Positions 1 through 64,000 of a DNA stretch of 64,000 bases are shown here, piece after piece. Location of the stretch: positions 83,904 through 147,903 of the forward strand of contig JAJPJQ010000038.1 of the NCBI GenBank assembly GCA_021324155.1. Direction: 5' to 3'. A program made the position numbers and the translations under genes. The DNA is from Pseudomonadota bacterium (GTDB lineage: Bacteria > Desulfobacterota > Binatia > UBA9968). The notes beneath the pieces were generated by a model. That model saw only the letters and a program-made list of their open reading frames with translations. It did not search any database and was not told where the DNA came from. Every line of letters starts with the position of its first letter. The first letter of the stretch is position 1.

Positions 1-60
1 TACGCGAGCGAAACAAACGGGTTAGATTTCCCAAGGCATAAAACTCACTTCCGGCGCCGC

Positions 61-99
61 TTGACACGGATTAATGTCCCTGATACTGGTCTGACCAGT
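61..99 (+). promoter_or_regulatory. Putative promoter (-35 TTGACA at 61-66) with a FadR/GntR-type operator palindrome ACTGGTCTGACCAGT at 85-99 overlapping the -10 region
   Basis: Perfect 7-1-7 inverted repeat CTGGTC-T-GACCAG resembling the E. coli FadR operator consensus. It lies 13 nt upstream of the GntR/FadR-family gene start (113), and TTGACA is 18 nt upstream of the palindrome. Confidence 0.45.
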
Positions 100-112
100 A
101 GACAGCTAGACC

Positions 113-850
113 ATGTTGCGGGCTATTCGGAAGACCCGGATTTACGAAGAGGTCGTGAGCCAGATCCGCGACCTCCTGCGCGAGGGCCGGTACAAGGCAG
201 GCGATCAGCTGCCGTCCGAGCGCGAGCTCGCCGAGACGTTCAAGGTCAGCCGCACGTCGGTGCGCGAGGCGCTCCGCGCCCTCGAAGCGCAGGGATTGAT
301 CGAGAGCCGCACCGGCGCCGGCAATTTCATCGCCGAGCTCCCGGTCGAATCGCTGGTCGCGCCGCTCGCGTCGCTGCTGCTGGAAGAGAAGGACGCGCTC
401 GCGGACATTTTCGAGATGAGGAAATTGATCGAGCCGCGCATCGCTTCACTCGCCGCCGAGCGCGCGACCAAAGACGATATCGAGCTGATGACGAAAATCC
501 TCGACAAGCAGCGTGACGCCGTGGCGCGCGGCGAGACCGGCGTGGAAGCCGACGCGGAGCTCCACTACGCGATCGCGCGCGCGACCCAGAACCACGCGCT
601 CGAGAAGCTCGTCACCGGCCTGATGGACGTGCTCAGCCACAGCCGCGAAGAATCGCTCCAGCCGCAGGACCGCCGCGAGGCGTCGATCGAATCGCATAGC
701 AAAATCGTCGCCGCCATCGCCGAGCACAACAAGGCGAAGGCGCGCGAAGCGATGCTCAAGCATATCGAGCGCGTCGAAGAGAACGTGCTCTCCGCAAAAA
801 AACCCCCGGCTTATACCGACGGTTCCATAGACGAGAGGAGGATTTCATGA
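113..850 (+). CDS. GntR-family transcriptional regulator, FadR subfamily (N-terminal wHTH plus C-terminal FCD domain)
   Basis: 245-aa ORF. The N-terminal sequence is of GntR HTH type and is followed by a helical FCD-like C-terminal half. The stop overlaps the next start (ATGA). Confidence 0.85.
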   Translation: MLRAIRKTRIYEEVVSQIRDLLREGRYKAGDQLPSERELAETFKVSRTSVREALRALEAQGLIESRTGAGNFIAELPVESLVAPLASLLLEEKDALADIFEMRKLIEPRIASLAAERATKDDIELMTKILDKQRDAVARGETGVEADAELHYAIARATQNHALEKLVTGLMDVLSHSREESLQPQDRREASIESHSKIVAAIAEHNKAKAREAMLKHIERVEENVLSAKKPPAYTDGSIDERRIS

Positions 851-2046
851 TCAAGAGAGTCGAAGTTCAGTACCGCGGGATATTTCAAAAGAATCTCGCG
901 AAAAAAATCGGCAGCGACATCGTCATGATCGCGAGCAGCATGGGCCAGCGGGCATTTTCCAACGGCCGCTACAGCGACGCGCCCGAGCGCAACGGCATCC
1001 CGTGCAAATACTTCGCGTTCGTCTCGCCCGATTTATCCGAGGAGGAACTGGAAGCGGAGTGCGGCGCCAAGCTCGAGATCGACGAGGCGAACGTCTCGGT
1101 CGTGCTCGACGACACGATGTGCAAAGGCGTCGAGCCCTGGGGCTGGCACGGCGTGCGCCCGATCAACGAGCGCGTCGTCAAAGACGGCTGCCTCGTCGTG
1201 ATCACCAAGCGCCCGCACGAGGAGCTGCTCCAGTTCATCGGCAAGAAACCTTACAATTACCGCCTGGCGACGCTCGACGGCGAGGCGAGCCTCGCGGGCC
1301 TGTGGGTCAACAAGGACGATCTCACGTACGAGCACGTGCTCGGAGCGATCGCGGCGGTCGAGCCCACGATCATCAGCATCGAAGCGGTCGAAGCCTATCT
1401 GATGAAGAAGACGAAGGATAAGAAACGCGCCGAGGCGGCGCGCGCCGCCTACAACTCGCTGCGCCAGGAGGCCAAGCCGCCGCGCGTGAAGACCGTCACG
1501 CCGAATGAAGGGATCGTATGGACGCACGAGATCCCGGTGCTGCCGAAATGGTTCGAGATGCAAGAGGGCGCCGTCGTCCCGGCCGTCCCGCGCGGCTTCC
1601 AGATGGGGCCGAAGGGCCAGTCGAGAAACACGGGCTTCAAGCGCGGCACGACCAAGACGCAGCGTCCTGCGGTGCGCTTCGACCTCTGCACCAAATGCAC
1701 GCTCTGCTGGGCGGAGTGCCCCGACGAATGCTTCGACCCGACCACCGACGGCTATTACGATATCGAATATCAGTACTGCGTCGGCTGCGGCAAATGCGCC
1801 GAGGTCTGCCCGGTCAAGGAATGCATCGTCATGGTCGACGAGCTCCAGTTCCACGACAACAACAGTCCGTGGGAAGATTGGAAGAAAGACCCCAAGACAT
1901 ACATCACTTCGCTTGAGGCCAAAAAAGGCACAGAGCGCGTCAACTATCCCGTGGTCACCGGCAAAGGCGTTATCGTGACTAAGGGGGAAGTGATGCCCGA
2001 AGGTAAGATCGTTCCGGTCCGCAAGACCGAGGAGGTGGAAGTATGA
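847..2046 (+). CDS. 2-oxoacid:ferredoxin oxidoreductase gamma subunit fused to delta (2x[4Fe-4S] ferredoxin) subunit
   Basis: 399 aa. N-terminal POR/KOR gamma-like domain. C-terminal CTKCTLCWAECP...CVGCGKCAEVCP double CxxCxxCxxxCP ferredoxin motifs. ATGA overlaps with flanking genes. Confidence 0.8.
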   Translation: MIKRVEVQYRGIFQKNLAKKIGSDIVMIASSMGQRAFSNGRYSDAPERNGIPCKYFAFVSPDLSEEELEAECGAKLEIDEANVSVVLDDTMCKGVEPWGWHGVRPINERVVKDGCLVVITKRPHEELLQFIGKKPYNYRLATLDGEASLAGLWVNKDDLTYEHVLGAIAAVEPTIISIEAVEAYLMKKTKDKKRAEAARAAYNSLRQEAKPPRVKTVTPNEGIVWTHEIPVLPKWFEMQEGAVVPAVPRGFQMGPKGQSRNTGFKRGTTKTQRPAVRFDLCTKCTLCWAECPDECFDPTTDGYYDIEYQYCVGCGKCAEVCPVKECIVMVDELQFHDNNSPWEDWKKDPKTYITSLEAKKGTERVNYPVVTGKGVIVTKGEVMPEGKIVPVRKTEEVEV

Positions 2047-3284
2047 CCGTCACAATGGAAAAACCTAAAAGCGGCATGAGCGACGGCGTCTACGAGCGCG
2101 AGGAGCTGCTCAATGGCTGTCAGGCGGTCGCGCAGGGCGTGTGCCTCGCCGACGTCGACGTGATCGCGGCCTACCCGATCCGGCCCTACACCGAGGTCAT
2201 GGACGCGCTCTCGAAGCTGATCGCCGACGGCGCGTTCGACGCCGAGTACATCATCGCCGACAGCGAGCACTCGCAGTTCGAGATTGTCAAGCATGCCTCC
2301 TCGGTCAACGCGCGCGCCTTCGGCGGCTCGAGCGGCACCGGCTGGATGTACGGCATGGAGGCGCTCACCGTTACGGCGACCGACCGCCTGCCGCCGATGT
2401 TCGTCGTCGGCAACCGCGCGCTCGACGATCCCGGCGCGTTCGGCGTCGAGCACAACGACGCGATGGCGGTGCGCGATCTCGGCTGGCTGCTCTGCTGGGT
2501 CACGACGCCGCAGGAAGCCCTCGAGCACGTGCTGATCGGCTACCGCGTCGCCGAGGACAAGAACGTGCGCATGCCGATGGCGCTCGCTATCGACGGCGCG
2601 TTCCTCACCCATTCGCAGCACATCGTGAAGATTCCCTCGGTCGCGGCGGCGAAGAAGTTCCTGCCGCAATACGACCTCGCCGAGCGCCGGCTCCATCCCG
2701 ACAACCCGATCTCGGTCGCCCCGCAGGCGAACGAGGATTGGGTCATGGAGATCCGCCGCCAGAACTGGGAGGCCGCCAAGCGCGCCCGCGGGGTCATCAA
2801 GGAAGCCTACAAGGAATTCAACGCGATCTTCGGCGAGCGCTACGCGCAGCCCTACTTCGACGAGTACATGACCGACGACGCCGAGACCGTGTTGATCGGC
2901 GTCGGCACCGTCGCGGCGCCGGGCCGCACCGCGGTCAAGCGGCTCCGCGAAAAGGGCCACAAGGTCGGCTACGTGAACCTCCGCTGGTTCCGCCCCTTCC
3001 CGACCGAAGAGCTGCGCGCGTGTCTCAGCCGCTTTAAATCGGTCGGCGTCGTCGACCGCGACTTCGCCCACGGCTCGCCCGACAACTGCGGCATCCTGAT
3101 GCACGAGATCCGCTCGTGTCTCTATCCCGCGAAGAACCGTCCCGCGATCGTGAACTTCATCGGCGGCCTCGGCGGGCGCGATCTTTCGATCGCCGACGCG
3201 CAGAAGATGTTCGACATCACGGCGCAGGCGGCGAAGAAAGACTCGATGGACGGGTATATTACCTGGATCGGCCTCAGAGAGTAG
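2043..3284 (+). CDS. 2-oxoacid:ferredoxin oxidoreductase alpha subunit
   Basis: 413 aa. The N-terminal region resembles POR/KOR/VOR alpha subunits. Operon context with gamma-delta and beta genes. Confidence 0.85.
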   Translation: MTVTMEKPKSGMSDGVYEREELLNGCQAVAQGVCLADVDVIAAYPIRPYTEVMDALSKLIADGAFDAEYIIADSEHSQFEIVKHASSVNARAFGGSSGTGWMYGMEALTVTATDRLPPMFVVGNRALDDPGAFGVEHNDAMAVRDLGWLLCWVTTPQEALEHVLIGYRVAEDKNVRMPMALAIDGAFLTHSQHIVKIPSVAAAKKFLPQYDLAERRLHPDNPISVAPQANEDWVMEIRRQNWEAAKRARGVIKEAYKEFNAIFGERYAQPYFDEYMTDDAETVLIGVGTVAAPGRTAVKRLREKGHKVGYVNLRWFRPFPTEELRACLSRFKSVGVVDRDFAHGSPDNCGILMHEIRSCLYPAKNRPAIVNFIGGLGGRDLSIADAQKMFDITAQAAKKDSMDGYITWIGLRE

Positions 3285-3298
3285 TGTAAGGAGGACTT

Positions 3299-4294
3299 AT
3301 GACAACCACTCCAAAAATCGATTACGAAAAGATCAAAGGCGTCCACAAGGTCCCGCTGGAAGAGCTCTACACCTCCGGCCACCGCACCTGCCAGGGCTGC
3401 GAGTCCGCGACGACCATGCGGGGCTTCATCAAGGCCTCGGGACCGCGCACGATCGTAACCGGCGCGACCGGCTGCATGTACGTCGCCAATACTTCGTACC
3501 TGACCACGCCGTGGATCGTGCCGTGGATGCACACCCAGCTCGGTGCGGGCGGGGCGTCCGCGGTCGGCATGGCGGCGGGCGTCCGCGCGCTCCAGCGCAA
3601 GGGCAAGATCAAGCAGGAGAAGATTAACATCATCAACTTCTCCGGCGATCTCGGCGCGGGCGACATGGGCATCGGCGGAATCTCGGGCGCGCTCCAGAGC
3701 GACTACGACCTGCTGATCATCATGTACGACAACGAGTCGGCGGCGAACACCGATATCCAGGCGACCGGACTCTCGATCTACGGCGCGCAGACGACGTTCA
3801 CGCCGCCCGGATCGAAGCACCGCATCATGCAGCGGCGCTGGAAGAAGAACGTCGCCGGCATGCTCGCGGTCGGCCACCCGACTTGCAAGTACGTCGCCAC
3901 CGCCTGCGCGACGTTTCCGCCGACCGACTATCTCAACAAGACGCGCAAGGCGCTCAGCATCGGCGGGCCGACGTTTATCCATACGTACGATCCATGCCCG
4001 AAGGGCTGGGACTATCACCCGCGCTATTCGAACGAGCTGGGCGAACTGGGCATCAAGTGCGGCATCTACCCGCTCTACGAGATCGTCGAAGGCAACGTCA
4101 TTTACACCTGGGACGCGCGGAAATCGGGCAAGGGCCGCATTCCGGTGAAGGAGTTCCTGCAGCGCCAGGGACGCTTCGAGCATCTGATCCAAGAGGACAT
4201 CGATTATATCCAGAAGGGCGTCGACGAGATGTGGGAAGAGTGGGAAATTCCCGGCGTCGCGCCGCTCAAGGGGATTTTGAAAGCCAGAATCTAG
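3299..4294 (+). CDS. 2-oxoacid:ferredoxin oxidoreductase beta subunit (TPP-binding)
   Basis: 331 aa. The motif GDLGAGDMGIGGIS is of the TPP/Mg-binding GDG type, and the N-terminal Cys cluster (CQGCESATT) is typical of OFOR beta. RBS TAAGGAGGA upstream. Confidence 0.85.
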   Translation: MTTTPKIDYEKIKGVHKVPLEELYTSGHRTCQGCESATTMRGFIKASGPRTIVTGATGCMYVANTSYLTTPWIVPWMHTQLGAGGASAVGMAAGVRALQRKGKIKQEKINIINFSGDLGAGDMGIGGISGALQSDYDLLIIMYDNESAANTDIQATGLSIYGAQTTFTPPGSKHRIMQRRWKKNVAGMLAVGHPTCKYVATACATFPPTDYLNKTRKALSIGGPTFIHTYDPCPKGWDYHPRYSNELGELGIKCGIYPLYEIVEGNVIYTWDARKSGKGRIPVKEFLQRQGRFEHLIQEDIDYIQKGVDEMWEEWEIPGVAPLKGILKARI

Positions 4295-4320
4295 CCCATT
4301 CCGTTCCGAATAGAGATACA

Positions 4321-4352
4321 AAAGAGGCCCTCACAAGAGGGCCTCTTTTTTT
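4321..4352 (+). terminator. Rho-independent terminator
   Basis: GAGGCCCT-cacaag-AGGGCCTC hairpin followed by a T7 run, immediately after the OFOR beta stop. Confidence 0.8.
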
Positions 4353-4547
4353 GCCTGCACCTTGGTCACAAGGCGTTAGGGCAAATGTGACCTATTGACT
4401 TACGATTAAGGTAAAGATTCCCGTCGAATCCGTGTAACACCCGATACTCGTTAAAACGCGCGCCACTGTATTATAGCCGCTATTCACCGGCCGGGTCTGC
4501 CCCCAGACGCTCCACCGGCCAACGACATCAACGGGGTAAGGAGCGCC

Positions 4548-6344
4548 ATGAACTACTTCCAACCCTATTCCCTTCCGGCCGATCAGGCGGTCCTCGCCGC
4601 GTGGGATTCGCAGCTCGCGGAGCTGGCGGAATGTCCGGCGCTCGTCACCGCGCTGGCGAAGCACCGCGAGATGCTCCCGCGCTTCGCGGAATCTTACATG
4701 AGACTCCGCGCGCTGCCGCGCGGCACGCGGCGGGCGCTGCAAAGAAAGCTCGCACGAGCGCGCGAGTTAATTTCAATTCAACCGGAGTGGCAGAGAAAGC
4801 TCGCCGGCTCACTCGCCGGCGCGGCGCTACTGCTCGCGCTCGCGCAGAGCGCGTCCGCGACGACGATGACCGTCACGACGAATGTGCCGGACATCAAAAG
4901 AGACAAGAAATGTTCACTGATCGAAGCGATTATCAATGCAAAGAAGCATAGGCGAGTTCACACCGACTGTCCCGCCGGGAGCGGAACAGACACGATTGTG
5001 CTTCCCGGCAATACGGTTTTCACATTCAACAAGATGGAACCCAGTTACATTCAAAGCTACAACGGTTTACCGACTGTCACCAGCATCATCACGATCGAAG
5101 GGAACGGCAGCACGCTCAGAAGAAATAGCAAATCGCAATTTGGCCTCGTCGATGTGAATAGCACTGGAAATTTAACGCTTAAGAATCTGACGATAAGTAA
5201 TTGGCAAGATCAGAATTTCAGCGCGATAACGAACCGCGGAAAACTGACAATCGTCAGTAGTACTATCTCCGGCAACATGGGATATGAAGGCGGCGCGATA
5301 TACAACTCATCCGGCGCCATTGCGGCGATCGAGAATAGCACAATTTCTGGCAACAGTGCCCGTCGTGGTGGAGGGATTCATAATTACCGCGGTACCATAA
5401 TCATAAACAACAGCTCAATTTCCCAAAACACAGCGGCATTTTCAGGCGGAGGCATAAGGAATGTCGGCGGTCACGCCGAAATCAATAACAGCATTATAAG
5501 CGAGAATCGCGCAATAGCACCGAAATATTACTCCGGCCATGGGGGTGGTATCGACAATATCGGTACCGCTGCGTATCTGCTTATCACATACAGTTCAATT
5601 GCTGAGAATCTCGCCAGTGGAGGCATCAGAAGTACGAATAAATATCGGCCGAGGCCAGCTGGTGAAGGCGGCGGAATATACAATGGCTTCCGATCGACCG
5701 TGACGATCAGCAATAGCTCAATCTTTAGCAATACCGCGGAGACCCCAGTCAACGGCTACATTGCGAGGGGCGGTGGGATACTTAGTAGTGCCGGTGGAGA
5801 TCTGCGCATTTCAAATTCTACGGTATCCGGAAACACTGCGATCAGCGGTGTCCCGGCAAAAGCTTACGGCGGCGGGATTTTCAGCTGCGTTTTTCAAATT
5901 ACGAGCAGCACAATTGCGGACAACAGAGCAAATGTTGGCGGCGGAATCTGGAGTTGTGAAAGTTCTTCACGCCTAGAGTTAGCCCGCAGTATTATTTCCG
6001 GAAATCAAGCTGACAAGGGAGCCGAGGTCCATAACGGCTTCTCTAGTTCGTCGAAACAACACCTTGCCGTAAACAATTTTAATCTGTTTGGAAACAATGG
6101 CGATCCCGGCGTTGTAGGTGTTACTCCAGGAGCATCCGACATCGTGCCCGGCTCCGGGATAATGCTCGATGACATCATTGCGCCGCTCGCAGACAACGGC
6201 GGCCCCACTCTAACGCATGCTCTTGCGGCCGGCAGCCTCGCCATCGATGCCGCGCCGGTCGACTCCGATTGTCCAGCTACCGATCAGCGCGCAACACCGC
6301 GACCGCAAGGCGGCGGCTGCGATATCGGTGCGTTTGAGAAGTAG
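4548..6344 (+). CDS. Surface/secreted right-handed parallel beta-helix repeat protein with CSLREA-type motif and C-terminal choice-of-anchor-Q-like domain. It carries an unusual ~85-aa N-terminal domain followed by a hydrophobic segment (paralog 1)
   Basis: 598 aa. RBS AAGGAG. Segments in order: N-domain (MNYFQPYSLPADQAVLAAWDSQLAEL...), hydrophobic LAGSLAGAALLLALAQSASA, CSLIEAI (CSLREA-like) motif, many NSTISGN/NSSISxN beta-helix repeats, and a C-terminal LADNGGPTLTHAL...CPATDQRATPRPQGGGCDIGAFE tail. Confidence 0.8.
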   Translation: MNYFQPYSLPADQAVLAAWDSQLAELAECPALVTALAKHREMLPRFAESYMRLRALPRGTRRALQRKLARARELISIQPEWQRKLAGSLAGAALLLALAQSASATTMTVTTNVPDIKRDKKCSLIEAIINAKKHRRVHTDCPAGSGTDTIVLPGNTVFTFNKMEPSYIQSYNGLPTVTSIITIEGNGSTLRRNSKSQFGLVDVNSTGNLTLKNLTISNWQDQNFSAITNRGKLTIVSSTISGNMGYEGGAIYNSSGAIAAIENSTISGNSARRGGGIHNYRGTIIINNSSISQNTAAFSGGGIRNVGGHAEINNSIISENRAIAPKYYSGHGGGIDNIGTAAYLLITYSSIAENLASGGIRSTNKYRPRPAGEGGGIYNGFRSTVTISNSSIFSNTAETPVNGYIARGGGILSSAGGDLRISNSTVSGNTAISGVPAKAYGGGIFSCVFQITSSTIADNRANVGGGIWSCESSSRLELARSIISGNQADKGAEVHNGFSSSSKQHLAVNNFNLFGNNGDPGVVGVTPGASDIVPGSGIMLDDIIAPLADNGGPTLTHALAAGSLAIDAAPVDSDCPATDQRATPRPQGGGCDIGAFEK

Positions 6345-6363
6345 CGTCCTGGGGGAGAGGGGT

Positions 6364-8457
6364 ATGTATTATCACAGTGCTTATCGACTGCCTGCCGGCG
6401 AGACAATTATTACAGCCTGGGAATCGGCACTAGCTGACCTGCGAAACAGCGCGCCGTCTTTAAATCTGCCGGCTGAAACACCTGATGTCTTTCCTCGGTT
6501 CGCTCAAACCTATGTAAAACTATGCAACTTACCTCGAAAAAAGCGAAGAGAGATCCAAAGGGATATTCTCCATACCGGACCGTTGGCAAAAATCCAACTC
6601 AAATCACAACGTCAACTTGCATCATCTTTGGCGGCAGTCGCTCTATTGCTTGCTTTAGCTCAACCCGCCCCCGCAGCAAACATTGCCGTCAATACGAACA
6701 CACCCGCAATTAATGATGGAGACGGTAAATGTTCGCTCATCGAGGCAATCATTAATGCCAACGACGATGCCTCGACTCATCCCGATTGCGCAAAGGGCGA
6801 AGGAGCGGATGTCATTGTATTGCCCGCTGCGAGTATACACGTCGTCGAAGCTGCTTACGGCAATTATCAGGGTGAAACCGCGCTGCCGGTGATAACGAGC
6901 GAGATTACTATCGAGGGGAATAACAGCACGGTGACCCGCCACGTGAGCGAGCCATTGTTTCGTATTTTAGCTGTGCGTAGTGTCGGAAGACTTACACTAC
7001 AAAATTTAACGGTAAGCGGCGGAGCTCAAAACCATGGCGGCGGGATATTCAACAGTGGCACGCTAGCGATTACTAACAGCATTATCACAGGGAACAAAGC
7101 ACAGTATTTTGGTGGAGGTATATTCAATTCCTCCGACGGAGAATTGACAATTGAGACTAGCAGCCTGTCCAAGAATATCGCCAACATGGATGGTGGCGGT
7201 CTATTGGACTGTTACGGTAGTTTCAAGATACAGAACAGTACTATCTCAGGTAACTTCAGTCAGCGTGGTGGCGGCATCCATAAGTTTGATAATCAAATAG
7301 AATACGTCACCCCCACATCTAACTTCCCAAAGTGCAGCGTAACCTCGCACACGGGACTGATTGTTAACAGCACAATTTACGGCAATACCTCATCCGTCGG
7401 CGGCGGCATAGCCAATGGTGGCAAAATAACCATCATCAACAGCACAATCAGCAATAATGTAGCGCTGGCGCAAGGCGGCGGAATCATAAATTATAAACCC
7501 TTCCAAGGTGCTCCCAGTTATCTTTTCGTAGAAAGCAGCACGATTTCTCAGAACATTGCCGGTGACGAGCATTTCGGCTGGGGTGGCGGCATTATGAATC
7601 AATACAATGGCTATCTTTATCTAAGCCGCAGCATCGTCTCAGGTAACAAGGCGCTCACAGGGCCAGAAATAAAAACGGCTAGTGTGAACGATGTTGTTTA
7701 TATCGATGATTTTAATCTTCTTGGAAATAACGGCGACAGCGGACTGTACAATGTATATGTCGGCTACACGGATATTGTCCCTAAACAAAGCCTCAACAAA
7801 ATTCTCGGCCCCCTCAAAAATAACGGCGGCCCTACACTGACTCATGCTTTAGTTCCTGGCAGCCCCGCGTTGGACGCTGCGCCGGTCGATGCGAACTGCC
7901 CGGCGACCGATGGCCGCGGTGTTGCCCGCCCGCAAGGGTCTGCATGCGATATGGGCGCCGTTGAGGGTACTAGTTTGGCACCGGCGCCCCACCCGACCGG
8001 GCACAACTTCGTCGTAAGCTCCGTCAAGGCGCCGAAAACCATCAAGAACGGCGGCGGCACTGCTCCCGTAGCGGTCACGATTCGGAACGCAGGCAATCAA
8101 AACGAGATACTGAGCGATGCGTCCGTGCTCGGCGACGGCGCGACCACGGGCCTCGTCCGCCTGGCGATCGACGTCACCGATACCGACGGCGAGCAATGCC
8201 AGCCTGCGACTGTCTCTTTAGACGGCTCCAAGAATGGGAAGCTCTTCAGCAAGGGAGTGAAGGTCTTGTCCGGCGGCGCATCGTTGACGGTGAATTTTCT
8301 CGTGACGTACCGTTGCGACGCGCCGATGAACAAGCGAAATCCGGAAGCGGGCGACTACCGTAACAGCGCCTCGATATTTCCCGACGAGCTCGACGGCATT
8401 TCCGATTCTAACGCGAGCAGCACAATGGTCGGCGCCGCGACCAAGGTGACGCCATGA
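6364..8457 (+). CDS. Beta-helix / CSLREA / choice-of-anchor-Q-like protein with an extra C-terminal CARDB-like Ig domain (paralog 2, diverged)
   Basis: 697 aa from an ATG with RBS GGGGAGAGGGG. It has the same architecture and a conserved N-domain (MYYHSAYRLPAGETIITAWESALADL...PRFAQTYVKL). An extra ~180-aa C-terminal tail (VSSVKAPKTIKNGGGTAPVAVTIRNAGN...) is CARDB-like. Confidence 0.75.
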   Translation: MYYHSAYRLPAGETIITAWESALADLRNSAPSLNLPAETPDVFPRFAQTYVKLCNLPRKKRREIQRDILHTGPLAKIQLKSQRQLASSLAAVALLLALAQPAPAANIAVNTNTPAINDGDGKCSLIEAIINANDDASTHPDCAKGEGADVIVLPAASIHVVEAAYGNYQGETALPVITSEITIEGNNSTVTRHVSEPLFRILAVRSVGRLTLQNLTVSGGAQNHGGGIFNSGTLAITNSIITGNKAQYFGGGIFNSSDGELTIETSSLSKNIANMDGGGLLDCYGSFKIQNSTISGNFSQRGGGIHKFDNQIEYVTPTSNFPKCSVTSHTGLIVNSTIYGNTSSVGGGIANGGKITIINSTISNNVALAQGGGIINYKPFQGAPSYLFVESSTISQNIAGDEHFGWGGGIMNQYNGYLYLSRSIVSGNKALTGPEIKTASVNDVVYIDDFNLLGNNGDSGLYNVYVGYTDIVPKQSLNKILGPLKNNGGPTLTHALVPGSPALDAAPVDANCPATDGRGVARPQGSACDMGAVEGTSLAPAPHPTGHNFVVSSVKAPKTIKNGGGTAPVAVTIRNAGNQNEILSDASVLGDGATTGLVRLAIDVTDTDGEQCQPATVSLDGSKNGKLFSKGVKVLSGGASLTVNFLVTYRCDAPMNKRNPEAGDYRNSASIFPDELDGISDSNASSTMVGAATKVTP

Positions 8458-10000
8458 ACTACTTCCAGCCCTACTCTCTTCCGGCCGATCAGGCGGTCCT
8501 CGCCGCGTGGGATTCGCAGCTCGCCGAGTTAGCGGACTGCCCTGCTTTCGTCAATGCCCTCGCGAAGCAGCGCGAGTTGTTCCCGCGCTTCGCGGCGCAC
8601 CACGCGCGCCTGCGGGTGCTGCAGCGCGGCACGCGCAGAGCGCTGCAAAGAAAGCTCGGCGAGCGCATGAGCTGATTTCAATTCAACCTGAATCGCAGAG
8701 AAAGCTCGCCGGCTCACTCGCCGGCGCGGCGCTGCTCCTCGCGCTCGCGCAAAGCGCGAGCGCGGCGACAATCAACGTAACGACAAACATCCCCGACATC
8801 AACGACGGCGACGGCAAGTGCTCGCTGATCGAGGCGATCGTTAATGCGAACGACGACGCAGCGACGCATCCCGACTGCGTCACGGGAGACGGGGCGGACA
8901 CGATCGTGCTGCCGAAGAAAGCTAAATTCAATTTTTTCGTAGCAACGATAAAGACACCGATTACAATTCAGGGCAACGACAGTACCTTCGTTCGAACAAC
9001 ATTGACGGTAAACGCTTCGGGAGATTTCAACGTAGATGGGATCAGCGTACTAGGTGGCAAGCGTTGCTTTATAAACGTTGGCGTCCTGACGATCGAGAAC
9101 AGCAAAATTTCAGGCTGTGCATTTGCCAGCGCAGGTGCAGTTTTCAACGGAGGGACTGCCACTATTTCCAACAGTGTTATTTCAGGAAACAAAGCGTATG
9201 GGAATGGCGAATATTCCTGGACAGGAACCGGCGGAGCAGCAATAAATAGCGGCACAATGACGATCCTGAACAGCGAGATATCCGACAACGCGGCGTACGG
9301 GAATGATTTTGGCAGCGCCATTGGCGGCGGCATCGATAATCAGGCTGGTACTCTTATCATTCAAAATAGCACCATAGCTAGGAATCTGGCTATTTCCCAT
9401 TCTCATGATGCTATTGGCGGTGGCATAAGCAATTCGGGCCGTTCATATTTGAGTGTTCGAAACAGCACAATTTCAGGCAACGAAGTGTCCAGAGGGAAGA
9501 GCCGCGGCGGAGGTGTTAACAATTGGGGATATCTTCACGTAGAAAATAGCACGATTACTGGGAATTCAGCCTCTACAGGAGGCGGCGTCGTCAGTTTCAG
9601 TTACGGCCGACCGAACCTCGTCTACCTACGCGAGAATGTTTTCGCTAACAACGAAGCTATCGTTGGTCGGGAAATTTCTACAGATGCCGTAATACAATAC
9701 GATGTTCTGAATTTATTGGGTATTAACGGTGATTCAGGTGTCTACGGCTTCACGCCTGGACCAACCGACATAGTGCCAAACGTTGCGGTTAAGAAAATCC
9801 TTGCTTCCCTAAAAAATAACGGCGGCTCTACCCTCACCCACGCTCTCGTCAAGGGCAGCCCCGCCATCGATGCCGCTCCCGTCGATGCGAATTGTCCGGC
9901 AACCGATCAGCGCGGCGTGGCGCGGCCGCAGGGAGGCGGCTGCGACATCGGCGCGGTGGAGTACACGGGCAAAACCTCGAAGAAGAACAAGAATAATTAG
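8454..10000 (+). pseudogene. Third beta-helix/CSLREA paralog, disrupted by a frameshift between the N-terminal domain and the hydrophobic segment
   Basis: The ATG at 8454 overlaps the paralog-2 stop (ATGA). A 73-codon ORF (8454-8675) encodes an N-domain near-identical to paralog 1. The rest of the protein (ELISIQPESQRKLAGSLAGA...CDIGAVEYTG) continues in another frame, ORF 8507-10000. The region is 1 nt shorter than the paralog-1 counterpart between AAAGAAAGCTCG and ATTTCAATTCAACC. Confidence 0.6.
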
Positions 10001-10049
10001 GCGTCTTGACTGGCTTGGTTTAGCTGCGGATTTCTCGTAAAATCGAGGC

Positions 10050-10703
10050 GTGAAGCTACCTCTCTCTCTTATCCTTGCGGCATCCATCCTCTCACTGTTT
10101 GCCGCACCGCATGTTTTCGCCGAGCCGCGCTACACGGAAAAGCAGATCGAGATGTTCTCGTCGTACGTCGGTAAGACGTATTGGGTGACGGACGAGAAGA
10201 GCCAGCAGCCGACGTTCTACTCGGCGCCCAAGACCAACGCGCCGACGTTTCAACCGGCGGCCAAAGAGGGCTTCGAGATCAAAGAAGTCGTCGAGAAGAC
10301 GAGCGACAATCCGTTTTACCGCGTCGCCTTCACGTCCGGCAAGGAAGGTTTCATCCCGGTCACCGCCTTCATGGAGCGGCTCAACGGCGCGTTTACCGCG
10401 CTCGATCCCGAGCGCGACGCCAAGGCGAAGAGCGCGAAAGTGACCGCCGACGAGCAGAAGCGGCGCGACTATATCCGCCAGCAGAAGTGGCCCCAGCACG
10501 TCAAGGAAGCCGCGCTCAGGAAAGAGCCCGTCATCGGCATGAGCAAACAGGAGGCGACCGCGGTGCTGGGCAAGCCCAAAAACATCGTGCGGCTCAAAAG
10601 CGGCAACGCCGGCAGCGAGCTGATGGGGCGGCAGGAACAGTGGCTCTACGACAACGGCCAGACACTCACGTTCAACAACGGGATACTCGTCAGGATCCAG
10701 TAA
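10050..10703 (+). CDS. Hypothetical secreted protein (signal peptide; C-terminal small beta-domain possibly BamE/SmpA-OmlA-like)
   Basis: 217 aa. GTG start 4 nt after GAGG. Signal peptide MKLPLSLILAASILSLFAAPHVFA-E. No confident family assignment. Confidence 0.55.
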   Translation: MKLPLSLILAASILSLFAAPHVFAEPRYTEKQIEMFSSYVGKTYWVTDEKSQQPTFYSAPKTNAPTFQPAAKEGFEIKEVVEKTSDNPFYRVAFTSGKEGFIPVTAFMERLNGAFTALDPERDAKAKSAKVTADEQKRRDYIRQQKWPQHVKEAALRKEPVIGMSKQEATAVLGKPKNIVRLKSGNAGSELMGRQEQWLYDNGQTLTFNNGILVRIQ

Positions 10704-10714
10704 AGTTTCGGTTT

Positions 10715-10854
10715 CGAGTTTCGGGTTTCTAGATAATTCGGAAAGATCCTTCACTTCGTTCAAGGATGACGCCGGCTTGCTGTCATTCCGAGCGCAGCGA
10801 AGAATCTCTCTGAGCCGGACGTCTCGGAGCTTTTAACTCAAAACCAGAAACTCG
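10715..10854. repeat. Small inverted-repeat (MITE/REP-like) intergenic element with 14-bp terminal inverted repeats
   Basis: CGAGTTTCGGGTTT (10715-10728) and its near-perfect reverse complement AAACCAGAAACTCG (10841-10854) flank ~110 bp containing an internal hairpin (ATCCTT...AAGGAT). A related GTTTCAGG...CCTGAAAC element occurs at 30187-30250. Confidence 0.35.
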
Positions 10855-10866
10855 TAACTATTTTAT

Positions 10867-12390
10867 TTATCCGTGCCCGATCGCGGGCTCGATGGTCGGC
10901 GGCTGACCGCGCAGGCGTCGCCACCACGGCGTGATGATCGGCATGACGAAGAAGAAGATCGCGGCGAAGGTGATCGCGGCGGAGATCGGGCGCGAGAAGA
11001 AAATCCCCAGAGACCCCTGCGACATGATGAGGCTCTGACGGAGCGCGTTCTCGGCCAGGTCGCCGAGCACGAGCGCGAGCACGAGCGGCGCGAGCGGGTA
11101 ATCGAGCTTCTTGAACACGTAGCCGATCACGCCGAAGATCAGCATGTACCAGATGTCGATCATGCTGTTGTGCACGGCGTAGCTGCCGATCGCGCAGACG
11201 ACGACGATGAGCGGCGTCAAGACCGCGAACGGGATGCGCAGGATCGCCGCGAAGAACGGCACGAACGCGAGCACCATCAGGACGCCGATGATGTTGCCGG
11301 TGTACATGCTCGCGATCAGCCCCCAGACGAAGTCCGGCTTTTCCTTGAACAGCAGCGGGCCGGGCTGAAGCCCCCAGATGATCAGGCCGCCAAGCATGAC
11401 CGCCGCGGTCGGCGAGCCGGGTATGCCGAGCGTGATCATCGGCAGCATCGCCGCGATACCGGCGGAGTGCGCCGCAGTCTCCGGCGCGACCACGCCCTCC
11501 AGCTCGCCCTTGCCGAACTTCTCCGCATTCTTCGAGAAACGCTTCGCGAAGGCGTAGCTCATGAACGAGGCGGGCGTCGCGCCGCCGGGCTTGAAACCCA
11601 TCCAGAAGCCGATGAAGGCGCTGCGTACGAACGTGCGCCAGTAGCGCGGTAGGAGCTTCCAGGTATCGAGGACGACTTTCGGATTGATCTTCGTCTTGAC
11701 GCCCTGGAAGCTGAGGCCCTCCTCGACGCTCAGGAGAATCTCGCCGATGCCGAAGAGCCCGATGACCGCGACGATGAAATCGAAGCCCTTCATCAGGTCC
11801 GTGAAGCCGAAGGTGAGGCGGAGCTGCCCGGTGACGATGTCGAGGCCGACCGCCGCCAGGATGAAGCCGAGGACGATCGAGACGAGCGACTTGAGCGGAT
11901 TGCCGCCGCCCAGGCCGACGAAGCTCGAGAACGTGAGCAATTGGATCGCGAAGAACTCCGGCGGGCCGAAGCGCAGCGCGATCTCGGCCAGCAGCGGAGC
12001 GAACAGCGTAATGAGCACGATCGCGAAGAAGGCGCCGATGAAGGACGAAGTGAACGCGCCCGTGAGCGCCGGCCCGCCCTGCCCTTGCCGCGCCATCGGG
12101 TAGCCGTCAAACGTGGTCGCGACCGACCACGGCTCGCCGGGGATATTGAACAGGATCGAGGTGATCGCGCCCCCGAAGAGCGCGCCCCAATAAATCGAGG
12201 TCAACAGAATGATCGCCGACGTCGGCGGCATGGTAAACGTGACGGGCAGGAGGATCGCCACGCCGTTAGCGCCGCCGAGGCCGGGCAGCACGCCGATGAT
12301 GGTGCCGAGCGTGATGCCGACGACCGCGACGAACAGATTGAACGGCGTGATCGCGATGTGAAAACCCATCCAGAGGTTTTCAATGCCCAT
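10867..12390 (-). CDS. tctA: Tripartite tricarboxylate transporter large permease TctA
   Basis: 507 aa, polytopic, TctA family. Operon with tctB/tctC. Confidence 0.9.
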   Translation of the reverse strand: MGIENLWMGFHIAITPFNLFVAVVGITLGTIIGVLPGLGGANGVAILLPVTFTMPPTSAIILLTSIYWGALFGGAITSILFNIPGEPWSVATTFDGYPMARQGQGGPALTGAFTSSFIGAFFAIVLITLFAPLLAEIALRFGPPEFFAIQLLTFSSFVGLGGGNPLKSLVSIVLGFILAAVGLDIVTGQLRLTFGFTDLMKGFDFIVAVIGLFGIGEILLSVEEGLSFQGVKTKINPKVVLDTWKLLPRYWRTFVRSAFIGFWMGFKPGGATPASFMSYAFAKRFSKNAEKFGKGELEGVVAPETAAHSAGIAAMLPMITLGIPGSPTAAVMLGGLIIWGLQPGPLLFKEKPDFVWGLIASMYTGNIIGVLMVLAFVPFFAAILRIPFAVLTPLIVVVCAIGSYAVHNSMIDIWYMLIFGVIGYVFKKLDYPLAPLVLALVLGDLAENALRQSLIMSQGSLGIFFSRPISAAITFAAIFFFVMPIITPWWRRLRGQPPTIEPAIGHG

Positions 12391-12393
12391 GGT

Positions 12394-12855
12394 TCAATAC
12401 CCCAGCCATGCTTCGAGCGGTCCCTTGGGCATCGGCACGAGGAACCAGAGCTCGAAGACGAAAAATGCGCCCAGCGGAATGGCTAGCGAGATGAGAAGCA
12501 CCGTGAGCCAGGAGTGGCGGCCGACCCAGCGCATGTAGAATGCCAAGTAGATCGCCGAGGCGACGTAGAGGCCGATGAAGTGCATGAGCGCGACGGCGAC
12601 CGCCGCGGGCCAGAGGACTTTGAGGACGGGGCCGAGCCGCTCGCGGGTGACGAACGGCGTGGTATCGGCCTTGCGCACGGCCTGGATCATGATGACGGCG
12701 CAGCTGCCGATCATGATGATCGCGAGCCAGGCGGGGAAAAAACCGCTCTGGGGCCCGTCAGCGCCCCAGCCGAAGCCGAGCCGGACTGCGTCGTAGAAGA
12801 CAAGGCAGCCCAGCGACATGAGGACCGAAGCAGTAACGATATCGGCGGTGCGCAT
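12394..12855 (-). CDS. tctB: Tripartite tricarboxylate transporter small membrane subunit TctB
   Basis: 153 aa with 4 TM segments, located between tctC and tctA. Confidence 0.8.
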   Translation of the reverse strand: MRTADIVTASVLMSLGCLVFYDAVRLGFGWGADGPQSGFFPAWLAIIMIGSCAVIMIQAVRKADTTPFVTRERLGPVLKVLWPAAVAVALMHFIGLYVASAIYLAFYMRWVGRHSWLTVLLISLAIPLGAFFVFELWFLVPMPKGPLEAWLGY

Positions 12856-12859
12856 CCAG

Positions 12860-13843
12860 CTATTTCTTGATGAGCCCGCCTTTGGTCATCAGGTCCTTAT
12901 GGAGCTGCTCGTTGTCAGTCACCCATTTCACGTATTCCTGCCCCGAGGCAAACGCAGGCTTGAGCGCATTGTCCGTGAGGTACTTCTGGAAGTCCTGCGT
13001 GTCGTATAACTTCTTAAAGAAGCCGACATACCATTCGACCGCGTCCTTCGGCATATCGGGAGCGCCGAAGATGCCGCGCAGCATCAGGTAGTGGATGTCC
13101 GAACCCAGCGCTTCTTTGATCGTCGGAATCGTCTTCCATTCGGCAAGCGGGATGCGCTCGGTGTCGAAGACGCCGAGCGGCCGCACCTTGCCGGCTTTCC
13201 AGTGGCTGACGCACTCCGAGGGATTGTTCACCGTCGAATCGATGTGGGCGCCGACGAGATTGACGCAGACCTCGCCGCCGCCCTTGAACGGCACGTAGGT
13301 GAATTTGCCGCCGGTCGCCTGCTCGATCTGCACGGTGATGATCTGGTCCTCCTGCGCCGAGCCGGTGCCGCCCATCTTCATCCGGTTCGCGCCGCCGGAG
13401 CGCTCTTTGACCGCCGCGATGTATTCCTTGGCGGTCTTATACGGCGTATCGGCGTTGACCCAGAGGATGAACTGATCGAGCGCGAGACGCGAGAGCGGCG
13501 TGAAATCTTTCCAATTGAATGGCACGCCGGTGGCGAGCGGCGTCGTGAAAAGGTTCGAGAGCGTTATGATGATGGTGTGCGCGTCGCCCTTCTTCCCCTT
13601 CACCTCGAGGAAGCCTTCGGCGCCGGCGCCGCCGGATTTGTTGACGGGGATCAGAGGCCGCGGCGAGAGCTTGTGCTTTTCAGAAATCCCCTGGATGACG
13701 CGCGCCATCTGGTCGGCGCCGCCGCCGGTACCGGCGGGGATTACGAACTCGATCGGCTTTGTCGGCTCCCAGGCATGGGCCGGATGCCAGAATCCAGAGG
13801 CAGCCAGTAGAACGCCCACGACTAGGGGGGTCGTCTTACGCAT
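12860..13843 (-). CDS. tctC: Tripartite tricarboxylate transporter periplasmic substrate-binding protein TctC (Bug family)
   Basis: Start chosen at the internal ATG (MRKTTPLVVGVLLAASG... signal peptide) preceded by RBS GGAGGGA. Bug/TctC family. Confidence 0.85.
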   Translation of the reverse strand: MRKTTPLVVGVLLAASGFWHPAHAWEPTKPIEFVIPAGTGGGADQMARVIQGISEKHKLSPRPLIPVNKSGGAGAEGFLEVKGKKGDAHTIIITLSNLFTTPLATGVPFNWKDFTPLSRLALDQFILWVNADTPYKTAKEYIAAVKERSGGANRMKMGGTGSAQEDQIITVQIEQATGGKFTYVPFKGGGEVCVNLVGAHIDSTVNNPSECVSHWKAGKVRPLGVFDTERIPLAEWKTIPTIKEALGSDIHYLMLRGIFGAPDMPKDAVEWYVGFFKKLYDTQDFQKYLTDNALKPAFASGQEYVKWVTDNEQLHKDLMTKGGLIKK

Positions 13844-13989
13844 AGGGCTTCCCTCCTTCTCTCTGGCCCCGCTTCTAGTCCTCCCGCGGGGTAATGTCAA
13901 TCGCGGTCGAATAGCCCTTCACGGGCGCGCAAAATGAAATCGCCGCCGGCAGCTGGCGAAGCATCTCGAAGGGTTTTGCGCTTAAAGCG

Positions 13990-14613
13990 CTAGCCGACGG
14001 GCTTCATGTCGACGACGCGCCAGAGATACCAGCACGCGAGCGTTCGATACGGATGCCAAAGCTTCGCCATGCGGACGATCGTGCGCGGCCGCGGCAGCGT
14101 CTTCATTCCGTATGCGATCGCGAATCCCTTGCGCACGCCGTAGTCGCCGAGCGGCAGCACGTTCAATCTGCCGAGATCGAAGATGAGGAACATCTCGGCG
14201 CTCCACCTGCCGATGCCTTTCACCGCGGTGAGCGTCGCGATGATTTCCTCGTCCGGCATTTGCTGCATGACCGCCTTGGGCGGAATCGCGCCGCTCGCGA
14301 CCGCGCGCGCGACCTCCCGGATGTAGCTCGCTTTCGCGAGAGAAAATCCGGCGCGGCGCAGAACATCGATATCCGCCTGCAAGACCGCCTCGGGAGCGAG
14401 AGCGCCCGATGCGCCGAGAGTCTCGTCGAGTCGCCGGAGAATCGTGTTGGCGGCCTTGCCGGTCAACTGCTGATGCGCGATCGCGCGCACGAGGGATTCG
14501 AAAACGGTCCCCGTGCGCAGCGCGAGTCTGCATGGGCCGATCCGCGCGATCACATCCGCGAGCGTGCGGTCGGATTTGACGATATGCGCGATGCCTTCCC
14601 GGTAGTCGCTCAT
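13990..14613 (-). CDS. HhH-GPD family DNA glycosylase (DNA-3-methyladenine glycosylase II, AlkA-like)
   Basis: Contains the LTAVKGIGRWSAEMFLIF HhH-GPD motif. Start taken at the internal ATG MSDYREG; the ORF extends to 14667. Confidence 0.75.
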   Translation of the reverse strand: MSDYREGIAHIVKSDRTLADVIARIGPCRLALRTGTVFESLVRAIAHQQLTGKAANTILRRLDETLGASGALAPEAVLQADIDVLRRAGFSLAKASYIREVARAVASGAIPPKAVMQQMPDEEIIATLTAVKGIGRWSAEMFLIFDLGRLNVLPLGDYGVRKGFAIAYGMKTLPRPRTIVRMAKLWHPYRTLACWYLWRVVDMKPVG

Positions 14614-14711
14614 CGGCTGCACATAAATCGCAAAAAATGCGTATAGCGGACGGCTTTGAAAAGTCAACGTGCCGTGATAACCAATCGGCCAAAGCTATTG
14701 GAGGTGGTGTC

Positions 14712-15389
14712 ATGCCGGCCGGACGGTCTGTGCGTCTGAGGTCTTGGTCTTTTCTGTGCCTAGTCATTGTGTGCGCGCTCGGCTGCGGCCCCGAAGCCGT
14801 GGCCCCGCCGGCGGTGCCGAAGCCGCCCGAGAAGCCGACCGCGGAAAAGCCGCTAACGAGAGCCGAACGCCCCCAGTGGAGAGTCGGCTACCAGTGGCAA
14901 TATGCCTGGACCGATCCCTCGGGCAAAGGAACGGTGGTGAAGGAAATCGTGCGCGAGGAGTCTTTCGACGGTATTCCCGGCTACGTCGTGAGGCGTGGCG
15001 CGAGCGAAGACTTTTACACGAAAGATACCCTCGGGCTGCTCGCGACGATGTCCGGCGCGCGCATCACCGTCAGGCGCAGCGCGCCGTTCCAGGCGCTGTC
15101 GTGGCCGATGGAAGTCGGAAAAGAATGGACGAATTCCTACGTCGTGCAGCGGGAGGGCGAAAAAGCCTCGGAGACGCAGGTGAGCCGCGTCGTCGTGAGC
15201 AAAATCGAGCGCGTCAGCGTTCCGGCCGGCAGCTTCGACGCGTTCAAGACCCAGATCTATAACACCCGCACCGCGATGCTGTTGAACGAATACTGGTACG
15301 CGCCGGCGGTCAAATGGTTCGTCAAGTCCCGCGTTTACAATCCGGAAGGCGTGCGCGAGGAGGAGCTGTCGAGCTTCAAGCTCGACTAG
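14712..15389 (+). CDS. Lipoprotein with uncharacterised ~170-aa domain (WxVGYQW...WYAPAVKWFVKS...FKLD), paralogous to the C-terminus of the 20176-21558 product
   Basis: RBS GGAGGTGG. Lipobox VIVCALGCG. Domain shared with the gene at 20176. Confidence 0.6.
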   Translation: MPAGRSVRLRSWSFLCLVIVCALGCGPEAVAPPAVPKPPEKPTAEKPLTRAERPQWRVGYQWQYAWTDPSGKGTVVKEIVREESFDGIPGYVVRRGASEDFYTKDTLGLLATMSGARITVRRSAPFQALSWPMEVGKEWTNSYVVQREGEKASETQVSRVVVSKIERVSVPAGSFDAFKTQIYNTRTAMLLNEYWYAPAVKWFVKSRVYNPEGVREEELSSFKLD

Positions 15390-15397
15390 AGGCCGGC

Positions 15398-15892
15398 ATG
15401 AGCGTCTTGCGAAGAAGATCGGATCTCGAGGACCTGTTAACGCCCCGGCGCAGTCACCGCGGCGTGAAAATCGCCGCCGTGTGCCTGGGGCTTTTGATCG
15501 CGCTGATGTGGTACTTTCATTCGCCGCGCGCGCCCGAGGCGCCGAGCCCGGCGCCGGTCGCTGAGCCCTCGGCAGCGCCGCCGAAGCCGGCGCCGCCGCC
15601 GCCAACCGCGCCGCCGGCTTCGACGCCAGAACCGGTTCGAGAACCCGCTCCCGAGCCGCCGCCGGCGCCGGCCGCGAAAATCATACCCGAGGCGGTCAAA
15701 CCGCCGCCGGCGAAGACGGCTTCGGAACCGCTGCAAAAAAAATCGCCGCCGGCGTCAACCGAGACGCGCCAGAAAGCGCCGCCGCCGAAGTCCGTGCCCA
15801 AGCCTGCGCCGGCAAAAACACCCGCGGCGCCGGCGGCGGAATCCCCGCCGCCGGTGCGCGAATCGGACCGACCCGACAGCGATGCGGGTTGA
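15398..15892 (+). CDS. Membrane-anchored proline/alanine-rich low-complexity protein
   Basis: Internal ATG MSVLRRRSD. One TM (IAAVCLGLLIALMWYF) then ~130 aa of PAPxPP-type low complexity. No C-terminal globular domain. Confidence 0.45.
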   Translation: MSVLRRRSDLEDLLTPRRSHRGVKIAAVCLGLLIALMWYFHSPRAPEAPSPAPVAEPSAAPPKPAPPPPTAPPASTPEPVREPAPEPPPAPAAKIIPEAVKPPPAKTASEPLQKKSPPASTETRQKAPPPKSVPKPAPAKTPAAPAAESPPPVRESDRPDSDAG

Positions 15893-15898
15893 CGCTGG

Positions 15899-16435
15899 TT
15901 ACGGATGGACGATGAGATCCGGACCGGCGAGAAAAGCGAAAATGGAAAAAATTGCGATTCTAACCAACCAGCCGATGAGGCAGACGCCGACGGCCCGCCC
16001 GGTGCTCGTGTAGTCGAGCGCCTGGCGCACGGCGACGACCATCGCGACGAGCATCCAGATCGACGCGACGGTAAAGACAACCACCATCAGTCCGGGAATG
16101 ATGCCCAGAAGGAGCAGCACGCCCGGCGAGCTGGAGAAGCCCGTCGTGCGCAGCAGCTCGCCGACGTTGGCGCGCGTCTGCGGCTCGGGCAGAAGCTTCG
16201 TGCCGATGAAGTACGTGAGATAGGCCCAGATATACCAGGCGATCAGCGCACCGACCGCCCCGAGCACCAGCCCGAGAATACCGCCCTCGCCTGCGCTGCC
16301 GATGCCGGCGCAGACGCTGGAGACGACGACCACGGCCATCGCCTGGCCGAGCGCGGCCTCGTCGGCCTCGACCTCCTCGTAAAGCGTCGCATCCAGCTTG
16401 GCCGCGCGCACCGCGCGATCGACAAGTCCGTCCAT
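15899..16435 (-). CDS. Yip1-domain family integral membrane protein
   Basis: 178 aa. N-terminal acidic region then 5 TM segments, Yip1/DUF1282-like topology. Confidence 0.65.
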   Translation of the reverse strand: MDGLVDRAVRAAKLDATLYEEVEADEAALGQAMAVVVVSSVCAGIGSAGEGGILGLVLGAVGALIAWYIWAYLTYFIGTKLLPEPQTRANVGELLRTTGFSSSPGVLLLLGIIPGLMVVVFTVASIWMLVAMVVAVRQALDYTSTGRAVGVCLIGWLVRIAIFSIFAFLAGPDLIVHP

Positions 16436-16509
16436 GCCGCGGTCTATATTGCGCTACGGCGCGCGATGTCAAGCGCGTGACGACGCGCGCAACCGCCAGC
16501 TCTGAACGA

Positions 16510-17794
16510 TTATTTCTCGAATGCGCCGATGTCGCAGCCGCCGCCCTGAGGGCGCGTCGTGCCGCGCTGATCGGTCGCGGGACAGTCCGCGTCGGCCGGC
16601 GCTGCGTCGATCGCCGGGCTGCCCGGATTGAGCGCATGGGTGAGCGTCGCCCCGCCGTTGTCGGCGAGAGGAGCGAGGATGCTACCGATCATCACCCCTG
16701 TTGTGGGAACGATGTCGGAAACGTCAGGAGTAAATCCGACCACGCCCGGATCATTGTTGACGCCGAAGACATTTAACTGGTCATCCGTAATCATTATATA
16801 ATTGTGGAGAGGTACGTCGGAATATATCTCGGCACCCGAAAAACGCTTGATTCCCGGAGACGATGCTGCGGGTGATAGCGAGTTGGGTGAACGCGTGTGA
16901 GCCTCCGACTCCTCCGGTTTTATCGTTTCAAATCCCGCCCCCCTCGGTCGCGCTATTGCCGGTGATGGTGCTGTTCTCGATCGTGAGATAGTGTTGATTG
17001 GTTACGCCGCCGCCATACCCATAGCCGCCTTTTCCCGGTATTGATTGGTTGCCGGAGATCGTACTGTTCAAAATTTTTGTAAAACCGCCGTTAAAGAAAC
17101 CACCGCCATGGCCGTTTTTGTTCGATCCTCCGATTGCCGAATTGCCGGAAATGGTGCTGTTCTCGACTAGGAGGCTCGTGCCGAAAGTGTCAATTGCACC
17201 GCCGAAGCCGCTAGCACCGGTTCCACTCGTAGCTTTGTTAGCTGAAATCGTACTGTTCCGAATGATGGCATCCCCGCCGTTCAGCGCGATGGCTCCTCCG
17301 ACGCCAGTTCCGCCCTTAAAACCGGTAGCGCTATTTACGGAAACGATACTATCGACAATGCCAATGTAGCCACCCCGGCCGTAAATTGCGCCGCCGGCGG
17401 CTGAGATGTTAGACATTCCGCCTCTGACTTTATTACCGGAGAGGGTGCTGTTTTTGATTGTAACAGTGCCGTCGAAATTACTAATTGACCCGCCATAAAT
17501 CGCCAGATTGCCGGAGATCGTGCTGTTATTAATACTGATCGTTCCAGTATTTAATATTGCTCCGCCATCGAGAGCCGTGTTGCCGAAAATACTGCTATGA
17601 TCAATAATGAAGAAGCCAGTAGACGCGTTGTAGATCGCCCGACCATCGACCGTGTCGGAATTGCCCGATACCATAGTATTAAAAAGTGTAGTGTTACCGC
17701 CGATATCATCCCATGTAAAACATTGCCGGTTTACCGCAATAACGTTTCCGCTAATCAACAAGACCTTATATTGATGGAGAATGATGCCGGTCAC
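16510..17794 (-). pseudogene. Degenerate fourth copy of the beta-helix/choice-of-anchor-Q family: N-terminally truncated, internal TGA stop and frameshift
   Basis: ORFs 16928-17794 (beta-helix repeats NSTISGN...) and 16510-16794 (LADNGGATLTHAL...CPATDQRGTTRPQGGGCDIGAFEK) are separated by an in-frame TGA at 16928-16930 and a 1-nt frame change near 16795-16800. There is no N-domain, hydrophobic segment or CSLREA motif. Confidence 0.65.
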
Positions 17795-18020
17795 AAACGT
17801 TCCCGTCTTTGTGCCTCATTTGCTTATACTTATGCGAAGGTGATTTCCGGTTTGCGGCAGGTTAATGCATTTGGCGGTCGGAAGTTGGTTAGTTGACAGC
17901 GCCGTCCATCACACGACCGCCTGCCGGCATGCATGCCTGCTCGCCGCGCGGATCGTGCGATTTAAAGAAAAGATGTCAGGGCGGATATGGCTAGGACCGG
18001 GCGCTCGCGCCGCCGGCCGC

Positions 18021-18722
18021 TCAAAGCCCGCGGCGGGCCGGGAGCTCCTTCATGCGCTCGAGCACCTCGTCGAGGTGCATGACGTCGGCGTATTTGTGAT
18101 GGAGATCGAAAAGCGACACTTTGTGCGAGAGAGGGCTCCGGTCGAACACGCACTCCTCTACCACTGTGGTATGGAAGCCGTTGGAGTAGGCGTCGACCAC
18201 GCTCGCGCGCACGCAGCCGCTCGTCGACTCGCCGCAGACAATCAAGCTGTTGACGCCCAGCATCGTTAGATTCGCCGCCAGCGGCGTGCCGTAAAAGCCG
18301 CTCGCGCGCTGCTTGTGGATCACGAGATCGCCCGGCTCGGGGCGAAACGCTTCATAGATTTCCATCCCGTCCGGGGCTTTCTTTTTCTCCTGCCGGTTGG
18401 TCGCGCGCACGCGCCCGGGCCGCGCGTCGGGGCGCGTCTCGCCGCGCGTGTAGATCACCGGCAGCCCGAGCGCCCGCGCGGCGGCGAAGAGCCGCTTGGT
18501 CGGCTCGATCGCGTTCCACGCGTATTCGCCGCAGGCGCTCGGGAATTGTTTCACGACTTCGCGCACCGGCAGCGCGCCGCCTTCGTAAACGAGATTGTAA
18601 AGATCGATCGCGAGCAGCGCCGGCCGGTCGCCGATGTAGGTATCTCTTTTATAGTGGCGGTAAATCTCGAGCAGCTCTTCGTCGACGATGTCTTTCCAGC
18701 AGTGGTCTTCGAATCGATCCAT
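18021..18722 (-). CDS. Isochorismatase-family cysteine hydrolase
   Basis: Start at internal ATG MDRFEDH with RBS GGAGGA. Conserved LIVCGESTSGCVRASVVDA motif of the isochorismatase family. Confidence 0.75.
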   Translation of the reverse strand: MDRFEDHCWKDIVDEELLEIYRHYKRDTYIGDRPALLAIDLYNLVYEGGALPVREVVKQFPSACGEYAWNAIEPTKRLFAAARALGLPVIYTRGETRPDARPGRVRATNRQEKKKAPDGMEIYEAFRPEPGDLVIHKQRASGFYGTPLAANLTMLGVNSLIVCGESTSGCVRASVVDAYSNGFHTTVVEECVFDRSPLSHKVSLFDLHHKYADVMHLDEVLERMKELPARRGL

Positions 18723-18838
18723 GTTTCCTCCGCGAAACCGTTCCGGTGTATATCTATGCGCGGGCCGCGACTCTGTCAACCTTCGTTTGACTCCATCGCG
18801 GGTGAAACGTATGTTTGCCCGAGAGAGGAATAATCGAC

Positions 18839-20131
18839 ATGGCCCTCAACAAGGAACTGGCGCAAAAAGTGCTCGCCGAGATCGACCGCGACGAATTGGC
18901 GCGGCTCGGCTGCGATCTCGTCAATCTCCCGAGCCCGACCGGGCAGGAAAAAGCGGTCGCGGAATTCATTCTCGACTGGTTCAAAGCGAACGGTCTCAAG
19001 CCGGTCCGGCAGGACGTCGAAGTCGACCGGCCCAACGCCGTCGGCGTGCTCAAGGGCGACGGCACCGGGGTGAGCCTCGGCTTCAACGGCCACATGGATA
19101 CGAGCTTCACCGGCACGGCGGAGGATCTCCGCATGGTCGCCGACATCGAGCCCGACGAAATGCTCAAGGGCTCGATCGCCGGCGACAAAGTGCGCGGCCT
19201 CGGCATCTCGAACATGAAAGGCGGCGTCGCCGCTTTCATGATCGCGGCCAAGGCGCTCAAGAAGAGCGGTGTCAAGCTCAAGGGCGACGCCGTCTTCGCG
19301 GCGGTCGTCGGCGAGATTTCGCGCACGCCGATCGGCCCCTGGCAGACGAAAGAATATCGCGGCGAAGGCGCCGGCACGCGGCATTTGCTCACGCACGGCA
19401 TGCACACCGACTATGCCGTCGTCGCCGACGGCTCGGACATGAACATCGTCTGGACGCAGACCGGAGTCGTGCAGCTCAAGATCACGACGTTCGGCAAGGC
19501 GGAAGCGGCCTGGGGCAGCAAGCGCGCGACGCATCCGATGGAGAAGCTCAACGCGATCGTCAAGATGACGAAGATCATCGCCGGCATCGAGAAATGGGCC
19601 GAGTGCTTCGAGGAGCGCTACATCTACAACTCCCCCACCGGCCCGCTGTTTCCGAAGGTCAACATCGGCGCGATCGAAGGCGGCGCGCCGTACCGGCCGA
19701 ACTATTTTCCCGGGGTCTGCAGCATCTACGTCGACATCCGTATGCCGCCGCAGGTGCGGCCGGTCACGATCCAGCACGAGGTGGAAAAAACGCTCGCGGC
19801 GCTGGGAGTGGAATACGACCTCGACATCTACAAATCGCTGCTGGGACACGAGGGCAAGGGCGTCGAACCGCTCGTCGAATCGCTCGAGCAAATCCATCAG
19901 CATCTATTCGGATCGAAGCTCCGCTTCGAGGCGCCCGACCGCGCGAGCATCTGGACCGACACCAACGTGTACAACGAGCTCGGCATCCCGGCCGTCAAGG
20001 TCGGTCCGCGCGGCCGGCGCATCGGCCCGCGCGCCGAAGAGATCGACGTCGCCGAGATGGTGAAAGCGGCGCAGATCTACGCGCTCGTCGCGCTGGACAT
20101 CTGCAGCCGCGAGCGGCCGCGCTCGGCCTGA
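18839..20131 (+). CDS. M20-family metallopeptidase / deacylase (ArgE/DapE-like)
   Basis: Start MALNKELAQ with RBS GAGAGGAA. GFNGHMDT and GxSNMKGG M20 motifs. Confidence 0.8.
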   Translation: MALNKELAQKVLAEIDRDELARLGCDLVNLPSPTGQEKAVAEFILDWFKANGLKPVRQDVEVDRPNAVGVLKGDGTGVSLGFNGHMDTSFTGTAEDLRMVADIEPDEMLKGSIAGDKVRGLGISNMKGGVAAFMIAAKALKKSGVKLKGDAVFAAVVGEISRTPIGPWQTKEYRGEGAGTRHLLTHGMHTDYAVVADGSDMNIVWTQTGVVQLKITTFGKAEAAWGSKRATHPMEKLNAIVKMTKIIAGIEKWAECFEERYIYNSPTGPLFPKVNIGAIEGGAPYRPNYFPGVCSIYVDIRMPPQVRPVTIQHEVEKTLAALGVEYDLDIYKSLLGHEGKGVEPLVESLEQIHQHLFGSKLRFEAPDRASIWTDTNVYNELGIPAVKVGPRGRRIGPRAEEIDVAEMVKAAQIYALVALDICSRERPRSA

Positions 20132-20175
20132 AATCCGTGAAGCACCGCGCCGCGCGCGCTTTAAGAATCCCGAGC

Positions 20176-21558
20176 ATGACCACGTTGTCGTCGAGGCGCT
20201 TTGGCTGGCTCGCGTTGTGTCTCGCGCTCGCGGCCCCAGGCTGCTCCGCGCAACCGCCGCGCATCGTTTCGATTTCGAATCCATCCCCGTTCCGTCCGCG
20301 TAGTCCGCTGCAGGTAAAAACGCTGGAAGAAGCGCTGGCCGCGATCGTCACCGTGTGCACGACCGACCTCGAACTTCCGCCCGTGCAGCCATTACACGTG
20401 GAGCTTTATAGCGACCCGGAGAGCTTCGCCGAGGCCACGGAGCACCTCACCGCCGGGCGGTCGGACGCACCGGAGCACAAGGGCACGTTCTCTGTGGCTC
20501 TGCCGTACGAAAATCGTCTGCATGTCAACATGGCCAGCATACGCGGGCAGCCGCGCGGCCCGCTGCTGCGCCTTTTGGCGCATGAATACGGCCACAATAT
20601 CGAATACGTCGTGGCTGGGTCGCGAACCGCTCCGCGATGGGTGAGCGAAGGCTTCGCCGAGTGGGTCGCGGCCAAGGTCGTGGACGCGCTCGGATGGGAG
20701 AGCTATGCCTCATCGCTCGGCCGCGCGGAGCGCGAGCTCATGCGCTACGACTTCGAGCCGCCGACGCTGCCGCAACTCGAGACCGCCGCCGGCTGGACCC
20801 GGAGCTCCCAGATGCCGAAAGGCCGGGTCGCCACTTACGACCTTGCATTTTTCGCCGTCGACAAGCTGATCGAGAAAAAAGGCTCCGCCGCGATGATGGA
20901 TTTTTTTGCCGACAAGGACTTCCAGACGGCGTTCGGCGTCTCGCCGGGCGATTTCCAGCGCGCCGTCGCGGCCGACCTGGAGACGGCGTACAATGCCACC
21001 GCCATCCTCGGCAAAAGATTCTCGGCGGAGAAACCGGAATGGAAGGTCGGTTATCAGTGGCGCTATGCGCTTCAGGCGCCCGGTCTGAAAGGCGCCGCGC
21101 TCGTGTCGAACGAAGTCGTGCGCGAGGAAGTCTTCGAAGGCGTTCCCGCCTACGTTCTATCGGCCGGGAACAAGGAATATCCGCATGAAAAAGCGACGCT
21201 CGCCGTCCTCGCTACGGTCTCCAACGGCAAAGTCGTCATCAAAAACTCGCCGCCCTCGCTGACGCTCGCTTGGCCGCTCGAGGTCGGCAAACGCTGGCAA
21301 AACCAGTACACGATCCAGGATGTCGAGGACAAGCAAAGCGCGAAAATCAATACCGAAGTTATCGTCGGCGACTTCGAAATCGTCCGCGTGCCGGCCGGAT
21401 CGTTTCCGGCCTTCCGCATCGAAACCTACACATCGCCGGGCGGCGAGCTCATCTCCGATCAATGGTACGCGCCCGCCGTCAAGTGGTTCGTCAAGTCGAA
21501 ATTTTACCGTGAGGACGGCGTCGTCGAGCAGGGCCTCGCCGCATTCAAGCTCGATTGA
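20176..21558 (+). CDS. Lipoprotein with Peptidase_MA-like HExxH domain (LLAHEYGHN...WVSEGFAEW) fused to the uncharacterised domain shared with 14712-15389
   Basis: Signal/lipobox MTTLSSRRFGWLALCLALAAPGCS. HEYGH plus a downstream Glu (gluzincin-like). C-terminal 170 aa paralogous to the 14712 lipoprotein. The long upstream ORF extension (18688-) is a high-GC frame artefact. Confidence 0.65.
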   Translation: MTTLSSRRFGWLALCLALAAPGCSAQPPRIVSISNPSPFRPRSPLQVKTLEEALAAIVTVCTTDLELPPVQPLHVELYSDPESFAEATEHLTAGRSDAPEHKGTFSVALPYENRLHVNMASIRGQPRGPLLRLLAHEYGHNIEYVVAGSRTAPRWVSEGFAEWVAAKVVDALGWESYASSLGRAERELMRYDFEPPTLPQLETAAGWTRSSQMPKGRVATYDLAFFAVDKLIEKKGSAAMMDFFADKDFQTAFGVSPGDFQRAVAADLETAYNATAILGKRFSAEKPEWKVGYQWRYALQAPGLKGAALVSNEVVREEVFEGVPAYVLSAGNKEYPHEKATLAVLATVSNGKVVIKNSPPSLTLAWPLEVGKRWQNQYTIQDVEDKQSAKINTEVIVGDFEIVRVPAGSFPAFRIETYTSPGGELISDQWYAPAVKWFVKSKFYREDGVVEQGLAAFKLD

Positions 21559-21564
21559 TACGAC

Positions 21565-21606
21565 CAAAAAAAGGGCCGGTCCCGCGGTGGCGGGCCGGCC
21601 CTTTTC
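21565..21606. terminator. Bidirectional Rho-independent terminator between convergent genes
   Basis: A8 run - GGGCCGGTCCCGC ggtg GCGGGCCGGCCC - TTTT. Confidence 0.75.
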
Positions 21607-21625
21607 GCATCGCCTCGACGATGTC

Positions 21626-22333
21626 TTAAGGGATATCCGCTTGCGCGGCGGCGCTCATGATCTCGCCTTTCTGCTGGCCTGTGATCACCTTCGCCTTCTT
21701 CAGCACGTTGGTCGCGTGCGCGACGCAGCTTACGAACTGACCGTGATTTTTCGGCGTGCCGGTATTGCCAGGACCGCCGGGACCCGGTTTGCCTGGCTTG
21801 CCGTTAGGGCCGCCCTTGGGCTTTTTCAACGCTGCCTGCGTGCCTGGCGTGACGCCGGCGCAAGCCTGAATCGTCGTCGCAAGCGACTCGGCGAGGCTGC
21901 AGCCGGTGGGAAGAATCGTATCGCCGAAACCCGATAGCGTGATATCGCCGATCACAAGATCGCCGCCCTCGATCGTCGCAGGGCACTGGTCGACGCCGTT
22001 GGCGACCCCATCGCCGTCGCAGTCGGCCGCAGCATCGAGGTTATTACAGGTGTCGCTCCCATTGGGGATGCCGTCGTTATCGCAGTCGGCCAGCGGGTCC
22101 AGGTTATTGCAGGTATCGTTGCCGTTAGGAACGCCGTCGCTGTCGCAGTCGGCCGCCGGGTCGAGGTTGTTACAGGTGTCGGTGCCGTTCGGTATACCGT
22201 CGTTGTCGCAGTCGGCCGCCGGGTCTAGTGGGTCGCACGTGGTGACCTGAGCCCGGACCGGCATCGGCCGATAGCCGACAAATAGCGCCAGCAGTAGCGC
22301 GCTTAAAACCCTGATTACTTTCTTGCTCGCCAT
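21626..22333 (-). CDS. Secreted calcium-binding protein with four thrombospondin type-3-like repeats
   Basis: Start MASKKVIRVLSALLLALFVG (RBS GGGAGGTG). 4x 21-aa repeats DP(A/L)ADCDNDG(I/V)PNGxDTCNNL. The C-terminal Gly/Pro-rich region contains the only GPxGKPGKPGPxG collagen-like tripeptide run in the window. Confidence 0.7.
   Translation of the reverse strand: MASKKVIRVLSALLLALFVGYRPMPVRAQVTTCDPLDPAADCDNDGIPNGTDTCNNLDPAADCDSDGVPNGNDTCNNLDPLADCDNDGIPNGSDTCNNLDAAADCDGDGVANGVDQCPATIEGGDLVIGDITLSGFGDTILPTGCSLAESLATTIQACAGVTPGTQAALKKPKGGPNGKPGKPGPGGPGNTGTPKNHGQFVSCVAHATNVLKKAKVITGQQKGEIMSAAAQADIP
21976..22234 (-). repeat. Tandem 63-bp coding repeats (x4) encoding TSP3-like repeats
   Basis: Near-identical nucleotide repeats GTCGC(T/A)GTCGCAGTCGGCCGC...GGTGTC visible on the plus strand. 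Confidence 0.6.
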
Positions 22334-22545
22334 AATCCGCACCTCCCGAAAGTGGTATTGCTGCGAGGGAAGTGAAAGCACGATTTATGCCGGGACATCG
22401 GGTGTTGAAAGTCGGCCGTAAAGCGCGCTATTACACCATATTTTTCGCGCAAAATTTTGAGATCGAGGCGCAAAAAGGCGTCAAGGCGGGCATACAGTGT
22501 AGGGTTCGATTCTCCAATGAATGGGAAACCCTACAGATGACGCAT

Positions 22546-24162
22546 TTAGGGATCAACGGGATCAGGCCGAGAACGCACAAAATGAAGCGGCAGGATTTTT
22601 CCCCTCGGGCTCGCGTATGGCGCCTCGCGGCTGATTCTGAAAGTACCCGCTTCGGCCCAAATTTTCGTTTGGAATGCATTGCCTCGCTGCCCGCGCCCGA
22701 GTTCTTCCCGCAATCGTGTCAAAAGCCGCCGCTCGTCGATCCCCGACACGACGGGATGGACGCGCAGCGTTAGGCGCGTCTGTCCGCCCGCGTCTTCTTC
22801 CTCGACGAGCTGATAATCGCCGGGCGCGCCGCCGAATTCGCGGGGCAGCTCGCTTTCGAAGAAATCGTGCAGGTCGCCGTAAAAGTAATTCATGCCTTCG
22901 CTGGTGAATTTCTCGTAGCTGCGAATGTGGTGCAGGTGTAATTTCAGGCCCACCCGCTCGAATGCGCAGCCGCAGTTTCTAGTTTCGAACGTCGCATAGT
23001 CGCCGTTGGCGACGTTCAGGAGCAACTTGGCGTATCCGTCGTGAAGCGTCGTGCAAAGAAGCCGCGGCATGCGCGATGCGCCCCCTTCGATCGAAACAGG
23101 AAACGCAATGACCGCCAGCCGATGTTGCTGCACATGCATGTCATCTACATGACCCGGGTTCGCGCATGCCATCGCTACCGAGCCGCCGCCTTCGAAGGCA
23201 TAATCCGTCACGGCAGCGGCGCCGACGCTCGCGATGGCGGCGCGCTTCGCTTCGGTAAAAGGCTCGCCGCCAAGATGAAATTTCGTGCCCTCGATAGCGA
23301 TGCCCTTTTGTCCCGCCGCTTTCGCGATTCTCGTCGCGTTGCTGGCGCTGGTCTTGATGCAGCAGTTTCTTCCATTCCGTTTCACTTCGTTGATCCAGGC
23401 GACGATGCGGTCGACCTCCTCCAATGAGGTAAACTCCGGCCTTGCGGCGCCGGGACCATAGATATTGGCCATCGCGATAAAGAGATGCGTCATGCAAGTA
23501 TTGTAAAGCCGCGAGGCGCTGTTGCTCGTCGGCATACGACGCGCAAACCAGCGCTCTGTCGGGATACCGAGACGCGCGTGCTGCACGATCGCGCGTATCC
23601 CTCCGCCCGAGGGTAGAATCGCCTCGAAGATACCGTGAGCGCGGGAGAAAAGATCGTGCGCGGAATAAAATAAACAATGCGAAGACGTCCGTTCGCCCCA
23701 GCGCTCGAGCGAGCCGACCGACGCGATCGGCGCATTGTTGGTCCCGCTGCTGCGCGTGGTCACGCCCACGGACGGCGCGGGCGGCGCGAAATCGCTCGGA
23801 GAGACCCGAAACGACAGGCTTCCTCGGACAACATCGGTTTTTCCCTTGAACTCATCCGCCATGAAGTACACGCCTTCTTTCGCGAGCTTCTCCAGACTCT
23901 CTTCCACGCCGTCGCGCATGACCGCGTCTCTCAGATCGCCGAGTCCACAGCCCGCCATCTTGAATAGCTTGAGGTATGGGCTTCTCGGCCAATCGAAAAT
24001 GTGTCGCTGCGCCAGGTCGAGAAATCTCTCTGCGCGCGATGCGAGCGCGAGGCGGACCGCGGCCTCCGCTTGTTCGATGGTCACGCGTTGACGGAAAAAA
24101 GCGGGTAGCGCCCGGAGCAGGCGGTAATTCTGTTGGATGCGACTTTGCAGATCGTTAGTCAA
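22546..24162 (-). CDS. Putative adenylate-forming enzyme, PaaK/CapK/F390-synthetase-like (family assignment tentative)
   Basis: 538 aa. TTG start preceded by AGGTGG. SSGT-containing segment and overall size fit PaaK-like ligases. No firm motif match is possible by eye. Confidence 0.45.
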   Translation of the reverse strand: MTNDLQSRIQQNYRLLRALPAFFRQRVTIEQAEAAVRLALASRAERFLDLAQRHIFDWPRSPYLKLFKMAGCGLGDLRDAVMRDGVEESLEKLAKEGVYFMADEFKGKTDVVRGSLSFRVSPSDFAPPAPSVGVTTRSSGTNNAPIASVGSLERWGERTSSHCLFYSAHDLFSRAHGIFEAILPSGGGIRAIVQHARLGIPTERWFARRMPTSNSASRLYNTCMTHLFIAMANIYGPGAARPEFTSLEEVDRIVAWINEVKRNGRNCCIKTSASNATRIAKAAGQKGIAIEGTKFHLGGEPFTEAKRAAIASVGAAAVTDYAFEGGGSVAMACANPGHVDDMHVQQHRLAVIAFPVSIEGGASRMPRLLCTTLHDGYAKLLLNVANGDYATFETRNCGCAFERVGLKLHLHHIRSYEKFTSEGMNYFYGDLHDFFESELPREFGGAPGDYQLVEEEDAGGQTRLTLRVHPVVSGIDERRLLTRLREELGRGQRGNAFQTKIWAEAGTFRISREAPYASPRGKILPLHFVRSRPDPVDP

Positions 24163-24183
24163 AAAACGCCACCTGGCCGCCGG

Positions 24184-24438
24184 CTAGTAGTGGATGCCCG
24201 TTCGTTCGCAACGATCAGCACCGCTTGCGCCAGGGGAAGAAATCCTCCTGCTCGAGGTCGGGAGATCGAGGAATCTTTTTTCGCGATCATCCAGCAGGCG
24301 GCGAATGCGCTCCTCGGCTTTATCGGAAGCGATACGCTCGCGCAAAAATTCGGGCATAGCTTTCGCCAGCCGGTAATTTTGCCGCGCCCGTTGTCTCAAC
24401 TCAGAGGCGAACTCGCGGTAGGATCGTTGAAACGGCAT
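24184..24438 (-). pseudogene. 84-codon ORF that duplicates the N-terminal ~50 aa of the downstream 538-aa gene (partial tandem duplication / gene remnant)
   Basis: ASELRQRARQNYRLAKAMPEFLRERIASDKAEERIRRLLDDREKRFLDL aligns with TNDLQSRIQQNYRLLRALPAFFRQRVTIEQAEAAVRLALASRAERFLDL. It is in the same frame as the downstream gene, separated by a TAG and 8 codons. Confidence 0.4.
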
Positions 24439-24446
24439 CGGCGAGG

Positions 24447-25607
24447 TCAGGGCTTGACGATCAGCGACGGCTCTTCTTTCGCCTTCTGCTTCGCCTGGGC
24501 GAGATAGTACGCGATGCTTTTTTGCACGAGGCCGGTAAGAAATGCGATATCGAGCATTCCGATGCCGCCTTCGGCGAGCTGAAGCGCGACCGCGAGCGCG
24601 AGCAGCGCCGGCTCGCGCCGCCCCCCTTCCGCCAGGCACCACGACGCGTCTTCCAACCGGCGGCGGAAAATCGCGCCGCTCTCGCCGGCAAATATTTCCC
24701 GCGCCGCGTCGCGGACGATCGCCGCGAGCCGCTCTTCTTTCTGCGCGTCGTTCAGCACGAGCCGGCTTTCCTGCGCCTGCTCGATGCGGTCGATGTAAGG
24801 CTTCATCCAGTCTTCGTCGACGAGCCAAAAGCGAAACGCCGGATCTTCGAGCAGCCGGCGCGAGCGGCCGCGCCAATCCTCGCTCTGCGCCGAGTCTTTC
24901 GCCAACCGGCTGTATATCGGATGCTCGACTTCGCGCGCCTTCGCCGCGTTGAACGCCGCGCGCATCGAGGCGAACTGTCCGGTTTTCTGGCCCGCAGCCT
25001 TCGCCTTCTCGTAGGCGTTATAAAGGATTCCGTCCGCATAGTCCCACGGCGCCGGCGCCATCGGGAGATTGGCGTTCTTTTGAATTTCCTCGGCCTGCGC
25101 GCGCAGATCTTTTCGTTTGACGACCCCGCCGTCGGCCTGGAGCAGGCCGGTGCGGTCGCTCACTACGCCCTGGAGCAGCTGGAGACCGCCGCCGGCGTGC
25201 GGCCTGACGAGCCAGACGAGGCGGTCGCCGGCGCCGTCGATGATCGTGAGATAGCCTTCGATGTCCGACATCGGCGCGACCGCGGATCGTTTGCCGCCTG
25301 ACGCGTCTTCCGCGCGCGTGACCGTCAAACCGCGCTGCTCCAGCTTGAACAGCGACCGGCGCGCCTCGCGCTTGAGATCTTTTGCCGTCGCGGCCGTCTC
25401 GATTTTGATCAGCGCCTCGACGGCGGCGGGATCGGCTATGCGGCCGAGGAGAAACGCGACGGCGAGATCGACGGCGGGGCTTTCTCCCAGCCGCCGCGTG
25501 AGCGGCCCGATCGACGCCGCCGCGAGCGCCGCCTGGTCGAATCCGGTTTGCTGAAGCTCTTCCAGCCCGCGCTTCAGCGCGGCTTCGCGCGCGTCTTTCT
25601 TCGCCAT
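24447..25607 (-). CDS. Hypothetical protein (386 aa, mostly helical, no recognisable domain)
   Basis: Clean ATG start MAKKDAREAAL. Codirectional with and immediately upstream of the duplicated fragment and ligase-like gene. Confidence 0.55.
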   Translation of the reverse strand: MAKKDAREAALKRGLEELQQTGFDQAALAAASIGPLTRRLGESPAVDLAVAFLLGRIADPAAVEALIKIETAATAKDLKREARRSLFKLEQRGLTVTRAEDASGGKRSAVAPMSDIEGYLTIIDGAGDRLVWLVRPHAGGGLQLLQGVVSDRTGLLQADGGVVKRKDLRAQAEEIQKNANLPMAPAPWDYADGILYNAYEKAKAAGQKTGQFASMRAAFNAAKAREVEHPIYSRLAKDSAQSEDWRGRSRRLLEDPAFRFWLVDEDWMKPYIDRIEQAQESRLVLNDAQKEERLAAIVRDAAREIFAGESGAIFRRRLEDASWCLAEGGRREPALLALAVALQLAEGGIGMLDIAFLTGLVQKSIAYYLAQAKQKAKEEPSLIVKP

Positions 25608-25725
25608 CTTCCTATTATGTTAGCAAAAACGAGATCAATCGGGAGGACTTGCGGAAGGCGCAGAATTGAAACCGGCCCTTACATCGCGCAATTGCAACGA
25701 CGCACGCGAGTCCTTTATCGGCGAA

Positions 25726-26664
25726 TCAGCCCATTTTCAGCAGGTCCGCCTTCTTGCCGGGACGTCCGGCGATCGTGAAGTTCGGCCACTCCTCGACGTT
25801 CGCGCCGCGATAATTCTCGCGCACCCATTTGACGATGTCGCCGGCGCGCGCGAACCAGACTTTCGAGTGGCCCTTTGCGTAGCGGATGAACTCGCGCAGG
25901 AGGATCGCCCGGAACGGCCGGCCGCCGACGAAAGGATGATTGCCCCAGATCATGAATTTGGGATCGCTCTCCCCTTCTTCGTACAGGCAGTCGAACGTGT
26001 CCTTCCACATTTGCAGCAGATCGCGCGGCGTGCGCCCGGCGCGCTGGTAGCTCGAGTAGTCGTTCAGATCCTGAAAATACGACAGCACCGTCAGTTCCTT
26101 GTTTTTCACCTTCAAAGTGTAAGGCGTCTCGTTGTGCTGCGGGTCCATCCAATAGGTGTAACCGAGATCGGCGATGATCTCGACGGTGTCGGCGCTCGGC
26201 GCGACGCCGGTCGAGAGATAGCCGAGCGGCGGCTTGCCGACGACTTTCTTGACGACTTCGACCGTGCGCTGGAGGTCCTTTTTTTCCTGCGCCGGTTTTT
26301 TCATGTAGCTGTAGTCGTGGATCCACGTTTCCGTGCCGATCTCGTGGCCGTCGGCAACGGCTTCTTTGATGACGTCGGGATAATTCTCGATCGTGATGCC
26401 GGTCGGGAACCAGCTCGTCTGAATGTTTTCCTTGCGAAAGACTTCCAGAAACCGGAAGACGCCGACGCGCTCGCCGAACTCGCGGTCGGTAATCGTCGCG
26501 AGGCTTTTTTTCGTCACCGCGTCCTTGGGGTAGCCGCGGCGATTTTCCTGCTGCTTCGAACCTGCGCTCCCGAGATCCTCGGGCCAGGTCTCGAACGCGA
26601 CGCATGGCGTGATCGCGATGCGCGCTCCGTCGGGCCATTTGATCGGCGTTCTTTTTTGCTTCAT
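25726..26664 (-). CDS. Polysaccharide deacetylase family protein (NodB homology)
   Basis: Start MKQKRTPIKWP with RBS GGGAGGGA. NodB-type motifs (TFDDG-like region, HDYSYM). Confidence 0.7.
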   Translation of the reverse strand: MKQKRTPIKWPDGARIAITPCVAFETWPEDLGSAGSKQQENRRGYPKDAVTKKSLATITDREFGERVGVFRFLEVFRKENIQTSWFPTGITIENYPDVIKEAVADGHEIGTETWIHDYSYMKKPAQEKKDLQRTVEVVKKVVGKPPLGYLSTGVAPSADTVEIIADLGYTYWMDPQHNETPYTLKVKNKELTVLSYFQDLNDYSSYQRAGRTPRDLLQMWKDTFDCLYEEGESDPKFMIWGNHPFVGGRPFRAILLREFIRYAKGHSKVWFARAGDIVKWVRENYRGANVEEWPNFTIAGRPGKKADLLKMG

Positions 26665-26784
26665 CTCATCCCTCCCGTTGTCGCTTCGCCGGCTACTGGA
26701 ACTTGTGCCACACTTGCGCCGCGTTGCCAAGCGCGGCTGGACATTGCGCGTGGCGTGCGATAGTGCAGATTTCAGGAGGCGGCC

Positions 26785-27225
26785 ATGGGAATGTTAAAAA
26801 TTGACGGCGTGACGCACTGGTCGATTCCCGTCAACGATCTCGACGAGGCGGAGCGGTTCTACGGCGAAGTCCTCGGGCTTGAGCACAAGGGAAGGCTCGG
26901 CAGCTCGAAGATGTCCTGCTTCGCCGCGGGCAGTCACTCGATTCTCCTCTGCCAGCGCAAGGAAGCGCTCGAGCGCACGCCGGAGCAGGACAATCGCCTG
27001 CACCACGCGTTCGATGTCAGTCCGGAGATGTTCGAGCAGGCATGCAAAGTCTTCGAGCGCATCGGCGTCAAGATCGCCGAGCCGATCGTCTACCGCGCGA
27101 AAGGCCACTTCACCGGCCGGGAGCTTTATTTTCTCGACCCGAGCGGCAACATGCTGGAACTCCGCGACGCGAGCTGGAAAACCGGCATGCCGACGCCGAC
27201 GTTCGAGGATATCGTCAGCAATTAG
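26785..27225 (+). CDS. VOC-family (glyoxalase/bleomycin-resistance/extradiol dioxygenase fold) protein
   Basis: 146 aa. RBS AGGAGG. The sequence and size fit VOC-family proteins. Confidence 0.7.
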   Translation: MGMLKIDGVTHWSIPVNDLDEAERFYGEVLGLEHKGRLGSSKMSCFAAGSHSILLCQRKEALERTPEQDNRLHHAFDVSPEMFEQACKVFERIGVKIAEPIVYRAKGHFTGRELYFLDPSGNMLELRDASWKTGMPTPTFEDIVSN

Positions 27226-27256
27226 ATTCCGACGTGTGACTTCAATCTGCCGTTGA

Positions 27257-28357
27257 TTACGGCCGGCTTGAAAAGTACTTGTCGTAAATACGTTGGTAGC
27301 CGCCGTTCTCTTTGAGCGTCAACAAGGCATTGTTGACGTGCAATCGATACGGACTGTTCTGCGGAAAAACGATCCCGTAGCTTTCCTTCCGGAAAATCGG
27401 GCCGACGAGGGCGACTTTTCCTTTTCCCTGGTGCGCCGCATAATACAGCAGGACCGGCGAGTCGAAAACGACGGCGTCGGCCTGCCCCTTCAGCAGCGCC
27501 TCGTACGCCTGCTCGATTCTGGGAAATTCCGTCACCGAAATATCTCGCTGGCGTAAATAGAGCGCCGAGGTGCTGCCCGTCGTCGTCGCGACCTGCTTCC
27601 CGGGAAGATCCTCCGGCCCCTTGATGTCGCCTTGCAGCTGCTGGACCGTCAGCGAGCTGGTGACGCTCGCGGTGAAATACGCGACGAAAAGAACGCTCGT
27701 AAACATCCACAGCACGGCGATCGCGCGCCCGAATGCGCTGCGCGGCATCTGGTCCGCCTGCGTCGCGAGCGTCGACGCCGCCCACCAGCACGCCTCGAAG
27801 ATACCCGGAAAATACGTGTGGTGCTCGATCATGCCGTGCGGGTGCCGGCACTCCGACCACCAGATAAAATGCGCCGGCACGAGAATAAACAGCAGCGTCA
27901 ATCCCACGAACGGCAGGACCGCGGAAGACCACATGAGCCTGAGCGTCTCGCCGACGGAGCCGCCGCCCGGCTCGTCGCGGACCATGATCTGCAGCCCCGC
28001 GTCGAACATCGGCTGGGAAAAGTCGAAGTCGTTGCTGCGCTCGGCCGTTACGGAGATCGCCGCGATGCCGAGATCGGCTTTTCCCGTTTTGACGGAGTCG
28101 AGCAGCTCCGGCACCGTCGCATGCTCCGCGTAGGTGCTAGAGAGCCGCAGCTCCTGCGCAATCGCGTCCCAGAGATCGACGCTGAAGCCGGTGAGCCGGT
28201 TGTTTTCTTTAAAGACGAAGGGCGGGATTTCGCGCGTGGCGACGCGCAGCTGCTTCGCGGGCGCCGCGGCGTCGACCGCGGCCGGCAACAATCCACCGAA
28301 GAGAGCGAAAAGCGCGATCGCGAAGATCGCTATGCGAACGCGATCAATACTCCCCAT
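27257..28357 (-). CDS. Ionotropic glutamate receptor-like ligand-gated channel. A periplasmic SBP_bac_3-type ligand-binding domain is interrupted by an M1-pore loop-M2 channel module (GluR0-like architecture)
   Basis: Start MGSIDRV (ORF extends to 28501 via an R/K-rich artefact). The pore region GIFEACWWAASTLATQADQMPRSAFGRAIAVLWMFTSVLFVAYFTASVTSSLTV parallels the eukaryotic iGluR consensus FGIFNSLWFSLGAFMQQG...[34 protein letters not shown]. No M4 helix, no TxVGYG filter. Confidence 0.75.
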   Translation of the reverse strand: MGSIDRVRIAIFAIALFALFGGLLPAAVDAAAPAKQLRVATREIPPFVFKENNRLTGFSVDLWDAIAQELRLSSTYAEHATVPELLDSVKTGKADLGIAAISVTAERSNDFDFSQPMFDAGLQIMVRDEPGGGSVGETLRLMWSSAVLPFVGLTLLFILVPAHFIWWSECRHPHGMIEHHTYFPGIFEACWWAASTLATQADQMPRSAFGRAIAVLWMFTSVLFVAYFTASVTSSLTVQQLQGDIKGPEDLPGKQVATTTGSTSALYLRQRDISVTEFPRIEQAYEALLKGQADAVVFDSPVLLYYAAHQGKGKVALVGPIFRKESYGIVFPQNSPYRLHVNNALLTLKENGGYQRIYDKYFSSRP

Positions 28358-29237
28358 CGTGCCCGCGCGCCGCATCCGCCGCCTTATGCTCCGCCTTCGC
28401 GTGTTCGGTTGTGCTTTGTTCGCCTTTCGCCTGCTCGGTACTCTGTTCGGCTTTCGCCTTTTCTTCGCTCTTGAGATTCTCGGCCTTCGGGCCGAAAGCA
28501 ATCAGCGGATCGTCCCCCGCTTTGAGCGTCGAAGCAATCTTATCCAGAGCCCAAAATCTTTCCGGCGCGGTAGGATGGGTCGAAAGAAATCCGCGCTCGG
28601 TGCTGCCGGGCATCTCGATCGCGATCCGCTTGAAGACCTCTTTTCCCTCGCCGACGTTGTAGCCGGCGCGGTGCGCCCACAACAGACCGTACAGGTCCGC
28701 CTCGCGCTCGCGGTCGCGGTCGAACTTGGCGGTCGCGAGCTGCACCATGCGCGCGGCGACCTGCTGTCCGATGTTGCCGCCGAAAACTCCCGCGGGGATC
28801 GATAACGCGGTTCCGAAAACGTCTTGCACCACGCCCTGGCGGACATGGCCGCGGAGCGCGTGTCCGATCTCGTGGCCGAGCACGGCGGCCAGCTCGTCGT
28901 CGTTCTTGAGGAAGCGCAGCATACCGCGCGTAATCCACACGGTCTTGCCGTCGGTCCACGCATTGACGGCGTCGAGATTGATTTGCGACGCCTTCACTTG
29001 ATCGGTGCGCGCGGCGAAGACGAAATGGATCACCGACTGCGTTCCGGTCGCCTCAATGAGCCGGCCGGCGACTTCCTCGACGCGCGCCTGCTGCTTCTGC
29101 TGCCATTCTTTGGATTGGGCCTCGAGCTGCTCTTTGATTTTCTTTTCCTCTTCGGAGGTGATGCGCGGGACGTTGTTGACGCACGCCGGCAGCGCGCAAA
29201 CGAACAACAAAAGCACGAGTTTGACACTTCGTCTCAT
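28344..29237 (-). CDS. M48-family zinc metallopeptidase lipoprotein (HExxH)
   Basis: Start MRRSVKLVLLLFVCALPAC (lipobox). HEIGHAL motif. The 3' end overlaps the iGluR-like gene start by 14 nt. Confidence 0.75.
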   Translation of the reverse strand: MRRSVKLVLLLFVCALPACVNNVPRITSEEEKKIKEQLEAQSKEWQQKQQARVEEVAGRLIEATGTQSVIHFVFAARTDQVKASQINLDAVNAWTDGKTVWITRGMLRFLKNDDELAAVLGHEIGHALRGHVRQGVVQDVFGTALSIPAGVFGGNIGQQVAARMVQLATAKFDRDREREADLYGLLWAHRAGYNVGEGKEVFKRIAIEMPGSTERGFLSTHPTAPERFWALDKIASTLKAGDDPLIAFGPKAENLKSEEKAKAEQSTEQAKGEQSTTEHAKAEHKAADAARGHDGEY

Positions 29238-29389
29238 GGCTCGACGGCCCCATACTATCACAGCCGGTGCGGTAATAAAGCGGTAATAAATCGGCGAAAT
29301 TTCGCCTGCTTACGGATGCGCGGCCTTGACTTACCGGAAGTTGACGGATACAGAGTTTATTTGAAACTTACCAGCGGAGGTCGGGCCAA

Positions 29390-30181
29390 ATGGCGAACGA
29401 AAAGGCGGTGGAGTATCGCGTGGAGAACGGCGTTGCGCTCGTCGAGCTCAACCGGCCGCCGGTCAACAGCTACACGCACGAGCTCTTGCGCGAGCTCGAC
29501 GACGCGATCCTCCAGGCGCGCTTCGACGACAACGTTCATGTGCTGGTGCTGACCGGAAAAGTCGAAAAGTTTTTTTCCGCCGGCGCCGACATCAACATGC
29601 TCGCGAACAAGCCGCTTTCGTTTAAGAATAATTTCGCGCTCCACGGGCACGAAGTGCTCATGCGGCTCGAAAACACGCCCAAGCTCGCCATCGCGGCGAT
29701 CAACGGCCACGCCGTCGGCGGCGGCCTCGAGATCGCGATGGCGTGCGACATCCGCATCGCGCGCAAGGAAGGCGGCCGGATGGGGCTGGCCGAGATCAAT
29801 TTGGGCGTCATGCCGGGCATGGGCGGGACGCAGCGGCTGCCGCGGCTCGTCGGCAAAGGGCGCGCGCTCGAGCTCTGCGCGACCGGCCGCACGATCGCGT
29901 TCGAAGAGGCGCTCGAGATCGGGCTCATTCATTACATCTACGAGCGCGAGAACTTCCTCGGCCAGGTGATGGACTATGCGCGCCAGTTCGTTACGCCCAA
30001 CAAGGCGAGCCTCGCCGTCGGCAAGGTCAAGCGCGCGGTGCAGACCGGCTGGGAGCTCTCGCTCCCCGACGGCCTCGCGTTCGAGCGCGAAGTGCTGGCG
30101 CAGACCTTCGGCAGCGAAGACGGCAACGAAGGCGTCAAAGCGTACATCGAAAAAAGAACCGCGCAGTTCAAGGGCAGATAA
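29390..30181 (+). CDS. Enoyl-CoA hydratase/isomerase (crotonase) family protein
   Basis: 263 aa. RBS GCGGAGG. VLTGKVEKFFSAGADI and GHAVGGGLEIAMACD crotonase motifs. Confidence 0.85.
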   Translation: MANEKAVEYRVENGVALVELNRPPVNSYTHELLRELDDAILQARFDDNVHVLVLTGKVEKFFSAGADINMLANKPLSFKNNFALHGHEVLMRLENTPKLAIAAINGHAVGGGLEIAMACDIRIARKEGGRMGLAEINLGVMPGMGGTQRLPRLVGKGRALELCATGRTIAFEEALEIGLIHYIYERENFLGQVMDYARQFVTPNKASLAVGKVKRAVQTGWELSLPDGLAFEREVLAQTFGSEDGNEGVKAYIEKRTAQFKGR

Positions 30182-30294
30182 AAAATCGTTTCAGGTTTCT
30201 GGTTCCAAGTTTCAAGTCGGGTTCAAGTCCTCGGACGTGAAGCCTGAAACTTGAAGCTCGAACTTTCATTCATTCTTACTTCGGAGGATTTGTA

Positions 30295-31758
30295 ATGGCG
30301 AAGATGTTGATCGGCGGCGAATCGGTCGATTCCGTGAGCGGCCAGACATATGAAGTCCGCAACCCCGCGACCGGCGAGGTCGTCGACAAAGTTCCCAAAG
30401 GCAATGAGAAGGACGTCGAACAGGCGATCGGCGCCGCGGAGACCGCCTTCAAGGAATGGTCCGACGTCACCGCCGAAGACCGCGGCAAGATGCTCGAGAA
30501 CGCCTGCGAGCTGATCAAGCAAAAGCAGGGCGACATCGCGCAGGCGCTGACGAAGGAGCAAGGAAAAACGCTCTTCGAAGCCGGCCTGGAGATTCATCAC
30601 CTGCTGCACGGCCTCGAATTTTACGCCGGGCTCGCGTCGAAAGTCCGCGGCGCGCACGTCCCGCTGCCGCAGAAAAACGCCTACGGCATGGTCGTGCGCC
30701 AGCCGATCGGCGTTTGCGCCGGCATCGTTCCGTGGAATTTTCCGCTCACGCTGATGGGGACGAAATTGGGTCCGGCGCTCGCGGCGGGCAACACGATCAT
30801 CGTCAAGCCTGCGAGCACGACGCCGCTCGCGACGCTGCTCGCGATCGAGCAAATCCAGAAAGCGACCTACGGCGAGGGTAAGGCGCAAAAGACGCTGCCC
30901 AAAGGCGCCGTCAACGTCGTGACCGGCCCGGGCGGCACCGTCGGCGAAGAGATTCTAAAGAACCCGCGCATCCGCCGCATCGCCTTCACCGGCTCGACGC
31001 CGGTCGGCAGACATGTCATGGAAGTCGCGGGCCGAGAGATCAAGCGCGTCACGCTTGAGCTCGGCGGCAGCGACCCGATGATCGTCATGGACGACGCCAA
31101 TCTCGACCTCGCGATCAAAATGGCCGACATCGGCCGATTCTTCAACTGCGGCCAGATGTGCCTCGGCGTCAAGCGCCTGTTCCTGCAGGAATCGATCGCG
31201 GAATCGTTCGTCGGCAAGCTGACCGAGATTCTGAAGACCAAGACAGTCGGCAACGGCGCCAGCAAAGAGACGCGCATGGGGCCGATCCACATCGAATCGC
31301 AGCGCAAAGAGATCGAGGAGCAGGTCGAGGACGCGAAGTCGCGCGGCGCGAAAGTCGTCTTCGGCGGCGAGCGGCCCAAAGGCGGCGATTTCGACAAGGG
31401 CTATTTCTATCTGCCGACGCTGCTCACGAACGTGCCGGAGGATTCCAAAGTCAGCACCGAGGAGACTTTCGGGCCGGTGCTGCCGGTGTTCACGTTCAAG
31501 ACGCTCGACGAGGCGATCGAGAAAGCGAACCGCTCGATCTTCGGCCTCGGCTCTTCGATCTGGACCAGGAGCCTCGCCAGCGCCAACAGGGCGATCGACA
31601 GGCTCCAGGCCGGCAACGTCTGGGTCAACTCGCTTCACTACGGCTACGACGAGCTGCCGTTCGGCGGCGTGAAGCAGAGCGGGATCGGACGCGAGCACGG
31701 CCCCGAGGCGCTCGATTACTATCTCGAGCCCAAAGGCGTGGTGATCGTAAACGTATAA
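30295..31758 (+). CDS. NAD(P)-dependent aldehyde dehydrogenase
   Basis: 487 aa. RBS GGAGGA. ALDH motifs (VPWNFPL, ELGGSDP, catalytic C in FFNCGQMC). Confidence 0.85.
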   Translation: MAKMLIGGESVDSVSGQTYEVRNPATGEVVDKVPKGNEKDVEQAIGAAETAFKEWSDVTAEDRGKMLENACELIKQKQGDIAQALTKEQGKTLFEAGLEIHHLLHGLEFYAGLASKVRGAHVPLPQKNAYGMVVRQPIGVCAGIVPWNFPLTLMGTKLGPALAAGNTIIVKPASTTPLATLLAIEQIQKATYGEGKAQKTLPKGAVNVVTGPGGTVGEEILKNPRIRRIAFTGSTPVGRHVMEVAGREIKRVTLELGGSDPMIVMDDANLDLAIKMADIGRFFNCGQMCLGVKRLFLQESIAESFVGKLTEILKTKTVGNGASKETRMGPIHIESQRKEIEEQVEDAKSRGAKVVFGGERPKGGDFDKGYFYLPTLLTNVPEDSKVSTEETFGPVLPVFTFKTLDEAIEKANRSIFGLGSSIWTRSLASANRAIDRLQAGNVWVNSLHYGYDELPFGGVKQSGIGREHGPEALDYYLEPKGVVIVNV

Positions 31759-31779
31759 TTGGCAGAGTCGTTCGAGTGA

Positions 31780-31815
31780 AAAGCCCGACCGGCTCACGCC
31801 GGCCGGGCTTTTTTA
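31780..31815 (+). terminator. Rho-independent terminator
   Basis: AGCCCGACCGGC-tcac-GCCGGCCGGGCT hairpin followed by TTTTTT after the ALDH stop. Confidence 0.7.
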
Positions 31816-31839
31816 ATGCCGCGGCGCGGCGATCTGAAG

Positions 31840-31845
31840 TATAAT
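31840..31845 (+). promoter_or_regulatory. Candidate -10 hexamer TATAAT upstream of argJ
   Basis: Consensus TATAAT 23 nt upstream of the argJ ATG, followed by RBS AGGAGGAGGA. The -35 is weak. Confidence 0.25.
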
Positions 31846-31868
31846 CGAAATGTATTAGGAGGAGGACG

Positions 31869-33044
31869 ATGTCACAGCCGGAGCAGAAAGAATTCATTCA
31901 TCCCAAAGGTTACCTATCGGTTGCGAAGAACGTCGGCATCAAAGACGAGACGCTGGATTTGACGGTGATCTACTCTGAGAAACGAGCGAATGCCGCGGCG
32001 ATGTTCACGCGCAGCCGCTTTCCGGGCGCGCCGGTGATCGTCGGGCGCGAGCACGTCGCCGACGGCTTCGCGCAGGCCGTGGTCGTCAACAGCAAGAACG
32101 CCAACGTCGCGATGGGCCGGCCGGGAATCGACGATGCGCGCGAGATGTGCCGCCTCGTCGCCGGCGAGCTCGGAATCGCGGAGCGCGACGTGCTCCCCTT
32201 CTCGACCGGCGTTATCGGCCGGCCGCTGCCGATGGAAAAGATCCGCGCGGGATTGAAAGGCATTCGCGGCGAGCTCGAGCCGAACGGCCTCGAGCTCGCG
32301 GCGCGCGCGATCATGACGACCGACCGCTGGCCGAAATTTATCTCGCGGCGCGTCGGCAACGCCGTCATCGCCGGCATCGCCAAGGGCGTCGGCATGATCG
32401 AGCCGAATATGGCGACGATGCTGGTGTATCTAATGACGGACGCGGAGCTGCCGGCGAATTCTCTGAAGCCGATGCTCAAGCGCGTCGTCGACCGGACATT
32501 CAATTCGATGAGCATCGACACGGACACGAGCACGAGCGACACCGTCGTGCTGATGGCGAACAGCCTCGCCGGAGCGGTCGACGCGGCGGAATTCGAGCGC
32601 GCGCTGCTGGATGTGAGCGAACATCTCGCGCGCGAGATCGCACGCAACGGCGAGGGCGCGACCAAGCTGATCACGGTCGAGGTCTCCGGCGCGAAAGACG
32701 ACGCGCAGGCGAAGCGCGTCGCCAAAGCCGTGGTCAATTCGCCGCTGGTAAAAACCGCCGTCTACGGCTGCGACCCGAACTGGGGGCGCGTGATCGCGGC
32801 GATCGGCAAATGCTTCGACGATACCGACATCGAGCCGGCCAAGACGACGATCCGCTTCGGCGACGCCGAAGTCTTCGAGCACGGCGCGCCCGTCGATTGC
32901 GACCTCGAAGCGCTGCGCGCCTATCTCGGCAAGGACGAGGTCACCATCGGCGTCGATCTCGGCATCGCCAACGGCGCCGCGCGCGTCTGGGGCTGCGATT
33001 TGACCGAGGAATATATTAAAGAGAACGCGTATTATACGACGTGA
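31869..33044 (+). CDS. argJ: Bifunctional glutamate N-acetyltransferase / amino-acid N-acetyltransferase ArgJ
   Basis: 391 aa. ArgJ autoprocessing site region (ATMLVY) and overall ornithine acetyltransferase family features. Confidence 0.85.
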   Translation: MSQPEQKEFIHPKGYLSVAKNVGIKDETLDLTVIYSEKRANAAAMFTRSRFPGAPVIVGREHVADGFAQAVVVNSKNANVAMGRPGIDDAREMCRLVAGELGIAERDVLPFSTGVIGRPLPMEKIRAGLKGIRGELEPNGLELAARAIMTTDRWPKFISRRVGNAVIAGIAKGVGMIEPNMATMLVYLMTDAELPANSLKPMLKRVVDRTFNSMSIDTDTSTSDTVVLMANSLAGAVDAAEFERALLDVSEHLAREIARNGEGATKLITVEVSGAKDDAQAKRVAKAVVNSPLVKTAVYGCDPNWGRVIAAIGKCFDDTDIEPAKTTIRFGDAEVFEHGAPVDCDLEALRAYLGKDEVTIGVDLGIANGAARVWGCDLTEEYIKENAYYTT

Positions 33045-33066
33045 CCGGCAAGCGCGGGCGATCAGT

Positions 33067-34098
33067 ATGGATTTAAGAGCTCTGCCGAAAACGGAATTGC
33101 ACCTTCACCTTGAAGGGGCGGTGCCGGACGCGGCGCTGCTGGAGCTTATCCGCAAATACGGCGATGGGAAAATGTTTCCGGACACCGAGGCGGTTCGCGC
33201 GAAGCTGCAGCACGGCGACTTCAGCCAATTCGTCGAAGCCTGGCTGTGGAAAAATAAGTACCTCCGGGAGTATGACGATTTTCGCCTAATCGCCGCGGGC
33301 CTGGCGCGGAATCTCGCCGGCAACGGCGTGTGGTACGCCGAAGTGTCGTTCAGCCCCGGCGATTTTCAAAAGCACGGTCTCCGGCTCCAGCCGCTGGCGC
33401 AGGCGATCCGACGCGGCATCGACGAATCGGGCACGACCTTTAACGGATCCGAATCGATTCGCATCAACCTGATCGTCGATCTGGTGCGTGATTTCGGACC
33501 CGAAAGGGGTCTGCGTTGGCTGGAAGAAACGCGCGAGATAGCGGCAGAGAGCGGCATTGTCGCGATCGGGATCGGCGGCCAGGAGCTTGAGTTCCCGCCG
33601 GAGCCATATGCGCGCATCTTCCGCCGCGCGGAAGCGTTCGGGCTCCACCGCGTGGCACATGCCGGCGAGTGCGCTGGCGCGGCCAGCGTTTGGGCTGCGT
33701 TGAACGAGCTCGGCGTCGAACGCATCGGCCACGGCACGCGAAGCTTCGAAGACGCCGCTCTAGTCGCGCATTTGCGGCGCGAGCGGATTCCGCTGGAGGT
33801 TTGCCTTACGAGCAACGTGTGCACGGGTGTTGTGCCGGCGATTCGTCAACACCCTTTCCCGGATTATTTTCGGTCCGGCCTACGCATCGCGCTGTCGAGC
33901 GACGACCCGGCGATGTTCGATACCGACATTGTCGCGGAGTACGCCAAGGCGAAAGCCGAATTCGAACTGAGCGATCGCGAGCTGCTTCGCATCGCTCGCA
34001 CCGGGTTCGAAGCAGCCTTTCTACCGGAGCCGGATCGAGCGGCGCTGCTAGCGAGATTTGACGCAGTGACTAAACTGTGGCCGCAGGACGTTCAATAA
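33067..34098 (+). CDS. Adenosine/adenine deaminase family protein
   Basis: HLHLEG N-terminal metal-binding motif, HAGE and SSDDPAMF motifs of the Add family. Confidence 0.8.
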   Translation: MDLRALPKTELHLHLEGAVPDAALLELIRKYGDGKMFPDTEAVRAKLQHGDFSQFVEAWLWKNKYLREYDDFRLIAAGLARNLAGNGVWYAEVSFSPGDFQKHGLRLQPLAQAIRRGIDESGTTFNGSESIRINLIVDLVRDFGPERGLRWLEETREIAAESGIVAIGIGGQELEFPPEPYARIFRRAEAFGLHRVAHAGECAGAASVWAALNELGVERIGHGTRSFEDAALVAHLRRERIPLEVCLTSNVCTGVVPAIRQHPFPDYFRSGLRIALSSDDPAMFDTDIVAEYAKAKAEFELSDRELLRIARTGFEAAFLPEPDRAALLARFDAVTKLWPQDVQ

Positions 34099-35168
34099 TG
34101 TCGCGAAGCAAACCCATCTATGTCGACATGGACGACGTGCTCTGCGAGACGGCGCGAGCGCTGCTCGCGATCGCGGCGCGCGAGTTCGGGAAGACCATTC
34201 CATTCGATCAGCTGAATACCTTCGAGGTCGGCGAGGCGTGCGGCCTCGAGGCGCGGGAAATCGCGGCGCTGTTCCGTCTAGCGCACCACGACGAAGAGCT
34301 GCTCGCGATGGCGCCGATCGGAGACGCCGTCGAGATTCTACGGCAATGGGAGAAGGACGGCAGCGAGATCGCGATCGTTACCGGCCGGCCGCCGTCGACC
34401 TACGACGTCTCGCGCGAATGGCTCGCGCGCCACGGCGTGCCGCACCACGATTTCGTCATGGTCGACAAATACGGACGGTTCTCCACCGAGAATACGATCG
34501 CGATCACCTTGCCGGAGCTCGCCGCGCGGCGCTTTTCCTTCGCCGTCGAAGACTCGCCTTCGATGGCGAAGTTTTTGGCGAATGAAATGAAAGTTCCGGT
34601 CGCGCTCCTCGACCGGCCCTGGAATCAGATGGAGCAGCATCCGCTGATCACGAGGCTTGGCGGCTGGCGCGAGATCGCGGAAATCTTTGCGGCAGAAAAC
34701 TCCCGCATTACCGAAGCTGAGAGCCCAGCCGATATCGACGCGGCCAGAAGACTTTTCGAGGATTACGCGCGGTCGCTCGACTTCGACCTCGATTTCCAGG
34801 ATTTCGCCGCGGAGTTGAAGAGCCTGCCCGGCGGTTACGCGCCGCCGGACGGCTGCATTCTGCTGGCGCGCGGAGGTTCGCGCGCCGTCGGCTGTGTCGC
34901 GCTGCGAAAACTCGACGCGGAGACGTGCGAGATGAAGCGGCTTTACGTCCGTCCCGAGGCGCGCGGCCGCGGCATCGGCCGGAACCTCGCCGAGACAGTT
35001 ATCGTGCGTGGCAAACGAATCGGCTACCGGCGCATGCGCTTAGACACCGTCGCCTCGATGAAAGCGGCGAATGGCCTGTACGCGTCGCTCGGATTTCGAC
35101 CGATCGCGCCGTATCGCTATAATCCGCTCGCCGGCGCGCAATATTACGAGCGGGAGTTGTCGCGATGA
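34098..35168 (+). CDS. Fusion protein: HAD-superfamily 5'(3')-deoxyribonucleotidase-like N-terminal domain plus C-terminal GNAT acetyltransferase domain
   Basis: Start MSRSKPIYVDMDDVL (HAD motif I DxDx[V/T]); TAATG overlap with the deaminase gene. The C-terminal half has GNAT motif A (RGRGIGRNL). Confidence 0.55.
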   Translation: MSRSKPIYVDMDDVLCETARALLAIAAREFGKTIPFDQLNTFEVGEACGLEAREIAALFRLAHHDEELLAMAPIGDAVEILRQWEKDGSEIAIVTGRPPSTYDVSREWLARHGVPHHDFVMVDKYGRFSTENTIAITLPELAARRFSFAVEDSPSMAKFLANEMKVPVALLDRPWNQMEQHPLITRLGGWREIAEIFAAENSRITEAESPADIDAARRLFEDYARSLDFDLDFQDFAAELKSLPGGYAPPDGCILLARGGSRAVGCVALRKLDAETCEMKRLYVRPEARGRGIGRNLAETVIVRGKRIGYRRMRLDTVASMKAANGLYASLGFRPIAPYRYNPLAGAQYYERELSR

Positions 35169-35665
35169 GCACGAGCGAGTTTCGCATCGAAGCCGCGACC
35201 GAGCGGGACGTTCCAATCATCCTAAAATTGATCAAGGGACTCGCCGAATACGAGAAGCTCGCGCACGAAGTCGTCGCGACCGAAGCAGGGCTGCGCGAGT
35301 CGCTCTTCGGCTCGCGGCGCGTGGCTGAAGTTCTCATCGGCTACGCCGGCGCGGAGGCGGCCGGCTTCGCCGTATTCTTTCACAACTATTCCACGTTCCT
35401 CGGCCGGCCGGGAATTTATCTCGAAGACCTGTTCGTCCTTCCCGAGTGGCGGCGGCGCGGCCTCGGCAGTCAGCTGCTCCGGCGCATCGCCCAGACAGCC
35501 GTCGAGCGCGGCTGCGGGCGCCTGGAATGGTCGGTCCTCGACTGGAACGAGCCGGCGATCGCGTTTTACAAAAAGCTCGGCGCTCGCGCGATGGACGAAT
35601 GGACGGTCTATCGCGTGACCGGCGAGGCATTAAAAGCGCTCGCCAAGAAAAGCGATCAATCGTAG
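35165..35665 (+). CDS. GNAT-family N-acetyltransferase (diamine/spermidine acetyltransferase-like)
   Basis: 166 aa. ATGA overlap with the preceding gene. RRRGLGSQLL GNAT motif. Confidence 0.8.
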   Translation: MSTSEFRIEAATERDVPIILKLIKGLAEYEKLAHEVVATEAGLRESLFGSRRVAEVLIGYAGAEAAGFAVFFHNYSTFLGRPGIYLEDLFVLPEWRRRGLGSQLLRRIAQTAVERGCGRLEWSVLDWNEPAIAFYKKLGARAMDEWTVYRVTGEALKALAKKSDQS

Positions 35666-37080
35666 ATCGGTTGAATCTTTTTTCGCTTCGCCCCTCGCGT
35701 CATTGACGTAAGAATCCCGACAATACTTACCGCCAACCCCGCGAGCAGCGTCGCGTTGATCGCGGCGGCGAATGCCGCCGGGTTCGCCGCCGTCGGCGCG
35801 GCGCCGGCTATGCCGGTGTAGCGGGAGAAGGCGATGCTCATGGTCACGCCGGCCAGGCCGATGCCGAGCACGTTGCCCAGTCCGAACGCCACATAGTTGA
35901 CGCTCGACGCGAAGCCGCGGTGCTCCTTGGGCAGCGCGCCTATCATGTCGGCGGAGTTCGCCGGATTGAAAATGCCGTTGGTGACGCCGTGGCAGGCGAT
36001 CAGCAGCGTCGGCAAAAACCAATGCGAGTCGGGCCGGAGAAACGCGCCGATCAGGCACCCGGCGGCGAGAAAGCCGATTCCGATCGTCGTCGGGAAGCGC
36101 GGCCCGAAGCGGTCGGCGAGCCAGCCGGAGAGCGGCGCGAGCACGACCGTGAGCGCCGCCGGCACGATGAACAGAACGCCGATCATCGACGGCGCAAGAC
36201 CGAGGATGTCCTGCAGGTAAAACGGCATGACGAAGCTCGTGAGGACGTAACAGGTCGCGACGATGAGCAAGCTCACGGCCGCGGTGCTGAACCTCCGCCG
36301 CCGAAAGAGCGCCAGATCGATGAACGGATGCGGCGTGCGGCGCTCGTGCGCGATCAGGCCCGCGAGCGCCGCCGCGAATCCGCCGCCGAGGAGGATTTTC
36401 GTCCCGGCGCCGAAGAGCGCGAGTGTGCGCCGGTCGAGCGCGAGCAGCAGCGTCGCCATGACGACGAAGACGAGCAGCGCCCCCACATAGTCGACGGCGA
36501 GCCGCGGCCCCGCCGGGCGCTGCCGCTTTTTAAGGCTCGGCAGCGTCAGAGCCGCGCCGGCAAGGCTCAGCGGCACGAGCGAGAAGAACGCCCAGCGCCA
36601 GCTCAAGAAATCGATCATAAAGCCGCCGAACACGGGGCCGAGGAGAAAGCCGGTATGGTGCGCGGTGGTCATGAAGCCCTGCGCCCTGCCCGCCATCGCC
36701 TCGGGCACCGCTTCGGCCGCGAGCGCTCGGCCCGAGGACTGGATCATCGCCGCGCCGACGCCTTCGAGGAGACGGAACGCGACGAGCTGATGGAGGTCGT
36801 GCGCCAGGCCGCAAAGCAGCGAGGTCACTGAGAACACCGCGAAGCCGAGGGCGAAGATCTTCTCACGCCCCCAGAAATCGCCGACGCGGCCGAAGATAAT
36901 CGAAAGCCCGACGCTGCTGAGCTGGAACGCGAGCAGCGCCCACGAGATGCCGAGCAGGTCGGTGTCGAGGTCGCGCGCGACCGTCGGCATCGAGATGTTG
37001 AAGATTCTCCCGGCGGTGCCGACGAAGAAGGTCCCGATGAGAGCGGTCGCGAGGAGGAGGCGGTTGATCTGCGGCTTCAT
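35656..37080 (-). CDS. MFS transporter (DHA2-like, 14 TM)
   Basis: MFS signature GRVGDFWGREK. Start placed at ATG MKPQINRLL (ORF extends to a TTG at 37101). Convergent 10-nt overlap with the GNAT gene. Confidence 0.75.
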   Translation of the reverse strand: MKPQINRLLLATALIGTFFVGTAGRIFNISMPTVARDLDTDLLGISWALLAFQLSSVGLSIIFGRVGDFWGREKIFALGFAVFSVTSLLCGLAHDLHQLVAFRLLEGVGAAMIQSSGRALAAEAVPEAMAGRAQGFMTTAHHTGFLLGPVFGGFMIDFLSWRWAFFSLVPLSLAGAALTLPSLKKRQRPAGPRLAVDYVGALLVFVVMATLLLALDRRTLALFGAGTKILLGGGFAAALAGLIAHERRTPHPFIDLALFRRRRFSTAAVSLLIVATCYVLTSFVMPFYLQDILGLAPSMIGVLFIVPAALTVVLAPLSGWLADRFGPRFPTTIGIGFLAAGCLIGAFLRPDSHWFLPTLLIACHGVTNGIFNPANSADMIGALPKEHRGFASSVNYVAFGLGNVLGIGLAGVTMSIAFSRYTGIAGAAPTAANPAAFAAAINATLLAGLAVSIVGILTSMTRGAKRKKIQPIYD

Positions 37081-37129
37081 CCCTTCTTGTTGTCGGCTCA
37101 ATGTTGCAATGAAATGAACACGGCTCCGG

Positions 37130-38872
37130 CTACTGCGTAGCCGTCGGAGTTTTTCGTCCGAGCCACCAGAACGCCGCGATGAGCGGCGCGAGCAGCACGG
37201 TCATCAGCAGCGTCACGGCCGAGGCCTTGTTCATGCCGCCGGCGTACCAGTAACTCCAGATCACCGCGGGAAAAGTGATGTTATCATGCACGCCGAGAAA
37301 AACCGCAACCGTGAGCTCGCGGTAAACCAGCAAAGCGGTCCAGATCCAGACCGACAGCAGCGTCGGCCGCAGCAGCGGCAGCAGCACGCGCCGCGCCGTG
37401 CGCAGCGTCGACAGCCCCGAGACGAAAGCCGCTTCTTCCATCTCGCGATGGATTTGCAGCAGCGAGCCGTTCAGCGCGCGCGTGGCGAAGGCGATGCGCG
37501 CGGCGACGTAGACGATCGCGATCAGCCAGACCGAGCCGTAGAGCGGCACGGTCTCGCCGAGGACGAAAAGCGCCAGCAGCAGCGCGCCGATCGCGAGGAT
37601 CACTTCCGGCAGCGCCTGCGGCAGGAATGCGGCGAACTCGATGGCGTAGCGCGCGCGATTGCGCGAGCGCACGACGAGCCACGAGATCGCGAACGCGAAC
37701 AGCAGCACGAGCAGCGGCACCACCGCGACGAGCAGCGCCGTGTTGCGCGCGCCGCGCAGCACGAGGCCCCATTCCATATTGGTGAAATGCACCAGCGAAA
37801 GATGCCGCATCATTTCTATCGACGGCGGCGCGAAGTACGGCGTGAGCGCCGCGTAGACGATCAGCAGGAGCGGCAGCACTTTAGAAACAAAGGCGTAGAG
37901 CCCGATAAAACACCAGCCCGCCGCCGCCCAGCCGCCGAGCTCGATCAGCGCGGGACGATAGCCTTTGCCGGTGACGACTTCGAAGCGGTGGCCGCTCCGC
38001 AGCACCTGCCCGTAGAGCAGCGTCAGCAGCGCGGCGACGACGATCATGCACGCGCCGACCGCGCCGGTGATGCCGTACTCCGGCAGCCCGCTGCCCTGCG
38101 GGTGGACTTTGAGATAGATGTACGTGCTCAGCATGTAGACGCGGTTGCCGAGGCCGACGATCGCGGGAATGTCGAAGGTCGCGATGCCGATCGTCACGAC
38201 ATAGATCACGGCGGCGAGAATTCCCGGCAGCGCTAGCGGCAGCGTGACGCGGTGGATCGTCCTCAAGAAGCTCAGCCCGTGGACTTTCGCCGCCTCTTCG
38301 AGCGAGGGATTCATCGCGCGGAACATCTGCGCCGTCAGAATGAATACAACGGCCGCGAGGCTGAGGCCCTGGACGAAGCCCATGCCGACGGGGGTCGCGA
38401 TGTTGAGCGGCGCATCCTGCAACCCGAAAAGGTCCATGAGCCAGCGGTTGAGAAAACCGATGCGCGGATGGGCGATGAACGTCCAGCCCATCGCGGTGTA
38501 GATGCCGGGAATCAGAAGTCCCAGCGTCATGATGGCGTAGATCGCCGTCTTGCCGGGAATCGACGTGCGCTCGGCGAGCCACGCGATCGGCAGTCCGATC
38601 GCGAGCGCGACCACCGTCGTCGTCGCCGTAAAGACCGCCGTGTTCCACAGGACGCGATAGAGAAACGGGTCGCCGAAAAGCGCGAGATAATTCTCCAGCG
38701 TGTAGACCGCGCCGGAGGTGCCGAGCATGCCGCGCTGAAAGCTCACCCAGATCATCACCGCGACGAACACGGCGATCACCGCGATCGGCAGCGACGCCAA
38801 GAAGAGAAGGCCGGGCGAAGTCGTGGAGCGCCGGACGAAAAAGAGCGGCGATTCGATCGATCGCGCTTTCAT
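37130..38872 (-). CDS. ABC transporter permease, fused double-domain (FbpB/ThiP-type)
   Basis: 580 aa with ~12 TM and two permease repeats, in an operon with SBP and ATPase. Confidence 0.75.
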   Translation of the reverse strand: MKARSIESPLFFVRRSTTSPGLLFLASLPIAVIAVFVAVMIWVSFQRGMLGTSGAVYTLENYLALFGDPFLYRVLWNTAVFTATTTVVALAIGLPIAWLAERTSIPGKTAIYAIMTLGLLIPGIYTAMGWTFIAHPRIGFLNRWLMDLFGLQDAPLNIATPVGMGFVQGLSLAAVVFILTAQMFRAMNPSLEEAAKVHGLSFLRTIHRVTLPLALPGILAAVIYVVTIGIATFDIPAIVGLGNRVYMLSTYIYLKVHPQGSGLPEYGITGAVGACMIVVAALLTLLYGQVLRSGHRFEVVTGKGYRPALIELGGWAAAGWCFIGLYAFVSKVLPLLLIVYAALTPYFAPPSIEMMRHLSLVHFTNMEWGLVLRGARNTALLVAVVPLLVLLFAFAISWLVVRSRNRARYAIEFAAFLPQALPEVILAIGALLLALFVLGETVPLYGSVWLIAIVYVAARIAFATRALNGSLLQIHREMEEAAFVSGLSTLRTARRVLLPLLRPTLLSVWIWTALLVYRELTVAVFLGVHDNITFPAVIWSYWYAGGMNKASAVTLLMTVLLAPLIAAFWWLGRKTPTATQ

Positions 38873-38888
38873 CGAGAGACCGGCCGGG

Positions 38889-39989
38889 CTATTTGCCGCC
38901 CTCGCGCAAAATCTTCTCCAGCTCCTTCTGCGTCTCGGCGTAGCCTTTCAGCGAAGCGAGCCACTCCGGCGTGTTGATGACGATCTTGCCGCCCGCCGCG
39001 CGCACCTGATCGACGTCCTTCTTCATGCGCGATTCGGGAAAAAGATGCAGATCGAGGCCGTCGTGCTTCCAGAGCAGCGCCTGCGCTTCCGGCGTGAGCC
39101 AGTAAGCGGCCATCAGCGCGGCGGCGTTCGGCGCGCGCGAATTCTTGGGGATCGCCGCGTAGCGCATGTGCAGCACCGTCCCCTCCTGCACGATCGCCTG
39201 CGCCAGCGGCGCGCCGCTGCGCTGGAGCACGGTCGCGTCGTTGCCGCCGCAGGTGAGCACGAGCATCGCGAACTCGCCGCTCGTAAGCCGCTCGGCTTCG
39301 CCGCAGCGGATGAGGCCGGCGATCTGCCCGGATAACTTCTTGGTGAAGTCGACGACGTACTCGCGTCCGAGAAACCCCGGCATCGCGAGCTCGCGTAGAC
39401 CCGCGGCGTACGGAGTCGAGGCGATCTTCCCCTTCCATTTCGGATTGAGGACGTCGGTCAGGCGCTTCGGAATGTCCGCGCCCTTGACGAGATTGGTGTT
39501 GTATTCGATGCCGACGACCGCCGTCGCGATCGCCATGTGCGTCCCGTCGGCGGCGATCGCGTCGAAGTTGCCGTCCTTCGGCGGGCGGCGGTCGACGATC
39601 GCGCCCCATTCGACGGACTTCAGCGCCTGCTGCTTGAGCCCGTCGAACAGCGCCTGCGCGTTGCCCATGTATAAGTCCGTGCTCGCGGGCTGCCCGGCCG
39701 CGTTCTCCTGCGCGATGCGCACCATCAAAGCCTGCATGTCGGGGCCGGGCGTGAACTGGCCCTTCACGCTCAGGCCGTACTTTTTGTTCATGCCGGCGAG
39801 AAAATCGTTGAAGCCCTCGCCGCCGCCGAAGGTGTTCTGCGACCATTGCGCGCGCAGGATGCCTTCCTTTTTCGCGCCCTCGATCATCTGCGCGAGCGTC
39901 GCGCTCGCGCCGAATGCGGCGCTCGACGAGCAGCCGAGCAGGAAGATGCCGAACGATAACAATCGTGCATGCTTCAGCCGTGCGGACAT
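38889..39989 (-). CDS. ABC transporter periplasmic substrate-binding protein (family 1, iron(III)/thiamine-type)
   Basis: 366 aa. Strong RBS AAGGAGG. Signal/lipobox LLSFGIFLLGCSS. Confidence 0.75.
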   Translation of the reverse strand: MSARLKHARLLSFGIFLLGCSSSAAFGASATLAQMIEGAKKEGILRAQWSQNTFGGGEGFNDFLAGMNKKYGLSVKGQFTPGPDMQALMVRIAQENAAGQPASTDLYMGNAQALFDGLKQQALKSVEWGAIVDRRPPKDGNFDAIAADGTHMAIATAVVGIEYNTNLVKGADIPKRLTDVLNPKWKGKIASTPYAAGLRELAMPGFLGREYVVDFTKKLSGQIAGLIRCGEAERLTSGEFAMLVLTCGGNDATVLQRSGAPLAQAIVQEGTVLHMRYAAIPKNSRAPNAAALMAAYWLTPEAQALLWKHDGLDLHLFPESRMKKDVDQVRAAGGKIVINTPEWLASLKGYAETQKELEKILREGGK

Positions 39990-40059
39990 ATACGCCTCCT
40001 TTCGATGCCGGGGTGCGGATGGAATTTATGCGATGGCGCCGGCGATTGCAAAAGCGACT

Positions 40060-41184
40060 CTATACGGCCGCGCGCGCGCCGAAAAGACTGTCTGCGGCGC
40101 CGCCGGCGAGCCGTCTTTCCGCGGAAAAAACCATGACGTCGGCGGGATCGATCCATACGCGGAGCGGTCCGCCGTCGACGTCGGCGCCGCGGCACTTCGC
40201 CGAGATGACGCGATCGGCCAGCGCGAGCGTCAGCAGCGACTGGTCGCCCAAGAAGACGCTCGCCTTGAGAGCCGCGGAAAAGACGTTCGGCTTTTCCGGC
40301 GCGGCCGCGGCCAGCAGCGCGACGCATTCCGGCCGAAAGCCGATCAGAACCTCCGTGCCGATGCCCGCCTCGGCCTCGAATCGCACCGGCCCGATCGCCG
40401 TCTCGGCGACGCCGGGCGCCGTAACCGTTCCCTCGAGCCAATTCATGGTTCCGAAAAATTCCGCGACGCCGGTTGTCGCCGGACGATGATATAGCTCGGC
40501 GGGCGTCCCGACCTGGAGCAGCTCGCCCGCCTGCATCAGCGCGATGCGGTCGGCCATCGCCATCGCCTCGACCTGATCGTGGGTCACATACAAAACCGTC
40601 GAGCCCAGCTGTTTCGCCAGCTCGCGAATTTTCCCGCGCACCTCTTCGCGCAGCCGCGCGTCGAGATTCGACAGCGGCTCGTCCATCAGAAGAATGCCCG
40701 GATTGACGGCGATCGCGCGCGCCAGGGCGACGCGCTGCTGCTGCCCGCCGGAGAGGAGCGTCGCCGAGCGCTCGGCGACCTGGTCGAGCTGCACGAGCCG
40801 CAGCGCCTCGCGCACGCGCTTTTCCACCTCGCCGCGGCGCACGCGGTGCGTCCCGTCGGTGAGCGGCAGCGCGACGTTTTGGTAGACGGTGAGATGCGGC
40901 CAGACGGCATACGACTGAAAAACCATGCCGAGCTTGCGCTGCTGCGAGGGAATCCAGGCGGGCGGAGCATCCGACGAAACGACGCGCCCGCCGATGCTGA
41001 TCGTCCCGCGGTCGGGGACTTCGAGGCCGGCGACTGCGCGCAGCAGCGTCGTCTTGCCGGAGCCGCTGGCGCCGACGATGACGAAAAACTCGCCTTCGGC
41101 GACTTCGAGATTTAGATTTTTGATCGCGGCGACGCGCCCGCCGCCGGCGGGGAACTCTTTGGCGAGTCCGCGGACGGAGATCAT
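40060..41184 (-). CDS. ABC transporter ATP-binding protein (FbpC/PotA-like with C-terminal TOBE-like domain)
   Basis: Walker A GASGSGKTT, signature LSGGQQQRVALARA, Walker B LLMDEP. Confidence 0.85.
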   Translation of the reverse strand: MISVRGLAKEFPAGGGRVAAIKNLNLEVAEGEFFVIVGASGSGKTTLLRAVAGLEVPDRGTISIGGRVVSSDAPPAWIPSQQRKLGMVFQSYAVWPHLTVYQNVALPLTDGTHRVRRGEVEKRVREALRLVQLDQVAERSATLLSGGQQQRVALARAIAVNPGILLMDEPLSNLDARLREEVRGKIRELAKQLGSTVLYVTHDQVEAMAMADRIALMQAGELLQVGTPAELYHRPATTGVAEFFGTMNWLEGTVTAPGVAETAIGPVRFEAEAGIGTEVLIGFRPECVALLAAAAPEKPNVFSAALKASVFLGDQSLLTLALADRVISAKCRGADVDGGPLRVWIDPADVMVFSAERRLAGGAADSLFGARAAV

Positions 41185-41217
41185 CGGCTCAAGCGCCTTC
41201 GCCGCCGCTTGAAAGGT

Positions 41218-41763
41218 TTAGTAGTATTCGGCACCGGGCAACGGGTTGGCGACGGCCTCTTCGAGCGTCGTCGCCCGCTTCCATTCGTTTCCGGGCCGGC
41301 TTCTGCCGTCGCTCCCTACCTGATCCATCGAGGCGTAGACTTCGATTTGATAGCCGTCGGGGTCGTAGAACTCGACGCCCGGATTGCCGCCGGGGCCGCG
41401 GCGGCCTTCGTAAAAAATCTCGACGCCCTTCGAGCGGAGAAAATCGCGGATCTTGAACAGCTCGGAGACGCTGCCGACCTCGAAAGCGACGTGGTCGAAG
41501 CCGACTTCGCCGCGCTTGGGCAGCTCGTTTTTATCGTTGGCTTGCAGCAGCGCGATCGTGTGATGGTCGGTGCCGGAGCGAAAAAAGCGCATGCCGCGCT
41601 CGTTTTTATCCGAGAATTTAAAGCCCATGATCTCCGTCCAGAACTTGCTCGTGCGCTCGATATCGCTCACGCTGAAGACCACGTGTCCGATTTTCTTGAC
41701 ATGAATCGGCGACGATTCCTGCTTCCCTTCCTCGGGCCGCCAGCCGCTTTTCATCTCCGGCAT
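41218..41763 (-). CDS. VOC-family protein (glyoxalase/extradiol dioxygenase fold)
   Basis: 181 aa. RBS GAAGGAGG. The central region is a typical VOC module. Confidence 0.7.
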   Translation of the reverse strand: MPEMKSGWRPEEGKQESSPIHVKKIGHVVFSVSDIERTSKFWTEIMGFKFSDKNERGMRFFRSGTDHHTIALLQANDKNELPKRGEVGFDHVAFEVGSVSELFKIRDFLRSKGVEIFYEGRRGPGGNPGVEFYDPDGYQIEVYASMDQVGSDGRSRPGNEWKRATTLEEAVANPLPGAEYY

Positions 41764-41873
41764 AAAGCCTCCTTCGGATCGTTTCTCACGAGATTTTGTA
41801 GCATGGGAGCGGAGTTGTCAAGTTTGACTTCGCGGCAAAGAAGCGGCGCCGTCGCCGCACCATCCAACGTTAC

Positions 41874-42959
41874 ATGAGTAAAGCTTATGCCCGTCTTGAG
41901 CATCTTCGCCGCCGCGTCCAAAATTCATGCATGGCTAATACCAAATTCGGCTGGAAAGCCGGCACGGAGCAATACGCGCCGCAGGAGCTGTTGGAATACG
42001 CCGTCGGCGCGGAGCAGGCGGGATTCGATTGCGTCGAGGCGAGCGACCATTTTCATCCGTGGGCCGAAAAAGGCCAGGCGTGCTTCGTCTGGACCTGGCT
42101 CGGCGCGGTGGCCGCGCGCACGCAGCGCGTCCAGTTGGGCACGGGCATCACCTGCCCGATCTTGAGATATCATCCGGCCATCGTCGCGCAGGCGGCGGCG
42201 ACGCTCGATTGCCTCGCGCCGGGCCGCACCTTTCTCGGCGTCGGCACGGGCGAAGCGCTGAACGAGTATCCCGTCACCGCAGAATGGCCCGGGTATAAGA
42301 TCCGCCGTGAGCGCCTGGCCGAAGCAATCGAGGTGATGCGGAAACTATGGACCGGCGAGAAGGTCACGCACCGCGGTAATTATTATCAAACGCGGCAGGC
42401 GAAGCTATATACGCCGCCGACGGAGTCGATCCCGATTTACATCTCCGCCTTAGTCCCGAACAGCGCGCGCTTCGCCGGAAAGCACGGCGACGCGCTGATC
42501 ACGGTCGGCGGCGAAGAGCCGGAGACTTACCGGCAGATATTCGAGAGTTTCGCCTACGGCGCAGCCGAGGCGGCGAAGGACGCGCCGCAGATGCCGCGCA
42601 TGGTCGAGCTCGCGGTCGCGTTCACCGATGATGCCGAGAGCGCGGTCCGCGCGCGCAAAGAGTATTGGGCCGGGACGTTCGTCCCGGCACTGTTTACCGA
42701 GCGCATTTACACGCCCAAGATGTCCGAACAGAACGGCAGCGTCGTCGGCAGCGACACGGTTCGCAAGGCGGTCTGCATTTCCGCGGATCCGGAGAAGCAC
42801 GTGCAATTCGCGCAGCACTACATTGACATGGGCTTCGACCAGCTCATCTTTCATTCCGCCGGCCCCGATCAGCGCGCGTTCCTCGAAGGCTACGGTAAGG
42901 AAGTCCTGCCGCGGCTGCGCCGCGACCAGCCTTCGACCGAGCGTTCTTCCGCCGCCTGA
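41874..42959 (+). CDS. LLM-class flavin-dependent oxidoreductase, F420-dependent glucose-6-phosphate dehydrogenase (Fgd)-like. The true start is possibly the internal ATG at 41931 (MANTKFGW)
   Basis: From MANTKFGWKAGTEQ the N-terminus resembles Fgd N-terminal sequences. Luciferase-like TIM barrel family. Confidence 0.7.
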   Translation: MSKAYARLEHLRRRVQNSCMANTKFGWKAGTEQYAPQELLEYAVGAEQAGFDCVEASDHFHPWAEKGQACFVWTWLGAVAARTQRVQLGTGITCPILRYHPAIVAQAAATLDCLAPGRTFLGVGTGEALNEYPVTAEWPGYKIRRERLAEAIEVMRKLWTGEKVTHRGNYYQTRQAKLYTPPTESIPIYISALVPNSARFAGKHGDALITVGGEEPETYRQIFESFAYGAAEAAKDAPQMPRMVELAVAFTDDAESAVRARKEYWAGTFVPALFTERIYTPKMSEQNGSVVGSDTVRKAVCISADPEKHVQFAQHYIDMGFDQLIFHSAGPDQRAFLEGYGKEVLPRLRRDQPSTERSSAA

Positions 42960-42985
42960 GATTCAGCCGCGGATCGCAAACGGAT

Positions 42986-43300
42986 TTATGGCGTGAGCTG
43001 CAGCTCGCCCGGCAGCTGATTCCGCGTAATCGCATCGTCCAGCGTCCCGCCCAGCAAAAGCAGCAGCCAAAAAATTCCCGCCGCGGCGATCACCCACGTG
43101 AAGCGGTCGCTGGTGCGGGCATGCATAAAGTAGAGGACGACGAGCAGCGCTTTGACGGTCGCGATCGTGAGCGCAGCGAAATTGTTGAGCCCGCCGCCGA
43201 GGTCGATGAAGGCGACGCCCGTCGTGAGCGCGGTGAGGCCGAGAAGAATCACAAAGACGGTCAGATAAGTTTTGACGGTTATGTGCGCGCCGTTGCTCAT
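42986..43300 (-). CDS. Cytochrome c oxidase subunit IV (bacterial aa3-type small subunit)
   Basis: Start at [16 protein letters not shown]-overlapping the coxC stop (the ORF extends to a TTG at 43366). Three TM helices. Confidence 0.65.
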
Positions 43301-43965
43301 AGGTGCCTTCCCACGAGATAGAGCAGCGGAAAAAGAAAGATCCAGATGAGATCGACGAAATGCCAATACAGGCCCGTGAGTTCGATCGGCGTGTAGTAAA
43401 TCGGCGAGAAACGCTTCCGCCGCGCCTTCAGCGCCATCCAGGTCAACAGCCCGATGCCGATGATCATGTGCAGCGCGTGCAGGCCCGTCATCGCGAAATA
43501 AAGCGAGAAGAAGATTTCCGCGGGGTGCGCGTGCGGCCCCTCGAAGCGGAACGCCGGGCCCGGAACGAGGTGCTCGACGAATTTTTCATGATATTCGTAA
43601 AATTTGACGCCGAGAAACACCGCGCCGAGCAGCATCGTCAGCAGCAGATATCGGATCGCCGCCTTGTTCCTCCCCGTTTCCCCGCCGTGGACCGCCAGCG
43701 CCATCGTGAAGCTGCTCGAGATCAGCACCGCCGTGTTGATCGCGCCGAGCGTGACGTCGAGACGATTGCTGGCCGCGGCGAACGCATTCGGAAAGCCGAC
43801 GCGGTAAAACGCGTAGGCCGCGAACATACCGCCGAAGAACATCACCTCGGTCGCGAGGAACACCCACATGCCGAGCCAGGATGCATGGTGCTGCTGCTCG
43901 ACGTCTTCGAACTGATGCGCGCGCACCTCGAATGCGTCAGGCGCGGCTGGGACTGCCGAATTCAT
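43297..43965 (-). CDS. coxC: Cytochrome c oxidase subunit III
   Basis: 222 aa. RBS GAGGAG. Classic subunit III sequence. Confidence 0.85.
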
Positions 43966-45568
43966 AAGTCTCCTCGGGTTCTTTGTCGTAGGCGTAGGCT
44001 TCGGCGACGACGCGCGGCGTGACGTCGAAGTTGTGCGTCGGCGGCGGCGACGGCGTCTGCCACTCCAGCCCCCTCGCCCCCCATGGATTGCGGCCCGCGA
44101 CCCGGCCGTAGCGCAGCGACCAAATGAGATAAATCAGCGGCAGCACGTAACCCACGGCGAGAATCGACGCGCCGGCGGACGACATCACGTTCAATGCCTG
44201 GAATTCGGGCGGATAGGCGTGATAGCGCCGCGGCATGCCGAGATAGCCGAGCACGAACTGCGGGAAGAAGGTGAGATTGAAGCCCAGAAACACAATCAGC
44301 GCGGCGACCCGCGCGACCGGCTCGGGATACGTTCGGCCGGTCATCTTAGGCCACCAGAAATGAATCCCCCCGAGATAGGCCATGACCGAGCCGCCGACCA
44401 TGATGTAGTGAAAATGGGCGATAACGAAGTAGGTGTCGTGGACGTGGACGTCGACGCCGATCGACGCGAGGAACAGGCCGGTCAGGCCGCCGATCGTGAA
44501 CAGGCCGATAAACCCGAGCGCGTAGAGCATCGGCGCGTCGTAGGAGATCGAGCCGCGGTGCAGCGTCGCGGTCCAGTTGAAAACCTTGATCGCCGAGGGG
44601 ATCGCCACGAGAAAGCTGAGCAGCGAGAAGATGAGTCCGGCGTGCACCGACTGGCCCGCGACGAACATGTGATGGCCCCAGACGAGAAAGCCGATCACCG
44701 CGATGGCGAGGCTCGAGAACGCAACGAACGAATAGCCGAAGACGCGCCTGCGCGCGAAGGCCGTGACCAGCTCGCTCTCCACGCCCATCGCCGGCAGCAC
44801 CATGATGTAGACCGCCGGGTGCGAGTAAAACCAAAAGAGATGCTGGAAGAGCACGGGATCCCCGCCGCGAGCGGGATCGAAGAAGCCGAGATTGAAGACG
44901 CGCTCGAGGCCGACGAGCAGCAGCGTGATCGCGATCACCGGCGTGCCGAGGATGAAGATGATGCTGGTCGCATAAATCGCCCAGATGAACAGCGGCAGGC
45001 GAAACCAGGTGAGGCCGGGCGCGCGCATCTTGTGAATGGTCACGACGAAATTGAGCCCCGTCAGAATCGACGAGAAGCCCGTGACGAAAACACCGACGAC
45101 CGTCAGCGCGACGTGCGAGTTCGAGTAAATGCTGCTGTACGGCGTATAGAACGTCCAGCCCGTGTCGACGCCGCCGGCCGCGGCGGAGGCGAGTGTAAAC
45201 AAGCCGCCGAGGATGAAGATGTACCAGCTCGCCAGGTTCAGCCGCGGGAACGCGAGATCGCGCGCGCCGACCATCATCGGCACGAGGAAATTTCCCAGCA
45301 CGGCCGGGATCGACGGAATCAGGAAAAAGAAAACCATCGTCACGCCGTGCATGGTGAAAAACTTGTTGTACGTCTCGGCCTGCACGAGATCGCCTTGCGG
45401 CGTCATCAGCTCCAGACGGATGAGCGTGGCAAAAAAACCGCCGAAGAAGAAAAACAGCGTCACCGACAGGAGATATAGCCACGCGATGCGCTTGTGATCG
45501 GTCGTAAAAAGCCACGACCGGATGCCGTAGTCGACGTTCAGATAATGTACCTGGGGCGCGCCGTTCAT
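43937..45568 (-). CDS. coxA: Cytochrome c oxidase subunit I (heme-copper oxidase catalytic subunit)
   Basis: 543 aa. Classic subunit I sequence. ATGA overlap with coxB. Confidence 0.95.
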
Positions 45569-46515
45569 TTCGCCGCCGTCCTTTCTTGCTGGCTGAGCGA
45601 TTTGATGTAGGCAATCAGCTGCAGAATGCCCTCCTCGCTCACGAGACCTTTAAACGTCGGCATCACCGGCTGGAACCCCGCGACGATCTTCGCCTGCGGG
45701 TCGAGGATCGACTCGCGGATGTAGCCCTCGTCCGCCACCGCGCTTTTGCCGTCTTGCAGCTTCACGGTCTTGCCGAACAGGCCCGCAAGCGACGGGCCCT
45801 GGCTGCCGCCCTCTGATTTGTGGCACGTGGCGCAGCCCAGACGCTGAAAGAGATTCTGTCCGGCTTGCGCCGCCGAGACGCCGGTAGCACCGCCGCCGAG
45901 CCATTGCTGATAATCGGCCGGGGTCATCGCGATGACGCGCCCGAGCATGCCGGAGTGCTGCGCGCCGCAGTATTGTGAGCAGCGAATAGGGTACTCTCCT
46001 TCTTTGGTAGCCTCGAACCATGCGGTCGTATACCGGCCGGGGACGACGTCCATCTTCATCCTGAACTCGGGAACGAAAAAACTGTGGATCACGTCCTCGG
46101 ACGTCATCGTGAGCTTCACCGGGCGCCCGACGGGCACGTGGAGCTCGTCGATCTCGCGCTGTCCCTCGGGATGCTGGAGCTTCCACATCCACTGGCGGCC
46201 GACCACGGCGATGTCGATCGCGCCTACCGGCGGCTGGGTCTGATCGAGAAAGATCGACGCGCCCCAGAAAAATAAAACCATCGTGATACCGAAGGGCACC
46301 GCGGTCCAGAAGATTTCGAGCGCGATACTCGCGTCGATCGACACGCCGCGCTCGTATCCGGGCCGCCGCCGGTACTTGACCGCGAAATAGACGATGAGAA
46401 ACGCGATCAGGAGGCCGAAGAAAAGCGAGAGCGCGATGAGGAAAAAGAACAGCGCGTCGACGCGCGGCGCCATCGTCGAGGCCTGCTGCGGAAACAGCGG
46501 TAGGTTCTGCCACAT
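45565..46515 (-). CDS. coxB: Cytochrome c oxidase subunit II with fused C-terminal cytochrome c domain (caa3-type)
   Basis: CuA site [12 protein letters not shown] and a heme c site CATCH in the C-terminal extension. Confidence 0.9.
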
Positions 46516-46527
46516 CGTCGATCTGTT

Positions 46528-47364
46528 CTATCCGGGGCGCCGCGAAATTTCGGCGCGCAGCGACAGCGCGATGAACGCGCCGAGAGCGAGCACGGTCGCG
46601 ATCGTCGCGCCGCGCAGTACGTTCGTGACCATAAGAGTGTATTTTCCGGTCGCCGGGTCGTAGTGGTAGCAAAACAGCAACAGCTGATCGATCGCCTTGC
46701 CGATTTTTCCGTCCGAAGCTTCCAGCAAGCCCAGGCGCAGATCGCGCGGCGAAAATTCGATACCGTAAAAATAGCGGGCGAAGCGGCCTTGCGGCGTCAG
46801 CAGCATGATTCCCGTCGCGTGCGCGAAGCGATCGTTGTCGCTTTCGTAGTTGTAGCGAAAGCCCGCCGCCGCGGTGATGCGGTTTATCGAGGCTTCGCCG
46901 CCGGTTAAAAAATGCCAGCCGCTCCCGGCGCCGGGGCGGCCGTAGCGCTGGACGAGGTCGTCTTTTTTCGCGGCGGCGAGCGCCGGCGTATCCTGCGGAT
47001 CGAAGCTCACGTTGACAATCTCGAAATCTTTTCCGGCGGTAAACGACATCGCGCGCAGCGTCCGCAGCACGCCGTCGAGGAGCAAGGGACAAAGGTCCTG
47101 GCAGCGGTAATACGCGAAGGTCAAGATGACCGGGCGCGCGCCGAAGTAGTCGCCGAGCCTCACGCTTTTGCCGGTCTCGTCGCGAAACTCGGCATCGAGC
47201 GGCGCCTGTTCGCCGAGCTTCTGGTCGAGCGCCACGGCTTTGAGCGCCAGCGGCCGCCCATCGTCGTGCGCGTGCGCGGGGACGATGAAAAGCAAAGTGA
47301 GTAGTGAACAATGCGCCGTGAGCAGCAAAATCTTTCGTATTCGCATCTTCATGGCCGATTTCAT
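46528..47364 (-). CDS. SCO1/SenC copper chaperone for cytochrome oxidase assembly
   Basis: Thioredoxin-fold CQDLCP motif, N-terminal TM anchor. Confidence 0.8.
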   Translation of the reverse strand: MKSAMKMRIRKILLLTAHCSLLTLLFIVPAHAHDDGRPLALKAVALDQKLGEQAPLDAEFRDETGKSVRLGDYFGARPVILTFAYYRCQDLCPLLLDGVLRTLRAMSFTAGKDFEIVNVSFDPQDTPALAAAKKDDLVQRYGRPGAGSGWHFLTGGEASINRITAAAGFRYNYESDNDRFAHATGIMLLTPQGRFARYFYGIEFSPRDLRLGLLEASDGKIGKAIDQLLLFCYHYDPATGKYTLMVTNVLRGATIATVLALGAFIALSLRAEISRRPG

Positions 47365-47385
47365 TCTTTTCGCATCTTTCGCCTT

Positions 47386-47796
47386 TTACTTTTGACTTTT
47401 GCCTTTGGCTTCGTTTCGCGCCGGCAGCCCCTTTTGCGCCAGAATCTCCATCGCGCGCTCGACCGGAATCCGCACCGTTTCCGTCTGCGGATCGACCCAG
47501 CCGTAGCTGTTGAGCGTCCGCTCCTCCGCCTCGCGCATGGTCCGGAGCTCATTCGGCGCGTTGACTTGCAGCTGCGGCGCGGTCGCTTCGCGCGTCACGG
47601 CGAGCGGCGGCCGCGGCGCCTGCCGCCGGGTGTAACGACTTGCCCCGTAAATCTGGAAAAGCGTGACGACGCCCGCCGACAACACGATGACAATCGCCAG
47701 CACCACGCCGAACAGCGCGATAGCGCGGGGGCTCAGGTCTTTGCGCTCGTATCCCGCGCTCCCCTCCTGCAAGCTTCTGTTTTCCGCTTCCGCCAT
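47386..47796 (-). CDS. Small single-TM membrane protein downstream of actF (possible ActG-like ACIII accessory subunit)
   Basis: 136 aa. ATG immediately after the actF stop. One TM (AIALFGVVLAIVIVLSAGVV). Confidence 0.5.
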   Translation of the reverse strand: MAEAENRSLQEGSAGYERKDLSPRAIALFGVVLAIVIVLSAGVVTLFQIYGASRYTRRQAPRPPLAVTREATAPQLQVNAPNELRTMREAEERTLNSYGWVDPQTETVRIPVERAMEILAQKGLPARNEAKGKSQK

Positions 47797-48957
47797 CTAA
47801 GTCGCTTCGGCCTCCCGCAGCGCCTCGACGAAGCGCGGGTCGTTCGGCAATAGCGCGGTGGCGCCGAGATAATGCGCGAACGCGCCGATCCACAGCCCTC
47901 CCACGGCGATAAGCGCCGCGAGATCGAGCCAATGGAGATAAAAGCTGCTCGGATGAAACGCGGGCGCAGTGAGCCACAGCAAATCGACCCAGTGCATGAT
48001 GAGTACGACAAGCGCGATCCACGCGAGAGAGCGCGCGCGGCGCTTGGCCATGCGCGAGAGCAACAGCAGGAACGGCAGAGCGAATTGAAAAATAATCAGC
48101 AGCAGCGCGACATAGCGCCAGCCGCCCGTCGCCCGCCGCACGTACCACGGAATCTCCTCGCTGAGATTTTCCGCCCAGATGATGAGGAACTGCGAAAACG
48201 AGAGATAGGCCCAGAACATCACGAGCGCGAGCAGCAGGTTGCCCAAATCTTGGAACTGATCGGGCGCGGCGGCGCCGGCGAGCGGCGGATCATCGGCGAG
48301 AAGCCGCGCGGCGATGATGGCGAACGCGAGCGCAGCCATGCCGTGGCTCACCATGAAAATCATTCCATAAATCGTCGAGTACCACTCCGGCTCGAGCGAC
48401 ATGATCCAGTCGATCGCCGAAAATGTGGACGTTAAGCCGTACAGCGCCAGTCCGGGACCGCTGAGGTTCTGCAAGCGGCCGATGAAAGAGACCTCGCTGC
48501 GGTCCTGCTCGCGCGACCACTTCGTCAGCGCATAACTGCACGCGATCCAGACCGCGAAATAGAAGACCGCCCGGGCGGTGAAAAATGCCGGACTCAGGTA
48601 AACGGCTTTGCCGCCGGTTACGACGTGCTCCGCTCCCCCGGCATGCGCCGCCGCCCAGGGGTAAAGCCGGCGTATGCCGATAATAAAAGGCAGAAAAAGC
48701 AGCGCCATCGCCGGAAAAGTCTTCACCGCCGCTTCCAGCAAGCGCTGAATGATGAAGCCCCAGCGCCCGCCGACCAGATGATGCAGCATGAGAATCGCGA
48801 GCGAGCCGAGCGGCAAGCCGAGCCAGAAAACGTACGCGACGAGATACGAGCGGAGAAATTGTCGCGCGTCGAGGAACGCGCCGATAATACACAGCACGGT
48901 CGCGACGACGCCGACGATCAACGCGCGATTGCGGATCGCGTCCAGGCGCTCTCTCAT
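47797..48957 (-). CDS. actF: Alternative Complex III subunit ActF (NrfD-like membrane subunit)
   Basis: Start at internal ATG MRERLDAIRN, overlapping the actE stop by 4 nt (ORF extends artefactually to 49476). Polytopic, NrfD/PsrC-like. Confidence 0.75.
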   Translation of the reverse strand: MRERLDAIRNRALIVGVVATVLCIIGAFLDARQFLRSYLVAYVFWLGLPLGSLAILMLHHLVGGRWGFIIQRLLEAAVKTFPAMALLFLPFIIGIRRLYPWAAAHAGGAEHVVTGGKAVYLSPAFFTARAVFYFAVWIACSYALTKWSREQDRSEVSFIGRLQNLSGPGLALYGLTSTFSAIDWIMSLEPEWYSTIYGMIFMVSHGMAALAFAIIAARLLADDPPLAGAAAPDQFQDLGNLLLALVMFWAYLSFSQFLIIWAENLSEEIPWYVRRATGGWRYVALLLIIFQFALPFLLLLSRMAKRRARSLAWIALVVLIMHWVDLLWLTAPAFHPSSFYLHWLDLAALIAVGGLWIGAFAHYLGATALLPNDPRFVEALREAEAT

Positions 48958-49538
48958 CGCTTCGTCTCCGCGAGCCGGCGCCGCTCGTTTTCGGGAACGT
49001 CCGAGAGCCGCGCCTGCTGGCTGAATTGCAGCGCGCGAATGTACGCGGCGATCGCCCAGCGGTCTTCGGGCGGCACCTGCTCGGCATAATCGGGCATCGC
49101 GCCGACACCGTGTGTCATAACTTCGAAGAAGTGGCCGGCGGGGGCCTGGCGCAGGCGATCGATGTGAAGCGACGGCGGCGGCCGATAGCCGCGCCGCACG
49201 ACCAAGCCTTCGCCGCGTCCGGTACGGTCGTGACACGGGGAACAGTAGATATTGAAGCGCTCCTGACCGCGGCGGAACATCGTCTCGGTGACGGGATAGG
49301 GAAAAGTATCCGCCTCCTTGCCGCCGATTTTGCCGGTGTAAAAAAGCTCGTCGTTTTGCAGCGCGCCGCGCGCGACGGCGCCCTCGACGGCTGGGCGCGC
49401 CGAGCGGTTGTCGCCGAAGAACTCGCTTTTCTGAAGCGGCTCGTAGCGCGGCTGATCGGCCATGCGCTGCTGGCAAGCAGCGAGCAGCACGGCTGCGAGG
49501 AATACAATTACACGCTTATATCTCGCGCCTTCCGTCAC
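48954..49538 (-). CDS. actE: Alternative Complex III subunit ActE (monoheme cytochrome c lipoprotein)
   Basis: GTG start right after the actD stop. Lipobox LLAACQQ. Single CSPCH heme motif. Confidence 0.75.
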   Translation of the reverse strand: MTEGARYKRVIVFLAAVLLAACQQRMADQPRYEPLQKSEFFGDNRSARPAVEGAVARGALQNDELFYTGKIGGKEADTFPYPVTETMFRRGQERFNIYCSPCHDRTGRGEGLVVRRGYRPPPSLHIDRLRQAPAGHFFEVMTHGVGAMPDYAEQVPPEDRWAIAAYIRALQFSQQARLSDVPENERRRLAETKR

Positions 49539-50084
49539 TCAGTTCTCCACTTCGTAAATGCCGTAGGGATGTAGGCTTTCGATGAACCGCCGCGTCCCGT
49601 CGACATCGAATTTCACGTCGCGCGCTTCGATGCAGAGAAAAAAGCGATTGCGGGTCGCGAGCTCGAAGCGCTCGACATTGAAAACGGGATGATAAGGCAT
49701 CGGCAGCCCGTTCAGCACGAGCAGTCCGAAGAAGGCCGCCAGCGCCGCGATGAGAATCGTGAGCTCGAAAGTAATGGGGATAAACATCGGCCAGCTGTTG
49801 AGCGGGCGTCCGCCGATATTGATCGGATAATATAAAACATGGACCCAATACTGCAGAAAAAATCCGCCGAGACAGCCGACGATGCCGCCGATGAGAACGA
49901 TGAACGGCAAACGATTCTTGCGGAAGCCGATCGCTTCGGCCAGGCCTTCTATGGGAAATGGGCTGTAGGCGTCGATGCGCCGGTAACCCTCGGCGCGCGC
50001 GCGCTCGGCCGCGGCGAGGAGCGCCTCGGGCGTCGCGAATTCCGCCATCAGGCCGTAAAGCAGGATTCTAGTCGGCGTCGCCAT
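49539..50084 (-). CDS. actD: Alternative Complex III subunit ActD (DUF3341)
   Basis: 181 aa. MATPTRILLYGLMAEFATPEALLAAAERARAEGY plus two TM segments, typical of ActD. Confidence 0.8.
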   Translation of the reverse strand: MATPTRILLYGLMAEFATPEALLAAAERARAEGYRRIDAYSPFPIEGLAEAIGFRKNRLPFIVLIGGIVGCLGGFFLQYWVHVLYYPINIGGRPLNSWPMFIPITFELTILIAALAAFFGLLVLNGLPMPYHPVFNVERFELATRNRFFLCIEARDVKFDVDGTRRFIESLHPYGIYEVEN

Positions 50085-50091
50085 GATTCGC

Positions 50092-51465
50092 CTATTTTTC
50101 CGATTCCTCGTGCAGCAGGCCGCGCATCTCGAAAATAGAGATCATGGGCAGAAGCCGCACGAAAACGAACATGAGCGCGAGAAACAAACCGATCGTTCCC
50201 GCAAACACCGCGTAATCCCAGATCGTGCCGGAATACATGCCCCACGCCGACGGCATGAAATCGCGCGAGAGGCTTACCACGACGATCACGTAGCGCTCGA
50301 GCCACATGCCGACATTGACGCAAATCGCGATGATAAACAGCGCGAGCGGACTGGTACGCACGCGCAGGATCCAGAGTGCTTGCGGAATCACGATGTTAAA
50401 CAGGAGCAGCGCCCAAAACATGTAACGGTAAGCGCCGTGCATGCGGTAAAACATGAGATAGCGCTCGAACGGGCTGCCGCTGTACCACGAGACGAATCCT
50501 TCCATCATGTAGCCGTACGCCACGATCAGCCCCGTGGCGAGCATAACCTCGCCCATGTTCTTCAAATGGCGCAGCGTGATGAAGTCTTCGAGCCCGTACA
50601 TCTTGCGCAGCGGAATCGCGAGCGTGAGCACCATGGCAAAACCCGAGTAGATCGCGCCGGCGACGAAGTACGGCGGGAAAATAGTCGAGTGCCATCCGGG
50701 CACGAGACCGATGGTGAAGTCGAAGCTCACGACCGTATGCACGGAGACCACTAGCGGCGTCGCGAGTCCCGCGAGCAGCAGGGACGCGGTCTCGTAGCGG
50801 TGCCAATGGACCGCCGAGCCGCGCCAGCCCATCGCCAGCATGCCGTAGGCGAAGCGCGGAAAGCGCTTGCGCGCGCGGTCGCGCAGCGTGGCGAGGTCGG
50901 GAATGAGGCCCACGTACCAGAACAGCAGGGAGACCGTGAAATACGTGGAAACCGCGAAGACGTCCCACACCAGCGGACTCCTGAACTGCGGCTGGATATC
51001 CATCGTACTCGGATATGGGAAAAGCCAGTAGAAATACCACGGGCGCCCGAGATGCAGCAGCGGGAAGAGTCCAGCGCACATGACGGCGAAAATCGTCATC
51101 GCCTCGGCGAAGCGGTTGATGGAATTGCGCCATTTCTGCCGGAGCAACAGCAGGATCGCCGAGATCAGCGTGCCGGCATGTCCGATTCCGATCCACCAGA
51201 CGAAATTGACAATCGCGAAGCCCCACGCGACCGGAATATTGATGCCCCAAATGCCGACACCCTTAGTTAACAGATAGCTGACGGCGAAAAGAAGAATCAG
51301 CACGAACACAAACGAGATCCCGAAGCCCACGTACCAGAGCATAGGCGTGGGCCGGGTGAGCACGATGGCGCTGATCTTATCGGTGATCGAAGCGTAGGTA
51401 TGGCCCGGCTCGATGACGGGAGCGATCTCTTCCGATGCCAGTATTTTATCGACTTCGTCAGCCAT
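50092..51465 (-). CDS. actC: Alternative Complex III subunit ActC (NrfD/PsrC-like quinol-interacting membrane subunit)
   Basis: Start at internal ATG MADEVDKIL, sharing 1 nt with the actB stop (TAATG). Confidence 0.8.
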   Translation of the reverse strand: MADEVDKILASEEIAPVIEPGHTYASITDKISAIVLTRPTPMLWYVGFGISFVFVLILLFAVSYLLTKGVGIWGINIPVAWGFAIVNFVWWIGIGHAGTLISAILLLLRQKWRNSINRFAEAMTIFAVMCAGLFPLLHLGRPWYFYWLFPYPSTMDIQPQFRSPLVWDVFAVSTYFTVSLLFWYVGLIPDLATLRDRARKRFPRFAYGMLAMGWRGSAVHWHRYETASLLLAGLATPLVVSVHTVVSFDFTIGLVPGWHSTIFPPYFVAGAIYSGFAMVLTLAIPLRKMYGLEDFITLRHLKNMGEVMLATGLIVAYGYMMEGFVSWYSGSPFERYLMFYRMHGAYRYMFWALLLFNIVIPQALWILRVRTSPLALFIIAICVNVGMWLERYVIVVVSLSRDFMPSAWGMYSGTIWDYAVFAGTIGLFLALMFVFVRLLPMISIFEMRGLLHEESEK

Positions 51466-54400
51466 TATGTTTTCTTCAGCTCCGGATTGGGATTCCTGAC
51501 GGCGGCCAGATACGTCGTCCGCGGCCGCGTGTTGAGATCGGTCAAGAGACCATAGTTGAGCGGATCGGCCTTGAGCTTTGCGACCGCGCTCTCGCGGTCG
51601 TTGATGTCGCCGAAAACGATCGCCTCCGTCGGGCACGCGGCCTGGCAGGCGGTCTTCACCTCGCCGTCGCGCACCCGGCGCTCATCTTTTTCCGCATCGA
51701 TGCGCGCGGCGTTGATGCGCTGGACGCAATAGGTGCATTTTTCCATCACGCCGCGGCTCCGCACGGTTACGTTCGGATTGTTGCGCAGCCGGAGACTCGG
51801 AGTCTCGAAATCGGAGTATTGCAGAAAGTTGAAGCGCCGCACTTTGTAAGGGCAGTTGTTCGAGCAGTAGCGCGTGCCGACGCAGCGGTTATAGGTCATC
51901 TCGTTCAGCCCTTCCTGGCTGTGCGTCGTCGCTCCCACGGGACAGACGATCTCGCACGGCGCGTTCTCGCAATGCATGCACGGCACCGGCTGATGAAAGG
52001 TCTCCGGCTCGTCGAGAGTGCCTTTGTAATACCGGTCGATGCGCAGCCAGTGCATCTCGCGCCCGCGCGTGACCTCGGTCTTGCCGACGACCGGGATGTT
52101 GTTTTCCGACTGGCATGCGACGACGCACGCGTTGCATCCGATGCAGGCGCTCGTATCGATCGCCATGCCCCAGGCGTAAGCTTCATATTTAAAGCCCGGA
52201 TAGAGCGTTTCGTTGGACTCTTTGTCGCGCGCGAAGTCCGGGCGCTTGCGGAATTCGTCGAGCGTCGCCGAGCGCACAAGATCGCGCCCCTCCATATTAT
52301 GGTGATACTGCACGCCGGCGAGCGTGTATTTCCTGCCGCTTTTGCGCATCGTCAGTCCTGTGCCCTGCCAGGGCGCGCCGGAGGTGCGCATCGGGTAGAC
52401 GTTGAAGCCGGTCTCGTTGCCGACGCGGCCGGCGCGCGTACGGCCGTAGCCGAACAAGACGGTCGCCGCGCCGTCGGCGTGGCCCGGCGCGATCCAAACC
52501 GGCGCGCGGATCTGCACGCCGGCATAGGTCAATTCCGCGATATCGACGATTACGCGGCCGCGCTCGCCGCCGGTCGCGCCGATGTCCGGCGCGAAGCCCA
52601 GGCGCTCGGCCGTTTTTGGGCTGACAAGTACGGCGTTATCCCACGTGAGCTTCGTCAGCGGTTTCGGCAGTTCTTGCAGCCAGCCGTTGTTAGCGAAACG
52701 GCCGTCGAAAACCGTCGGATCGGGACGGAAAATAACTTCCAGGACGTCTTTGTTTTTCGGCTCGGGATTTTTCGCTGCGCTGCCGGGCAGTTGTGATTCG
52801 AAGCTCGCGGCTGACTTGACATTTACCGTCTTCGCCGGGAACGCCGTCCCTTCGATGACACCGTCGTGGAGCGATTTCCGCCAAAACGTCTCGAAGTCGC
52901 CGCGGCTTTGCCGCCGCCAGTAATCGCGTACGATTTCGTAGGCGGAGCGGCCGCTCTGCCCGAGCAGCGCCGCAACAATTTCATGGGCCGTTTTTCCGCC
53001 GTAGAGCGGCGTGATGAGCGGCTGAACGATCGTCGCCGTTCCGTCAGAGGCGCGGGTATCGCTCCACGATTCCAGATAGTGCGCTTGCGGCAAATGCCAG
53101 CGGCAGCGCGCGGAAGTCTCGTCCTCGTAGAGACTCAGATGCGCGGTAAACGCCACGCGCGGCAAAGAGCGCTCGAACGGAATATCCGCGGGCGCATCGA
53201 AGACGGGGTTGCCGCCGAGAATGATGAGCGCCGCGACCTGCCCTGCGTCGATGTCTTTGACAAGCTCGCGCAGCGATGCGATGCGGTCGACGGGCTCGGC
53301 CGTGACTGTTTGGGTGTATGAAACGGTCTTGCCGGCGTTGCCGAGCGCTTGATTCATAGCATGCGCAAGCGCGTGGACGAGCACCGGCGTGTAATCGCCC
53401 GGAATCACGAGACTTCGGCCGCGGTGGCTTTCGAGATCGCGCGCGACCGCCTCCAACCACTGCCCCGACGCAGGCGAAAGCGCCTTCGCGTCGCCGCCGG
53501 AGCCGGCGCCGAGGCGCGCGGCGAGCGCGCGCGCAAACGCGACGATCTCGCTCGGGGGCAGCGCGAGCCGATGGTCCGAGACCGAACCGGTGGTCGTCGG
53601 CGTGGCCTCGACCGTATAGAGCCGGCTCATGTCGCCCTTGCCGCCGCGCACGCGCCGGCGCGCGGCGAAGTCGCGGGCCCAGCGCAGCCGGCCGCCGCCG
53701 CAGGAAAGGAAATCCGCATCGAGAGCAAGGACAACATCGGCGTCGGCGAAACGATACTGCGCATCGGCATATTCGCCGAACGCGAGTCGCGCGCCGGCAA
53801 GCGCGTTGCCGCGCGCGACGGGCTCGTACTGGTGCCACTTCGCGCGCGGAAAGCGAGCGAGCACGGCACGGAGCTGATCGGCGAGCGTCGGCGAGATCAC
53901 GTCCTCGGTCAGAATCCGCAGACCGCCGCCGCCGTTCAGGCGCTGGCCTTCCATCTCTCCTTCGAGCGCGATCATAAAAGCGTTCCACGTGGTGATCGCG
54001 CCGCCGCTGGTGACGACCTGCGACCGATCGGGATCGTAGAGCGTCAGAATCGATGCCTGCGCGAACGCATCTGTCGCGCCGAGGCTGTCCGGATGCGCCG
54101 GATTGCCTTCGATCTTGACCGGGCGGCCTTCATGGCTCCGCACCAAGAGGCCCATCGCGGCGCCGTCGTGCGTGAAAGCGGTCGCGTAGAATTGCGGCTT
54201 GGCGGGCACCCACCCTTCCGGCTGCGTCACGTAAGGAACGATCTTTTCATCCGCCGGCGCGGCGCGGCCGCAGCCGCTCAGGCCCGCAAGCGCGAGCGAC
54301 GCGCCGATAAATTTTATGAAATCGCGCCGTCCGATGTCGGTGTAAGCGCCGATGCCCTGCGGGAACTCCTCGCGCAGCAACTGATCGAAGACATCGCTTT

Positions 54401-54509
54401 CGGCCAGCTCTTCGAGGCCGCGCCAGTAACGCTCGCCGGAGAGGCCGTCGAGCTTGTGGCGGACCGCGTCGAGCGACGGAGCGTTGCGATGAGATTTGTC
54501 GTCAGCCAT
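51465..54509 (-). CDS. actB: Alternative Complex III subunit ActB (fused molybdopterin-oxidoreductase-like and 4Fe-4S domains, Tat signal)
   Basis: 1014 aa. Tat motif RRDFIKFIGASLALAG. C-terminal multiple Cys clusters (CIGCNACVVAC, CMHCENAPCEIVCP, CxxCxxxCP). Confidence 0.9.
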   Translation of the reverse strand: MADDKSHRNAPSLDAVRHKLDGLSGERYWRGLEELAESDVFDQLLREEFPQGIGAYTDIGRRDFIKFIGASLALAGLSGCGRAAPADEKIVPYVTQPEGWVPAKPQFYATAFTHDGAAMGLLVRSHEGRPVKIEGNPAHPDSLGATDAFAQASILTLYDPDRSQVVTSGGAITTWNAFMIALEGEMEGQRLNGGGGLRILTEDVISPTLADQLRAVLARFPRAKWHQYEPVARGNALAGARLAFGEYADAQYRFADADVVLALDADFLSCGGGRLRWARDFAARRRVRGGKGDMSRLYTVEATPTTTGSVSDHRLALPPSEIVAFARALAARLGAGSGGDAKALSPASGQWLEAVARDLESHRGRSLVIPGDYTPVLVHALAHAMNQALGNAGKTVSYTQTVTAEPVDRIASLRELVKDIDAGQVAALIILGGNPVFDAPADIPFERSLPRVAFTAHLSLYEDETSARCRWHLPQAHYLESWSDTRASDGTATIVQPLITPLYGGKTAHEIVAALLGQSGRSAYEIVRDYWRRQSRGDFETFWRKSLHDGVIEGTAFPAKTVNVKSAASFESQLPGSAAKNPEPKNKDVLEVIFRPDPTVFDGRFANNGWLQELPKPLTKLTWDNAVLVSPKTAERLGFAPDIGATGGERGRVIVDIAELTYAGVQIRAPVWIAPGHADGAATVLFGYGRTRAGRVGNETGFNVYPMRTSGAPWQGTGLTMRKSGRKYTLAGVQYHHNMEGRDLVRSATLDEFRKRPDFARDKESNETLYPGFKYEAYAWGMAIDTSACIGCNACVVACQSENNIPVVGKTEVTRGREMHWLRIDRYYKGTLDEPETFHQPVPCMHCENAPCEIVCPVGATTHSQEGLNEMTYNRCVGTRYCSNNCPYKVRRFNFLQYSDFETPSLRLRNNPNVTVRSRGVMEKCTYCVQRINAARIDAEKDERRVRDGEVKTACQAACPTEAIVFGDINDRESAVAKLKADPLNYGLLTDLNTRPRTTYLAAVRNPNPELKKT

Positions 54510-54524
54510 TGTGAGCGCGCCTTT

Positions 54525-55175
54525 TCAGTGGTGACAGATCGAACAGCTCGTCAATTTTTGAATCTTGTACTCGCGCACGAGTTTTTGCCCGAGCGCGAGC
54601 TGGTTTTCAGGCGGCTGCCATTCCATGTTGAAGACCTGTTCGCGCGGCCGAACGAAGCGCTCGGGCGCGCGGTGGCACTCAAGACACCATTCCATGTAAA
54701 GCGTGTTCTCGCGCCACATGAGCGGCATTTGATCGACCCGGCCGTGGCAGGTCGAGCAGCCGACGCCTTTGTTCACGTGAATGCTGTGATCGAAGTAGAC
54801 GAACCCCGGAAGATTATGCACCCGCGTCCATTCGAGCGATCTCCCTGTGCGAAAGCTCGCGCGCACCGGCTCCAGGATCGGGCTGTCGGCCCAGATCTGC
54901 GTATGGCAATTCATGCAGATCTTTGTGGAGGGGATGCCGGCGAACGAGGACTTCTCGACCGACGTGTGACAGTAGCGGCAGTCGAGGCCGTCGTCGCTCA
55001 CGTGATGTTTGTGACTGAACTGGACCGGCTGCGCGCGTGCAACCCTCACTTCAGTCAGGTAGGAGGCGTTATTAATGGCGGCGACGGCGGCAAACAACGT
55101 CAGCAAAACGGCGACACCGCCGAAAATGCTGACTCTGGAAATGGTGTTGGTGCTCCGATGGAATATCTGAGCCAT
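54525..55175 (-). CDS. actA: Alternative Complex III subunit ActA (pentaheme cytochrome c)
   Basis: Five CxxCH motifs (CRYCH, CMNCH, CSTCH, CLECH, CSICH) and an N-terminal TM anchor. Confidence 0.9.
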   Translation of the reverse strand: MAQIFHRSTNTISRVSIFGGVAVLLTLFAAVAAINNASYLTEVRVARAQPVQFSHKHHVSDDGLDCRYCHTSVEKSSFAGIPSTKICMNCHTQIWADSPILEPVRASFRTGRSLEWTRVHNLPGFVYFDHSIHVNKGVGCSTCHGRVDQMPLMWRENTLYMEWCLECHRAPERFVRPREQVFNMEWQPPENQLALGQKLVREYKIQKLTSCSICHH

Positions 55176-55391
55176 CGCCGCCGGTATTCGATTTCAGCTG
55201 AATTTGAAGCGTGAACTAAAATATTCCTTTGAACGGCCGGGCTGGATGCAGCAAGCCACGTACACCGCCACCTCTAAAAGAATCGCATTTTCGGACAGGC
55301 TGGAAGTAGGAGGTATGAGGTAATGACCTGAAAAGGCGCGAGGGAAGTACCCGAGTCGGCAGAGAAAAACGGCGGCGGCGGCGGTGAAATG

Positions 55392-56294
55392 TTACTTCTC
55401 GGCGGGAATATTAATTTTCCGCGACCATTCGAGCCATTCTTTTTTCGCTTCGCTGTAAAGTGGGAACGCCATGCCATTGCGCGCCGGCTTCGATTCGGGA
55501 TCCTCGGGCGTCGCGAACTCGACGCCGCCGGCGACAACCGAGCGGAGCGATTCGATTTTCAGCTCGATGCCGCGGAAAAGCCCGGCGTTGAAGTCGACGC
55601 CGCTCACGTTCCAAAACTTGGAGCCCGTGCGCACCAAGCCGGCATAGCGCTGGCGAATGAAGACGTTAACGTTCACGACTTTCGCGTCGTTGCTAAGCTG
55701 CGTATCCTGTATGACGCCCACGTCGACGCCGCGATAGTATACCGGCGAGTTGGGGCGCAGCGAGCCGGCGCGGGTGGTCACGAGAACCACCTTGAGACCG
55801 CGCCGCTCGAGGATGACCGGCGAGGTCTCCAGACCGACGAATTCTTTTTTCTCCGCGCCGGTTCCCGGCAGAACCTCGATGTGCGGGCCGGAGATGACGG
55901 TTCCTAGCCCGCTGATGTTGCCGAACCCTAGCTCCGGGCGAACGATCCAGAAGACCGACCCCTCGCGGGCGACGGAAACCCGCGCGCGCGTCAGACGCGC
56001 CGTGACGACCGCGTGATCGAGGTCGTCGGCCAGCGCAACCGTCGTCACCTGGCCGATCGGCACGCCCAGATGCTGGATCCATGTCTCGCCGGCCCTGATG
56101 CCGTCGGCGTCCTTGAAGACGATCGTGATCGTGGGACCGTACGCGCGCGAGCGCTCAAAAACCAGATAGCCGGCGACGATTGCGGCGACCAGCGGGACGA
56201 CCCAGATGATGGGGAAGCTCCACCGCCGTTTGCGCACCGCAGCCCGGGGCAAATCGTCCGCGGTTGTCTCGGGGTACTGTTCGGGATCGCTCAT
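55392..56294 (-). CDS. MCE/MlaD-family protein (PqiB-like, single MCE domain, N-terminal TM)
   Basis: Start at internal ATG MSDPEQY (ORF artefactually extended to 56939). TM then MCE domain. 4-nt overlap with the pqiA-like gene. Confidence 0.7.
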   Translation of the reverse strand: MSDPEQYPETTADDLPRAAVRKRRWSFPIIWVVPLVAAIVAGYLVFERSRAYGPTITIVFKDADGIRAGETWIQHLGVPIGQVTTVALADDLDHAVVTARLTRARVSVAREGSVFWIVRPELGFGNISGLGTVISGPHIEVLPGTGAEKKEFVGLETSPVILERRGLKVVLVTTRAGSLRPNSPVYYRGVDVGVIQDTQLSNDAKVVNVNVFIRQRYAGLVRTGSKFWNVSGVDFNAGLFRGIELKIESLRSVVAGGVEFATPEDPESKPARNGMAFPLYSEAKKEWLEWSRKINIPAEK

Positions 56295-56893
56295 TTGTTT
56301 TCCGGCTCCCAGATCAACTTGGGATCGAAGCTTGCCGTGGCGAGAATCGTGAGCACGACGACGCAGGCGAACGGCAGCAGGCCCGGACCCGGGTACACGC
56401 TGGCCAGCTGCTGCAATCTGACGAGGGCGACGAGAATCGCGAGGAGAAAAACGTCGAGCATCGCCCACGGGCCGATCGTGTCGATGAACTTGAAGATCCA
56501 CGTCCGTTGTCGGCGGCGCGCTGCGGAGCCGAGCTTTGCCGTGATCGTCAGGTAGAAAAGTCCCACCAGCTTGAAAAACGGGATGACAATGCTCGCGAGA
56601 AAAACAATCACCGCGACCAGATATTGGTCGTCCTGAAACAGTCTGATGCAGCCGTCCCAGATCGTGTTCTCGGTATAGGCCCCGTAATAATACATGCGCA
56701 GAATCGGGTAAATATTTGCCGGCACATAAAGGATGAGCGCGGCGAGCGACAGAGCCGCCGTGCGAGCGAGGCTGTCGTGGCCGCGTCGCGCGAGAACGGC
56801 GCCGCAGCGGCTGCATTCCGCCACCATTCCCGGCGCGATTTCTGCCACTAGCTGCCGTTGGTTGCATGTCGGACAGAAGACGATGGTTTCCAT
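56291..56893 (-). CDS. pqiA: Paraquat-inducible protein A (PqiA)-family membrane protein, single module with N-terminal zinc ribbon
   Basis: Start METIVFCPTCNQ...CSRCGAV (CxxC...CxxC) then 4 TM segments. 200 aa. Confidence 0.7.
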   Translation of the reverse strand: METIVFCPTCNQRQLVAEIAPGMVAECSRCGAVLARRGHDSLARTAALSLAALILYVPANIYPILRMYYYGAYTENTIWDGCIRLFQDDQYLVAVIVFLASIVIPFFKLVGLFYLTITAKLGSAARRRQRTWIFKFIDTIGPWAMLDVFLLAILVALVRLQQLASVYPGPGLLPFACVVVLTILATASFDPKLIWEPENK

Positions 56894-56950
56894 AGGCAAA
56901 AGTGCTAAACAGTATAATAGGGAACCGCGTACGCGGCAACGGGGACTTCT

Positions 56951-58741
56951 ATGTCTGCGCGCATCGAAGATTACGCACTCATCGGCGACTGTGAGACCGG
57001 CGCCCTGGTAGGCCGCGACGGGTCGATCGACTGGCTTTGTTTCCCCCGCTTCGACTCGCCCGCTTGTTTCGCCGCGCTGCTCGGCACGCCGGACCACGGC
57101 CGCTGGCTGATCGCGCCCGCGGGCGAGGTTCGTGCCGTCCGCAGGCGCTACCGCGCGGGCACTCTCGTTCTCGAAACCGAATTCGAGACCGCCGAGGGCG
57201 TCGCGACGGTGATCGACTGCATGCCGCCGCGCACGAAAAATCCCGATATCGTCCGCATGGTGGTGGGAAAGCGCGGCAAAGTTCGCATGTGCGTCGAGCT
57301 GATCATTCGGATGGATTACGGATCGCTCGTACCGTGGGTCAGACGCACCAAGCGCGGGCTCTACGCGGTCGGCGGCCCGGACGCGCTGCTGCTCACCACG
57401 CCGGTCGAACTCACGGGCGAGAATTTTCGCCATGTCGGGGAGTTCACGGTCTCCGAGGGACAGCGCGTGCCGTTCATCCTCACGTGGGGACCGTCGCATT
57501 TGCCGGCTCCGCCCCAGGAGGATGTCGAGAAAGAGATCGACGCGACGGAGAAATGCTGGCGCGAGTGGTCGCAGCGCTGCACCTATGAAGGCGAATGGCA
57601 TGACCCGGTCGTCCGCTCGCTCATCACGCTGAAAGCGCTCACGTACGCACCGACGGGCGGTCTCGTCGCCTCGGTCACGACTTCGCTACCCGAATGCATC
57701 GGCGGCGTGCGCAATTGGGATTATCGCTATTGCTGGCTGCGCGATTCGACGTTCGCGCTCTACGCGCTCATGATGGGCGGGTATGCCGAGGAGGCCAAGG
57801 CATGGCGTCAGTGGCTGCTCCGCGCCGTCGCCGGCAAGCCGTCGCAGGCGAGCATCATGTACGGCGTAATGGGCGAGCGCCGGCTGCCCGAGCTGACGCT
57901 CGATTGGCTTCCGGGCTACGAAGGCTCCGCACCGGTGCGTATCGGCAACGCCGCATCGCAGCAATTTCAGCTCGACGTTTACGGCGAAGTGATGGACTCG
58001 CTTCACTTCGCGCGAAAAGTCGGATTAGAGCCCGACGAGAATACCTGGAATGTGCAATGCGCGCTGGCGAAGTTCGTCGAATCCGCGTGGTGCGAGCCCG
58101 ACGAGGGAATCTGGGAGGTGCGCGGACCGCGGCGCCACTTTACCCATTCGAAGGTGATGGCCTGGGTCGCCCTCGATCGGGCCGTTAAAGCCGTCGATCG
58201 CTGCGGCCTCGAGGGACCGGCGGGGCGATGGGGTGAGGTGCGAGATAAAATCCATGCGGAGGTTTGCGCGCGCGGCTTCGATCCGCAGCTCGGGTCGTTC
58301 GTGCAATACTACGGCGGTAAAGAGCTCGACGCGAGTCTGCTGATGATTCCGTTGGTGGGTTTTTTACCGGCGACGGACCCGCGCATGGTGAACACCGTCA
58401 AGAAAATCGAGCAGGAGCTTGTCTACGACGGTTTCGTCAACCGCTATACCGAAGCGCCGCAGGTCGACGGGCTCCCGCCCGGCGAAGGCGCGTTCATCGC
58501 CTGCACTTTCTGGCTCGCCGATAATCTCGCGCTCCAGGGACGCCGTGCGGAAGCGCGCGATATTTTCGAGCGCATGCTCGCGATTCGCAACGAAGTGGGT
58601 CTGCTATCGGAAGAGTACGACCGCAGGCGGCGGCGTCTCGTGGGGAATTTTCCCCAGGCTTTCTCTCACGTCGGATTGATCAACACCGCGTGCAACCTGA
58701 GCCGCGGCGGCGGCCCCGCGCACGATAGAAAAGAGAGTTAA
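56951..58741 (+). CDS. Glycoside hydrolase family 15 protein (glucoamylase/trehalase-like)
   Basis: 596 aa. GH15 (alpha/alpha)6 catalytic-domain motifs (WLRDS, general acid region). Confidence 0.8.
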   Translation: MSARIEDYALIGDCETGALVGRDGSIDWLCFPRFDSPACFAALLGTPDHGRWLIAPAGEVRAVRRRYRAGTLVLETEFETAEGVATVIDCMPPRTKNPDIVRMVVGKRGKVRMCVELIIRMDYGSLVPWVRRTKRGLYAVGGPDALLLTTPVELTGENFRHVGEFTVSEGQRVPFILTWGPSHLPAPPQEDVEKEIDATEKCWREWSQRCTYEGEWHDPVVRSLITLKALTYAPTGGLVASVTTSLPECIGGVRNWDYRYCWLRDSTFALYALMMGGYAEEAKAWRQWLLRAVAGKPSQASIMYGVMGERRLPELTLDWLPGYEGSAPVRIGNAASQQFQLDVYGEVMDSLHFARKVGLEPDENTWNVQCALAKFVESAWCEPDEGIWEVRGPRRHFTHSKVMAWVALDRAVKAVDRCGLEGPAGRWGEVRDKIHAEVCARGFDPQLGSFVQYYGGKELDASLLMIPLVGFLPATDPRMVNTVKKIEQELVYDGFVNRYTEAPQVDGLPPGEGAFIACTFWLADNLALQGRRAEARDIFERMLAIRNEVGLLSEEYDRRRRRLVGNFPQAFSHVGLINTACNLSRGGGPAHDRKES

Positions 58742-58747
58742 GACCTC

Positions 58748-61555
58748 TCATTTCCCCGCCAGCAGCGCCACTGGGAACGAGCGAAAAACATCGGCCAATC
58801 GCAGCCGCTTCTCGCCGCCGGCGCCGGCATCGATCTCTTCGCCGGTGAAAACATTGATCCAGCGCTTCGCGCTGCCCGCCGGCAGCGTCAGGGTGCTGTC
58901 CCGCCAGACATCGTTTCCCAGCGGCAGAGCGCCGGCCGGCGCCAGACGCGTGGTAAAGCGCGGAGCCGCGACCAGCGCGGCGCGTTCGCCGCTCCGGCGC
59001 AAAGACGCGCAGACGCTTTCTTTCATCTCGCCGCCGGCGTAGAGCGGCACATAGTCGCCGCTGCGAAACAATTCGTTCTCCTCGCGACGGAGATTCAGTC
59101 CCTTGTAGATTGTGTAAAGCTTGACGCGGCCGTCTCTCCAGCGCTCCAGCAATTCGCGGATGAGCCCGGCTCGGTCTTCTTTCTCCCTCCGCTTGATATC
59201 CGTCAAAATCCGCGCGCGCAGCTCGAAATCCACCGGTCTCCGGTTGTCGGGATCGACGAAGTGGAGATCCCACAGCTCGGTGCCTTGATAAAAATCCGGA
59301 ATGCCGGGCGCGGCGACTTTGAGCACTGCCTGCGAGAGCGAATTCAGCATGCCGTGAAACGCGATCTTCTGCGCGAAAGGCAGAAAGTCGTTCAAAAAGG
59401 CTGTCGGGGGCTCGGTTTTGAGAAACTCTTCGGCAAAGCCGACGAACGCCTCTTCGTAGGCGATATCGGGCTTCAGCCACTCGGTGTGCACCTTCGCTTC
59501 GCGCACTGCTTTGATCATGTACGCTTTCAAGCGCTCGCGGTATTCGCCCGCGTCGCCGTCGAGCGGAAAGCTGCCGGCCAGCGTCTGGTATAGGAAGTAT
59601 TCGTCGTTCGAGTCGGGAACGTCTCTTCCCTTCGCGCCGCTGCGTTTCGGATTGAGCCGCCGCCAGCCCGAAATTGCCTGATCCCACTCCGCCGGAAGCT
59701 CGGAGAGAACATTGATGCGCGCGCGCATATCCTCGCCGCGCTTGGTGTCGTGCGTCGCCGTGGCGCTGAGCGCGTGCAGCCAGCGCTTGACGCGCGATGC
59801 ATTATACTGATGAAAGGTTTCGAGACCGACGCCGAAGCGACTGGGATCGCTGCCGACCTCGTTGAGCGAGACGAGGCGGTTGTAGATGTACAGCGCCGTG
59901 TCCTCGAAGCCCTTGGCCATCAGCGGACCGGTGAGCTGCTGAAAACGCATCACGAAGTGAATCCACTGGTCGCGCTCTTCGGGCGGCAGCGGCCGCGCGG
60001 GATCGAGAAACAGGAATCGCTCGATGAAGCTGAGCTCCAGCTGAAGACCCGGGTTCGACTCCTTCGCGCGGCTCACCGCCTCTTTCAGACGGAAGCGGTC
60101 CTCGTCGCTATAGTCCTCGCGGTTGACGTATGTGCGATAGATCGGGAAAAAGGCCAGCACCTCGACGAGGCCGCGCTTCAATCCGTAAAGCGTGATATCG
60201 CCCGCGTAGCGGTCGCGGCTCGATATCGCTTTCATCAGCCGCGCGAGCGAGTCGACGTCGCCAGCCATGTGCTTGCCGATGATCAGCCGCTTCTTCTCGC
60301 TGACGAGATCGAGATAAGGCGTGTGAAACTCGGCGAAGCGCCGGTAGATATCCGAAAACGCCGGCTCGTTTTGTTTATCGCAGAAGAGCCCATTCAGATA
60401 ATTCAAAAACTGATAGCCGGTCGTGCCCTGAATCGGCCAGCTTTCCGGCAGCGGCTCGTCGAGCACGAGAATTTTTTCGACAGTCAAATAGGCGTCGCCG
60501 GCATATTGGCGCAGCCGACGGAGATAATTCGCCGGATCGTACAGACCGTCGATGTGGTCGACTCTCAAGCCGGTGAATTTTCCCTCGCGCACGAGCTGCA
60601 AAATCAGCGCGTGCGTGGCGCGGAAAACCTTTTCGTCCTCGACGCGGACGGAGATCAGCTCGTTGATGTTGAAGAACCTTCGATAGTTGATCTCTTCGGT
60701 CGCGACCTTCCAGAACGAGAGGCGAAAAAGCTGCTCGGTGAGAAGCTGATCGAGGGCGTTGAAGCTCTCCGGTTTGCCCGGCTCGCCGTTGAGCCGCGCG
60801 ACGTTGCCCTCGATAAAAGTTTTAATCTCGCCGTTGCTGGTATAGAGCTCCCACAGCATGCGCTTGACGAAGCTGATTTGCGCCGCGCGGTCGGCCTCTT
60901 CCTCGTTCGCAGGCAGATTCTTCAGCACGTAAAGAACACCGAGCAGCTTGATGAAATCGGCATGGTCGCCGCCGAGCTTTCGCCGCAGGCCGCTGATGCC
61001 TTGGTTGAACACCATCCAGTACGAGTCGATGTAAACCGGCAGGCTTAGATTGTAATAGCGGACCTTGAGTCCATTCTCCCCGTATTCGAGCTTGATCTCA
61101 CCCTTTTCCAGGGCCTCGCCGTAAAAGCTGCCCAAAAACGGCGCCAGAACTTTCCCCTTGATGCTTTCGTAAGGATACGTCCAGTCGATGTCGAAAAAAT
61201 CGGCATAGGGAGAGGCCTGCCCGTTCTCCAGGATATCCATCAGCATGCGATTCTCGCCGTCGAACGCCATGTGGTTGGGCACGATGTCCTGAAGCCAACC
61301 CATGCCGCGCTCGCGAACATCGGCGATGAGCGCGTCGAACTCCTCCGGCGCGCCCAGTTCCGGGTTCAGACGATTGGGATCGACGACGTCGTAGCCGTGC
61401 GTGCTCCCGCCGCGCGCATGAAAAATCGGCGACGCGTAAACATCGGATATGCCCAAATCGTCCAGATAGGCGAGGATCGCCTTTGCCCGCGCAAACGGGA
61501 AGTCTTTGTGGAACTGCAGACGATACGTGGCGGTGGGAATTCGCGGGTCAGGCAT
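58748..61555 (-). CDS. treY: Malto-oligosyltrehalose synthase TreY
   Basis: Start MPDPRIPTATYRLQFH (classic TreY N-terminus). GH13 subfamily. 8-nt overlap with glgX. Confidence 0.85.
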   Translation of the reverse strand: MPDPRIPTATYRLQFHKDFPFARAKAILAYLDDLGISDVYASPIFHARGGSTHGYDVVDPNRLNPELGAPEEFDALIADVRERGMGWLQDIVPNHMAFDGENRMLMDILENGQASPYADFFDIDWTYPYESIKGKVLAPFLGSFYGEALEKGEIKLEYGENGLKVRYYNLSLPVYIDSYWMVFNQGISGLRRKLGGDHADFIKLLGVLYVLKNLPANEEEADRAAQISFVKRMLWELYTSNGEIKTFIEGNVARLNGEPGKPESFNALDQLLTEQLFRLSFWKVATEEINYRRFFNINELISVRVEDEKVFRATHALILQLVREGKFTGLRVDHIDGLYDPANYLRRLRQYAGDAYLTVEKILVLDEPLPESWPIQGTTGYQFLNYLNGLFCDKQNEPAFSDIYRRFAEFHTPYLDLVSEKKRLIIGKHMAGDVDSLARLMKAISSRDRYAGDITLYGLKRGLVEVLAFFPIYRTYVNREDYSDEDRFRLKEAVSRAKESNPGLQLELSFIERFLFLDPARPLPPEERDQWIHFVMRFQQLTGPLMAKGFEDTALYIYNRLVSLNEVGSDPSRFGVGLETFHQYNASRVKRWLHALSATATHDTKRGEDMRARINVLSELPAEWDQAISGWRRLNPKRSGAKGRDVPDSNDEYFLYQTLAGSFPLDGDAGEYRERLKAYMIKAVREAKVHTEWLKPDIAYEEAFVGFAEEFLKTEPPTAFLNDFLPFAQKIAFHGMLNSLSQAVLKVAAPGIPDFYQGTELWDLHFVDPDNRRPVDFELRARILTDIKRREKEDRAGLIRELLERWRDGRVKLYTIYKGLNLRREENELFRSGDYVPLYAGGEMKESVCASLRRSGERAALVAAPRFTTRLAPAGALPLGNDVWRDSTLTLPAGSAKRWINVFTGEEIDAGAGGEKRLRLADVFRSFPVALLAGK

Positions 61556-63755
61556 GGCGCTCGCTCTGCGATGATTTGCGGCGCGCCCTAGGACGCGCCG
61601 ACGGCTGCTCGCCGTTTGTCGGCTCGCCGTGCAGACGGAAAAGCGCAAACGATCGGCCCTCGAGATCGAAGACTTCGCCGGCGCGCCTCACCTGCTCGCC
61701 GTCTCGTCCGACCGGATGCCGGGTATCGAGCAAAAGCTCCCATCGAAGCCGCGGTTTGTGCGCCGGCAGCACGAACGGCAGCGGCTCATAATGCGCGTTG
61801 AGAAGAATCAAAAGCGAATCGCCGACGACGCGGTTGCCGCGCTCGTCGAGCTCTTCGATCGCATCGCCCGCCAGCCGCAGGCCGAAGCAGCGCGTCTCGG
61901 AATTGTTCCAATCGTCCTCGGTCATCTCTTTGCCGTCGAGGCGAAACCAGGTGAGGTCCTTGACCTCCGAGCCGCGGATCTTCCGGCCTTGAAAAAAATG
62001 GCGGCGCCGCAGCACCGGCTGCTCCTGAAAAATTTTGATCACATAGCGCGTGAATTCGAGCATCTCCTGGCGCGGGCGGTCGAGATCCCAGTCGATCCAG
62101 GAAATCTCGTTATCCTGGCAATAGGCGTTGTTGTTGCCGTTTTGCGTGCGGCCGATCTCGTCCCCCGCGAGCAGCATCGGCACGCCCTGCGACAGGATCA
62201 ACGTCGAAAGAAAATTGCGGATCTGCCGCAGGCGCAGGGTGTTGATCGCCGGATCGTCGGTCGGACCCTCGGCGCCGCAGTTCCAGCTGAGGTTGTCGTT
62301 GTTGCCGTCCTGGTTGTTCTCGCCGTTCGCCTCGTTGTGTTTCTCGTTGTAGCTCACGAGGTCGTTCAGCGTGAAACCGTCGTGCGCCGTGACGAAGTTG
62401 ATGCTGGCGTAAGGCTGCCGGCCGTTGCGGCCGTATAAGTCCGACGAGGCCGTGAGGCGGTACGCCAAGCTGCCTACCTGGCCGCCGTCGCCCTTCCAGT
62501 ACCGGCGCACGGTATCGCGGTAAAGCCCATTCCACTCCGCCCACAAGACCGGAAAATTTCCGACCTGGTATCCGCCCTCGCCGAGATCCCACGGCTCGGC
62601 GATGAGCTTCACCTGCGAAAGGACCGGGTCCTGATGCATGATGTCGAAGAAGGCGCCGAGACGGTCGACCGCGTGCAGCTCGCGCGCGAGCGCGGCGGCG
62701 AGATCGAAACGGAAACCGTCGACGTGCATCTCGAGCACCCAGTATCGAAGGCTGTCCATAATGAGCCTGAGGACCTGCGGATGCGTCATGTCCAGCGTAT
62801 TGCCGCAGCCGGTGTAATCCATGTAATAGCGCCGGCTGTCGGGAACGAGCCGGTAATACGACGCATTGTCGACGCCGCGAAAGCTGATCGTCGGGCCGAG
62901 ATGGTTCCCCTCGCCCGTATGGTTATAGACCACGTCGAGAATTACCTCGATGCCTTCGCGGTGCAGCGCCTTCACGAGCGTCTTGAATTCGTTCACCTGC
63001 TGGCCCAAAACCCCGCTGTGCGAATAGCGCGCCTCGGGCGCGAAGAAGCCGATGGAATTGTAGCCCCAATAGTTCGTCAGCCCCTTGTCGATGAGATGCT
63101 TGTCGGTGACGAACTGATGCGCCGGCATCAGCTCCACGGCCGTGATGCCCAACTCGGAGAGGTAATCGATCACCGCCGGGCACGCGAGGCCGGCGTACGT
63201 GCCGCGCAGCTCGCGCGGCACCTTCGGATGGCGCGCGGTGAATCCTTTGACATGCGCCTCGTAAATCAGCGTGCGGTGCCAAGGAATTCGCGGCGGCGCA
63301 TCGTCACCCCAGGTAAACGCAGGGTCGATCACCATGCACTTCGGCAAACCCGCCGCGCTGTCGAGCCGGTCGATGGAGAGGTCCGCCTGCGGGTGGCCGA
63401 ATTTGTATGCGAAGAGCGAGTCGTTGACATCGATGTTGCCGGCGATCGCTTTTGCGTACGGATCGATGAGAAGCTTGGCCGGATTGAACCGGTGACCGTC
63501 GTTCGGCGCGTAGGGGCCGTGAACGCGATAGCCGTAAAGCTGCCCGGGCCGCGCCTCCGGCAGGTAGACGTGCCAGATGTGCGCGTTACGGTCGACCATG
63601 GGAATGCGAGCGGATTCACGGCTCGCGTCGGGGGTATCGAAGAGGCACAGCTCCACTTTGGTCGCGTTCTCGGAAAAAATCGAAAAATTGACTCCGGAGC
63701 CGTCCCACGTCGCGCCTTGGGGAAACGGGCTTCCGGTCCAGACGATCCAGCTCAT
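61548..63755 (-). CDS. glgX: Glycogen debranching enzyme GlgX/TreX (GH13)
   Basis: 735 aa. Typical GlgX N-terminus (MSWIVWTGSPFPQGATWDGSGVNFSIFS) and GH13 catalytic motifs. Confidence 0.9.
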   Translation of the reverse strand: MSWIVWTGSPFPQGATWDGSGVNFSIFSENATKVELCLFDTPDASRESARIPMVDRNAHIWHVYLPEARPGQLYGYRVHGPYAPNDGHRFNPAKLLIDPYAKAIAGNIDVNDSLFAYKFGHPQADLSIDRLDSAAGLPKCMVIDPAFTWGDDAPPRIPWHRTLIYEAHVKGFTARHPKVPRELRGTYAGLACPAVIDYLSELGITAVELMPAHQFVTDKHLIDKGLTNYWGYNSIGFFAPEARYSHSGVLGQQVNEFKTLVKALHREGIEVILDVVYNHTGEGNHLGPTISFRGVDNASYYRLVPDSRRYYMDYTGCGNTLDMTHPQVLRLIMDSLRYWVLEMHVDGFRFDLAAALARELHAVDRLGAFFDIMHQDPVLSQVKLIAEPWDLGEGGYQVGNFPVLWAEWNGLYRDTVRRYWKGDGGQVGSLAYRLTASSDLYGRNGRQPYASINFVTAHDGFTLNDLVSYNEKHNEANGENNQDGNNDNLSWNCGAEGPTDDPAINTLRLRQIRNFLSTLILSQGVPMLLAGDEIGRTQNGNNNAYCQDNEISWIDWDLDRPRQEMLEFTRYVIKIFQEQPVLRRRHFFQGRKIRGSEVKDLTWFRLDGKEMTEDDWNNSETRCFGLRLAGDAIEELDERGNRVVGDSLLILLNAHYEPLPFVLPAHKPRLRWELLLDTRHPVGRDGEQVRRAGEVFDLEGRSFALFRLHGEPTNGEQPSARPRARRKSSQSERHA

Positions 63756-64000
63756 CGCTCGCTCCTTCCGCTCACCGCCTCACGGCTGAACAATGCGAAT
63801 GCGCGGCCGGCGATCTCGAACGTCGCCGGGCGTTCCGCGTCGATCCGGCGCTCGAGTGCGCTTCCCTTCCCTTGCCATTTCGCCTCCGCCGAATCGATCA
63901 CTTTGCTCCAGCTTCCGGAAACGAATGAACTATCGAACTTATGCGGTGCCGCATCGAAGTTGTAGACGATCAAGCTCTCGTCGGCCGCACTCCAGCGCCG
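63752..64000 (-). CDS. Partial CDS (C-terminal ~80 aa only; the gene continues beyond the window). Possibly another alpha-glucan-active enzyme such as TreZ
   Basis: Open frame to the window edge. The stop overlaps the glgX start (ATGA). Function not assignable from this fragment. Confidence 0.35.
   Translation of the reverse strand, partial: RRWSAADESLIVYNFDAAPHKFDSSFVSGSWSKVIDSAEAKWQGKGSALERRIDAERPATFEIAGRAFALFSREAVSGRSER

Follow-up and report, generated by a model that had tools for sequence, protein, structure and literature searches.

The window, the whole 64-kb stretch of DNA analysed here, carries a regulator gene followed by three genes of a 2-oxoacid:ferredoxin oxidoreductase (OFOR), all on the forward strand. 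The regulator gene (113–850) starts with the ATG at 113–115 and encodes a protein of 245 amino acids with a GntR winged helix-turn-helix and an FCD effector domain. A Shine-Dalgarno sequence was not visible upstream of this ATG. At the other end of the gene, over positions 835–850, the Shine-Dalgarno sequence GAGGAGG (835–841) precedes an ATGA stop/start overlap (847–850), in which the stop codon TGA of the regulator (848–850) overlaps the ATG (847–849) of the first OFOR gene. In about 19 related loci, the regulator gene likewise ends at the start coordinate of the next gene. The first OFOR gene (847–2046) encodes a gamma/delta fusion subunit of 399 amino acids with two [4Fe-4S] motifs (Pfam Fer4_21). 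It shares a further ATGA overlap (2043–2046) with the gene of the alpha subunit (2043–3284; 413 amino acids; POR_N and PFOR_II domains), which falls in an oxalate oxidoreductase-like clade. The last gene of the operon (3299–4294) encodes the TPP-binding beta subunit of 331 amino acids (TPP_enzyme_C). The first-pass annotation had described a TTGACA hexamer at 61–66, a palindrome at 85–99, a start codon at 113 and a FadR-subfamily GntR regulator coupled through ATGA to an OFOR operon, and all of these were found in place. It had also credited the organism with a full aerobic chain, of which only COX1, COX2 and SCO1 are borne out within the window. The genes 3′ of the operon are not conserved in relatives. 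In the closest relatives, a tctBAC transporter is seen upstream; its co-regulation was considered and rejected, as a search of the 6 kb before the operon gave no site.

The regulated enzyme is most similar to oxalate oxidoreductase (OOR). The best NCBIfam match of the gamma/delta subunit is OOR delta (88.8 bits, cut-off 230) and that of the beta subunit is OOR beta (321.9 bits, cut-off 590), while the alpha subunit scores 375.6 bits against the OOR alpha model (cut-off 500). All three subunits are thus below the curated OOR equivalog cut-offs. The closest solved relative is the OOR of Moorella thermoacetica (5c4i), which the alpha subunit matches with 334 bits, against 199 bits for the next solved OFOR. 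The two enzymes share the three-subunit organisation, Arg109 and the YPIRP motif with Arg31. The motif reads YPIRPYT in the window alpha subunit, and YPIRP is present in every related alpha subunit whose motif region aligned. PMC5020499 describes YPIRP (Arg31 of alpha) as unique to OOR and Asp116 of alpha as a catalytic residue of the OOR switch (plug) loop. However, this loop is RALDDPGAFG in the window and RTLDPPGDFG in OOR, so that alanine stands at the position of Asp116. Because of this replacement and the scores below the cut-offs, the substrate of the window OFOR may not be oxalate. The host also differs from Moorella in carrying a haem-copper oxidase.

By its sequence, the regulator is a member of the GntR family, FadR subfamily, of the predicted metal-binding FCD type. 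The GntR domain (PF00392) covers residues 11–73 with an E-value of 5.8e-24 (84 bits, cut-off 27), and the FCD domain (PF07729) covers residues 98–219 with an E-value of 2.1e-29 (102.9 bits, cut-off 24.3). In the alignment with NanR, D147, H151, H195 and H217 correspond to the Zn ligands D172, H176, H222 and H244. The same alignment places R103 and R178 at Arg128 and Arg203, the arginines of NanR that contact Neu5Ac. The metal ligands and both arginines are invariant in 20 orthologs. The nearest solved structures are 6az6, the LldR-like 2di3, NanR and PdhR, whereas FadR structures match only at E-values of about 1e-4 to 2.5e-4. By its NCBIfam scores, the regulator is closer to NanR, LldR and PdhR than to FadR. 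Its best match is the NanR subfamily model NF003011 (147.9 bits, cut-off 260), the PdhR equivalog NF007001 scores 125.2 bits (cut-off 330), and a likeness to GlcC is also seen. The FadR equivalogs NF003444 and TIGR02812 score 43.8 bits (cut-off 189) and 40.2 bits (cut-off 249.2), respectively. Membership of FadR, PdhR, LldR or NanR was rejected, since the scores are below the curated cut-offs in every case. The likeness to E. coli FadR in particular, which had been drawn in the first-pass annotation, could therefore not be upheld with this regulator score, and the DNA motif on which it was built is generic to the subfamily.

The palindrome read from the window sequence is a perfect inverted repeat of 7+1+7 nucleotides, ACTGGTCTGACCAGT, at 85–99. 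It widens to 8+1+8 nucleotides, TACTGGTCTGACCAGTA, at 84–100, and this interval, TACTGGTC-T-GACCAGTA with its centre at 92 and either strand as its reading direction, is the predicted core operator. The conserved core TGGTCNGACCA lies at 87–97. As TGGT-CTG-ACCA, it fits the FadR-subfamily motif TKGT-N3-ACMA, which is common to FadR, PdhR, LldR, GlcC, DgoR and ExuR (PMC4494728). An almost perfect match to the E. coli FadR consensus had been claimed for the site. The central part CTGGTCNGAC is indeed matched perfectly, but mismatches occur at the outer positions, so that 11 of the 14 specified positions of the 17-bp consensus as first written, ANCTGGTCNGACNTGTT, agree.

Upstream of the palindrome, the hexamer TTGACA (61–66) would be the –35 element of a sigma-70-type promoter on the forward strand, and TTGAC is kept in nearly all related promoters. 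The –35 element starts either 31–32 nt upstream of the palindrome centre, as in 34 of 57 promoters, or 34–36 nt upstream. The candidate –10 region (82–89) overlaps the left palindrome arm. It offers two weak options, GATACT (82–87) with a 15-nt spacer and TACTGG (84–89) with a 17-nt spacer and a preceding TG at 81–82; a simple consensus scan called no canonical promoter in the window. Clear –10 boxes abut or overlap the left arm in three related loci (L053, L182 and L064). The promoter of L053 reads TTGACT-16-TATAGT, with the –10 at the same relative place, and that of L182 reads TTGACA-17-TATAAT immediately 5′ of ACTGGTC. The best –10 begins 10–13 nt before the palindrome centre in 49 of 57 promoters. 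The palindrome lies against or across the predicted –10 element and over the likely start site (predicted at about 90–97), and because of this position it is most likely an autorepressing operator.

Palindromy by itself was rejected as evidence, since perfect 7+1+7 palindromes occur in the window at the chance rate, with 9 observed and 8.6 ± 2.6 expected from Markov simulations. The signal of the site is its content, position and conservation together. Counting both strands, the 64 kb contain a single copy of the pattern TGGT-N3-ACCA (TGGTNNNACCA), with 0.20 copies expected, and this copy sits in the 112 nt 5′ of the GntR gene. A second copy of the 15-mer was not found in the window with up to 3 mismatches allowed. 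Across 53 distinct related promoters, T-G-G-T-C-N-G-A-C-C-A shows no or almost no variation, the core operator holds about 1.8–2.0 bits per position and the neighbouring spacer is unconserved. About 50 loci drawn from Binatia, Nitrospinota, Acidobacteriota and Armatimonadota share this promoter and operator together with the order of the genes for the regulator, gamma/delta, alpha and beta. In a wider sense, a regulator and an operator of the same type occur together across at least five phyla and with three different downstream gene sets. A metagenome scan with ACTGGTCNGACCAGT for more regulon members returned 120 loci, an arbitrary sample in which only one locus (L095) has the orthologous context, and the scan is uninformative for that aim. 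It did reveal the same 15-mer next to many distant FCD regulator genes (27–45% identity). The core alone therefore does not fix which regulator binds.

The conserved element is larger than first noted, as it runs 13 bp past the palindrome. This extension, AGACAGCTAGACC, lies at 100–112 on the forward strand and contains GAC at 101–103 and 109–111; counted from the GAC in the right half-site (93–95), these lie exactly 8 and 16 bp further on. The same phasing was found in the 53 promoters, where GAC stands at +1, +9 and +17 relative to the centre, and the blocks A+8 G A C A G+13 and G+17 A C+19 hardly vary. Indels are absent from –7 to +20 in the related promoters, whereas the distance to the ATG varies. 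Similar phased repeats were seen in distant lineages (L053, L056, L061, L064 and L182). The extension probably provides accessory half-sites for more regulator molecules. Alternatively, it could have a role in the RNA or be recognised by another factor.

The related loci bear on the effector question. Related regulators that share this operator stand at the head of three gene sets, namely the OOR-like OFOR, an frc/TPP-enzyme set next to formate dehydrogenase, and an OOR operon that passes the curated cut-offs. Seven related loci with the same promoter belong to the second set and encode Frc (668.6 bits, cut-off 504.2) together with a TPP enzyme and a CoA ligase. A divergent NuoEF-like diaphorase gene was found in three of the seven (L028, L035 and L043), and in L035 it is followed by the formate dehydrogenase alpha gene (807.3 bits, cut-off 666.25). 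In a fourth locus, L051, an ORF matches the diaphorase gene in size and position. The third set is represented by L064, where regulator and operator accompany an OOR whose alpha (584 bits, cut-off 500), beta (598.1 bits, cut-off 590) and delta (244.2 bits, cut-off 230) subunits all pass. The gene between the regulator and the OOR in L064 was considered as the CoA ligase of the frc loci and rejected; it encodes a CDC48-like AAA ATPase. The signature SRExSLQ is common to all oxalate-context regulators and is absent from the outgroups. Since same-operator regulators head OOR-like, frc/TPP and cut-off-passing OOR operons, the gene context suggests oxalate as the best effector candidate. The first-pass annotation had named a CoA-thioester or a 2-oxoacid as candidates.

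We give the main reading a probability of about 80%. According to this reading, positions 84–100 would be the core operator of the downstream regulator, which would autorepress an OOR-like operon with oxalate as the most likely inducer. It has to be weighed against readings in which the site or its use is different. The palindrome might not be the site of the adjacent regulator at all and might have arisen by chance, form an RNA hairpin or attenuator, belong to a dispersed repeat, or serve an unlinked transcription factor. The chance rate of palindromes in the window fits such an origin, and so does the presence of the 15-mer in unrelated metagenome contigs, in some of them inside tandem repeats (L156 and L142). 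However, the site stays unchanged in 53 promoters as the spacer beside it drifts, and it moves with the regulator gene across phyla and differing downstream genes. A widespread repeat had been named as a possible objection to the site. The palindrome is not dispersed, with one copy in the 64-kb window, and the exact core TGGTCNGACCA was found at regulator promoters only in 851 kb of window and related loci, so a REP- or MITE-like element was rejected. An RNA element or attenuator was rejected as well. The Rfam search of the element gave no match, its fold is no better than that of shuffled sequences (z = +0.32), no T-tract was found and, in positions 1–800, no terminator-like site, and the mirrored flank positions –6 and +6 show no covariation in the related promoters. 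An origin independent of the regulator is thus very improbable. Slightly less improbable, though still hard to favour, is that the regulator binds the site as an activator or dual regulator. Some proteins of the FadR subfamily, including FadR, activate certain promoters. In every lineage examined, however, the site lies at or just 3′ of the –10 element and over the predicted start, which is the position of a repressor, and with its consensus –35 TTGACA the promoter does not look activator-dependent.

The strongest competitor of the main reading leaves the operator and the autorepression as they are and changes the signal. The regulator would then be a PdhR-, LldR- or GlcC-like sensor that responds to a different small acid, for example pyruvate, glyoxylate, glycolate, lactate or formate, and the substrate of the OFOR would not be oxalate. 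Homologs of the regulator are annotated by JGI as 'repressor for pyruvate dehydrogenase complex', and the NCBIfam similarities to NanR, LldR, PdhR and GlcC point the same way. The OFOR scores under the OOR cut-offs and the divergence of its switch loop from Moorella OOR at Asp116 are also consistent with this reading, and formate is a product in the frc and formate dehydrogenase context. On the other hand, every NCBIfam match of the regulator is far below its cut-off, oxalate alone is common to the three independent gene contexts, and the same pocket signature, SRExSLQ, recurs in all of them. Another small acid is therefore unlikely but clearly the most serious of the alternatives. Far less plausible, and on a level with the unrelated palindrome, is a genuine FadR-type regulator that senses acyl-CoA or a different CoA thioester. 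It would agree with the FadR consensus core as first written, and oxalyl-CoA and formyl-CoA are pathway intermediates in the frc-type loci. However, the FadR equivalog scores and the weak matches to FadR structures oppose it. A match to FadR_C, the acyl-CoA-binding domain, was absent from the Pfam search of the regulator, which reported FCD instead. Provided that the enzyme works as OOR does, no CoA ester takes part in the OFOR and OOR contexts. Because the regulator has a predicted metal-binding FCD domain, with its Asp/His3 site and two arginines, an acyl-CoA or CoA-thioester effector is unlikely, and of the effectors first suggested this one would have to be dropped.

Among the known systems, E. 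coli PdhR with its operon pdhR-aceEF-lpd is the closest functional analogue. In both cases, the operon begins with the gene of an FCD-type GntR protein that represses it or is predicted to do so, the operon encodes a TPP-dependent enzyme oxidising a 2-oxoacid, and the substrate is the actual or predicted inducer. The PdhR box is AATTGGTnnnACCAATT with a GGT-N3-ACC core (PMC7660256). The window site contains this GGTnnnACC core and matches 10 of 14 specified positions, but its flanks are CTGGTC rather than TTGGT. Moreover, the enzyme is a ferredoxin-linked OOR-type OFOR instead of the pyruvate dehydrogenase complex, and the predicted oxalate signal and the phased extension set the window apart. 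With E. coli FadR, the regulator shares the winged helix-turn-helix of the GntR family and the GT-N3-AC palindrome spacing (PMC4494728). In contrast, its C-terminal domain is an FCD domain with a metal site and not an acyl-CoA-binding domain, and its targets are not fatty-acid genes. E. coli NanR binds as several dimers to direct repeats about 8–9 bp apart in a (GGTATA)3 operator (PMC8012715), and this spacing resembles the 8-bp-phased GAC of the window. The Zn ligands and the ligand-contacting arginines of NanR are conserved in the regulator as well. However, the N-terminal extension of 32 residues needed for NanR cooperativity is absent, as residues 4–221 of the regulator align with residues 26–248 of NanR. 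In addition, the window has a true palindromic core besides the repeats, and the ligand would not be a sialic acid.

From the sequence features, conservation, gene order and domain content that the analysis established, we infer that the regulator binds and represses, what the extension is for and which effector is sensed, and the following mechanism is proposed. A regulator dimer would bind TGGTC-N-GACCA and block RNA polymerase at the TTGACA-type promoter. This would repress a single transcript that spans the regulator gene as well as the three OOR-like OFOR genes, which are translationally coupled. The extension at 100–112, with GAC every 8 bp, would supply accessory half-sites through which more regulator molecules occupy the DNA up to the start codon. 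A small carboxylate, most likely oxalate, would enter the FCD pocket formed by the Asp/His3 metal site and two arginines. The binding of this ligand would lower the affinity for DNA, and the operon would be induced. Since the repressor would be the first gene of the operon under its control, the circuit would be negatively autoregulated, as is E. coli pdhR-aceEF-lpd. The initial proposal of an operator in the regulator's own promoter, with autoregulation and metabolite control of the regulator-OFOR operon, is in this way supported by comparative evidence.

As a switch, a local autorepressor acting through a TGGT-N3-ACCA palindrome is textbook material, but the predicted signal is unreported. 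In the literature searched, nothing relevant was found on an oxalate-responsive GntR regulator, nor did any paper turn up on a bacterial transcription factor that responds to oxalate. A bolder view, for which the odds seem a little short of even, is that these regulators constitute the first described family of oxalate-responsive bacterial transcription factors. As FCD-GntR repressors, its members would chelate oxalate through a bound metal and two arginines. Mostly uncultured bacteria of soil and sediment, from at least five phyla, would use them to control both known anaerobic-type pathways for breaking down oxalate, the OOR-like oxidoreductase and the Frc/Oxc-type CoA route that goes with formate dehydrogenase. 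Their composite operator would consist of the palindrome and two 8-bp-phased half-sites and would be bound by more than one dimer without the NanR-type extension. Should the main prediction hold, the phased extension would be a tractable case for studying possible multi-part operator assembly by FCD regulators lacking that N-terminal segment.

If the proposal is true, a candidate oxalate sensor and a defined operator would be directly usable as a biosensor part. The widespread automatic annotation as repressor for the pyruvate dehydrogenase complex would also be corrected. Furthermore, attention would be drawn to a large and conserved clade that is sister to oxalate oxidoreductase and occurs in Binatia and further soil phyla with aerobic oxidases. 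Such a clade would bear on soil oxalate turnover and on the oxalate-carbonate pathway.

The promoter region of the regulator gene reads, in order, CGCCGC, the -35-like hexamer TTGACA (61-66), CGGATTAATGTCCCTGA, the palindrome TACTGGTC-T-GACCAGTA (84-100), GACAGCTAGACC and the ATG at 113. Within the palindrome, ACTGGTCTGACCAGT (85-99) is a perfect 7+1+7 inverted repeat, which reaches 8+1+8. The regulator ORF (113-850) specifies a 245-aa protein, in which a GntR winged helix-turn-helix spans residues 11-73 and an FCD domain residues 98-219. It ends in a TGA that shares an ATGA (847-850) with the start codon of the following gene. Three genes of a 2-oxoacid:ferredoxin oxidoreductase (OFOR) follow, encoding a 399-aa gamma/delta fusion (847-2046), the alpha subunit (2043-3284, again with an ATGA overlap) and the beta subunit (3299-4294). 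The first-pass annotation had located the hexamer, the palindrome, the ATG and the ATGA coupling to the OFOR operon, and all these positions were right on re-reading the window. No Shine-Dalgarno sequence is visible for the regulator gene (101-115), either in the window or in relatives; the coupled gamma/delta gene has a strong one (GAGGAGG, 835-841) 5 nt before its ATG.

Palindromy alone is no more than chance, since Markov simulations predict 8.6 ± 2.6 perfect 7+1+7 palindromes for the window and 9 were counted. The content of this palindrome does exceed chance. TGGTNNNACCA occurs once on both strands of the 64 kb (expected 0.20), and this sole copy falls within the 112 nt ahead of the GntR gene. 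Even when three mismatches were permitted, the window gave no further copy of the 15-mer. The decisive evidence, like the case as a whole, is comparative and comes from metagenome-assembled genomes (MAGs). Relatives of the regulator were sought in one genome per species, which gave 80 loci, mostly MAGs labelled Candidatus Binatia or 'Deltaproteobacteria'. Unlikely taxon labels on some loci that are 66-87% identical (Verrucomicrobiia, Udaeobacter, Pseudolabrys, Eisenbacteria) suggest binning errors or gene transfer. For the comparison, 53 distinct promoters were aligned with the centre of the palindrome as position 0 (window position 92). Each of the positions T-5 G G T C-1 and G+1 A C C A+5 holds 1.8-2.0 bits, whereas almost no information lies in the -35/-10 spacer. 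It had been considered in the first-pass annotation that the palindrome might belong to a widespread repeat. Across 851 kb (the window plus the loci), exact TGGTCNGACCA is confined to regulator promoters, and about 10 one-mismatch matches lie away from them versus about 24 expected by chance on our estimate. Therefore, a dispersed repeat was ruled out.

The TTGAC element is conserved. Measured back from the palindrome centre, it begins at 31-32 nt in 34 of the 57 promoters and at 34-36 nt in most others. The candidate -10 of the window is weak, either GATACT with a 15-nt spacer or TG-n-TACTGG with a 17-nt spacer, and a simple promoter scan of the region called no promoter. Clearer -10 boxes are found in relatives. 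In L053 (Nitrospinota), the promoter is TTGACT-16-TATAGT and its -10 overlaps the left arm of the palindrome. In L182, from a 33% GC organism with a regulator 38% identical, TTGACA-17-TATAAT is directly followed by ACTGGTCTGACCAGT, and in L064 (Methylomirabilis) TTGACC-17-AAGAAT lies a few bases ahead of the operator. Judged from these promoters, the operator is predicted to abut or overlap the -10 box and to cover the expected start site, which is the position of a repressor site.

The conserved element is longer than the palindrome described in the first-pass annotation. The palindrome is directly followed by a 13-bp extension, AGACAGCTAGACC (100-112), which matches it in degree of conservation across the 53 promoters. 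The downstream conservation is asymmetric, with A+8 G A C A G+13 and G+17 A C+19 (C+20) nearly invariant. There are zero insertions or deletions from -7 to +20, but the gap between +20 and the ATG differs by as much as about 8 bases, which argues that the extension is tied to the operator and promoter rather than to the start codon. GAC recurs at +1, +9 and +17 with an exact 8-bp period. Similar phased repeats are seen in distant lineages. L053 has four further GTAGACGG-like units, while GACCAATGGACCATT is carried by L061 (Armatimonadota), GGACCATTAGAACC by L056 (Acidobacteriota), GGACCACCGGACC by L064 and GACCAGT-AGATAAGT-AGACATAA by L182. In other distant FCD promoters, flanking half-sites lie at 9-10 bp. 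An RNA-level explanation of the element is unsupported, since it has no Rfam match, its fold is no better than chance (z-score +0.32) and the promoter alignment shows no covariation between positions -6 and +6. The phased GAC repeats are best read as accessory half-sites that may recruit more regulator, and this is the favoured hypothesis. NanR, of which three dimers bind direct repeats (PMC8012715), is a precedent.

Other arrangements of the site were also observed. The 15-mer sits inside a perfect nested palindrome, GGTCTAACTGGTCGGACCAGTTAGACC, in the promoter of a distant FCD regulator (L104, ~500-550), and additional ACTGGT/ACCAGT repeats lie about 10 bp on each side of it in two further distant FCD promoters (L120 and L135). 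On two unrelated metagenome contigs (L156, ~3712-3770; L142, 6340-6450) it lies within tandem arrays of GACCAGTC-like units. In the Acidobacteriota loci L056-L063, L065 and L068, the two strong half-sites lie 40-80 nt upstream of the regulator, either about one helical turn further apart (e.g. TTGGTCCGATAACCGGACC) or in two tandem pairs. Such arrangements hint that the regulator of this regulator-OFOR cassette binds there in another geometry.

The regulator was rejected as FadR proper, since it scored 43.8 bits (cut-off 189) and 40.2 bits (cut-off 249.2) with the two FadR equivalogs, and the structure of FadR was matched at E ~1e-4 only. Its closest solved structures are 6az6, 2di3, NanR and PdhR. 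The best NCBIfam matches, NanR (147.9), LldR (143.6) and PdhR (125.2), are all under their cut-offs. No NCBIfam model names this family, and the JGI annotation is PdhR-type repressor. The proposed likeness of the palindrome to the FadR operator is real but generic to the subfamily, as FadR, PdhR, LldR, GlcC, DgoR and ExuR have the common operator motif TKGT-N3-ACMA (PMC4494728). The PdhR box is AATTGGTnnnACCAATT (PMC7660256). About 18 of 120 sampled metagenome matches to the exact 15-mer adjoin FCD regulator genes only 27-45% identical to that of the window. In a residue alignment, the NanR zinc ligands D172, H176, H222 and H244 correspond to D147, H151, H195 and H217, and the Neu5Ac-contacting Arg128 and Arg203 to R103 and R178. 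All six residues are invariant in 20 orthologs. This points to a metal-containing carboxylate pocket instead of an acyl-CoA site, and the CoA-thioester effector offered in the first-pass annotation is disfavoured.

About 50 loci, spread over Binatia, Nitrospinota, Acidobacteriota and Armatimonadota, keep the order regulator, gamma/delta, alpha, beta. No conserved flanking genes were found among relatives, which argues for a self-contained four-gene cassette. The solved structure closest to the alpha subunit is the oxalate oxidoreductase (OOR) of Moorella, at 334 bits; the next solved OFOR reaches 199 bits. YPIRP, a motif described as unique to OOR (PMC5020499), is present in the window alpha subunit (region of residues 44-50) and in every related alpha subunit whose motif region aligned. 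The window subunits fall below the curated OOR cut-offs, and the switch loop (alpha residues 125-140) reads RALDDPGAFG versus RTLDPPGDFG in OOR, with Ala in place of Asp116. The enzyme is thus placed in a large sister clade of OOR, which may act on oxalate or on another substrate. The RALDDPGAFG form is strictly conserved within this clade. The N-terminal 250 residues of the gamma/delta fusion match no Pfam family and have weak NCBIfam matches to PorC-type gamma subunits (E ~1e-5).

Three consecutive large ORFs for choice-of-anchor Q/beta-helix proteins (4548-10000; GC 0.52-0.56 versus ~0.62 elsewhere) are not kept beside the operon in relatives. In the closest relatives (L081-L083), the regulator is closely preceded by genes for a carboxylate transporter (a tctB-tctA-tctC operon) and by an 83-aa ORF without a Pfam match. 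The TctA gene of the window (10867-12390, minus strand) is 10 kb away from the regulator. No operator copies were found near any of these tct genes. A gene for a 1014-aa iron-sulfur protein lies at 51465-54509 (minus strand). Genes for COX1, COX2 (with a cytochrome c domain) and SCO1 are located at 43937-47364 (minus strand). Therefore, the organism can be credited with a haem-copper oxidase, at the least, besides its ferredoxin-linked OFOR; support for the 'full aerobic chain' of the first-pass annotation extends only to these three genes.

The same promoter and operator precede regulators 62-72% identical in seven loci (L028, L035, L040, L043, L045, L047 and L049). About 0-6 kb downstream, their operon encodes a 571-aa TPP enzyme of the acetolactate-synthase/oxalyl-CoA-decarboxylase family, a formyl-CoA transferase (Frc; TIGR03253, 668.6 bits, cut-off 504.2) and an ADP-forming CoA ligase. 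Three of the seven (L028, L035, L043) and the truncated locus L051 also have an ORF of 574 aa that is transcribed divergently; it was confirmed as a NuoEF-like diaphorase in L035 only, where formate dehydrogenase alpha follows (TIGR01591, 807.3 bits, cut-off 666.25). In L064 (3998-10398), a regulator 45% identical with the same operator type heads an OOR operon, which also encodes a CDC48-like AAA ATPase. All three enzyme subunits (delta, alpha and beta) score above the OOR cut-offs, and the switch loop is of the Moorella type. Regulators from all three contexts share a pocket signature, SRExSLQ (residues 177-183 of the window regulator, R178 among them), which five outgroup FCD regulators lack. 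The frc and L064 contexts settle the direction of the effector reading. Formate, glyoxylate or pyruvate are the alternatives, but oxalate is the sole metabolite common to the OOR-like, frc and L064 contexts. Therefore, oxalate is the most likely effector, with a probability of roughly 0.55.

The switch itself would be a standard local autorepressor of the FadR subfamily. The predicted oxalate specificity of this regulator clade, its putative link to both oxalate routes across phyla and the fixed 8-bp-phased extension appear to be undescribed in the literature searched. A regulator dimer would sit on TGGTC-N-GACCA over the -10/+1 region, possibly joined by more protein along the phased GAC repeats as far as the start codon, and would block transcription of the regulator-OFOR message. 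Oxalate, bound at the metal site of the FCD domain and flanked by R103 and R178, would lower the affinity for DNA. Because the repressor is the first cistron, induction would also replenish it, giving negative autoregulation as in pdhR-aceEF-lpd. With no Shine-Dalgarno sequence on the regulator gene and a strong one on the next gene, the repressor would probably be kept low relative to the enzyme.

Follow-up and report, generated by a model that had tools for sequence, protein, structure and literature searches.

A tandem array of putative surface beta-helix proteins with a predicted bipartite leader of about 104 residues in Binatia

Background

Signal peptides are usually regarded as short, fast-evolving and interchangeable, although in viruses and eukaryotes some long ones have functions beyond targeting. 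Among the bacterial systems closest to the genes described here, the proteins that carry an ESPR are often glycosylated in the cytoplasm, and the proposed role of their extension is to slow or stage export; glycosylation itself requires neither the ESPR nor the complete signal peptide (PMC8151025). The BAHT enzymes are heptosyltransferases whose targets are Ser/Thr residues of beta-helix passengers (PMC8151025). FecR, according to the part of PMC12036975 that cites PMC7148137, is inserted in a Tat-dependent manner via Arg-79/Arg-80, which follow a cytoplasmic N-domain; its N-terminal fragment is released by RseP (PMC12036975).

Here we analyse a window (the whole stretch of DNA studied, 64 kb in length) that encodes three paralogous beta-helix proteins, and we compare the long N-terminal leader of this family with the systems above.

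Results

Gene organisation of the array

Positions 4548-10000 hold a real array of three paralogs, all on the same strand, as announced in the preliminary description; we call them P1, P2 and P3 (Table 1). The overlap that it reported between the second and third genes is also present, the stop codon of P2 and the ATG of the third N-domain sharing an ATGA at 8454-8457. The h-region and CSLIEA motifs quoted there occur in all three paralogs, as do beta-helix repeats. Identities among the paralogs vary by region: 37-83% in the N-domain, 75-100% in the h/c region, about 41% in the beta-helix core and 64-81% in the choice-of-anchor Q domain. The N-domains of P1 and P2 align without gaps over 84 aa with 37% identity (BLASTP E = 2e-18), so the domain is indeed retained in the divergent second paralog, which also carries a C-terminal extension of about 160 aa without family match. 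A longer P2 ORF beginning at 6217 was rejected as spurious, the start being placed at 6364, behind GGGGGAGAGGGG.

Table 1. Coordinates of the array features in the window
Feature	Position	Strand	Description and basis
P1	4548..6344	+	Intact, 598 aa; N-domain, RR helix, linker, signal-peptide-like h/c region, RbtA-like beta-helix, choice-of-anchor Q
P1 Shine-Dalgarno AAGGAG	4538..4543	+	4 nt 5' of ATG; read from sequence
P1 N-domain core, residues 1-57	4548..4718	+	Acidic three-helix bundle; alignment, AF2
P1 basic helix, residues 56-70	4713..4757	+	Invariant L-P-R-x-x-R-R-x-L-Q-R; motif counts, AF2
P1 linker, residues 71-84	4758..4799	+	Spacing classes, alignment
P1 h- and c-region, residues 85-104 (LAGSLAGAALLLALAQSASA)	4800..4859	+	Predicted signal peptidase I site after SASA
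P1 choice-of-anchor Q, residues 544-597	6177..6338	+	NF041518, E = 5e-22, 77.8 bits
P2 Shine-Dalgarno-like GGGGGAGAGGGG	6351..6362	+	5' of P2 start codon; read from sequence
P2	6364..8457	+	Intact paralog, 697 aa; divergent N-domain, motif LPRKKRREIQR
P2 h/c region	6616-6675	+	
P2 choice-of-anchor Q	7801-7965	+	
P3 N-domain ORF	8454..8675	+	73 aa; ends at TGA 8673-8675 after frameshift
P3 1-bp deletion site relative to P1	8658..8660	+	DNA alignment of three 5' ends
P3 signal peptide and passenger, shifted frame	8672..10000	+	h/c region 8705-8764, beta-helix, choice-of-anchor Q

All three proteins had been said to carry the N-domain in front of the hydrophobic segment. This holds for P1 and P2 and fails for P3, in which a 1-bp deletion relative to P1 (ctcgCAcgagc to ctcgG-cgagc, at about 8658-8660) leaves the N-domain out of frame with the passenger and its ORF stops after 73 aa. 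The passenger frame stays open over about 1.3 kb; no canonical start codon was found near its h-region, where CTG 8672-8674 and ATT 8675-8677 overlap the upstream stop. A 497-aa ORF from GTG 8507 was discarded as a candidate for P3, since it crosses the N-domain in the wrong reading frame. The 73-aa ORF (P0005) is found in identical form on five contigs from at least three independent assemblies (GCA_037025705.1, ERZ27279688 and ERZ23500680), and the frameshift is therefore not an assembly error of the window. In our best explanation, P3 would have lost its intact frame recently in the course of array turnover or would be a split variant produced by it. We count the mosaic regional identities, together with the remnants P0007 and P0047, for such a turnover, which would proceed by recombination between the conserved 5' and 3' ends of the genes.

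The passenger

The choice-of-anchor Q model NF041518 was matched with 77.8 bits by P1, 85.8 by P2 and 84.3 by P3 (cut-off 25). TIGR04214 (CSLREA_Nterm, cut-off 25 bits) was matched by none of the three at E <= 0.1, and the relative P0128 scores 15.2 bits against it; the CSLREA label of the preliminary description thus applies at the level of the motif (CSLIEA) and not at that of the family. P3 reaches 27.3 bits with the beta-helix model PF13229, whose cut-off is 25.9. In the AF2 model of full-length P1 (pLDDT 86, pTM 0.79) the passenger consists of stacked short strands (pLDDT 90-99), and both the repeat signature and the predicted fold are those of a right-handed parallel beta-helix. Foldseek matches of P1 include RbtA, AlgE4 and tailspikes, the best match in the PDB being rhombotarget A (9CDU/9CDV, E = 2e-6). 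TIGR04212 (rhombotarget A) gives about 30 bits, over the N-terminal third only, against a cut-off of 295. No GlyGly-CTERM was found: P1 has no C-terminal anchor, a single residue following its choice-of-anchor Q domain (...CDIGAFEK), and P2 and P3 are without a terminal hydrophobic segment. Relative to shuffled sequences, the passengers show no enrichment of NX[ST] sequons.

Architecture of the leader

The whole leader, of about 104 aa, is composed of the N-domain, an Arg helix, a linker and an h-region with an AxA site. Conserved positions of the N-domain core (residues 1-57) are, in the alignment, A18, W19, F46, Y50 and L53. The net charge of residues 1-50 is -3 in P1, and that of residues 51-84, immediately N-terminal to the hydrophobic segment, is +8 to +9; a cytoplasmic location of the N-domain is the natural reading. 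AF2 places leader helices at residues 10-26, 30-38, 42-55, 58-70, 79-86 and 89-105, with a pLDDT of 72 for the leader alone and of 76-94 per 10-residue block of the leader in the full-length model.

In the motif of the basic helix, among 248 distinct instances, Arg occupies position 58 in 247 and positions 61 and 62 in 245 each, never being replaced by Lys, and Q65 is conserved in 234. We count this Arg-only conservation, together with that of the h-region sequence, as support for specific recognition rather than bulk charge. The linker varies from 5 to 34 aa and falls into three spacing classes (5-8, 21-25 and 30-34 aa); that of P1, absent in short-form relatives, ends in QRKLA, a degenerate second copy of RRALQRKLA. 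The sequence of the h-region is at least 90% conserved in the alignment, its best 15-residue Kyte-Doolittle window being 2.0-2.1 in close relatives and 1.7-2.3 across relatives. Against our best explanation, the extreme conservation of the h-region and of the Arg-only motif could equally be accounted for if the leader had a role of its own once cleaved, or if a specialised translocase were involved.

Signal peptide or membrane anchor

The hydrophobic core has only about 15 residues, and a -3/-1 small-residue site lies 5-7 residues beyond it in 107/107 family members, with Ala at -1 in 104, A/V/S/G/T at -3 in 105 and a variable -2; in the alignment, conservation of Ala at -1 is 90% or higher. 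This pattern is the signature of signal peptidase I cleavage, which we predict here. P1 reads QRK-LAGSLAGAALLLALA-QSASA-T, with the predicted cut before T, and so combines a basic n-region, an h-region within 7-15 residues and small residues at -3/-1. Given the short core and the conserved AxA site, the segment looks like a cleavable Sec-type signal peptide and not like a permanent type II anchor.

Stable type II anchoring was the topology suggested in the preliminary description. A permanent transmembrane helix would tether the uncleaved beta-helix protein at the outer face of the inner membrane, and the N-domain would serve as a cytoplasmic signalling or anchoring tail, like those of anti-sigma factors or ToxR-like sensors. 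We find this unlikely. An N-in topology does agree with a folded N-domain and the strongly basic residues behind it, the h-region is conserved like a specific transmembrane helix, P1 is without a C-terminal anchor though choice-of-anchor domains usually adjoin one, and an anti-sigma model with a cut-off of 100 bits is faintly matched by two relatives (14-17 bits, E = 0.006-0.04). The core is nevertheless short for a stable transmembrane helix and the AxA-type site is found throughout the 107 members; moreover, neither a sigma factor nor another regulator adjoins the genes in any locus examined, and no anti-sigma or FecR N-terminal family was matched. What stands of the earlier proposal is the conserved leader with its putatively cytoplasmic N-domain, while a stable anchor is not supported. 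The data agree better with the alternatives that it listed, namely that the N-terminal part is a dedicated leader or serves to couple the protein to a partner, and the partner idea gains some support from a gene found upstream in relatives (see below).

Cleavage need not end the career of the leader. An N-in fragment of about 104 aa might persist in the membrane or be freed by intramembrane proteolysis, reporting passenger secretion to a cytoplasmic target. This reading, distinctly improbable as it appears, is compatible with our best explanation and does not exclude it. Targeting alone would not require so strong a conservation of the h-region and the Arg helix, and the N-domain is compact in the AF2 model. 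The long viral and eukaryotic signal peptides mentioned above are a precedent, as is the RseP-released fragment of FecR (PMC12036975). Against it, no DNA-binding or sigma-binding homology, linked regulator gene or identifiable target was found.

Tat export

An internal twin-arginine signal of the FecR type would have the N-domain fold in the cytoplasm and the invariant RR, with the h-region, target a folded beta-helix to TatABC. As in Tat motifs, RR is essentially invariant and never KK; FecR, with Arg-79/Arg-80 behind a cytoplasmic N-domain, is a precedent as described in the part of PMC12036975 that cites PMC7148137. Short-form relatives come nearer to a Tat signal, their RR lying 5-8 residues before the h-region (e.g. 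PRRVRRSLQRKWKQSLAGVALLL). In the window proteins, however, this distance is 22 residues, reaching up to 34 in relatives, the copy of the motif proximal to the h-region has degenerated to QRK, and RR+3 is an almost invariant Gln (234/248) instead of a hydrophobic residue; P1 and P2 have no S/T-R-R-x-F-L-K-like motif directly before a weakly hydrophobic h-region. By the published contrast between Sec and Tat signals, a Leu/Ala-rich h-region and a c-region without basic residue are Sec-like features, and both are present here (Kyte-Doolittle 1.7-2.3). Paired Cys at both passenger ends suggest periplasmic disulfides, the Pfam and NCBIfam hits listed at E <= 0.05-0.1 for 14 proteins include no Tat-named family, and hhalign gives a probability of 0.2% against FecR. 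Altogether, we consider Tat export of these proteins quite improbable.

No homologous FecR/anti-sigma N-terminal sigma-binding domain was recognised in the leader. ECF sigma factors are absent from the called neighbours of five loci (L001, L002, L004, L008 and L009) and from the recurrent neighbours of about 100 loci.

Translation, selection and distribution of the N-domain

The preliminary description held that the charged upstream region is translated and under selection, and not a 5'UTR. This is upheld by a dN/dS of 0.11-0.21 in the N-domain, by Shine-Dalgarno sites that precede the Met of the N-domain both here and at about 15 unrelated loci, by the distribution of the domain, and by P1, where no in-frame ATG, GTG or TTG was found between M51 and the h-region. 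An exhaustive profile search recovered the N-domain in 338 protein clusters at E <= 1e-3 (88 at E <= 1e-10), with few exceptions at residues 1-84. Of 110 metagenome loci recovered with a back-translated motif, at least 93 encode it. The domain is thus conserved well beyond this genome, with a helical fold predicted by AF2. As to whether it precedes other passengers, every sufficiently long match combines CSLxEA, beta-helix and choice-of-anchor Q, only the C-terminal add-ons being variable.

Uncultured soil bacteria encode hundreds of proteins with this leader, the long-leader hosts being Binatia and uncultured Gammaproteobacteria. The N-domain has no match in Pfam, NCBIfam or the PDB; it is an undescribed domain, and the bipartite leader of about 104 residues has not been described before.

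An annotation artefact, with the real start just before the hydrophobic segment and an upstream region that is untranslated or a separate small gene, is hardly credible and already contradicted for P1 and P2 by the sequence evidence (selection on the N-domain, the P1 start-codon gap, strong Shine-Dalgarno sites before the N-domain Met with none internally, and a reading frame continuous from N-domain to passenger in P1, P2 and most full-length relatives listed), even though the N-domain of P3 really is a separate ORF and an in-frame TTG in P2 would yield a normal signal peptide (MAKIQLKSQRQLASS...).

A candidate partner encoded upstream

In relatives, a gene located directly upstream and on the same strand encodes a signal-peptide-less protein composed of DUF4915/TIGR03032 (E = 1e-124 to 1e-132), TPRs and a weak Glyco_transf_9 match, the glycosyltransferase assignment being based on this last match (E ~ 1e-3) and on the OGT-like character of the TPRs. 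About half of the related long-form arrays are directly preceded by it; where 700 bp or more of upstream sequence is available, this is the case for 8 of 16 'MNYF' arrays. It is present in 23 of about 115 loci, and no other recurrent neighbour was found. Its absence from the 64-kb window, and its rarity beside short-form relatives, mean that the N-domain cannot owe its existence to this gene in every case. Very tentatively, and while rating it as rather unlikely, we propose that the N-domain and Arg helix form a docking or hold-back module coupling Sec export to this DUF4915/TIGR03032-TPR-GT9-like modifying enzyme, the leader fragment possibly signalling after cleavage. Were this true, it would represent secretion-coupled protein modification outside type V secretion and a new class of structured signal-peptide extension.

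Discussion

Our best overall explanation, to which we give an even chance, joins a bipartite leader, Sec export, a signal peptidase I cut, a hold-back or docking N-domain and array turnover. Briefly, P1 and P2, as well as P3 before its frameshift, would be made with the bipartite leader, whose N-domain would fold and remain cytoplasmic. The hydrophobic segment would insert N-in and carry the RbtA-like beta-helix through Sec across the inner membrane, after which signal peptidase I would cut behind the AxA site and free the passenger. The N-domain and Arg helix would act before or during export as a family-specific module with a role like that of the autotransporter ESPR and, in many relatives, the N-domain probably works with the cytoplasmic DUF4915-TPR-glycosyltransferase-like protein encoded upstream. 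The likeliest job of the leader would be to retain the protein in the cytoplasm, or to dock it there, ahead of its export.

The long leader is unusual in having a folded domain, an Arg-only motif and a sequence-conserved hydrophobic core. That such a leader is kept in hundreds of clusters in front of one passenger type implies that it has a specific partner, in the cytoplasm or in the membrane, and that a step of export is regulated. The N-domain merits a family model, which would end the annotation of these genes with wrong starts or as hypothetical fragments. Finally, if the link with DUF4915/TIGR03032 is true, a widespread domain of unknown function gains its first functional context, the ESPR/HMW1C/BAHT theme reaches beyond autotransporters, and a testable handle is provided on the staged export of aggregation-prone beta-helices in bacteria.

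Comparison with known systems

The window proteins resemble RbtA and other CSLREA/choice-of-anchor Q proteins in passenger fold (9CDU/9CDV), in the CSLIEA motif and in a choice-of-anchor Q domain that scores above cut-off. They differ from RbtA at both ends: RbtA begins with an ordinary signal peptide and carries a GlyGly-CTERM, whereas they begin with the long leader and lack any C-terminal sorting signal.

With FecR they have in common a folded cytoplasmic N-terminal domain of about 60-80 residues, an RR, a single hydrophobic segment and an exported C-terminal domain (PMC12036975). The leader is nonetheless not homologous to FecR, neither FecR nor DUF4880 being matched and the hhalign probability being 0.2%; the window genes are without an adjacent ECF sigma factor or TonB-dependent receptor, their RR is remote from the h-region, and a signal-peptidase-type site follows the latter.

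HMW1/HMW1C, AIDA-I/Aah and TibA/TibC each pair a beta-helix exoprotein that has an unusually long signal peptide with a neighbouring gene for a cytoplasmic glycosyltransferase, the passenger being glycosylated ahead of its Sec export, and relatives of the window genes likewise carry the DUF4915-TPR-GT9-like gene directly upstream. Here, in contrast, the glycosyltransferase is assigned from a weak match, its gene is absent from the window and N-sequons are not enriched.

Like the ESPR, the part of the leader before the h-region is a conserved N-terminal extension ahead of an otherwise canonical Sec signal peptide, here predicted to be cleavable, and is restricted to beta-helical passengers. The ESPR is, however, about 25 residues long and unstructured, whereas the window extension has 60-85 residues, is predicted to be helical and bears the Arg-only motif. 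The two are without sequence relation, because PF13018 (ESPR) is missing from the Pfam matches of the 14 proteins; no autotransporter barrel, TpsB partner or TPS domain was found in the proteins or their neighbours. The docking analogy is weakened by the dispensability of the ESPR for glycosylation (PMC8151025). We thus regard the leader of about 104 aa as analogous to, and not homologous with, the ESPR or the internal twin-arginine signal of FecR.

Organisation of the array

The preliminary description had placed three same-strand genes at 4548-10000, the second and third coupled by ATGA. These genes, encoding P1, P2 and P3, are indeed present, and the stop codon of P2 shares the ATGA at 8454-8457 with the following ATG. 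The P1 ATG is preceded at 4 nt by AAGGAG. For P2, the start at 6217 proposed by a mechanical ORF listing was rejected in favour of ATG 6364, which GGGGGAGAGGGG precedes. Promoter and terminator scans gave matches at chance level only, and neither the DNA preceding the genes nor that encoding the N-domain gave an Rfam match to a riboswitch or leader RNA below E = 0.39. Among the 13 terminator-like matches, versus 8.7 expected by chance, is a GC hairpin in the part of P1 that encodes the linker, exactly where P3 has a 1-bp deletion. The G+C content is about 0.63 where the 5' ends encode the leader (4501-5000 and 8501-9000) but 0.47-0.51 in the beta-helix cores, a drop likely caused by their Asn/Ser/Thr/Ile-rich repeats.

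The protein encoded directly downstream of the array is syntenic in the related loci L004 (224 aa) and L006 (219 aa) and has no Pfam family in the precomputed assignments. The array is flanked by 2-oxoacid:ferredoxin oxidoreductase-like genes (themselves preceded by genes for GntR and a 4Fe-4S protein) and by a TctABC tricarboxylate transporter operon, and neither flank hints at a functional link to the array.

Coordinates of the array, its flanks and related features
Feature	Positions	Strand	Remarks
Oxidoreductase-like genes	2043-4294		POR_N, TPP_enzyme_C
P1	4548-6344	+	598 aa
Duplicated RRALQRKLA region	4713-4811		P1 residues 56-88
GC hairpin in P1	4747-4768	+	AGCTCGCACGAGCGCGCGAGTT then AATTTCAATT
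P2	6364-8457	+	
P2 C-terminal extension	7966-8454		residues ~535-697; HNFVVSSVKAPK...ATKVTP
Downstream protein	10050-10703	+	217 aa; ordinary signal peptide (MKLPLSLILAASILSLFAAPHVFA)
TctABC operon	10867-12390		
Chimeric gene	L004:7815-9989		724 aa
N-domain remnant	L004:10001-10213		70 aa
Single gene	L006:6001-8094		697 aa
DUF4915-TPR-GT gene	L012:1692-4154	-	
DUF4915-TPR-GT gene	L007:4201-6534	+	
DUF4915-TPR-GT genes upstream of N-domain genes	L013, L030, L045, L057, L068, L072, L088, L090, L107, L113, L116		

All three passengers contain beta-helix repeats, the CSLIEA motif and a choice-of-anchor Q domain that clears the NF041518 cut-off by a wide margin (78-86 bits). The CSLREA model TIGR04214 did not match the window proteins, and the rhombotarget A model TIGR04212 matched only partially (~30 bits versus a cut-off of 295). 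AlphaFold2 models full-length P1 with confidence (pLDDT 86, pTM 0.79), and the solved structure nearest to this model is that of rhombotarget A (9CDU/9CDV, Foldseek E = 2e-6). In P2, the choice-of-anchor Q domain is followed by a C-terminal extension of ~160 residues, which has no Pfam or NCBIfam match and is conserved in L004 and L006.

Conservation and distribution of the N-domain

We consider the leader, a unit of ~104 aa composed of the N-domain, an Arg helix, a linker and a hydrophobic h/c region, to be a real, undescribed, structured and family-specific signal-peptide extension, more general than the preliminary description could know. That the N-domain is translated and under selection, as had been proposed, is borne out by its dN/dS of 0.11-0.21 (P1, P3 and their orthologs in L004 and L006), by strong Shine-Dalgarno sites (GGAGG, AAGGAG or GGGAGG) 5-8 nt before the 'MNYF...' start in ~15 unrelated loci, by the number of clusters that contain it, and by the absence of an internal start in P1, where no in-frame ATG, GTG or TTG occurs from M51 to the hydrophobic segment. 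Its retention in P2 is clear: the alignment to the P1 N-domain spans 84 residues without a gap, at 37% identity (E = 2e-18).

A word-indexed protein search returned 7 close relatives for the P1 N-domain and none for that of P2, too few relatives, so that 1.84 billion representative proteins had to be searched exhaustively with a profile. This search established conservation outside this genome: the N-domain occurs in 338 clusters at a threshold of E <= 1e-3, of which 88 also pass E <= 1e-10 and 4 pass E <= 1e-30; in almost all of those found, the match begins at residue 1. Metagenomes were scanned with a hand-made degenerate DNA pattern back-translated from the motif, and at least 93 of the 110 loci found encode the N-domain. 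Named sources are MAGs of Candidatus Binatia and Gammaproteobacteria. Every N-domain match long enough to judge carries the same passenger type, with variable C-terminal additions (RTX, TSP3 or FG-GAP repeats).

Nothing significant was found for the N-domain in Pfam, NCBIfam or PDB sequences. With the leader profile, the best match among PDB sequences was 5VWL, the cytoplasmic tail of HIV-1 gp41 (E = 0.16), aligned to P1 residues 18-68 with AYRAIRHIPRRIRQGLERI facing sYaqLraLPRgaRRalqrk. The matched gp41 segment is an Arg-rich amphipathic helix at the membrane surface. This match probably reflects convergence of Arg-rich amphipathic helices, and hints that the Arg helix of the leader may sit on the inner leaflet.

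Anatomy of the leader

The leader was dissected from an alignment of 75 sequences (A2). Residues 1-57 include the conserved positions A18, W19, F46, Y50 and L53; AlphaFold2 predicts three helices in the N-domain (10-26, 30-38 and 42-55), and residues 1-50 have a net charge of -2 to -3. The motif L-P-R-x-x-R-R-x-L-Q-R occupies residues 56-66. Among the 248 distinct motif instances, R58, R61 and R62 are Arg in 245-247 and never Lys, and Q65 is kept in 234. Linker lengths fall into three classes: 5-8 residues (short forms, e.g. PRRVRRSLQRKWKQSLAGVALLL), 21-25 residues (P1 and P2) and 30-34 residues. In the longer-linker classes, a second, degenerate RRALQRKLA copy (QRKLA, GRALQRKLA or RRLQHRMA) adjoins the h-region, a sign of internal duplication; RR in the distal copy is invariant while the h-proximal copy decays.

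The h-region, SLAG-x-ALLLAL, is at least 90% conserved, has a hydrophobic core of ~15 residues, and is followed after 5-7 residues by a -3/-1 site (Ala at -1 in 104/107 and A/V/S/G/T at -3 in 105/107, with -2 variable). Since this pattern and the core length resemble signal peptidase I substrates, we read the segment, from its sequence, as a putative cleavable signal peptide and not a permanent anchor. On account of the same two features, the type II membrane topology suggested in the preliminary description is less probable than a bipartite leader that is cleaved off. A canonical Tat signal is unlikely in the window proteins: 22 residues separate the RR from the h-region, the residue at +3 of RR is Gln, the h-region is Leu/Ala-rich with a c-region devoid of basic residues, and no Tat-named family appears among the Pfam or NCBIfam matches, although the short forms remain Tat-like.

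Frameshift in P3 and probable turnover of the array

The claim that all three proteins carry the N-domain does not extend to P3, whose N-domain is out of frame with its passenger. Relative to P1, P3 has a 1-bp deletion at ~8658-8660; its N-domain ORF ends at TGA 8673-8675 (73 aa), and the signal-peptide-like segment and passenger run on in another frame to 10000. A 497-aa ORF from GTG 8507 was discarded as an out-of-frame reading of N-domain DNA. The same 73-aa product recurs in at least three assemblies (GCA_037025705.1, ERZ27279688 and ERZ23500680), on five contigs in all, and the frameshift is therefore real.

Decay of P3 is more likely than programmed frameshifting because all that is left at this place in a related genome is a 70-aa remnant. 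The P3 passenger frame, however, is still open for 1.3 kb, and within the stretch 8654-8680 the TGA overlaps a CTG (8672-8674) and an ATT (8675-8677) of that frame; reinitiation there is possible and would give P3 a normal signal peptide of 31 residues, in which case P3 could be a natural split variant and not a dead gene. Programmed -1 frameshifting was rejected, as the CAAAGAAAG site has no canonical slippery heptamer.

Products of deletion and recombination in the array can be seen among its relatives. In GCA_009772335.1 (L004), the syntenic site holds a single chimeric gene whose N-domain resembles that of P1 and whose C-terminal extension resembles that of P2; it is followed, where the third gene would lie, by the N-domain remnant. 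Another MAG (L006) has one gene only, likewise a chimera of a P1-like leader and a P2-like C-terminal extension. In the metagenomic protein P0047, the N-domain is fused directly to the choice-of-anchor Q end (...GCDIGAVEK). Regional identities between the window paralogs are mosaic: 37-83% in the N-domain, 75-100% in the h/c region, ~41% in the beta-helix core and 64-81% in the choice-of-anchor Q domain. Together with the P3 frameshift, these products and identities point to an array reshaped by recombination between conserved ends, of which P3, despite its open passenger frame, would be a recent casualty.

Many relatives, on long contigs, are frameshifted past the predicted cleavage site. In P0185, P0179, P0201, P0220, P0045 and P0162 the shift lies a few residues past it, and ATITVTTN is read as HNHRHDKQS. 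Such frameshifts could represent frequent pseudogenisation, phase variation or indel errors of long-read assembly.

A recurrent upstream neighbour

All ORFs around ~100 loci were clustered. Besides the paralogs, one neighbour recurs, a protein of ~780-820 aa that we call DUF4915-TPR-GT; the remaining clusters were traced to ~10 near-identical false-positive contigs or to antisense ORFs. This protein has no signal peptide or transmembrane segment and combines a DUF4915/TIGR03032 domain (E = 1e-124 to 1e-132), three to four OGT-like TPRs and a C-terminal domain with a weak GT9-like match, so its assignment as a glycosyltransferase is weak. Its gene lies directly upstream of the N-domain gene, on the same strand, in 12 loci, where the match ends between ~40 bp inside the N-domain gene and ~170 bp upstream of it. 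DUF4915-only versions hold the same position in 4 further loci (L014, L033, L058 and L067), and in L007 and L047 the gene sits inside the array. Of the 16 'MNYF' arrays whose upstream sequence is long enough, 8 have it; short forms seldom have it next to them, and the 64-kb window lacks it. None of the papers searched mentions DUF4915 or TIGR03032.

As to the function of the leader, we propose, from the analogy with HMW1C/HMW1, Aah/AIDA-I and TibC/TibA (PMC8151025), that it might keep or present the passenger in the cytoplasm for the DUF4915-TPR-GT enzyme before export. The passengers are not enriched in N-glycosylation sequons, which counts against this proposal, and a further caveat is that the ESPR is dispensable for glycosylation in known systems.

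Comparison with known systems

The closest architecture is that of FecR, with a cytoplasmic N-domain, Arg-79/Arg-80 and one hydrophobic segment, which Tat inserts (PMC12036975). Homology to FecR was rejected (hhalign probability 0.2%) and, unlike FecR, the N-domain genes have no linked sigma factor. The closest concept is the ESPR: although it is ~25 residues long, unrelated in sequence and a feature of type V systems, absent here, it likewise extends a canonical signal peptide at the N-terminal side, is conserved and belongs to beta-helical passengers, whose export it is thought to stage (PMC8151025).

Follow-up and report, generated by a model that had tools for sequence, protein, structure and literature searches.

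The window, by which we mean the whole stretch of 64,000 nucleotides that was analyzed, contains an array of three tandem genes on the forward strand and the remnant of a fourth copy on the reverse strand (Table 1). Right-handed beta-helix or Pmp-like repeats are found in all three tandem copies. Paralog 1 illustrates the common layout, which consists of a leader domain, a linker, a hydrophobic segment with an AxA motif, a beta-helix passenger, and a C-terminal choice-of-anchor Q domain. Paralog 3, the last gene of the array, is divided between two reading frames.

Table 1. Positions of the array genes, their leaders, and the lesion of paralog 3 within the window
Feature	Position	Strand	Remarks
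Paralog 1, intact, 598 aa	4548..6344	+	NF041518 77.8 bits; leader profile 114 bits
Leader of paralog 1	4548-4760	+	
Paralog 2, intact, 697 aa	6364..8457	+	Same architecture as paralog 1; divergent leader
Leader of paralog 2	6364-6575	+	
Paralog 3, 5' ORF	8454..8675	+	73 aa, leader domain alone; ends GERMS-stop
Leader of paralog 3	8454-8659	+	
Frameshift site	8658..8660	+	Gly codon 70 minus its third base (alignments A1 and A6)
Premature TGA, frame 0	8673..8675	+	Four codons past the lesion
Paralog 3, 3' part, -1 frame	8660..10000	+	Linker, signal-like segment, beta-helix passenger, choice-of-anchor Q domain
Hydrophobic segment LAGSLAGAALLLALAQSASA	8705..8764	+	Putative signal-peptidase site after ASA; now out of frame with the leader
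Fourth paralog, decayed remnant	16510..17794	-	tblastn HSPs in two frames; without leader and without signal segment

The NF041518 model (curated cutoff of 25 bits) matches paralogs 1, 2, and 3 with 77.8, 85.8, and 84.3 bits, respectively, and paralog 3 with its frame repaired in silico also falls within the range of 78-86 bits. In paralog 3, the Beta_helix family (PF13229) is matched with 27.3 bits, which is above its cutoff, the choice-of-anchor Q domain occupies approximately positions 9800-9964, and the leader matches the leader profile with 109 bits over columns 1-70. The decayed fourth copy is composed of a 288-aa beta-helix ORF (16928-17794) and a 94-aa choice-of-anchor Q ORF (16510-16794) that lie in different frames. 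The GC content at third codon positions (GC3) of the passengers is 0.55-0.59 (4863-6344, 6679-8457, 8768-10000, and 16928-17794), compared with 0.84-0.92 for the neighbouring housekeeping genes and 0.79-0.84 for the leaders of paralogs 1 and 3. The foreign-looking codon usage is confined to the cassette body. The start codon of paralog 3 overlaps the stop codon of paralog 2 (ATGA at 8454-8457) and is preceded, 5 nt upstream, by the Shine-Dalgarno-like site AAGGTG, and the 73-aa leader peptide is therefore probably still made, its translation being coupled to the paralog 2 stop.

An earlier, sequence-only reading of this locus had described the 5' ORF of paralog 3 as a 73-aa N-terminal domain followed by a stop, with the rest of the protein open in a different frame. 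This description was confirmed, as the second frame, which is -1 relative to ORF 8454-8675, remains open from 8507 to 10000 with no internal stops. The shortening by one nucleotide relative to paralog 1 was also reproduced: the interval from AAAGAAAGCTCG to ATTTCAATTCAACC measures 16 nt in paralog 3, against 17 nt in paralog 1 (DNA alignment A1), where CTCG-GCGAGCGCATGAG is aligned with CTCGCACGAGCGCGCGAG and one base is missing. Frame 0 encodes the conserved QRKLG up to position 8659, and frame -1 encodes RAHELISIQP from position 8660 onward, matching RARELISIQP of paralog 1 and RTRELLSIQP of the syntenic ortholog L018 (see below); this places the loss at the third position of Gly codon 70. 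The codons at the lesion are CTC GG/C GAG in the window (the slash marks the break), CTC GCA CGA in paralog 1, and CTC GGG CGC in the ortholog. Two figures of the sequence-only reading had to be revised. The insertion of one G restores a single ORF of 515 aa, whose sole stop is terminal, instead of 514 aa, and the leader, previously called near identical to that of paralog 1, has a protein identity to it of 81-82%. The lesion had also been placed exactly at the junction between the N-terminal domain and the hydrophobic segment. It does fall at the end of the conserved leader, in profile column 70 of 72, where the variable linker starts, but the hydrophobic segment begins only 15 codons further downstream. 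This segment is conserved in the family alignment A2, and according to the AxA rule it is likely to be cleaved after ASA.

In L018 (JGI metagenome contig Ga0134124_10094931), paralog 3 is followed in synteny by the gene for a 217-aa protein and then by TctA, and it forms one uninterrupted ORF over the junction, with CTCGGGCGC in place of CTCGGCGAG in the window (alignment A6). The mature parts of the two proteins are 95% identical. Since this syntenic ortholog is intact, the window allele is derived. Over these four codons, CTC GGG CGC ACG in the ortholog corresponds to CTC GG- CGA GCG in the window, and the loss of one G from the GGG run appears to be the most economical event. The sequence-only reading had noted no obvious homopolymer at the site, where the window has only GG and the intact ortholog has GGG. 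Across the family, 13 of the 13 complete leader-bearing copies (from nine Binatia loci and the window) are fused in frame to a product of 460-700 aa, and the arrangement of a leader ORF with a separately framed passenger is conserved in none of the loci examined.

The same allele was recovered independently of the window. The 73-aa ORF is present on five contigs, and the three that were read (NCBI JBAIGY010000035.1, ENA ERZ27279688 (k141), and ENA ERZ23500680) come from three separate assemblies and do not differ in a single base across the site. JBAIGY is an Illumina 2x150 assembly from the Centralia coal-fire soil (PMC11237453). Over 18.7 kb, the sole difference between the window and JBAIGY010000035.1 is an A8/A9 run at 15736-15743, which means that the two assemblies are not copies of one another, and yet they agree at the lesion. 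The A8/A9 difference, which may reflect either true variation in run length or a homopolymer error, is located inside a Pro/Ala-rich ORF (15314/15398-15892) and alters its reading frame. The proposal that the split is an assembly artefact, and that the gene in fact reads GGG and is one ORF of 515 aa, draws on the local repeat structure. The leader region repeats that of paralog 1 in diverged form, and the 170 nt around the site that are specific to paralog 3 are bounded by two stretches, of 47 and 39 nt, that match paralog 1 exactly. These exact repeats cause the k=31 Logan contigs to break at approximately 8507 and 8704, and a 792-bp ENA contig ends 4 nt past the stop. However, repeats of this length are too short to generate a paralog chimera at k=141, the data are of the Illumina type, and the site contains no long homopolymer. 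Together with the agreement of three assemblies that are not mutual copies, this makes an artefact very unlikely, although a minority GGG allele may exist in the population. A pattern scan of the JGI metagenome contigs, a collection from which the locus itself is absent, returned zero matches for alleles with 2-6 nt at the site. The option of a pseudogenising indel, also listed in the sequence-only reading, is in turn supported by the intact syntenic ortholog and by the identical allele in separate assemblies.

A further option was a mechanism that separates the leader from the exported part as a small protein of its own. Such a functional split would produce a free 73-aa cytoplasmic leader along with the exported part, the latter arising either by a low-level -1 slip of tRNA-Lys on A_AAG (8651-8654) or by termination and reinitiation at CTG 8672 or ATT 8675. 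Several features are compatible with it: a ribosome slipping on the A_AAG tetramer, which is in frame 0 and precedes the lesion by six nucleotides, would make a 515-aa product; the CTGATT sequence overlaps the stop, and the product of reinitiation would start with (M)ISIQPESQRKLAGSLAGAALLLALAQSASA and carry a conventional Sec-type signal peptide; and the downstream frame is fully open with a dN/dS of 0.16. However, A_AAG occurs equally in intact paralog 1 and in the L018 ortholog, where it simply encodes the conserved QRK. The shift point has no X XXY YYZ heptamer, the zero frame being CTG CAA AGA AAG CTC GGC GAG. The search for a stimulatory RNA fold gave z = -1.31 for 8640-8740, close to the -1.24 of the corresponding part of intact paralog 1, and z = +0.26 for 8655-8700. 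The downstream RNA thus folds no better than shuffled sequence, and there is no stimulator. A conserved RNA or DNA hairpin at the indel site, an idea prompted by inverted repeats in paralog 1 and in two decayed loci (L015 and L106) and by the R/S/G residues (NGC codons) before Glu, was considered and rejected, since the consensus fold of 16 intact homologs has an energy of -1.6 kcal/mol and an unfavourable covariation term. An Rfam search of positions 4000-10500 with E up to 1 returned only two chance-level matches.

Independent initiation of the exported part fared no better. A check for an internal start, also proposed in the sequence-only reading, revealed no ATG, GTG, or TTG start for the exported part in frame -1 between 8507 and 8767, the only candidates being the near-cognates CTG and ATT. 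The GTG at 8507 corresponds to the invariant Ala-Trp codon pair and is found in paralog 1 as well. In the passenger frame, the stop TGA overlaps CTG 8672 and abuts ATT 8675, and no Shine-Dalgarno-like sequence precedes either codon. Promoter-like sites are no commoner than in shuffled sequence. In addition, the paralog 3 leader has His in a column occupied by Tyr in 162 of 166 sequences and Gln in a column occupied by Pro in 158 of 162, that is, at positions conserved to about 98%. These two replacements argue against a retained function of the stand-alone leader, being the opposite of what would be expected for it. With the split also conserved in no homolog, we regard a functional split as very improbable. 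The readings differ in the peptide that would cover the junction, which would be LGRAHELISIQPESQR for a restored frame and KARRAHELISIQ for a -1 slip at A_AAG, and reinitiation would give the N-terminal sequence ISIQPESQR.

Decay and copy-number change are common in this family, the fourth copy of the window being one example. The syntenic relative L013 keeps the end of paralog 2, and a deletion has left a 70-aa leader stub at the paralog 3 position. A closer relative (L006) has one gene at the syntenic site, compared with three in the window, while tandem leader-bearing genes number four in L007 and two in L009. Three further loci, L015 (4001-4620), L016 (4001-4620), and L106 (3001-4600), have between two and four indels each, among them deletions of 4 and 14 nt, and all three are long-read-style MAG contigs. 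Many short stub proteins in the databases likewise consist of a leader and an out-of-frame tail. The clustering of first lesions near columns 53-70 in all four broken genome loci was examined as a sign of a hot spot and dismissed, because it is mostly due to the multi-lesion L015 and L016 loci and to ascertainment.

The position of the lesion raises the possibility that the boundary between leader and linker is a recurrent indel hot spot that heritably toggles single cassettes on and off in the population, in the manner of a contingency locus. The first indel falls at the same codon after RRxLQR(K/R)L in the window (-1), L015 (+2), and L106 (+1). This coincidence hints, if only weakly, at a hot spot within the GC-rich stretch encoding LARSxEL and not at a purely random hit, and in several stub proteins the break is no more than a few codons away from the lesion codon. 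The local DNA is GC-rich and has short inverted repeats, and the array lies among variable, mosaic surface-protein cassettes. On the other hand, slipped-strand variation is associated with homopolymers or short tandem repeats of roughly seven units or more, and the window site has no tandem repeat and nothing longer than GG; even a GGG tract is much shorter than those known to slip at useful rates. GG is also the allele on all three contigs that were read, out of the five with the ORF, and no conserved structure is present at the site. L015 and L106 are frameshifted again downstream, and are either dead copies or error-rich long-read contigs, as opposed to switches. The stubs are biased towards early breaks by the way they were found, and a rough count by hand places about 5 of 25 stub breaks in a span of four codons, compared with about two expected. 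A switch is thus decidedly unlikely. If it did exist, it would represent a contingency-type system without a classical simple-sequence repeat, in tandem arrays of variable, horizontally exchanged beta-helix surface proteins, and the free 73-residue leader might act in the cytoplasm. The position at the domain boundary, previously viewed as suggestive, is mostly explained by a linker that is length-variable, GC-rich, and tolerant of indels.

We used the L018 ortholog to estimate divergence and selection in the separated part of paralog 3. The downstream 441 codons contain no stops and have a dN/dS of 0.16 (dS 0.153, dN 0.0245), indicating that the lesion is young relative to the divergence from L018. 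An intact, conserved downstream frame is compatible with a very recent lesion and likewise with continued use. The synonymous divergence is uneven along the gene. Counted from 8672, dS is 0.47 in the first 100 codons and 0.01-0.08 in codons 101-400 (8972-9871 in the window), while the flanking genes show values of 0.82 (217-aa gene) and 0.40 (TctA). Codons 101-400 contain 11 synonymous and 9 nonsynonymous differences, which are small counts, and most of the divergence is in the first 100 codons. This mosaic, with low dS in codons 101-400 and high dS in the flanks, suggests that the passenger was recently exchanged between diverged genomes, in which case too few substitutions would have accumulated since then for relaxed selection to be detected. 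The high amino acid divergence of the paralog 3 leader from L018 was considered as a sign of relaxed selection and set aside, since dS is also high there (0.46, compared with 0.15 for the whole aligned downstream part). A leader dS of 0.46 points to a different recombination history, and only the two changes at near-invariant sites were kept as evidence.

Taken together, we consider it likely that paralog 3 carries a genuine and recent single-base frameshift, and that it is a null allele or a young pseudogene. The lesion is an ordinary gene-inactivating mutation and not a special mechanism. Gly codon 70, at the boundary between leader and linker, is short of a single base, most likely a G from a GGG run. 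Translation from ATG 8454, presumably coupled to the paralog 2 stop, therefore ends at the TGA and gives a 73-residue leader-only peptide, and the linker, the signal-like segment, the passenger, and the choice-of-anchor Q domain are stranded in the -1 frame without a canonical start. Little or no exported protein would be expected from paralog 3. The lesion is probably young, given that the downstream frame is still open throughout and well conserved, and it probably represents one event in the birth and death of a tandemly duplicated and fast-turning-over family of exported beta-helix proteins in Candidatus Binatia. For annotation purposes, the region 8454-10000 is better flagged as one frameshifted gene than as two genes. 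The frameshift itself is of little weight, and the leader family and the mosaic passenger cassettes with low GC3 are of greater interest.

The leader comprises the first ~70 residues and follows the pattern MNYF..AAWDSQ..F.RFA..Y..LRALPRGxRRALQRKLA. It has no match among Pfam or NCBIfam models. Searched against 1.84 billion proteins, the leader profile identifies 558 cluster representatives at E <= 1e-3, and in this family the leader almost always begins at residue 1. Of 168 representatives that were sampled, 162 have their leader start within 20 residues of the N-terminus, and 77 are at least 300 aa long. Almost all genome matches to the leader are from Candidatus Binatia MAGs (the query of the genome scan was alignment A3, as alignment A2 is too diverse). 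The AlphaFold2 model consists of a small helical bundle followed by a hydrophobic helix (pLDDT 78), and the fold has no match in the PDB (best E = 4). A literature search on choice-of-anchor or Binatia found nothing on the leader-bearing family.

The relation between the leader and the hydrophobic segment varies within the family. In the window paralogs, 17 extra residues separate the RR from the h-region, while in distant members the PRxxRRxLQRK motif runs straight into the hydrophobic segment and AxA (by eye, these read TRRALQKKFAxSLAGAALLLAL...AxA). The linker length varies widely across the leader family. The direct repeat GAAAGCTCG, found at 8650-8658 and 8700-8708 (at 4744 and 4795 in paralog 1), encodes a duplicated QRKLA motif that flanks the 17-residue linker, and relatives without the linker (RRALQRKLAxSLAG...) look like the undisrupted form. 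The leader and RR of the distant members thus look like an unusually long Tat-type signal. The TAT_signal (PF10518) and TIGR01409 profiles have zero matches to the proteins even at E up to 10. An unannotated leader in about 560 clusters, positioned ahead of a twin-arginine-like motif and a signal-like segment, points to a possible signal for export or sorting that is specific to this lineage of an uncultured phylum. The broken paralog 3 provides a natural allele composed of the leader only and a leaderless passenger, and this allele could be used for studying the leader.

Comparison with known systems places these observations in a broader context. All three paralogs resemble the NF041518 proteins, as does paralog 3 those with a Beta_helix (PF13229) match above cutoff, and they differ from the NF041518 definition in their ~70-residue N-terminal leader, which is unmentioned there. 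The overlapping ORFs in frames 0 and -1, with A_AAG just upstream of the frame change, are reminiscent of programmed -1 frameshifting in dnaX and in the IS3-family transposases. Unlike these cases, the window locus has neither an X XXY YYZ heptamer nor a downstream stimulator, and no intact homolog, the ortholog included, shows the arrangement.

Some of the polymorphic membrane protein (pmp) genes of Chlamydia are interrupted by frameshifts. The array is similar to them in being a multi-copy family of exported proteins with beta-helix and Pmp-repeat-like sequences, in which one copy is truncated by a single-base frameshift next to intact neighbours and decayed copies are common. The Chlam_PMP match is weak in paralog 1 and strong in a relative (P0127). 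In contrast to the pmp genes, the site in the window is without a long poly-G or other simple repeat, the host is a free-living soil member of Binatia, and the proteins have a choice-of-anchor Q domain and a long N-terminal leader in place of an autotransporter barrel.

Long or extended signal peptides are known from the twin-arginine (Tat) pathway and from the ESPR extension of autotransporters. The leader of the window proteins differs from these in its lack of a Tat profile match, in the much longer extension (~60 residues before the RR), and in the helical bundle that the AlphaFold2 model assigns to it. It shares with them a conserved N-terminal extension that is followed by PRGxRRxLQRK, a hydrophobic stretch, and AxA, and the similarity to Tat signals is closest in the distant family members, where the RR motif and the hydrophobic stretch are directly adjacent.

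What the first reader, a model, noticed from the sequence alone, without database searches (positions are those of the whole stretch)
14712..21558. Two lipoproteins share an uncharacterised ~170-aa domain; one is fused to a Peptidase_MA-like HExxH module
The 14712-15389 product and the C-terminal third of the 20176-21558 product align end to end. The first reads WRVGYQWQYAW...LSWPMEVGKEWTNSY...VSVPAGSFDAFKTQIY...EYWYAPAVKWFVKSRVYNPEG...ELSSFKLD. The second reads WKVGYQWRYAL...LAWPLEVGKRWQNQY...VRVPAGSFPAFRIETY...DQWYAPAVKWFVKSKFYREDG...GLAAFKLD. I cannot assign the domain to a known family. In the second protein it follows a lipobox and a gluzincin-like domain (HEYGHN ... WVSEGFAEW, as in Peptidase_MA_2). 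That suggests a substrate-binding or targeting domain for a cell-envelope protease, with a stand-alone paralog nearby. The two genes bracket the decayed beta-helix copy, the Yip1 protein, the isochorismatase-like hydrolase and the M20 peptidase. The stretch therefore reads as an envelope-remodelling accessory block.
Basis: seen in the sequence. Interest (0 to 1): 0.55.

Follow-up and report, generated by a model that had tools for sequence, protein, structure and literature searches.

The report
Shared barrel domain, two envelope lipoproteins
Two predicted lipoproteins of an uncultured Binatia bacterium share a soluble 12-stranded beta-barrel of the poorly understood DUF3108/YmcC type, in one case fused to a zinc protease; in metagenomes the same barrel is attached to three unrelated kinds of protease, which suggests a binding or targeting module, but nothing about its function has been tested.

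Summary
Protein A (14712-15389) and the C-terminal 177 residues of protein B (20176-21558) are 47% identical (E 1e-55). Both start with a signal peptide and a lipobox.

Among the 150 best cluster representatives, the barrel occurs alone, in tandem, or C-terminal to three unrelated protease types: this HExxH module, retropepsin-like aspartic proteases and M48. It is also found with TonB_C and Sel1/TPR. This supports a portable recognition or targeting module.

The "envelope-remodelling block" is not supported. A and B lie in two separately conserved blocks that are apart in at least three related genomes. One block is A plus a Pro-rich membrane protein. The other is isochorismatase, M20 and B.

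The family is uncharacterised and seen only in uncultured bacteria, mostly Binatia. Interest is moderate.

The parts
14712..15389 (+). Gene A: 225-aa lipoprotein made of a signal peptide with lipobox, a Pro-rich linker and one barrel domain
   Evidence: ORF and translation. The same gene is called in the public record. GGAGG lies 8 nt upstream of the ATG.
14712..14786 (+). Signal peptide and lipobox of A (…LVIVCALG-C25)
   Evidence: Read from the sequence.
14862..15386 (+). Barrel domain of A (residues 51-225): 12-stranded soluble beta-barrel, DUF3108-like with the YmcC fold
15398..15892 (+). Pro-rich bitopic membrane protein, starting 8 nt after A's stop; the conserved partner gene of A
   Evidence: The A + Pro-rich pair is kept in all A loci, even where the flanks differ. 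The N-terminus with its TM segment and the C-terminal RESDRPDSDAG are conserved. No Pfam match.
18839..20131 (+). M20/M25/M40 peptidase with no signal peptide, 44 nt upstream of B on the same strand; conserved neighbour of B
   Evidence: PF01546 and PF07687. Isochorismatase(-)/M20(+)/B(+) is kept in six genomes.
20176..21558 (+). Gene B: 460-aa lipoprotein made of a gluzincin module and a barrel
   Evidence: Translation. About 50 orthologue clusters at 34-89% identity share the architecture. The AF2 model has pLDDT 90.2 and pTM 0.87.
20176..20244 (+). Signal peptide and lipobox of B (…LALAAPG-C23)
   Evidence: Orthologues have canonical lipoboxes.
20248..21015 (+). Gluzincin-type metallopeptidase module (residues 25-280)
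20581..20595 (+). HEYGH zinc-binding and catalytic motif (H136, E137, H140)
   Evidence: H136 and H140 are present in 45/45 family members and E137 in 43/45.
20638..20664 (+). WVSEGFAEW, with E158 as the predicted third zinc ligand
   Evidence: W155, E158, G159, F160, A161 and W163 are invariant in 45/45. The motif aligns to WLNEGF of M1 enzymes.
21025..21555 (+). Barrel domain of B (residues 284-460), paralogous to A's

Best explanation
B is a lipid-anchored, extracytoplasmic zinc metallopeptidase. Its N-terminal module is a gluzincin (HExxH plus a Glu 18 positions after the second His, on an M1-like thermolysin-type fold). It belongs to a family that has not been curated. Its C-terminal 177 residues form a soluble 12-stranded beta-barrel, a divergent branch of the DUF3108-like / YmcC-fold group, which is related in fold to LolA. 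I infer that the barrel is a non-catalytic recognition module. It would bind a protein partner or another envelope ligand, and so determine where or on what the attached protease acts. A is a stand-alone copy of that module on a lipid anchor. It most likely works with the Pro-rich bitopic membrane protein encoded 8 nt downstream. A and B are old paralogues (47% identity) in separate conserved gene blocks, not parts of one operon-like unit. Shown: the homology, the conserved active-site residues, the predicted folds, the fusion repertoire and the synteny. Inferred: peptidase activity, envelope location, and the binding or targeting role of the barrel.
For: The homology is far beyond chance.

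Protease module:
- The catalytic residues are invariant or nearly so across 45 family members at 34-89% identity: H136, Y138, H140, W155, E158, G159, F160, A161 and W163 in 45/45, and E137 in 43/45. Position 221 is Tyr or His in 44/45, at about the spacing of the M1 catalytic Tyr (my comparison from memory).
- The family profile aligns to the M1 HExxH...WLNEGF helices.

Barrel:
- Both models are confident (pLDDT 95.9 and 90.2).
- The best structural matches are DUF3108-like or YmcC-fold lipoproteins. After them come envelope proteins: EipB, GfcB, LmcA, RseB/MucB and LolA/LolB.
- PF21347 or PF11306 are the only Pfam families seen on the barrel anywhere in the family.
- The one sequence-level PDB hit is 4FVS, at the shared VPAGTF...WYxP motif.

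Module behaviour:
- Architectures among the 150 best cluster representatives: 76 barrel only, 39 HExxH + barrel, 13 retropepsin + barrel, 4 tandem barrels. Further fusions are M48 + barrel, barrel + TonB_C and barrel + Sel1/TPR.
- The fused proteases keep their catalytic motifs: DTG in P0055 and HEIAH in P0119.
- About half of the representatives have a lipobox-like N-terminus.

Precedent: GfcB/YmcC is an outer-membrane lipoprotein that binds partner proteins GfcC (KD ~0.1 uM) and GfcD (PMC8592465).

Gene pairing: A and the Pro-rich gene stay together in every A locus, even where the flanking genes differ.
Against: - No activity, localisation or ligand has been measured for any member. Every homologue is a 'hypothetical protein' from a metagenome.
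- Neither window protein passes a curated family threshold.
- Fusion to proteases is seen in about a third of the sampled representatives. Many barrels are stand-alone genes among unrelated neighbours, so a protease-independent role is equally possible for those.
- The search profile included the protease module. This inflates the share of HExxH + barrel proteins in the sample.
- pTM 0.87 suggests the two domains of B pack in a fixed orientation. That would also fit a purely structural cap. I could not inspect coordinates or the interface.
Confidence: 0.6

Rival explanations
1. The barrel is a LolA-like carrier of hydrophobic ligands, such as acyl chains of lipoproteins, LPS or another glycolipid. 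On this reading B and the other fusions are proteases that act on lipid-anchored substrates, and A is a lipid or lipoprotein chaperone.
Confidence: 0.2
2. The barrel in B is a structural cap or autoinhibitory lid over the active-site cleft, like the extra domains of M1 enzymes. On this reading the stand-alone A has an unrelated role, or acts as an inhibitor in trans.
For: The high pTM (0.87) of the two-domain model implies a fixed interdomain arrangement. M1-type enzymes enclose their cleft with accessory domains (established knowledge).
Against: The same barrel, still 35-55% identical, is attached to retropepsin-like and M48 proteases and to non-enzymatic TonB_C and Sel1 modules. It also occurs alone and in tandem. 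A lid fitted to one catalytic fold would not transfer like this.
Confidence: 0.1
3. One reading: genes 14712-21558 form one envelope-remodelling accessory block bracketed by the two paralogues.
For: In this genome the two genes lie 4.8 kb apart. Some genes between them encode membrane or secreted-looking products (Yip1, beta-helix ORFs). In the closest relative (DASWZY), both contigs end in the stretch between Yip1 and the isochorismatase gene, so the same layout may exist there.
Against: TctCBA/HhH-GPD/A/Pro-rich/Yip1 and isochorismatase/M20/B are each conserved on their own. In the DATDFN and CAZNES genomes, the 10 kb upstream of B carries PhoD and ABC-transporter genes and no A. In ENA contig k141_641120, no B lies within 8 kb after A. 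M20 and the isochorismatase-like protein lack export signals (sequence). The beta-helix ORFs are absent from the other A loci.
Confidence: 0.05
4. The barrel is an outer-membrane-embedded 12-stranded beta-barrel anchor, as DUF3108 proteins have been described in passing.
Confidence: 0.03

Closest known systems
DUF3108-like / DUF3108 (Pfam PF21347, PF11306); structures 4FVS (BDI_3050) and 3FZX (BF2203, 'YmcC-like fold')
   Different: Sequence identity is only ~14%. The window proteins score below the Pfam cutoffs. In the PDB records the Bacteroidales proteins are ~212-214-residue chains. Here the barrel is a mobile module fused to proteases. No function is known for either.
GfcB / YmcC (E. coli group 4 capsule lipoprotein, PDB 2IN5)
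   Different: There is no detectable sequence similarity and no gfc-type capsule genes are nearby. GfcB is not known to be fused to enzymes.
EipB (DUF1849, PDB 6NTR), RseB/MucB, LolA/LolB, LmcA
   Different: Their topologies differ (open 11-14-stranded half-barrels or spirals with helical plugs). There is no sequence relationship. Their ligands are lipids, acyl chains or RseA.
M1-family aminopeptidase catalytic domain (PepN, LTA4H, ERAP1, tricorn factor F3)
   Different: B has no GxMEN motif as such (the sequence is PYEN, with E in 30/45 and N in 36/45). It lacks the M1 N-terminal beta-sandwich and C-terminal helical domains. PF01433 matches are only sub-threshold (best E 8e-4). B is a 250-residue module on a lipid anchor.
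BepA (M48 protease + TPR domain)
   Same: Offered as an analogy only: an envelope metalloprotease whose non-catalytic domain recognises substrates or partners (established knowledge). One relative of the barrel is fused to an M48 module.
   Different: The accessory domain is of a different kind (TPR versus beta-barrel), and there is no homology to B's catalytic module beyond the zincin core.

Membership tests
DUF3108-like (Pfam PF21347) / DUF3108 (PF11306) | Score at or above the Pfam gathering cutoff (27 bits for PF21347, 26 for PF11306) | tested here: inconclusive
   A scores 24.3 bits, E 3.4e-5, just below the cutoff. B gives no hit at E <= 1. A's orthologues P0068-70 and P0074 carry a precomputed PF21347 assignment. 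P0107 scores 29 bits, above the cutoff. Of 45 B-family members, 18 hit at E <= 0.1.
DUF3108-like (Pfam PF21347) / DUF3108 (PF11306) | YmcC-like beta-barrel fold, as in 3FZX and 4FVS | tested here: met
Gluzincins (MEROPS clan MA, subclan E) | HExxH plus a third-ligand Glu on the following helix | tested here: met
   H136, H140 and E158 are invariant and E137 is present in 43/45 members. There are 17 residues between H140 and E158 here; many orthologues have one more, as the gap in the window row of A1 shows. The motif aligns to HExxH...WLNEGF of M1.
Gluzincins (MEROPS clan MA, subclan E) | Thermolysin-like catalytic fold | tested here: met
Gluzincins (MEROPS clan MA, subclan E) | Zinc-dependent peptidase activity | not testable with these tools
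   Needs biochemistry.
Peptidase family M1 (PF01433) | GxMEN exopeptidase motif, Pfam cutoff, and the N-terminal beta-sandwich and C-terminal helical domains | tested here: not met
   The sequence is PYEN instead of GxMEN, with E in only 30/45. PF01433 hits are sub-threshold only, in 16/45 members, best E 8.3e-4. The protein has only a ~250-residue catalytic module.
Peptidase_MA_2 (PF13485) | Match to the family HMM | tested here: not met
   The family is not listed for B at E <= 1, nor for any of the 45 family members at E <= 0.1.
Bacterial lipoproteins | N-terminal signal peptide ending in a lipobox with an invariant Cys | tested here: met
   A has ...VIVCALG-C25 and B has ...ALAAPG-C23. B's orthologues have ...AGCS...LGCS and ...TGCS. 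Pro at position -2 in B is atypical. Lipidation itself was not tested.
LolA/LolB/RseB superfamily | Open half-barrel with a helical plug and a hydrophobic cavity; family HMM match | tested here: inconclusive

The most novel reading that the evidence does not exclude
The DUF3108-like barrel is a portable adaptor for regulated envelope proteolysis. It would recognise a specific peptide or envelope ligand and deliver it to whichever protease it is fused to (gluzincin, retropepsin or M48). One possible ligand is the conserved acidic C-terminal tail (…RESDRPDSDAG) of the Pro-rich membrane protein that always accompanies A. Stand-alone copies such as A would then act as competing or regulatory receptors. 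This would give a first function to the DUF3108 group and define a substrate-recruitment system that has not been described.
Probability: 0.15. Interest if true: 0.6.

Novelty: new variant of a known kind. Interest (0 to 1): 0.35.

Why it matters
DUF3108-like, YmcC-fold proteins are widespread envelope lipoproteins with solved structures but no known function. The same barrel is repeatedly fused to three mechanistically unrelated proteases with intact catalytic motifs. This gives a concrete and testable lead, a recognition or targeting module. It also gives a tractable test protein: B is a single 460-residue chain whose activity can be compared with and without the barrel. The work also adds an uncurated gluzincin family and a first look at envelope protease architecture in Binatota, a phylum with no cultured members that I know of. 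The value is limited because everything rests on sequence and predicted structure from metagenomes.

Tried and rejected
- The Pfam and NCBIfam scans of A and B gave only sub-threshold hits.
- The first profile for the 1.84-billion-protein search came out with 433 positions, because the long rows outweighed the short ones. The hit counts (3210 / 676 / 157) therefore mix protease-only and barrel-only relatives, and they are not a clean census of the barrel.
- The third homologue search used a barrel-only profile. It returned only unnamed metagenomic proteins and added no taxa or fusion partners.
- The sequence search of the PDB with barrel profiles gave only one weak hit (4FVS, E 0.12).
- The neighbourhoods of three more distant stand-alone barrel genes showed no recurring partner.
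- The promoter and terminator scan found no more sites than in shuffled sequence, so it says nothing about operon structure.
- Literature searches for DUF3108, YmcC and LolA-like protease fusions found no functional study of this family.
- I considered a membrane-embedded barrel and rejected it on strand composition.
- I could not examine the interdomain interface or any cavity, because model coordinates are not exposed.
Full report
**Observation**

The two ORFs are as described. A is 14712-15389 (225 aa) and B is 20176-21558 (460 aa). The public record of the same contig, a Candidatus Binatia MAG (GCA_037025705.1), calls the same genes (taxonomy). A residues 51-225 align to B residues 284-460 with 47% identity over 177 columns and E 1e-55, reaching both C-termini. 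An HMM of the domain finds these two copies and no other in the six-frame translation of the window.

Both proteins begin with a signal peptide and a lipobox: ALG-C25 in A and APG-C23 in B. B's orthologues have canonical boxes. A GGAGG sequence 8 nt upstream supports A's start codon.

**The shared domain**

Pfam places A just below the cutoff of DUF3108_like (PF21347): 24.3 bits against 27, E 3.4e-5. Across the family the evidence is consistent:
- Several A orthologues carry a precomputed PF21347 assignment.
- 18 of 45 B-family members hit it weakly.
- 14 of 69 diverse relatives hit PF21347 and 10 hit DUF3108.
- No other Pfam family is seen on this region.

Foldseek agrees and adds 3FZX, the 'YmcC-like fold' protein. 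A diverse barrel profile hits only 4FVS among PDB sequences (E 0.12), at the shared VPAGTF…WYxP motif.

**The protease module**

It is a gluzincin, but it fits no curated family:
- Peptidase_MA_2 never appears.
- Peptidase_M1 appears only below threshold, in 16 of 45 members.
- A partly conserved E-N (30/45 and 36/45) sits 24 residues before HExxH, where M1 has GxMEN.
- Position 221 is Tyr or His in 44 of 45 members, at about the spacing of the M1 catalytic Tyr. That comparison is from memory and is not tested.

Whether the enzyme is an exopeptidase or an endopeptidase cannot be decided.

**Distribution and fusion partners**

The B architecture is found in about 50 clusters at 90% identity. 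The few that carry a name are Binatia MAG proteins, and the rest are unnamed.

A scan of one genome per species found 20 loci. They are mostly Binatia, or MAGs labelled Syntrophobacteraceae or Deltaproteobacteria. More distant copies occur in Verrucomicrobiia, Rokubacteria, and alpha- and gammaproteobacterial MAGs. That scan depends on two peptide patterns, so it gives a lower bound.

A profile search of 1.84 billion representatives gave 3210 hits at E <= 1e-3. The profile covered both modules, so this is not a clean count of the barrel. Among the best 150 representatives the architectures were:

| Architecture | Count |
|---|---|
| Barrel only | 76 |
| HExxH module + barrel | 39 |
| HExxH module only (mostly fragments) | 14 |
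| Retropepsin-like aspartic protease (PF13650/PF13975) + barrel | 13 |
| Another N-terminal module + barrel | 4 |
| Tandem barrels | 4 |

One of the 13 retropepsin fusions also carries that N-terminal module. Single examples, which the architecture scan counted as barrel only, are M48 + barrel, barrel + TonB_C and barrel + Sel1 or TPR.

The fused proteases keep their catalytic motifs: DTG in P0055 and HEIAH in P0119. Three unrelated catalytic scaffolds carry the same barrel at their C-terminus. This is the main argument that it is a portable recognition or targeting module, rather than a lid fitted to one enzyme.

**Gene context**

The bracketing arrangement is particular to this genome and perhaps its closest relative. 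Two blocks are conserved separately:
- TctCBA(-), HhH-GPD(-), A(+), Pro-rich(+), Yip1(-).
- Isochorismatase(-), M20(+), B(+), often followed by a TSP3-repeat gene and a 538-aa ORF.

The second block recurs in six genomes. In these, M20 is 86-96% identical while B is only 47-87% identical.

The evidence that the blocks are separate:
- In DATDFN and CAZNES, the 10 kb upstream of B holds PhoD and ABC-transporter genes, and A is on another contig.
- In ENA contig k141_641120, no B lies within 8 kb after A.
- In a relative at 53% identity, B lacks M20 altogether.

In DASWZY both contigs break between Yip1 and the isochorismatase gene, so adjacency there cannot be excluded.

The one partner that always travels with A is the gene 8 nt downstream (15398-15892). 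It encodes a bitopic membrane protein with a conserved N-terminus, a Pro-rich spacer and a conserved acidic tail, …RESDRPDSDAG. More distant stand-alone barrels sit among unrelated genes.

**Mechanism**

I commit to the following reading, with confidence 0.6 for the whole statement. B is a lipid-anchored, extracytoplasmic zinc peptidase. Its barrel binds a partner or substrate and so directs the enzyme. A is a free-standing copy of that binding module, paired with the Pro-rich membrane protein.

The structural assignments are well supported. The binding role is an inference from the fusion repertoire and from characterised relatives:
- GfcB/YmcC binds GfcC with a KD of about 0.1 uM and also binds GfcD (PMC8592465).
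- EipB is an envelope-integrity factor (bioRxiv 10.1101/551135).
- RseB gates proteolysis of its bound partner (established knowledge).

The rivals are:
- a LolA-like lipid carrier (0.2);
- a structural cap (0.1);
- a membrane-embedded barrel (0.03).

**Novelty and verdict**

I found no paper on this architecture or on protease-linked DUF3108 domains.

It is a new variant of known kinds: a gluzincin lipoprotein with a DUF3108-like accessory barrel. Interest is moderate (0.35). It offers a useful lead for a DUF, but it rests entirely on uncultured organisms and predictions.

Noticed in passing
window 15398-15892 (+): This is a Pro-rich bitopic membrane protein encoded 8 nt after A's stop, with a GAGG ribosome-binding site. 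It accompanies A in every A locus examined, even where the flanks differ. Its N-terminus (FRRRSDLDDLL plus a TM segment) and its acidic C-terminal tail (RESDRPDSDAG) are conserved. It has no Pfam match.
   Followed up: partly
window 15743: There is a homopolymer difference: A8 in the window against A9 in the GCA_037025705.1 contig. The extra A shifts the frame of the Pro-rich gene in the public record. The window's frame restores the conserved C-terminus seen in orthologues, so the public version looks like an assembly error.
   Followed up: yes
L005 10001-11200 and 11226-12566 (also L006): In one related MAG, two B-type genes lie in tandem directly after the M20 gene. They are 47% and 54% identical to B. 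The family is multi-copy in these genomes; the MAG SMAG_U3751 has at least three loci.
   Followed up: partly
window 18839-20131 versus 20176-21558, compared with L004, L005, L019, L020 and L022: The M20 peptidase is 86-96% identical across genomes in which the adjacent B is only 47-87% identical. B therefore evolves much faster than its neighbour, as is common for surface or envelope proteins.
   Followed up: no
window 21626-22381 (-) and 22546-24162 (-): A secreted protein with thrombospondin type 3 (Ca-binding) repeats and a 538-aa ORF with no Pfam match lie convergent to B. The TSP3 gene follows B in four genomes and the 538-aa ORF in three of them.
   Followed up: no
window 16510-16794 and 16928-17794 (-): The beta-helix-like ORFs have no Pfam match. 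They sit exactly at the junction of the two separately conserved gene blocks and are absent from the other A loci. Contigs of the closest relative break in this stretch, which suggests repeat-rich or variable sequence.
   Followed up: no
proteins P0154, P0159, P0174, P0177, P0179, P0217, P0218, P0230 (metagenomic relatives): A common architecture of about 285 aa combines a lipobox, a ~70-residue module with two conserved Cys (TLAQDLAxERWxxC…W..C), a linker and the barrel. The small module matches no Pfam family.
   Followed up: no
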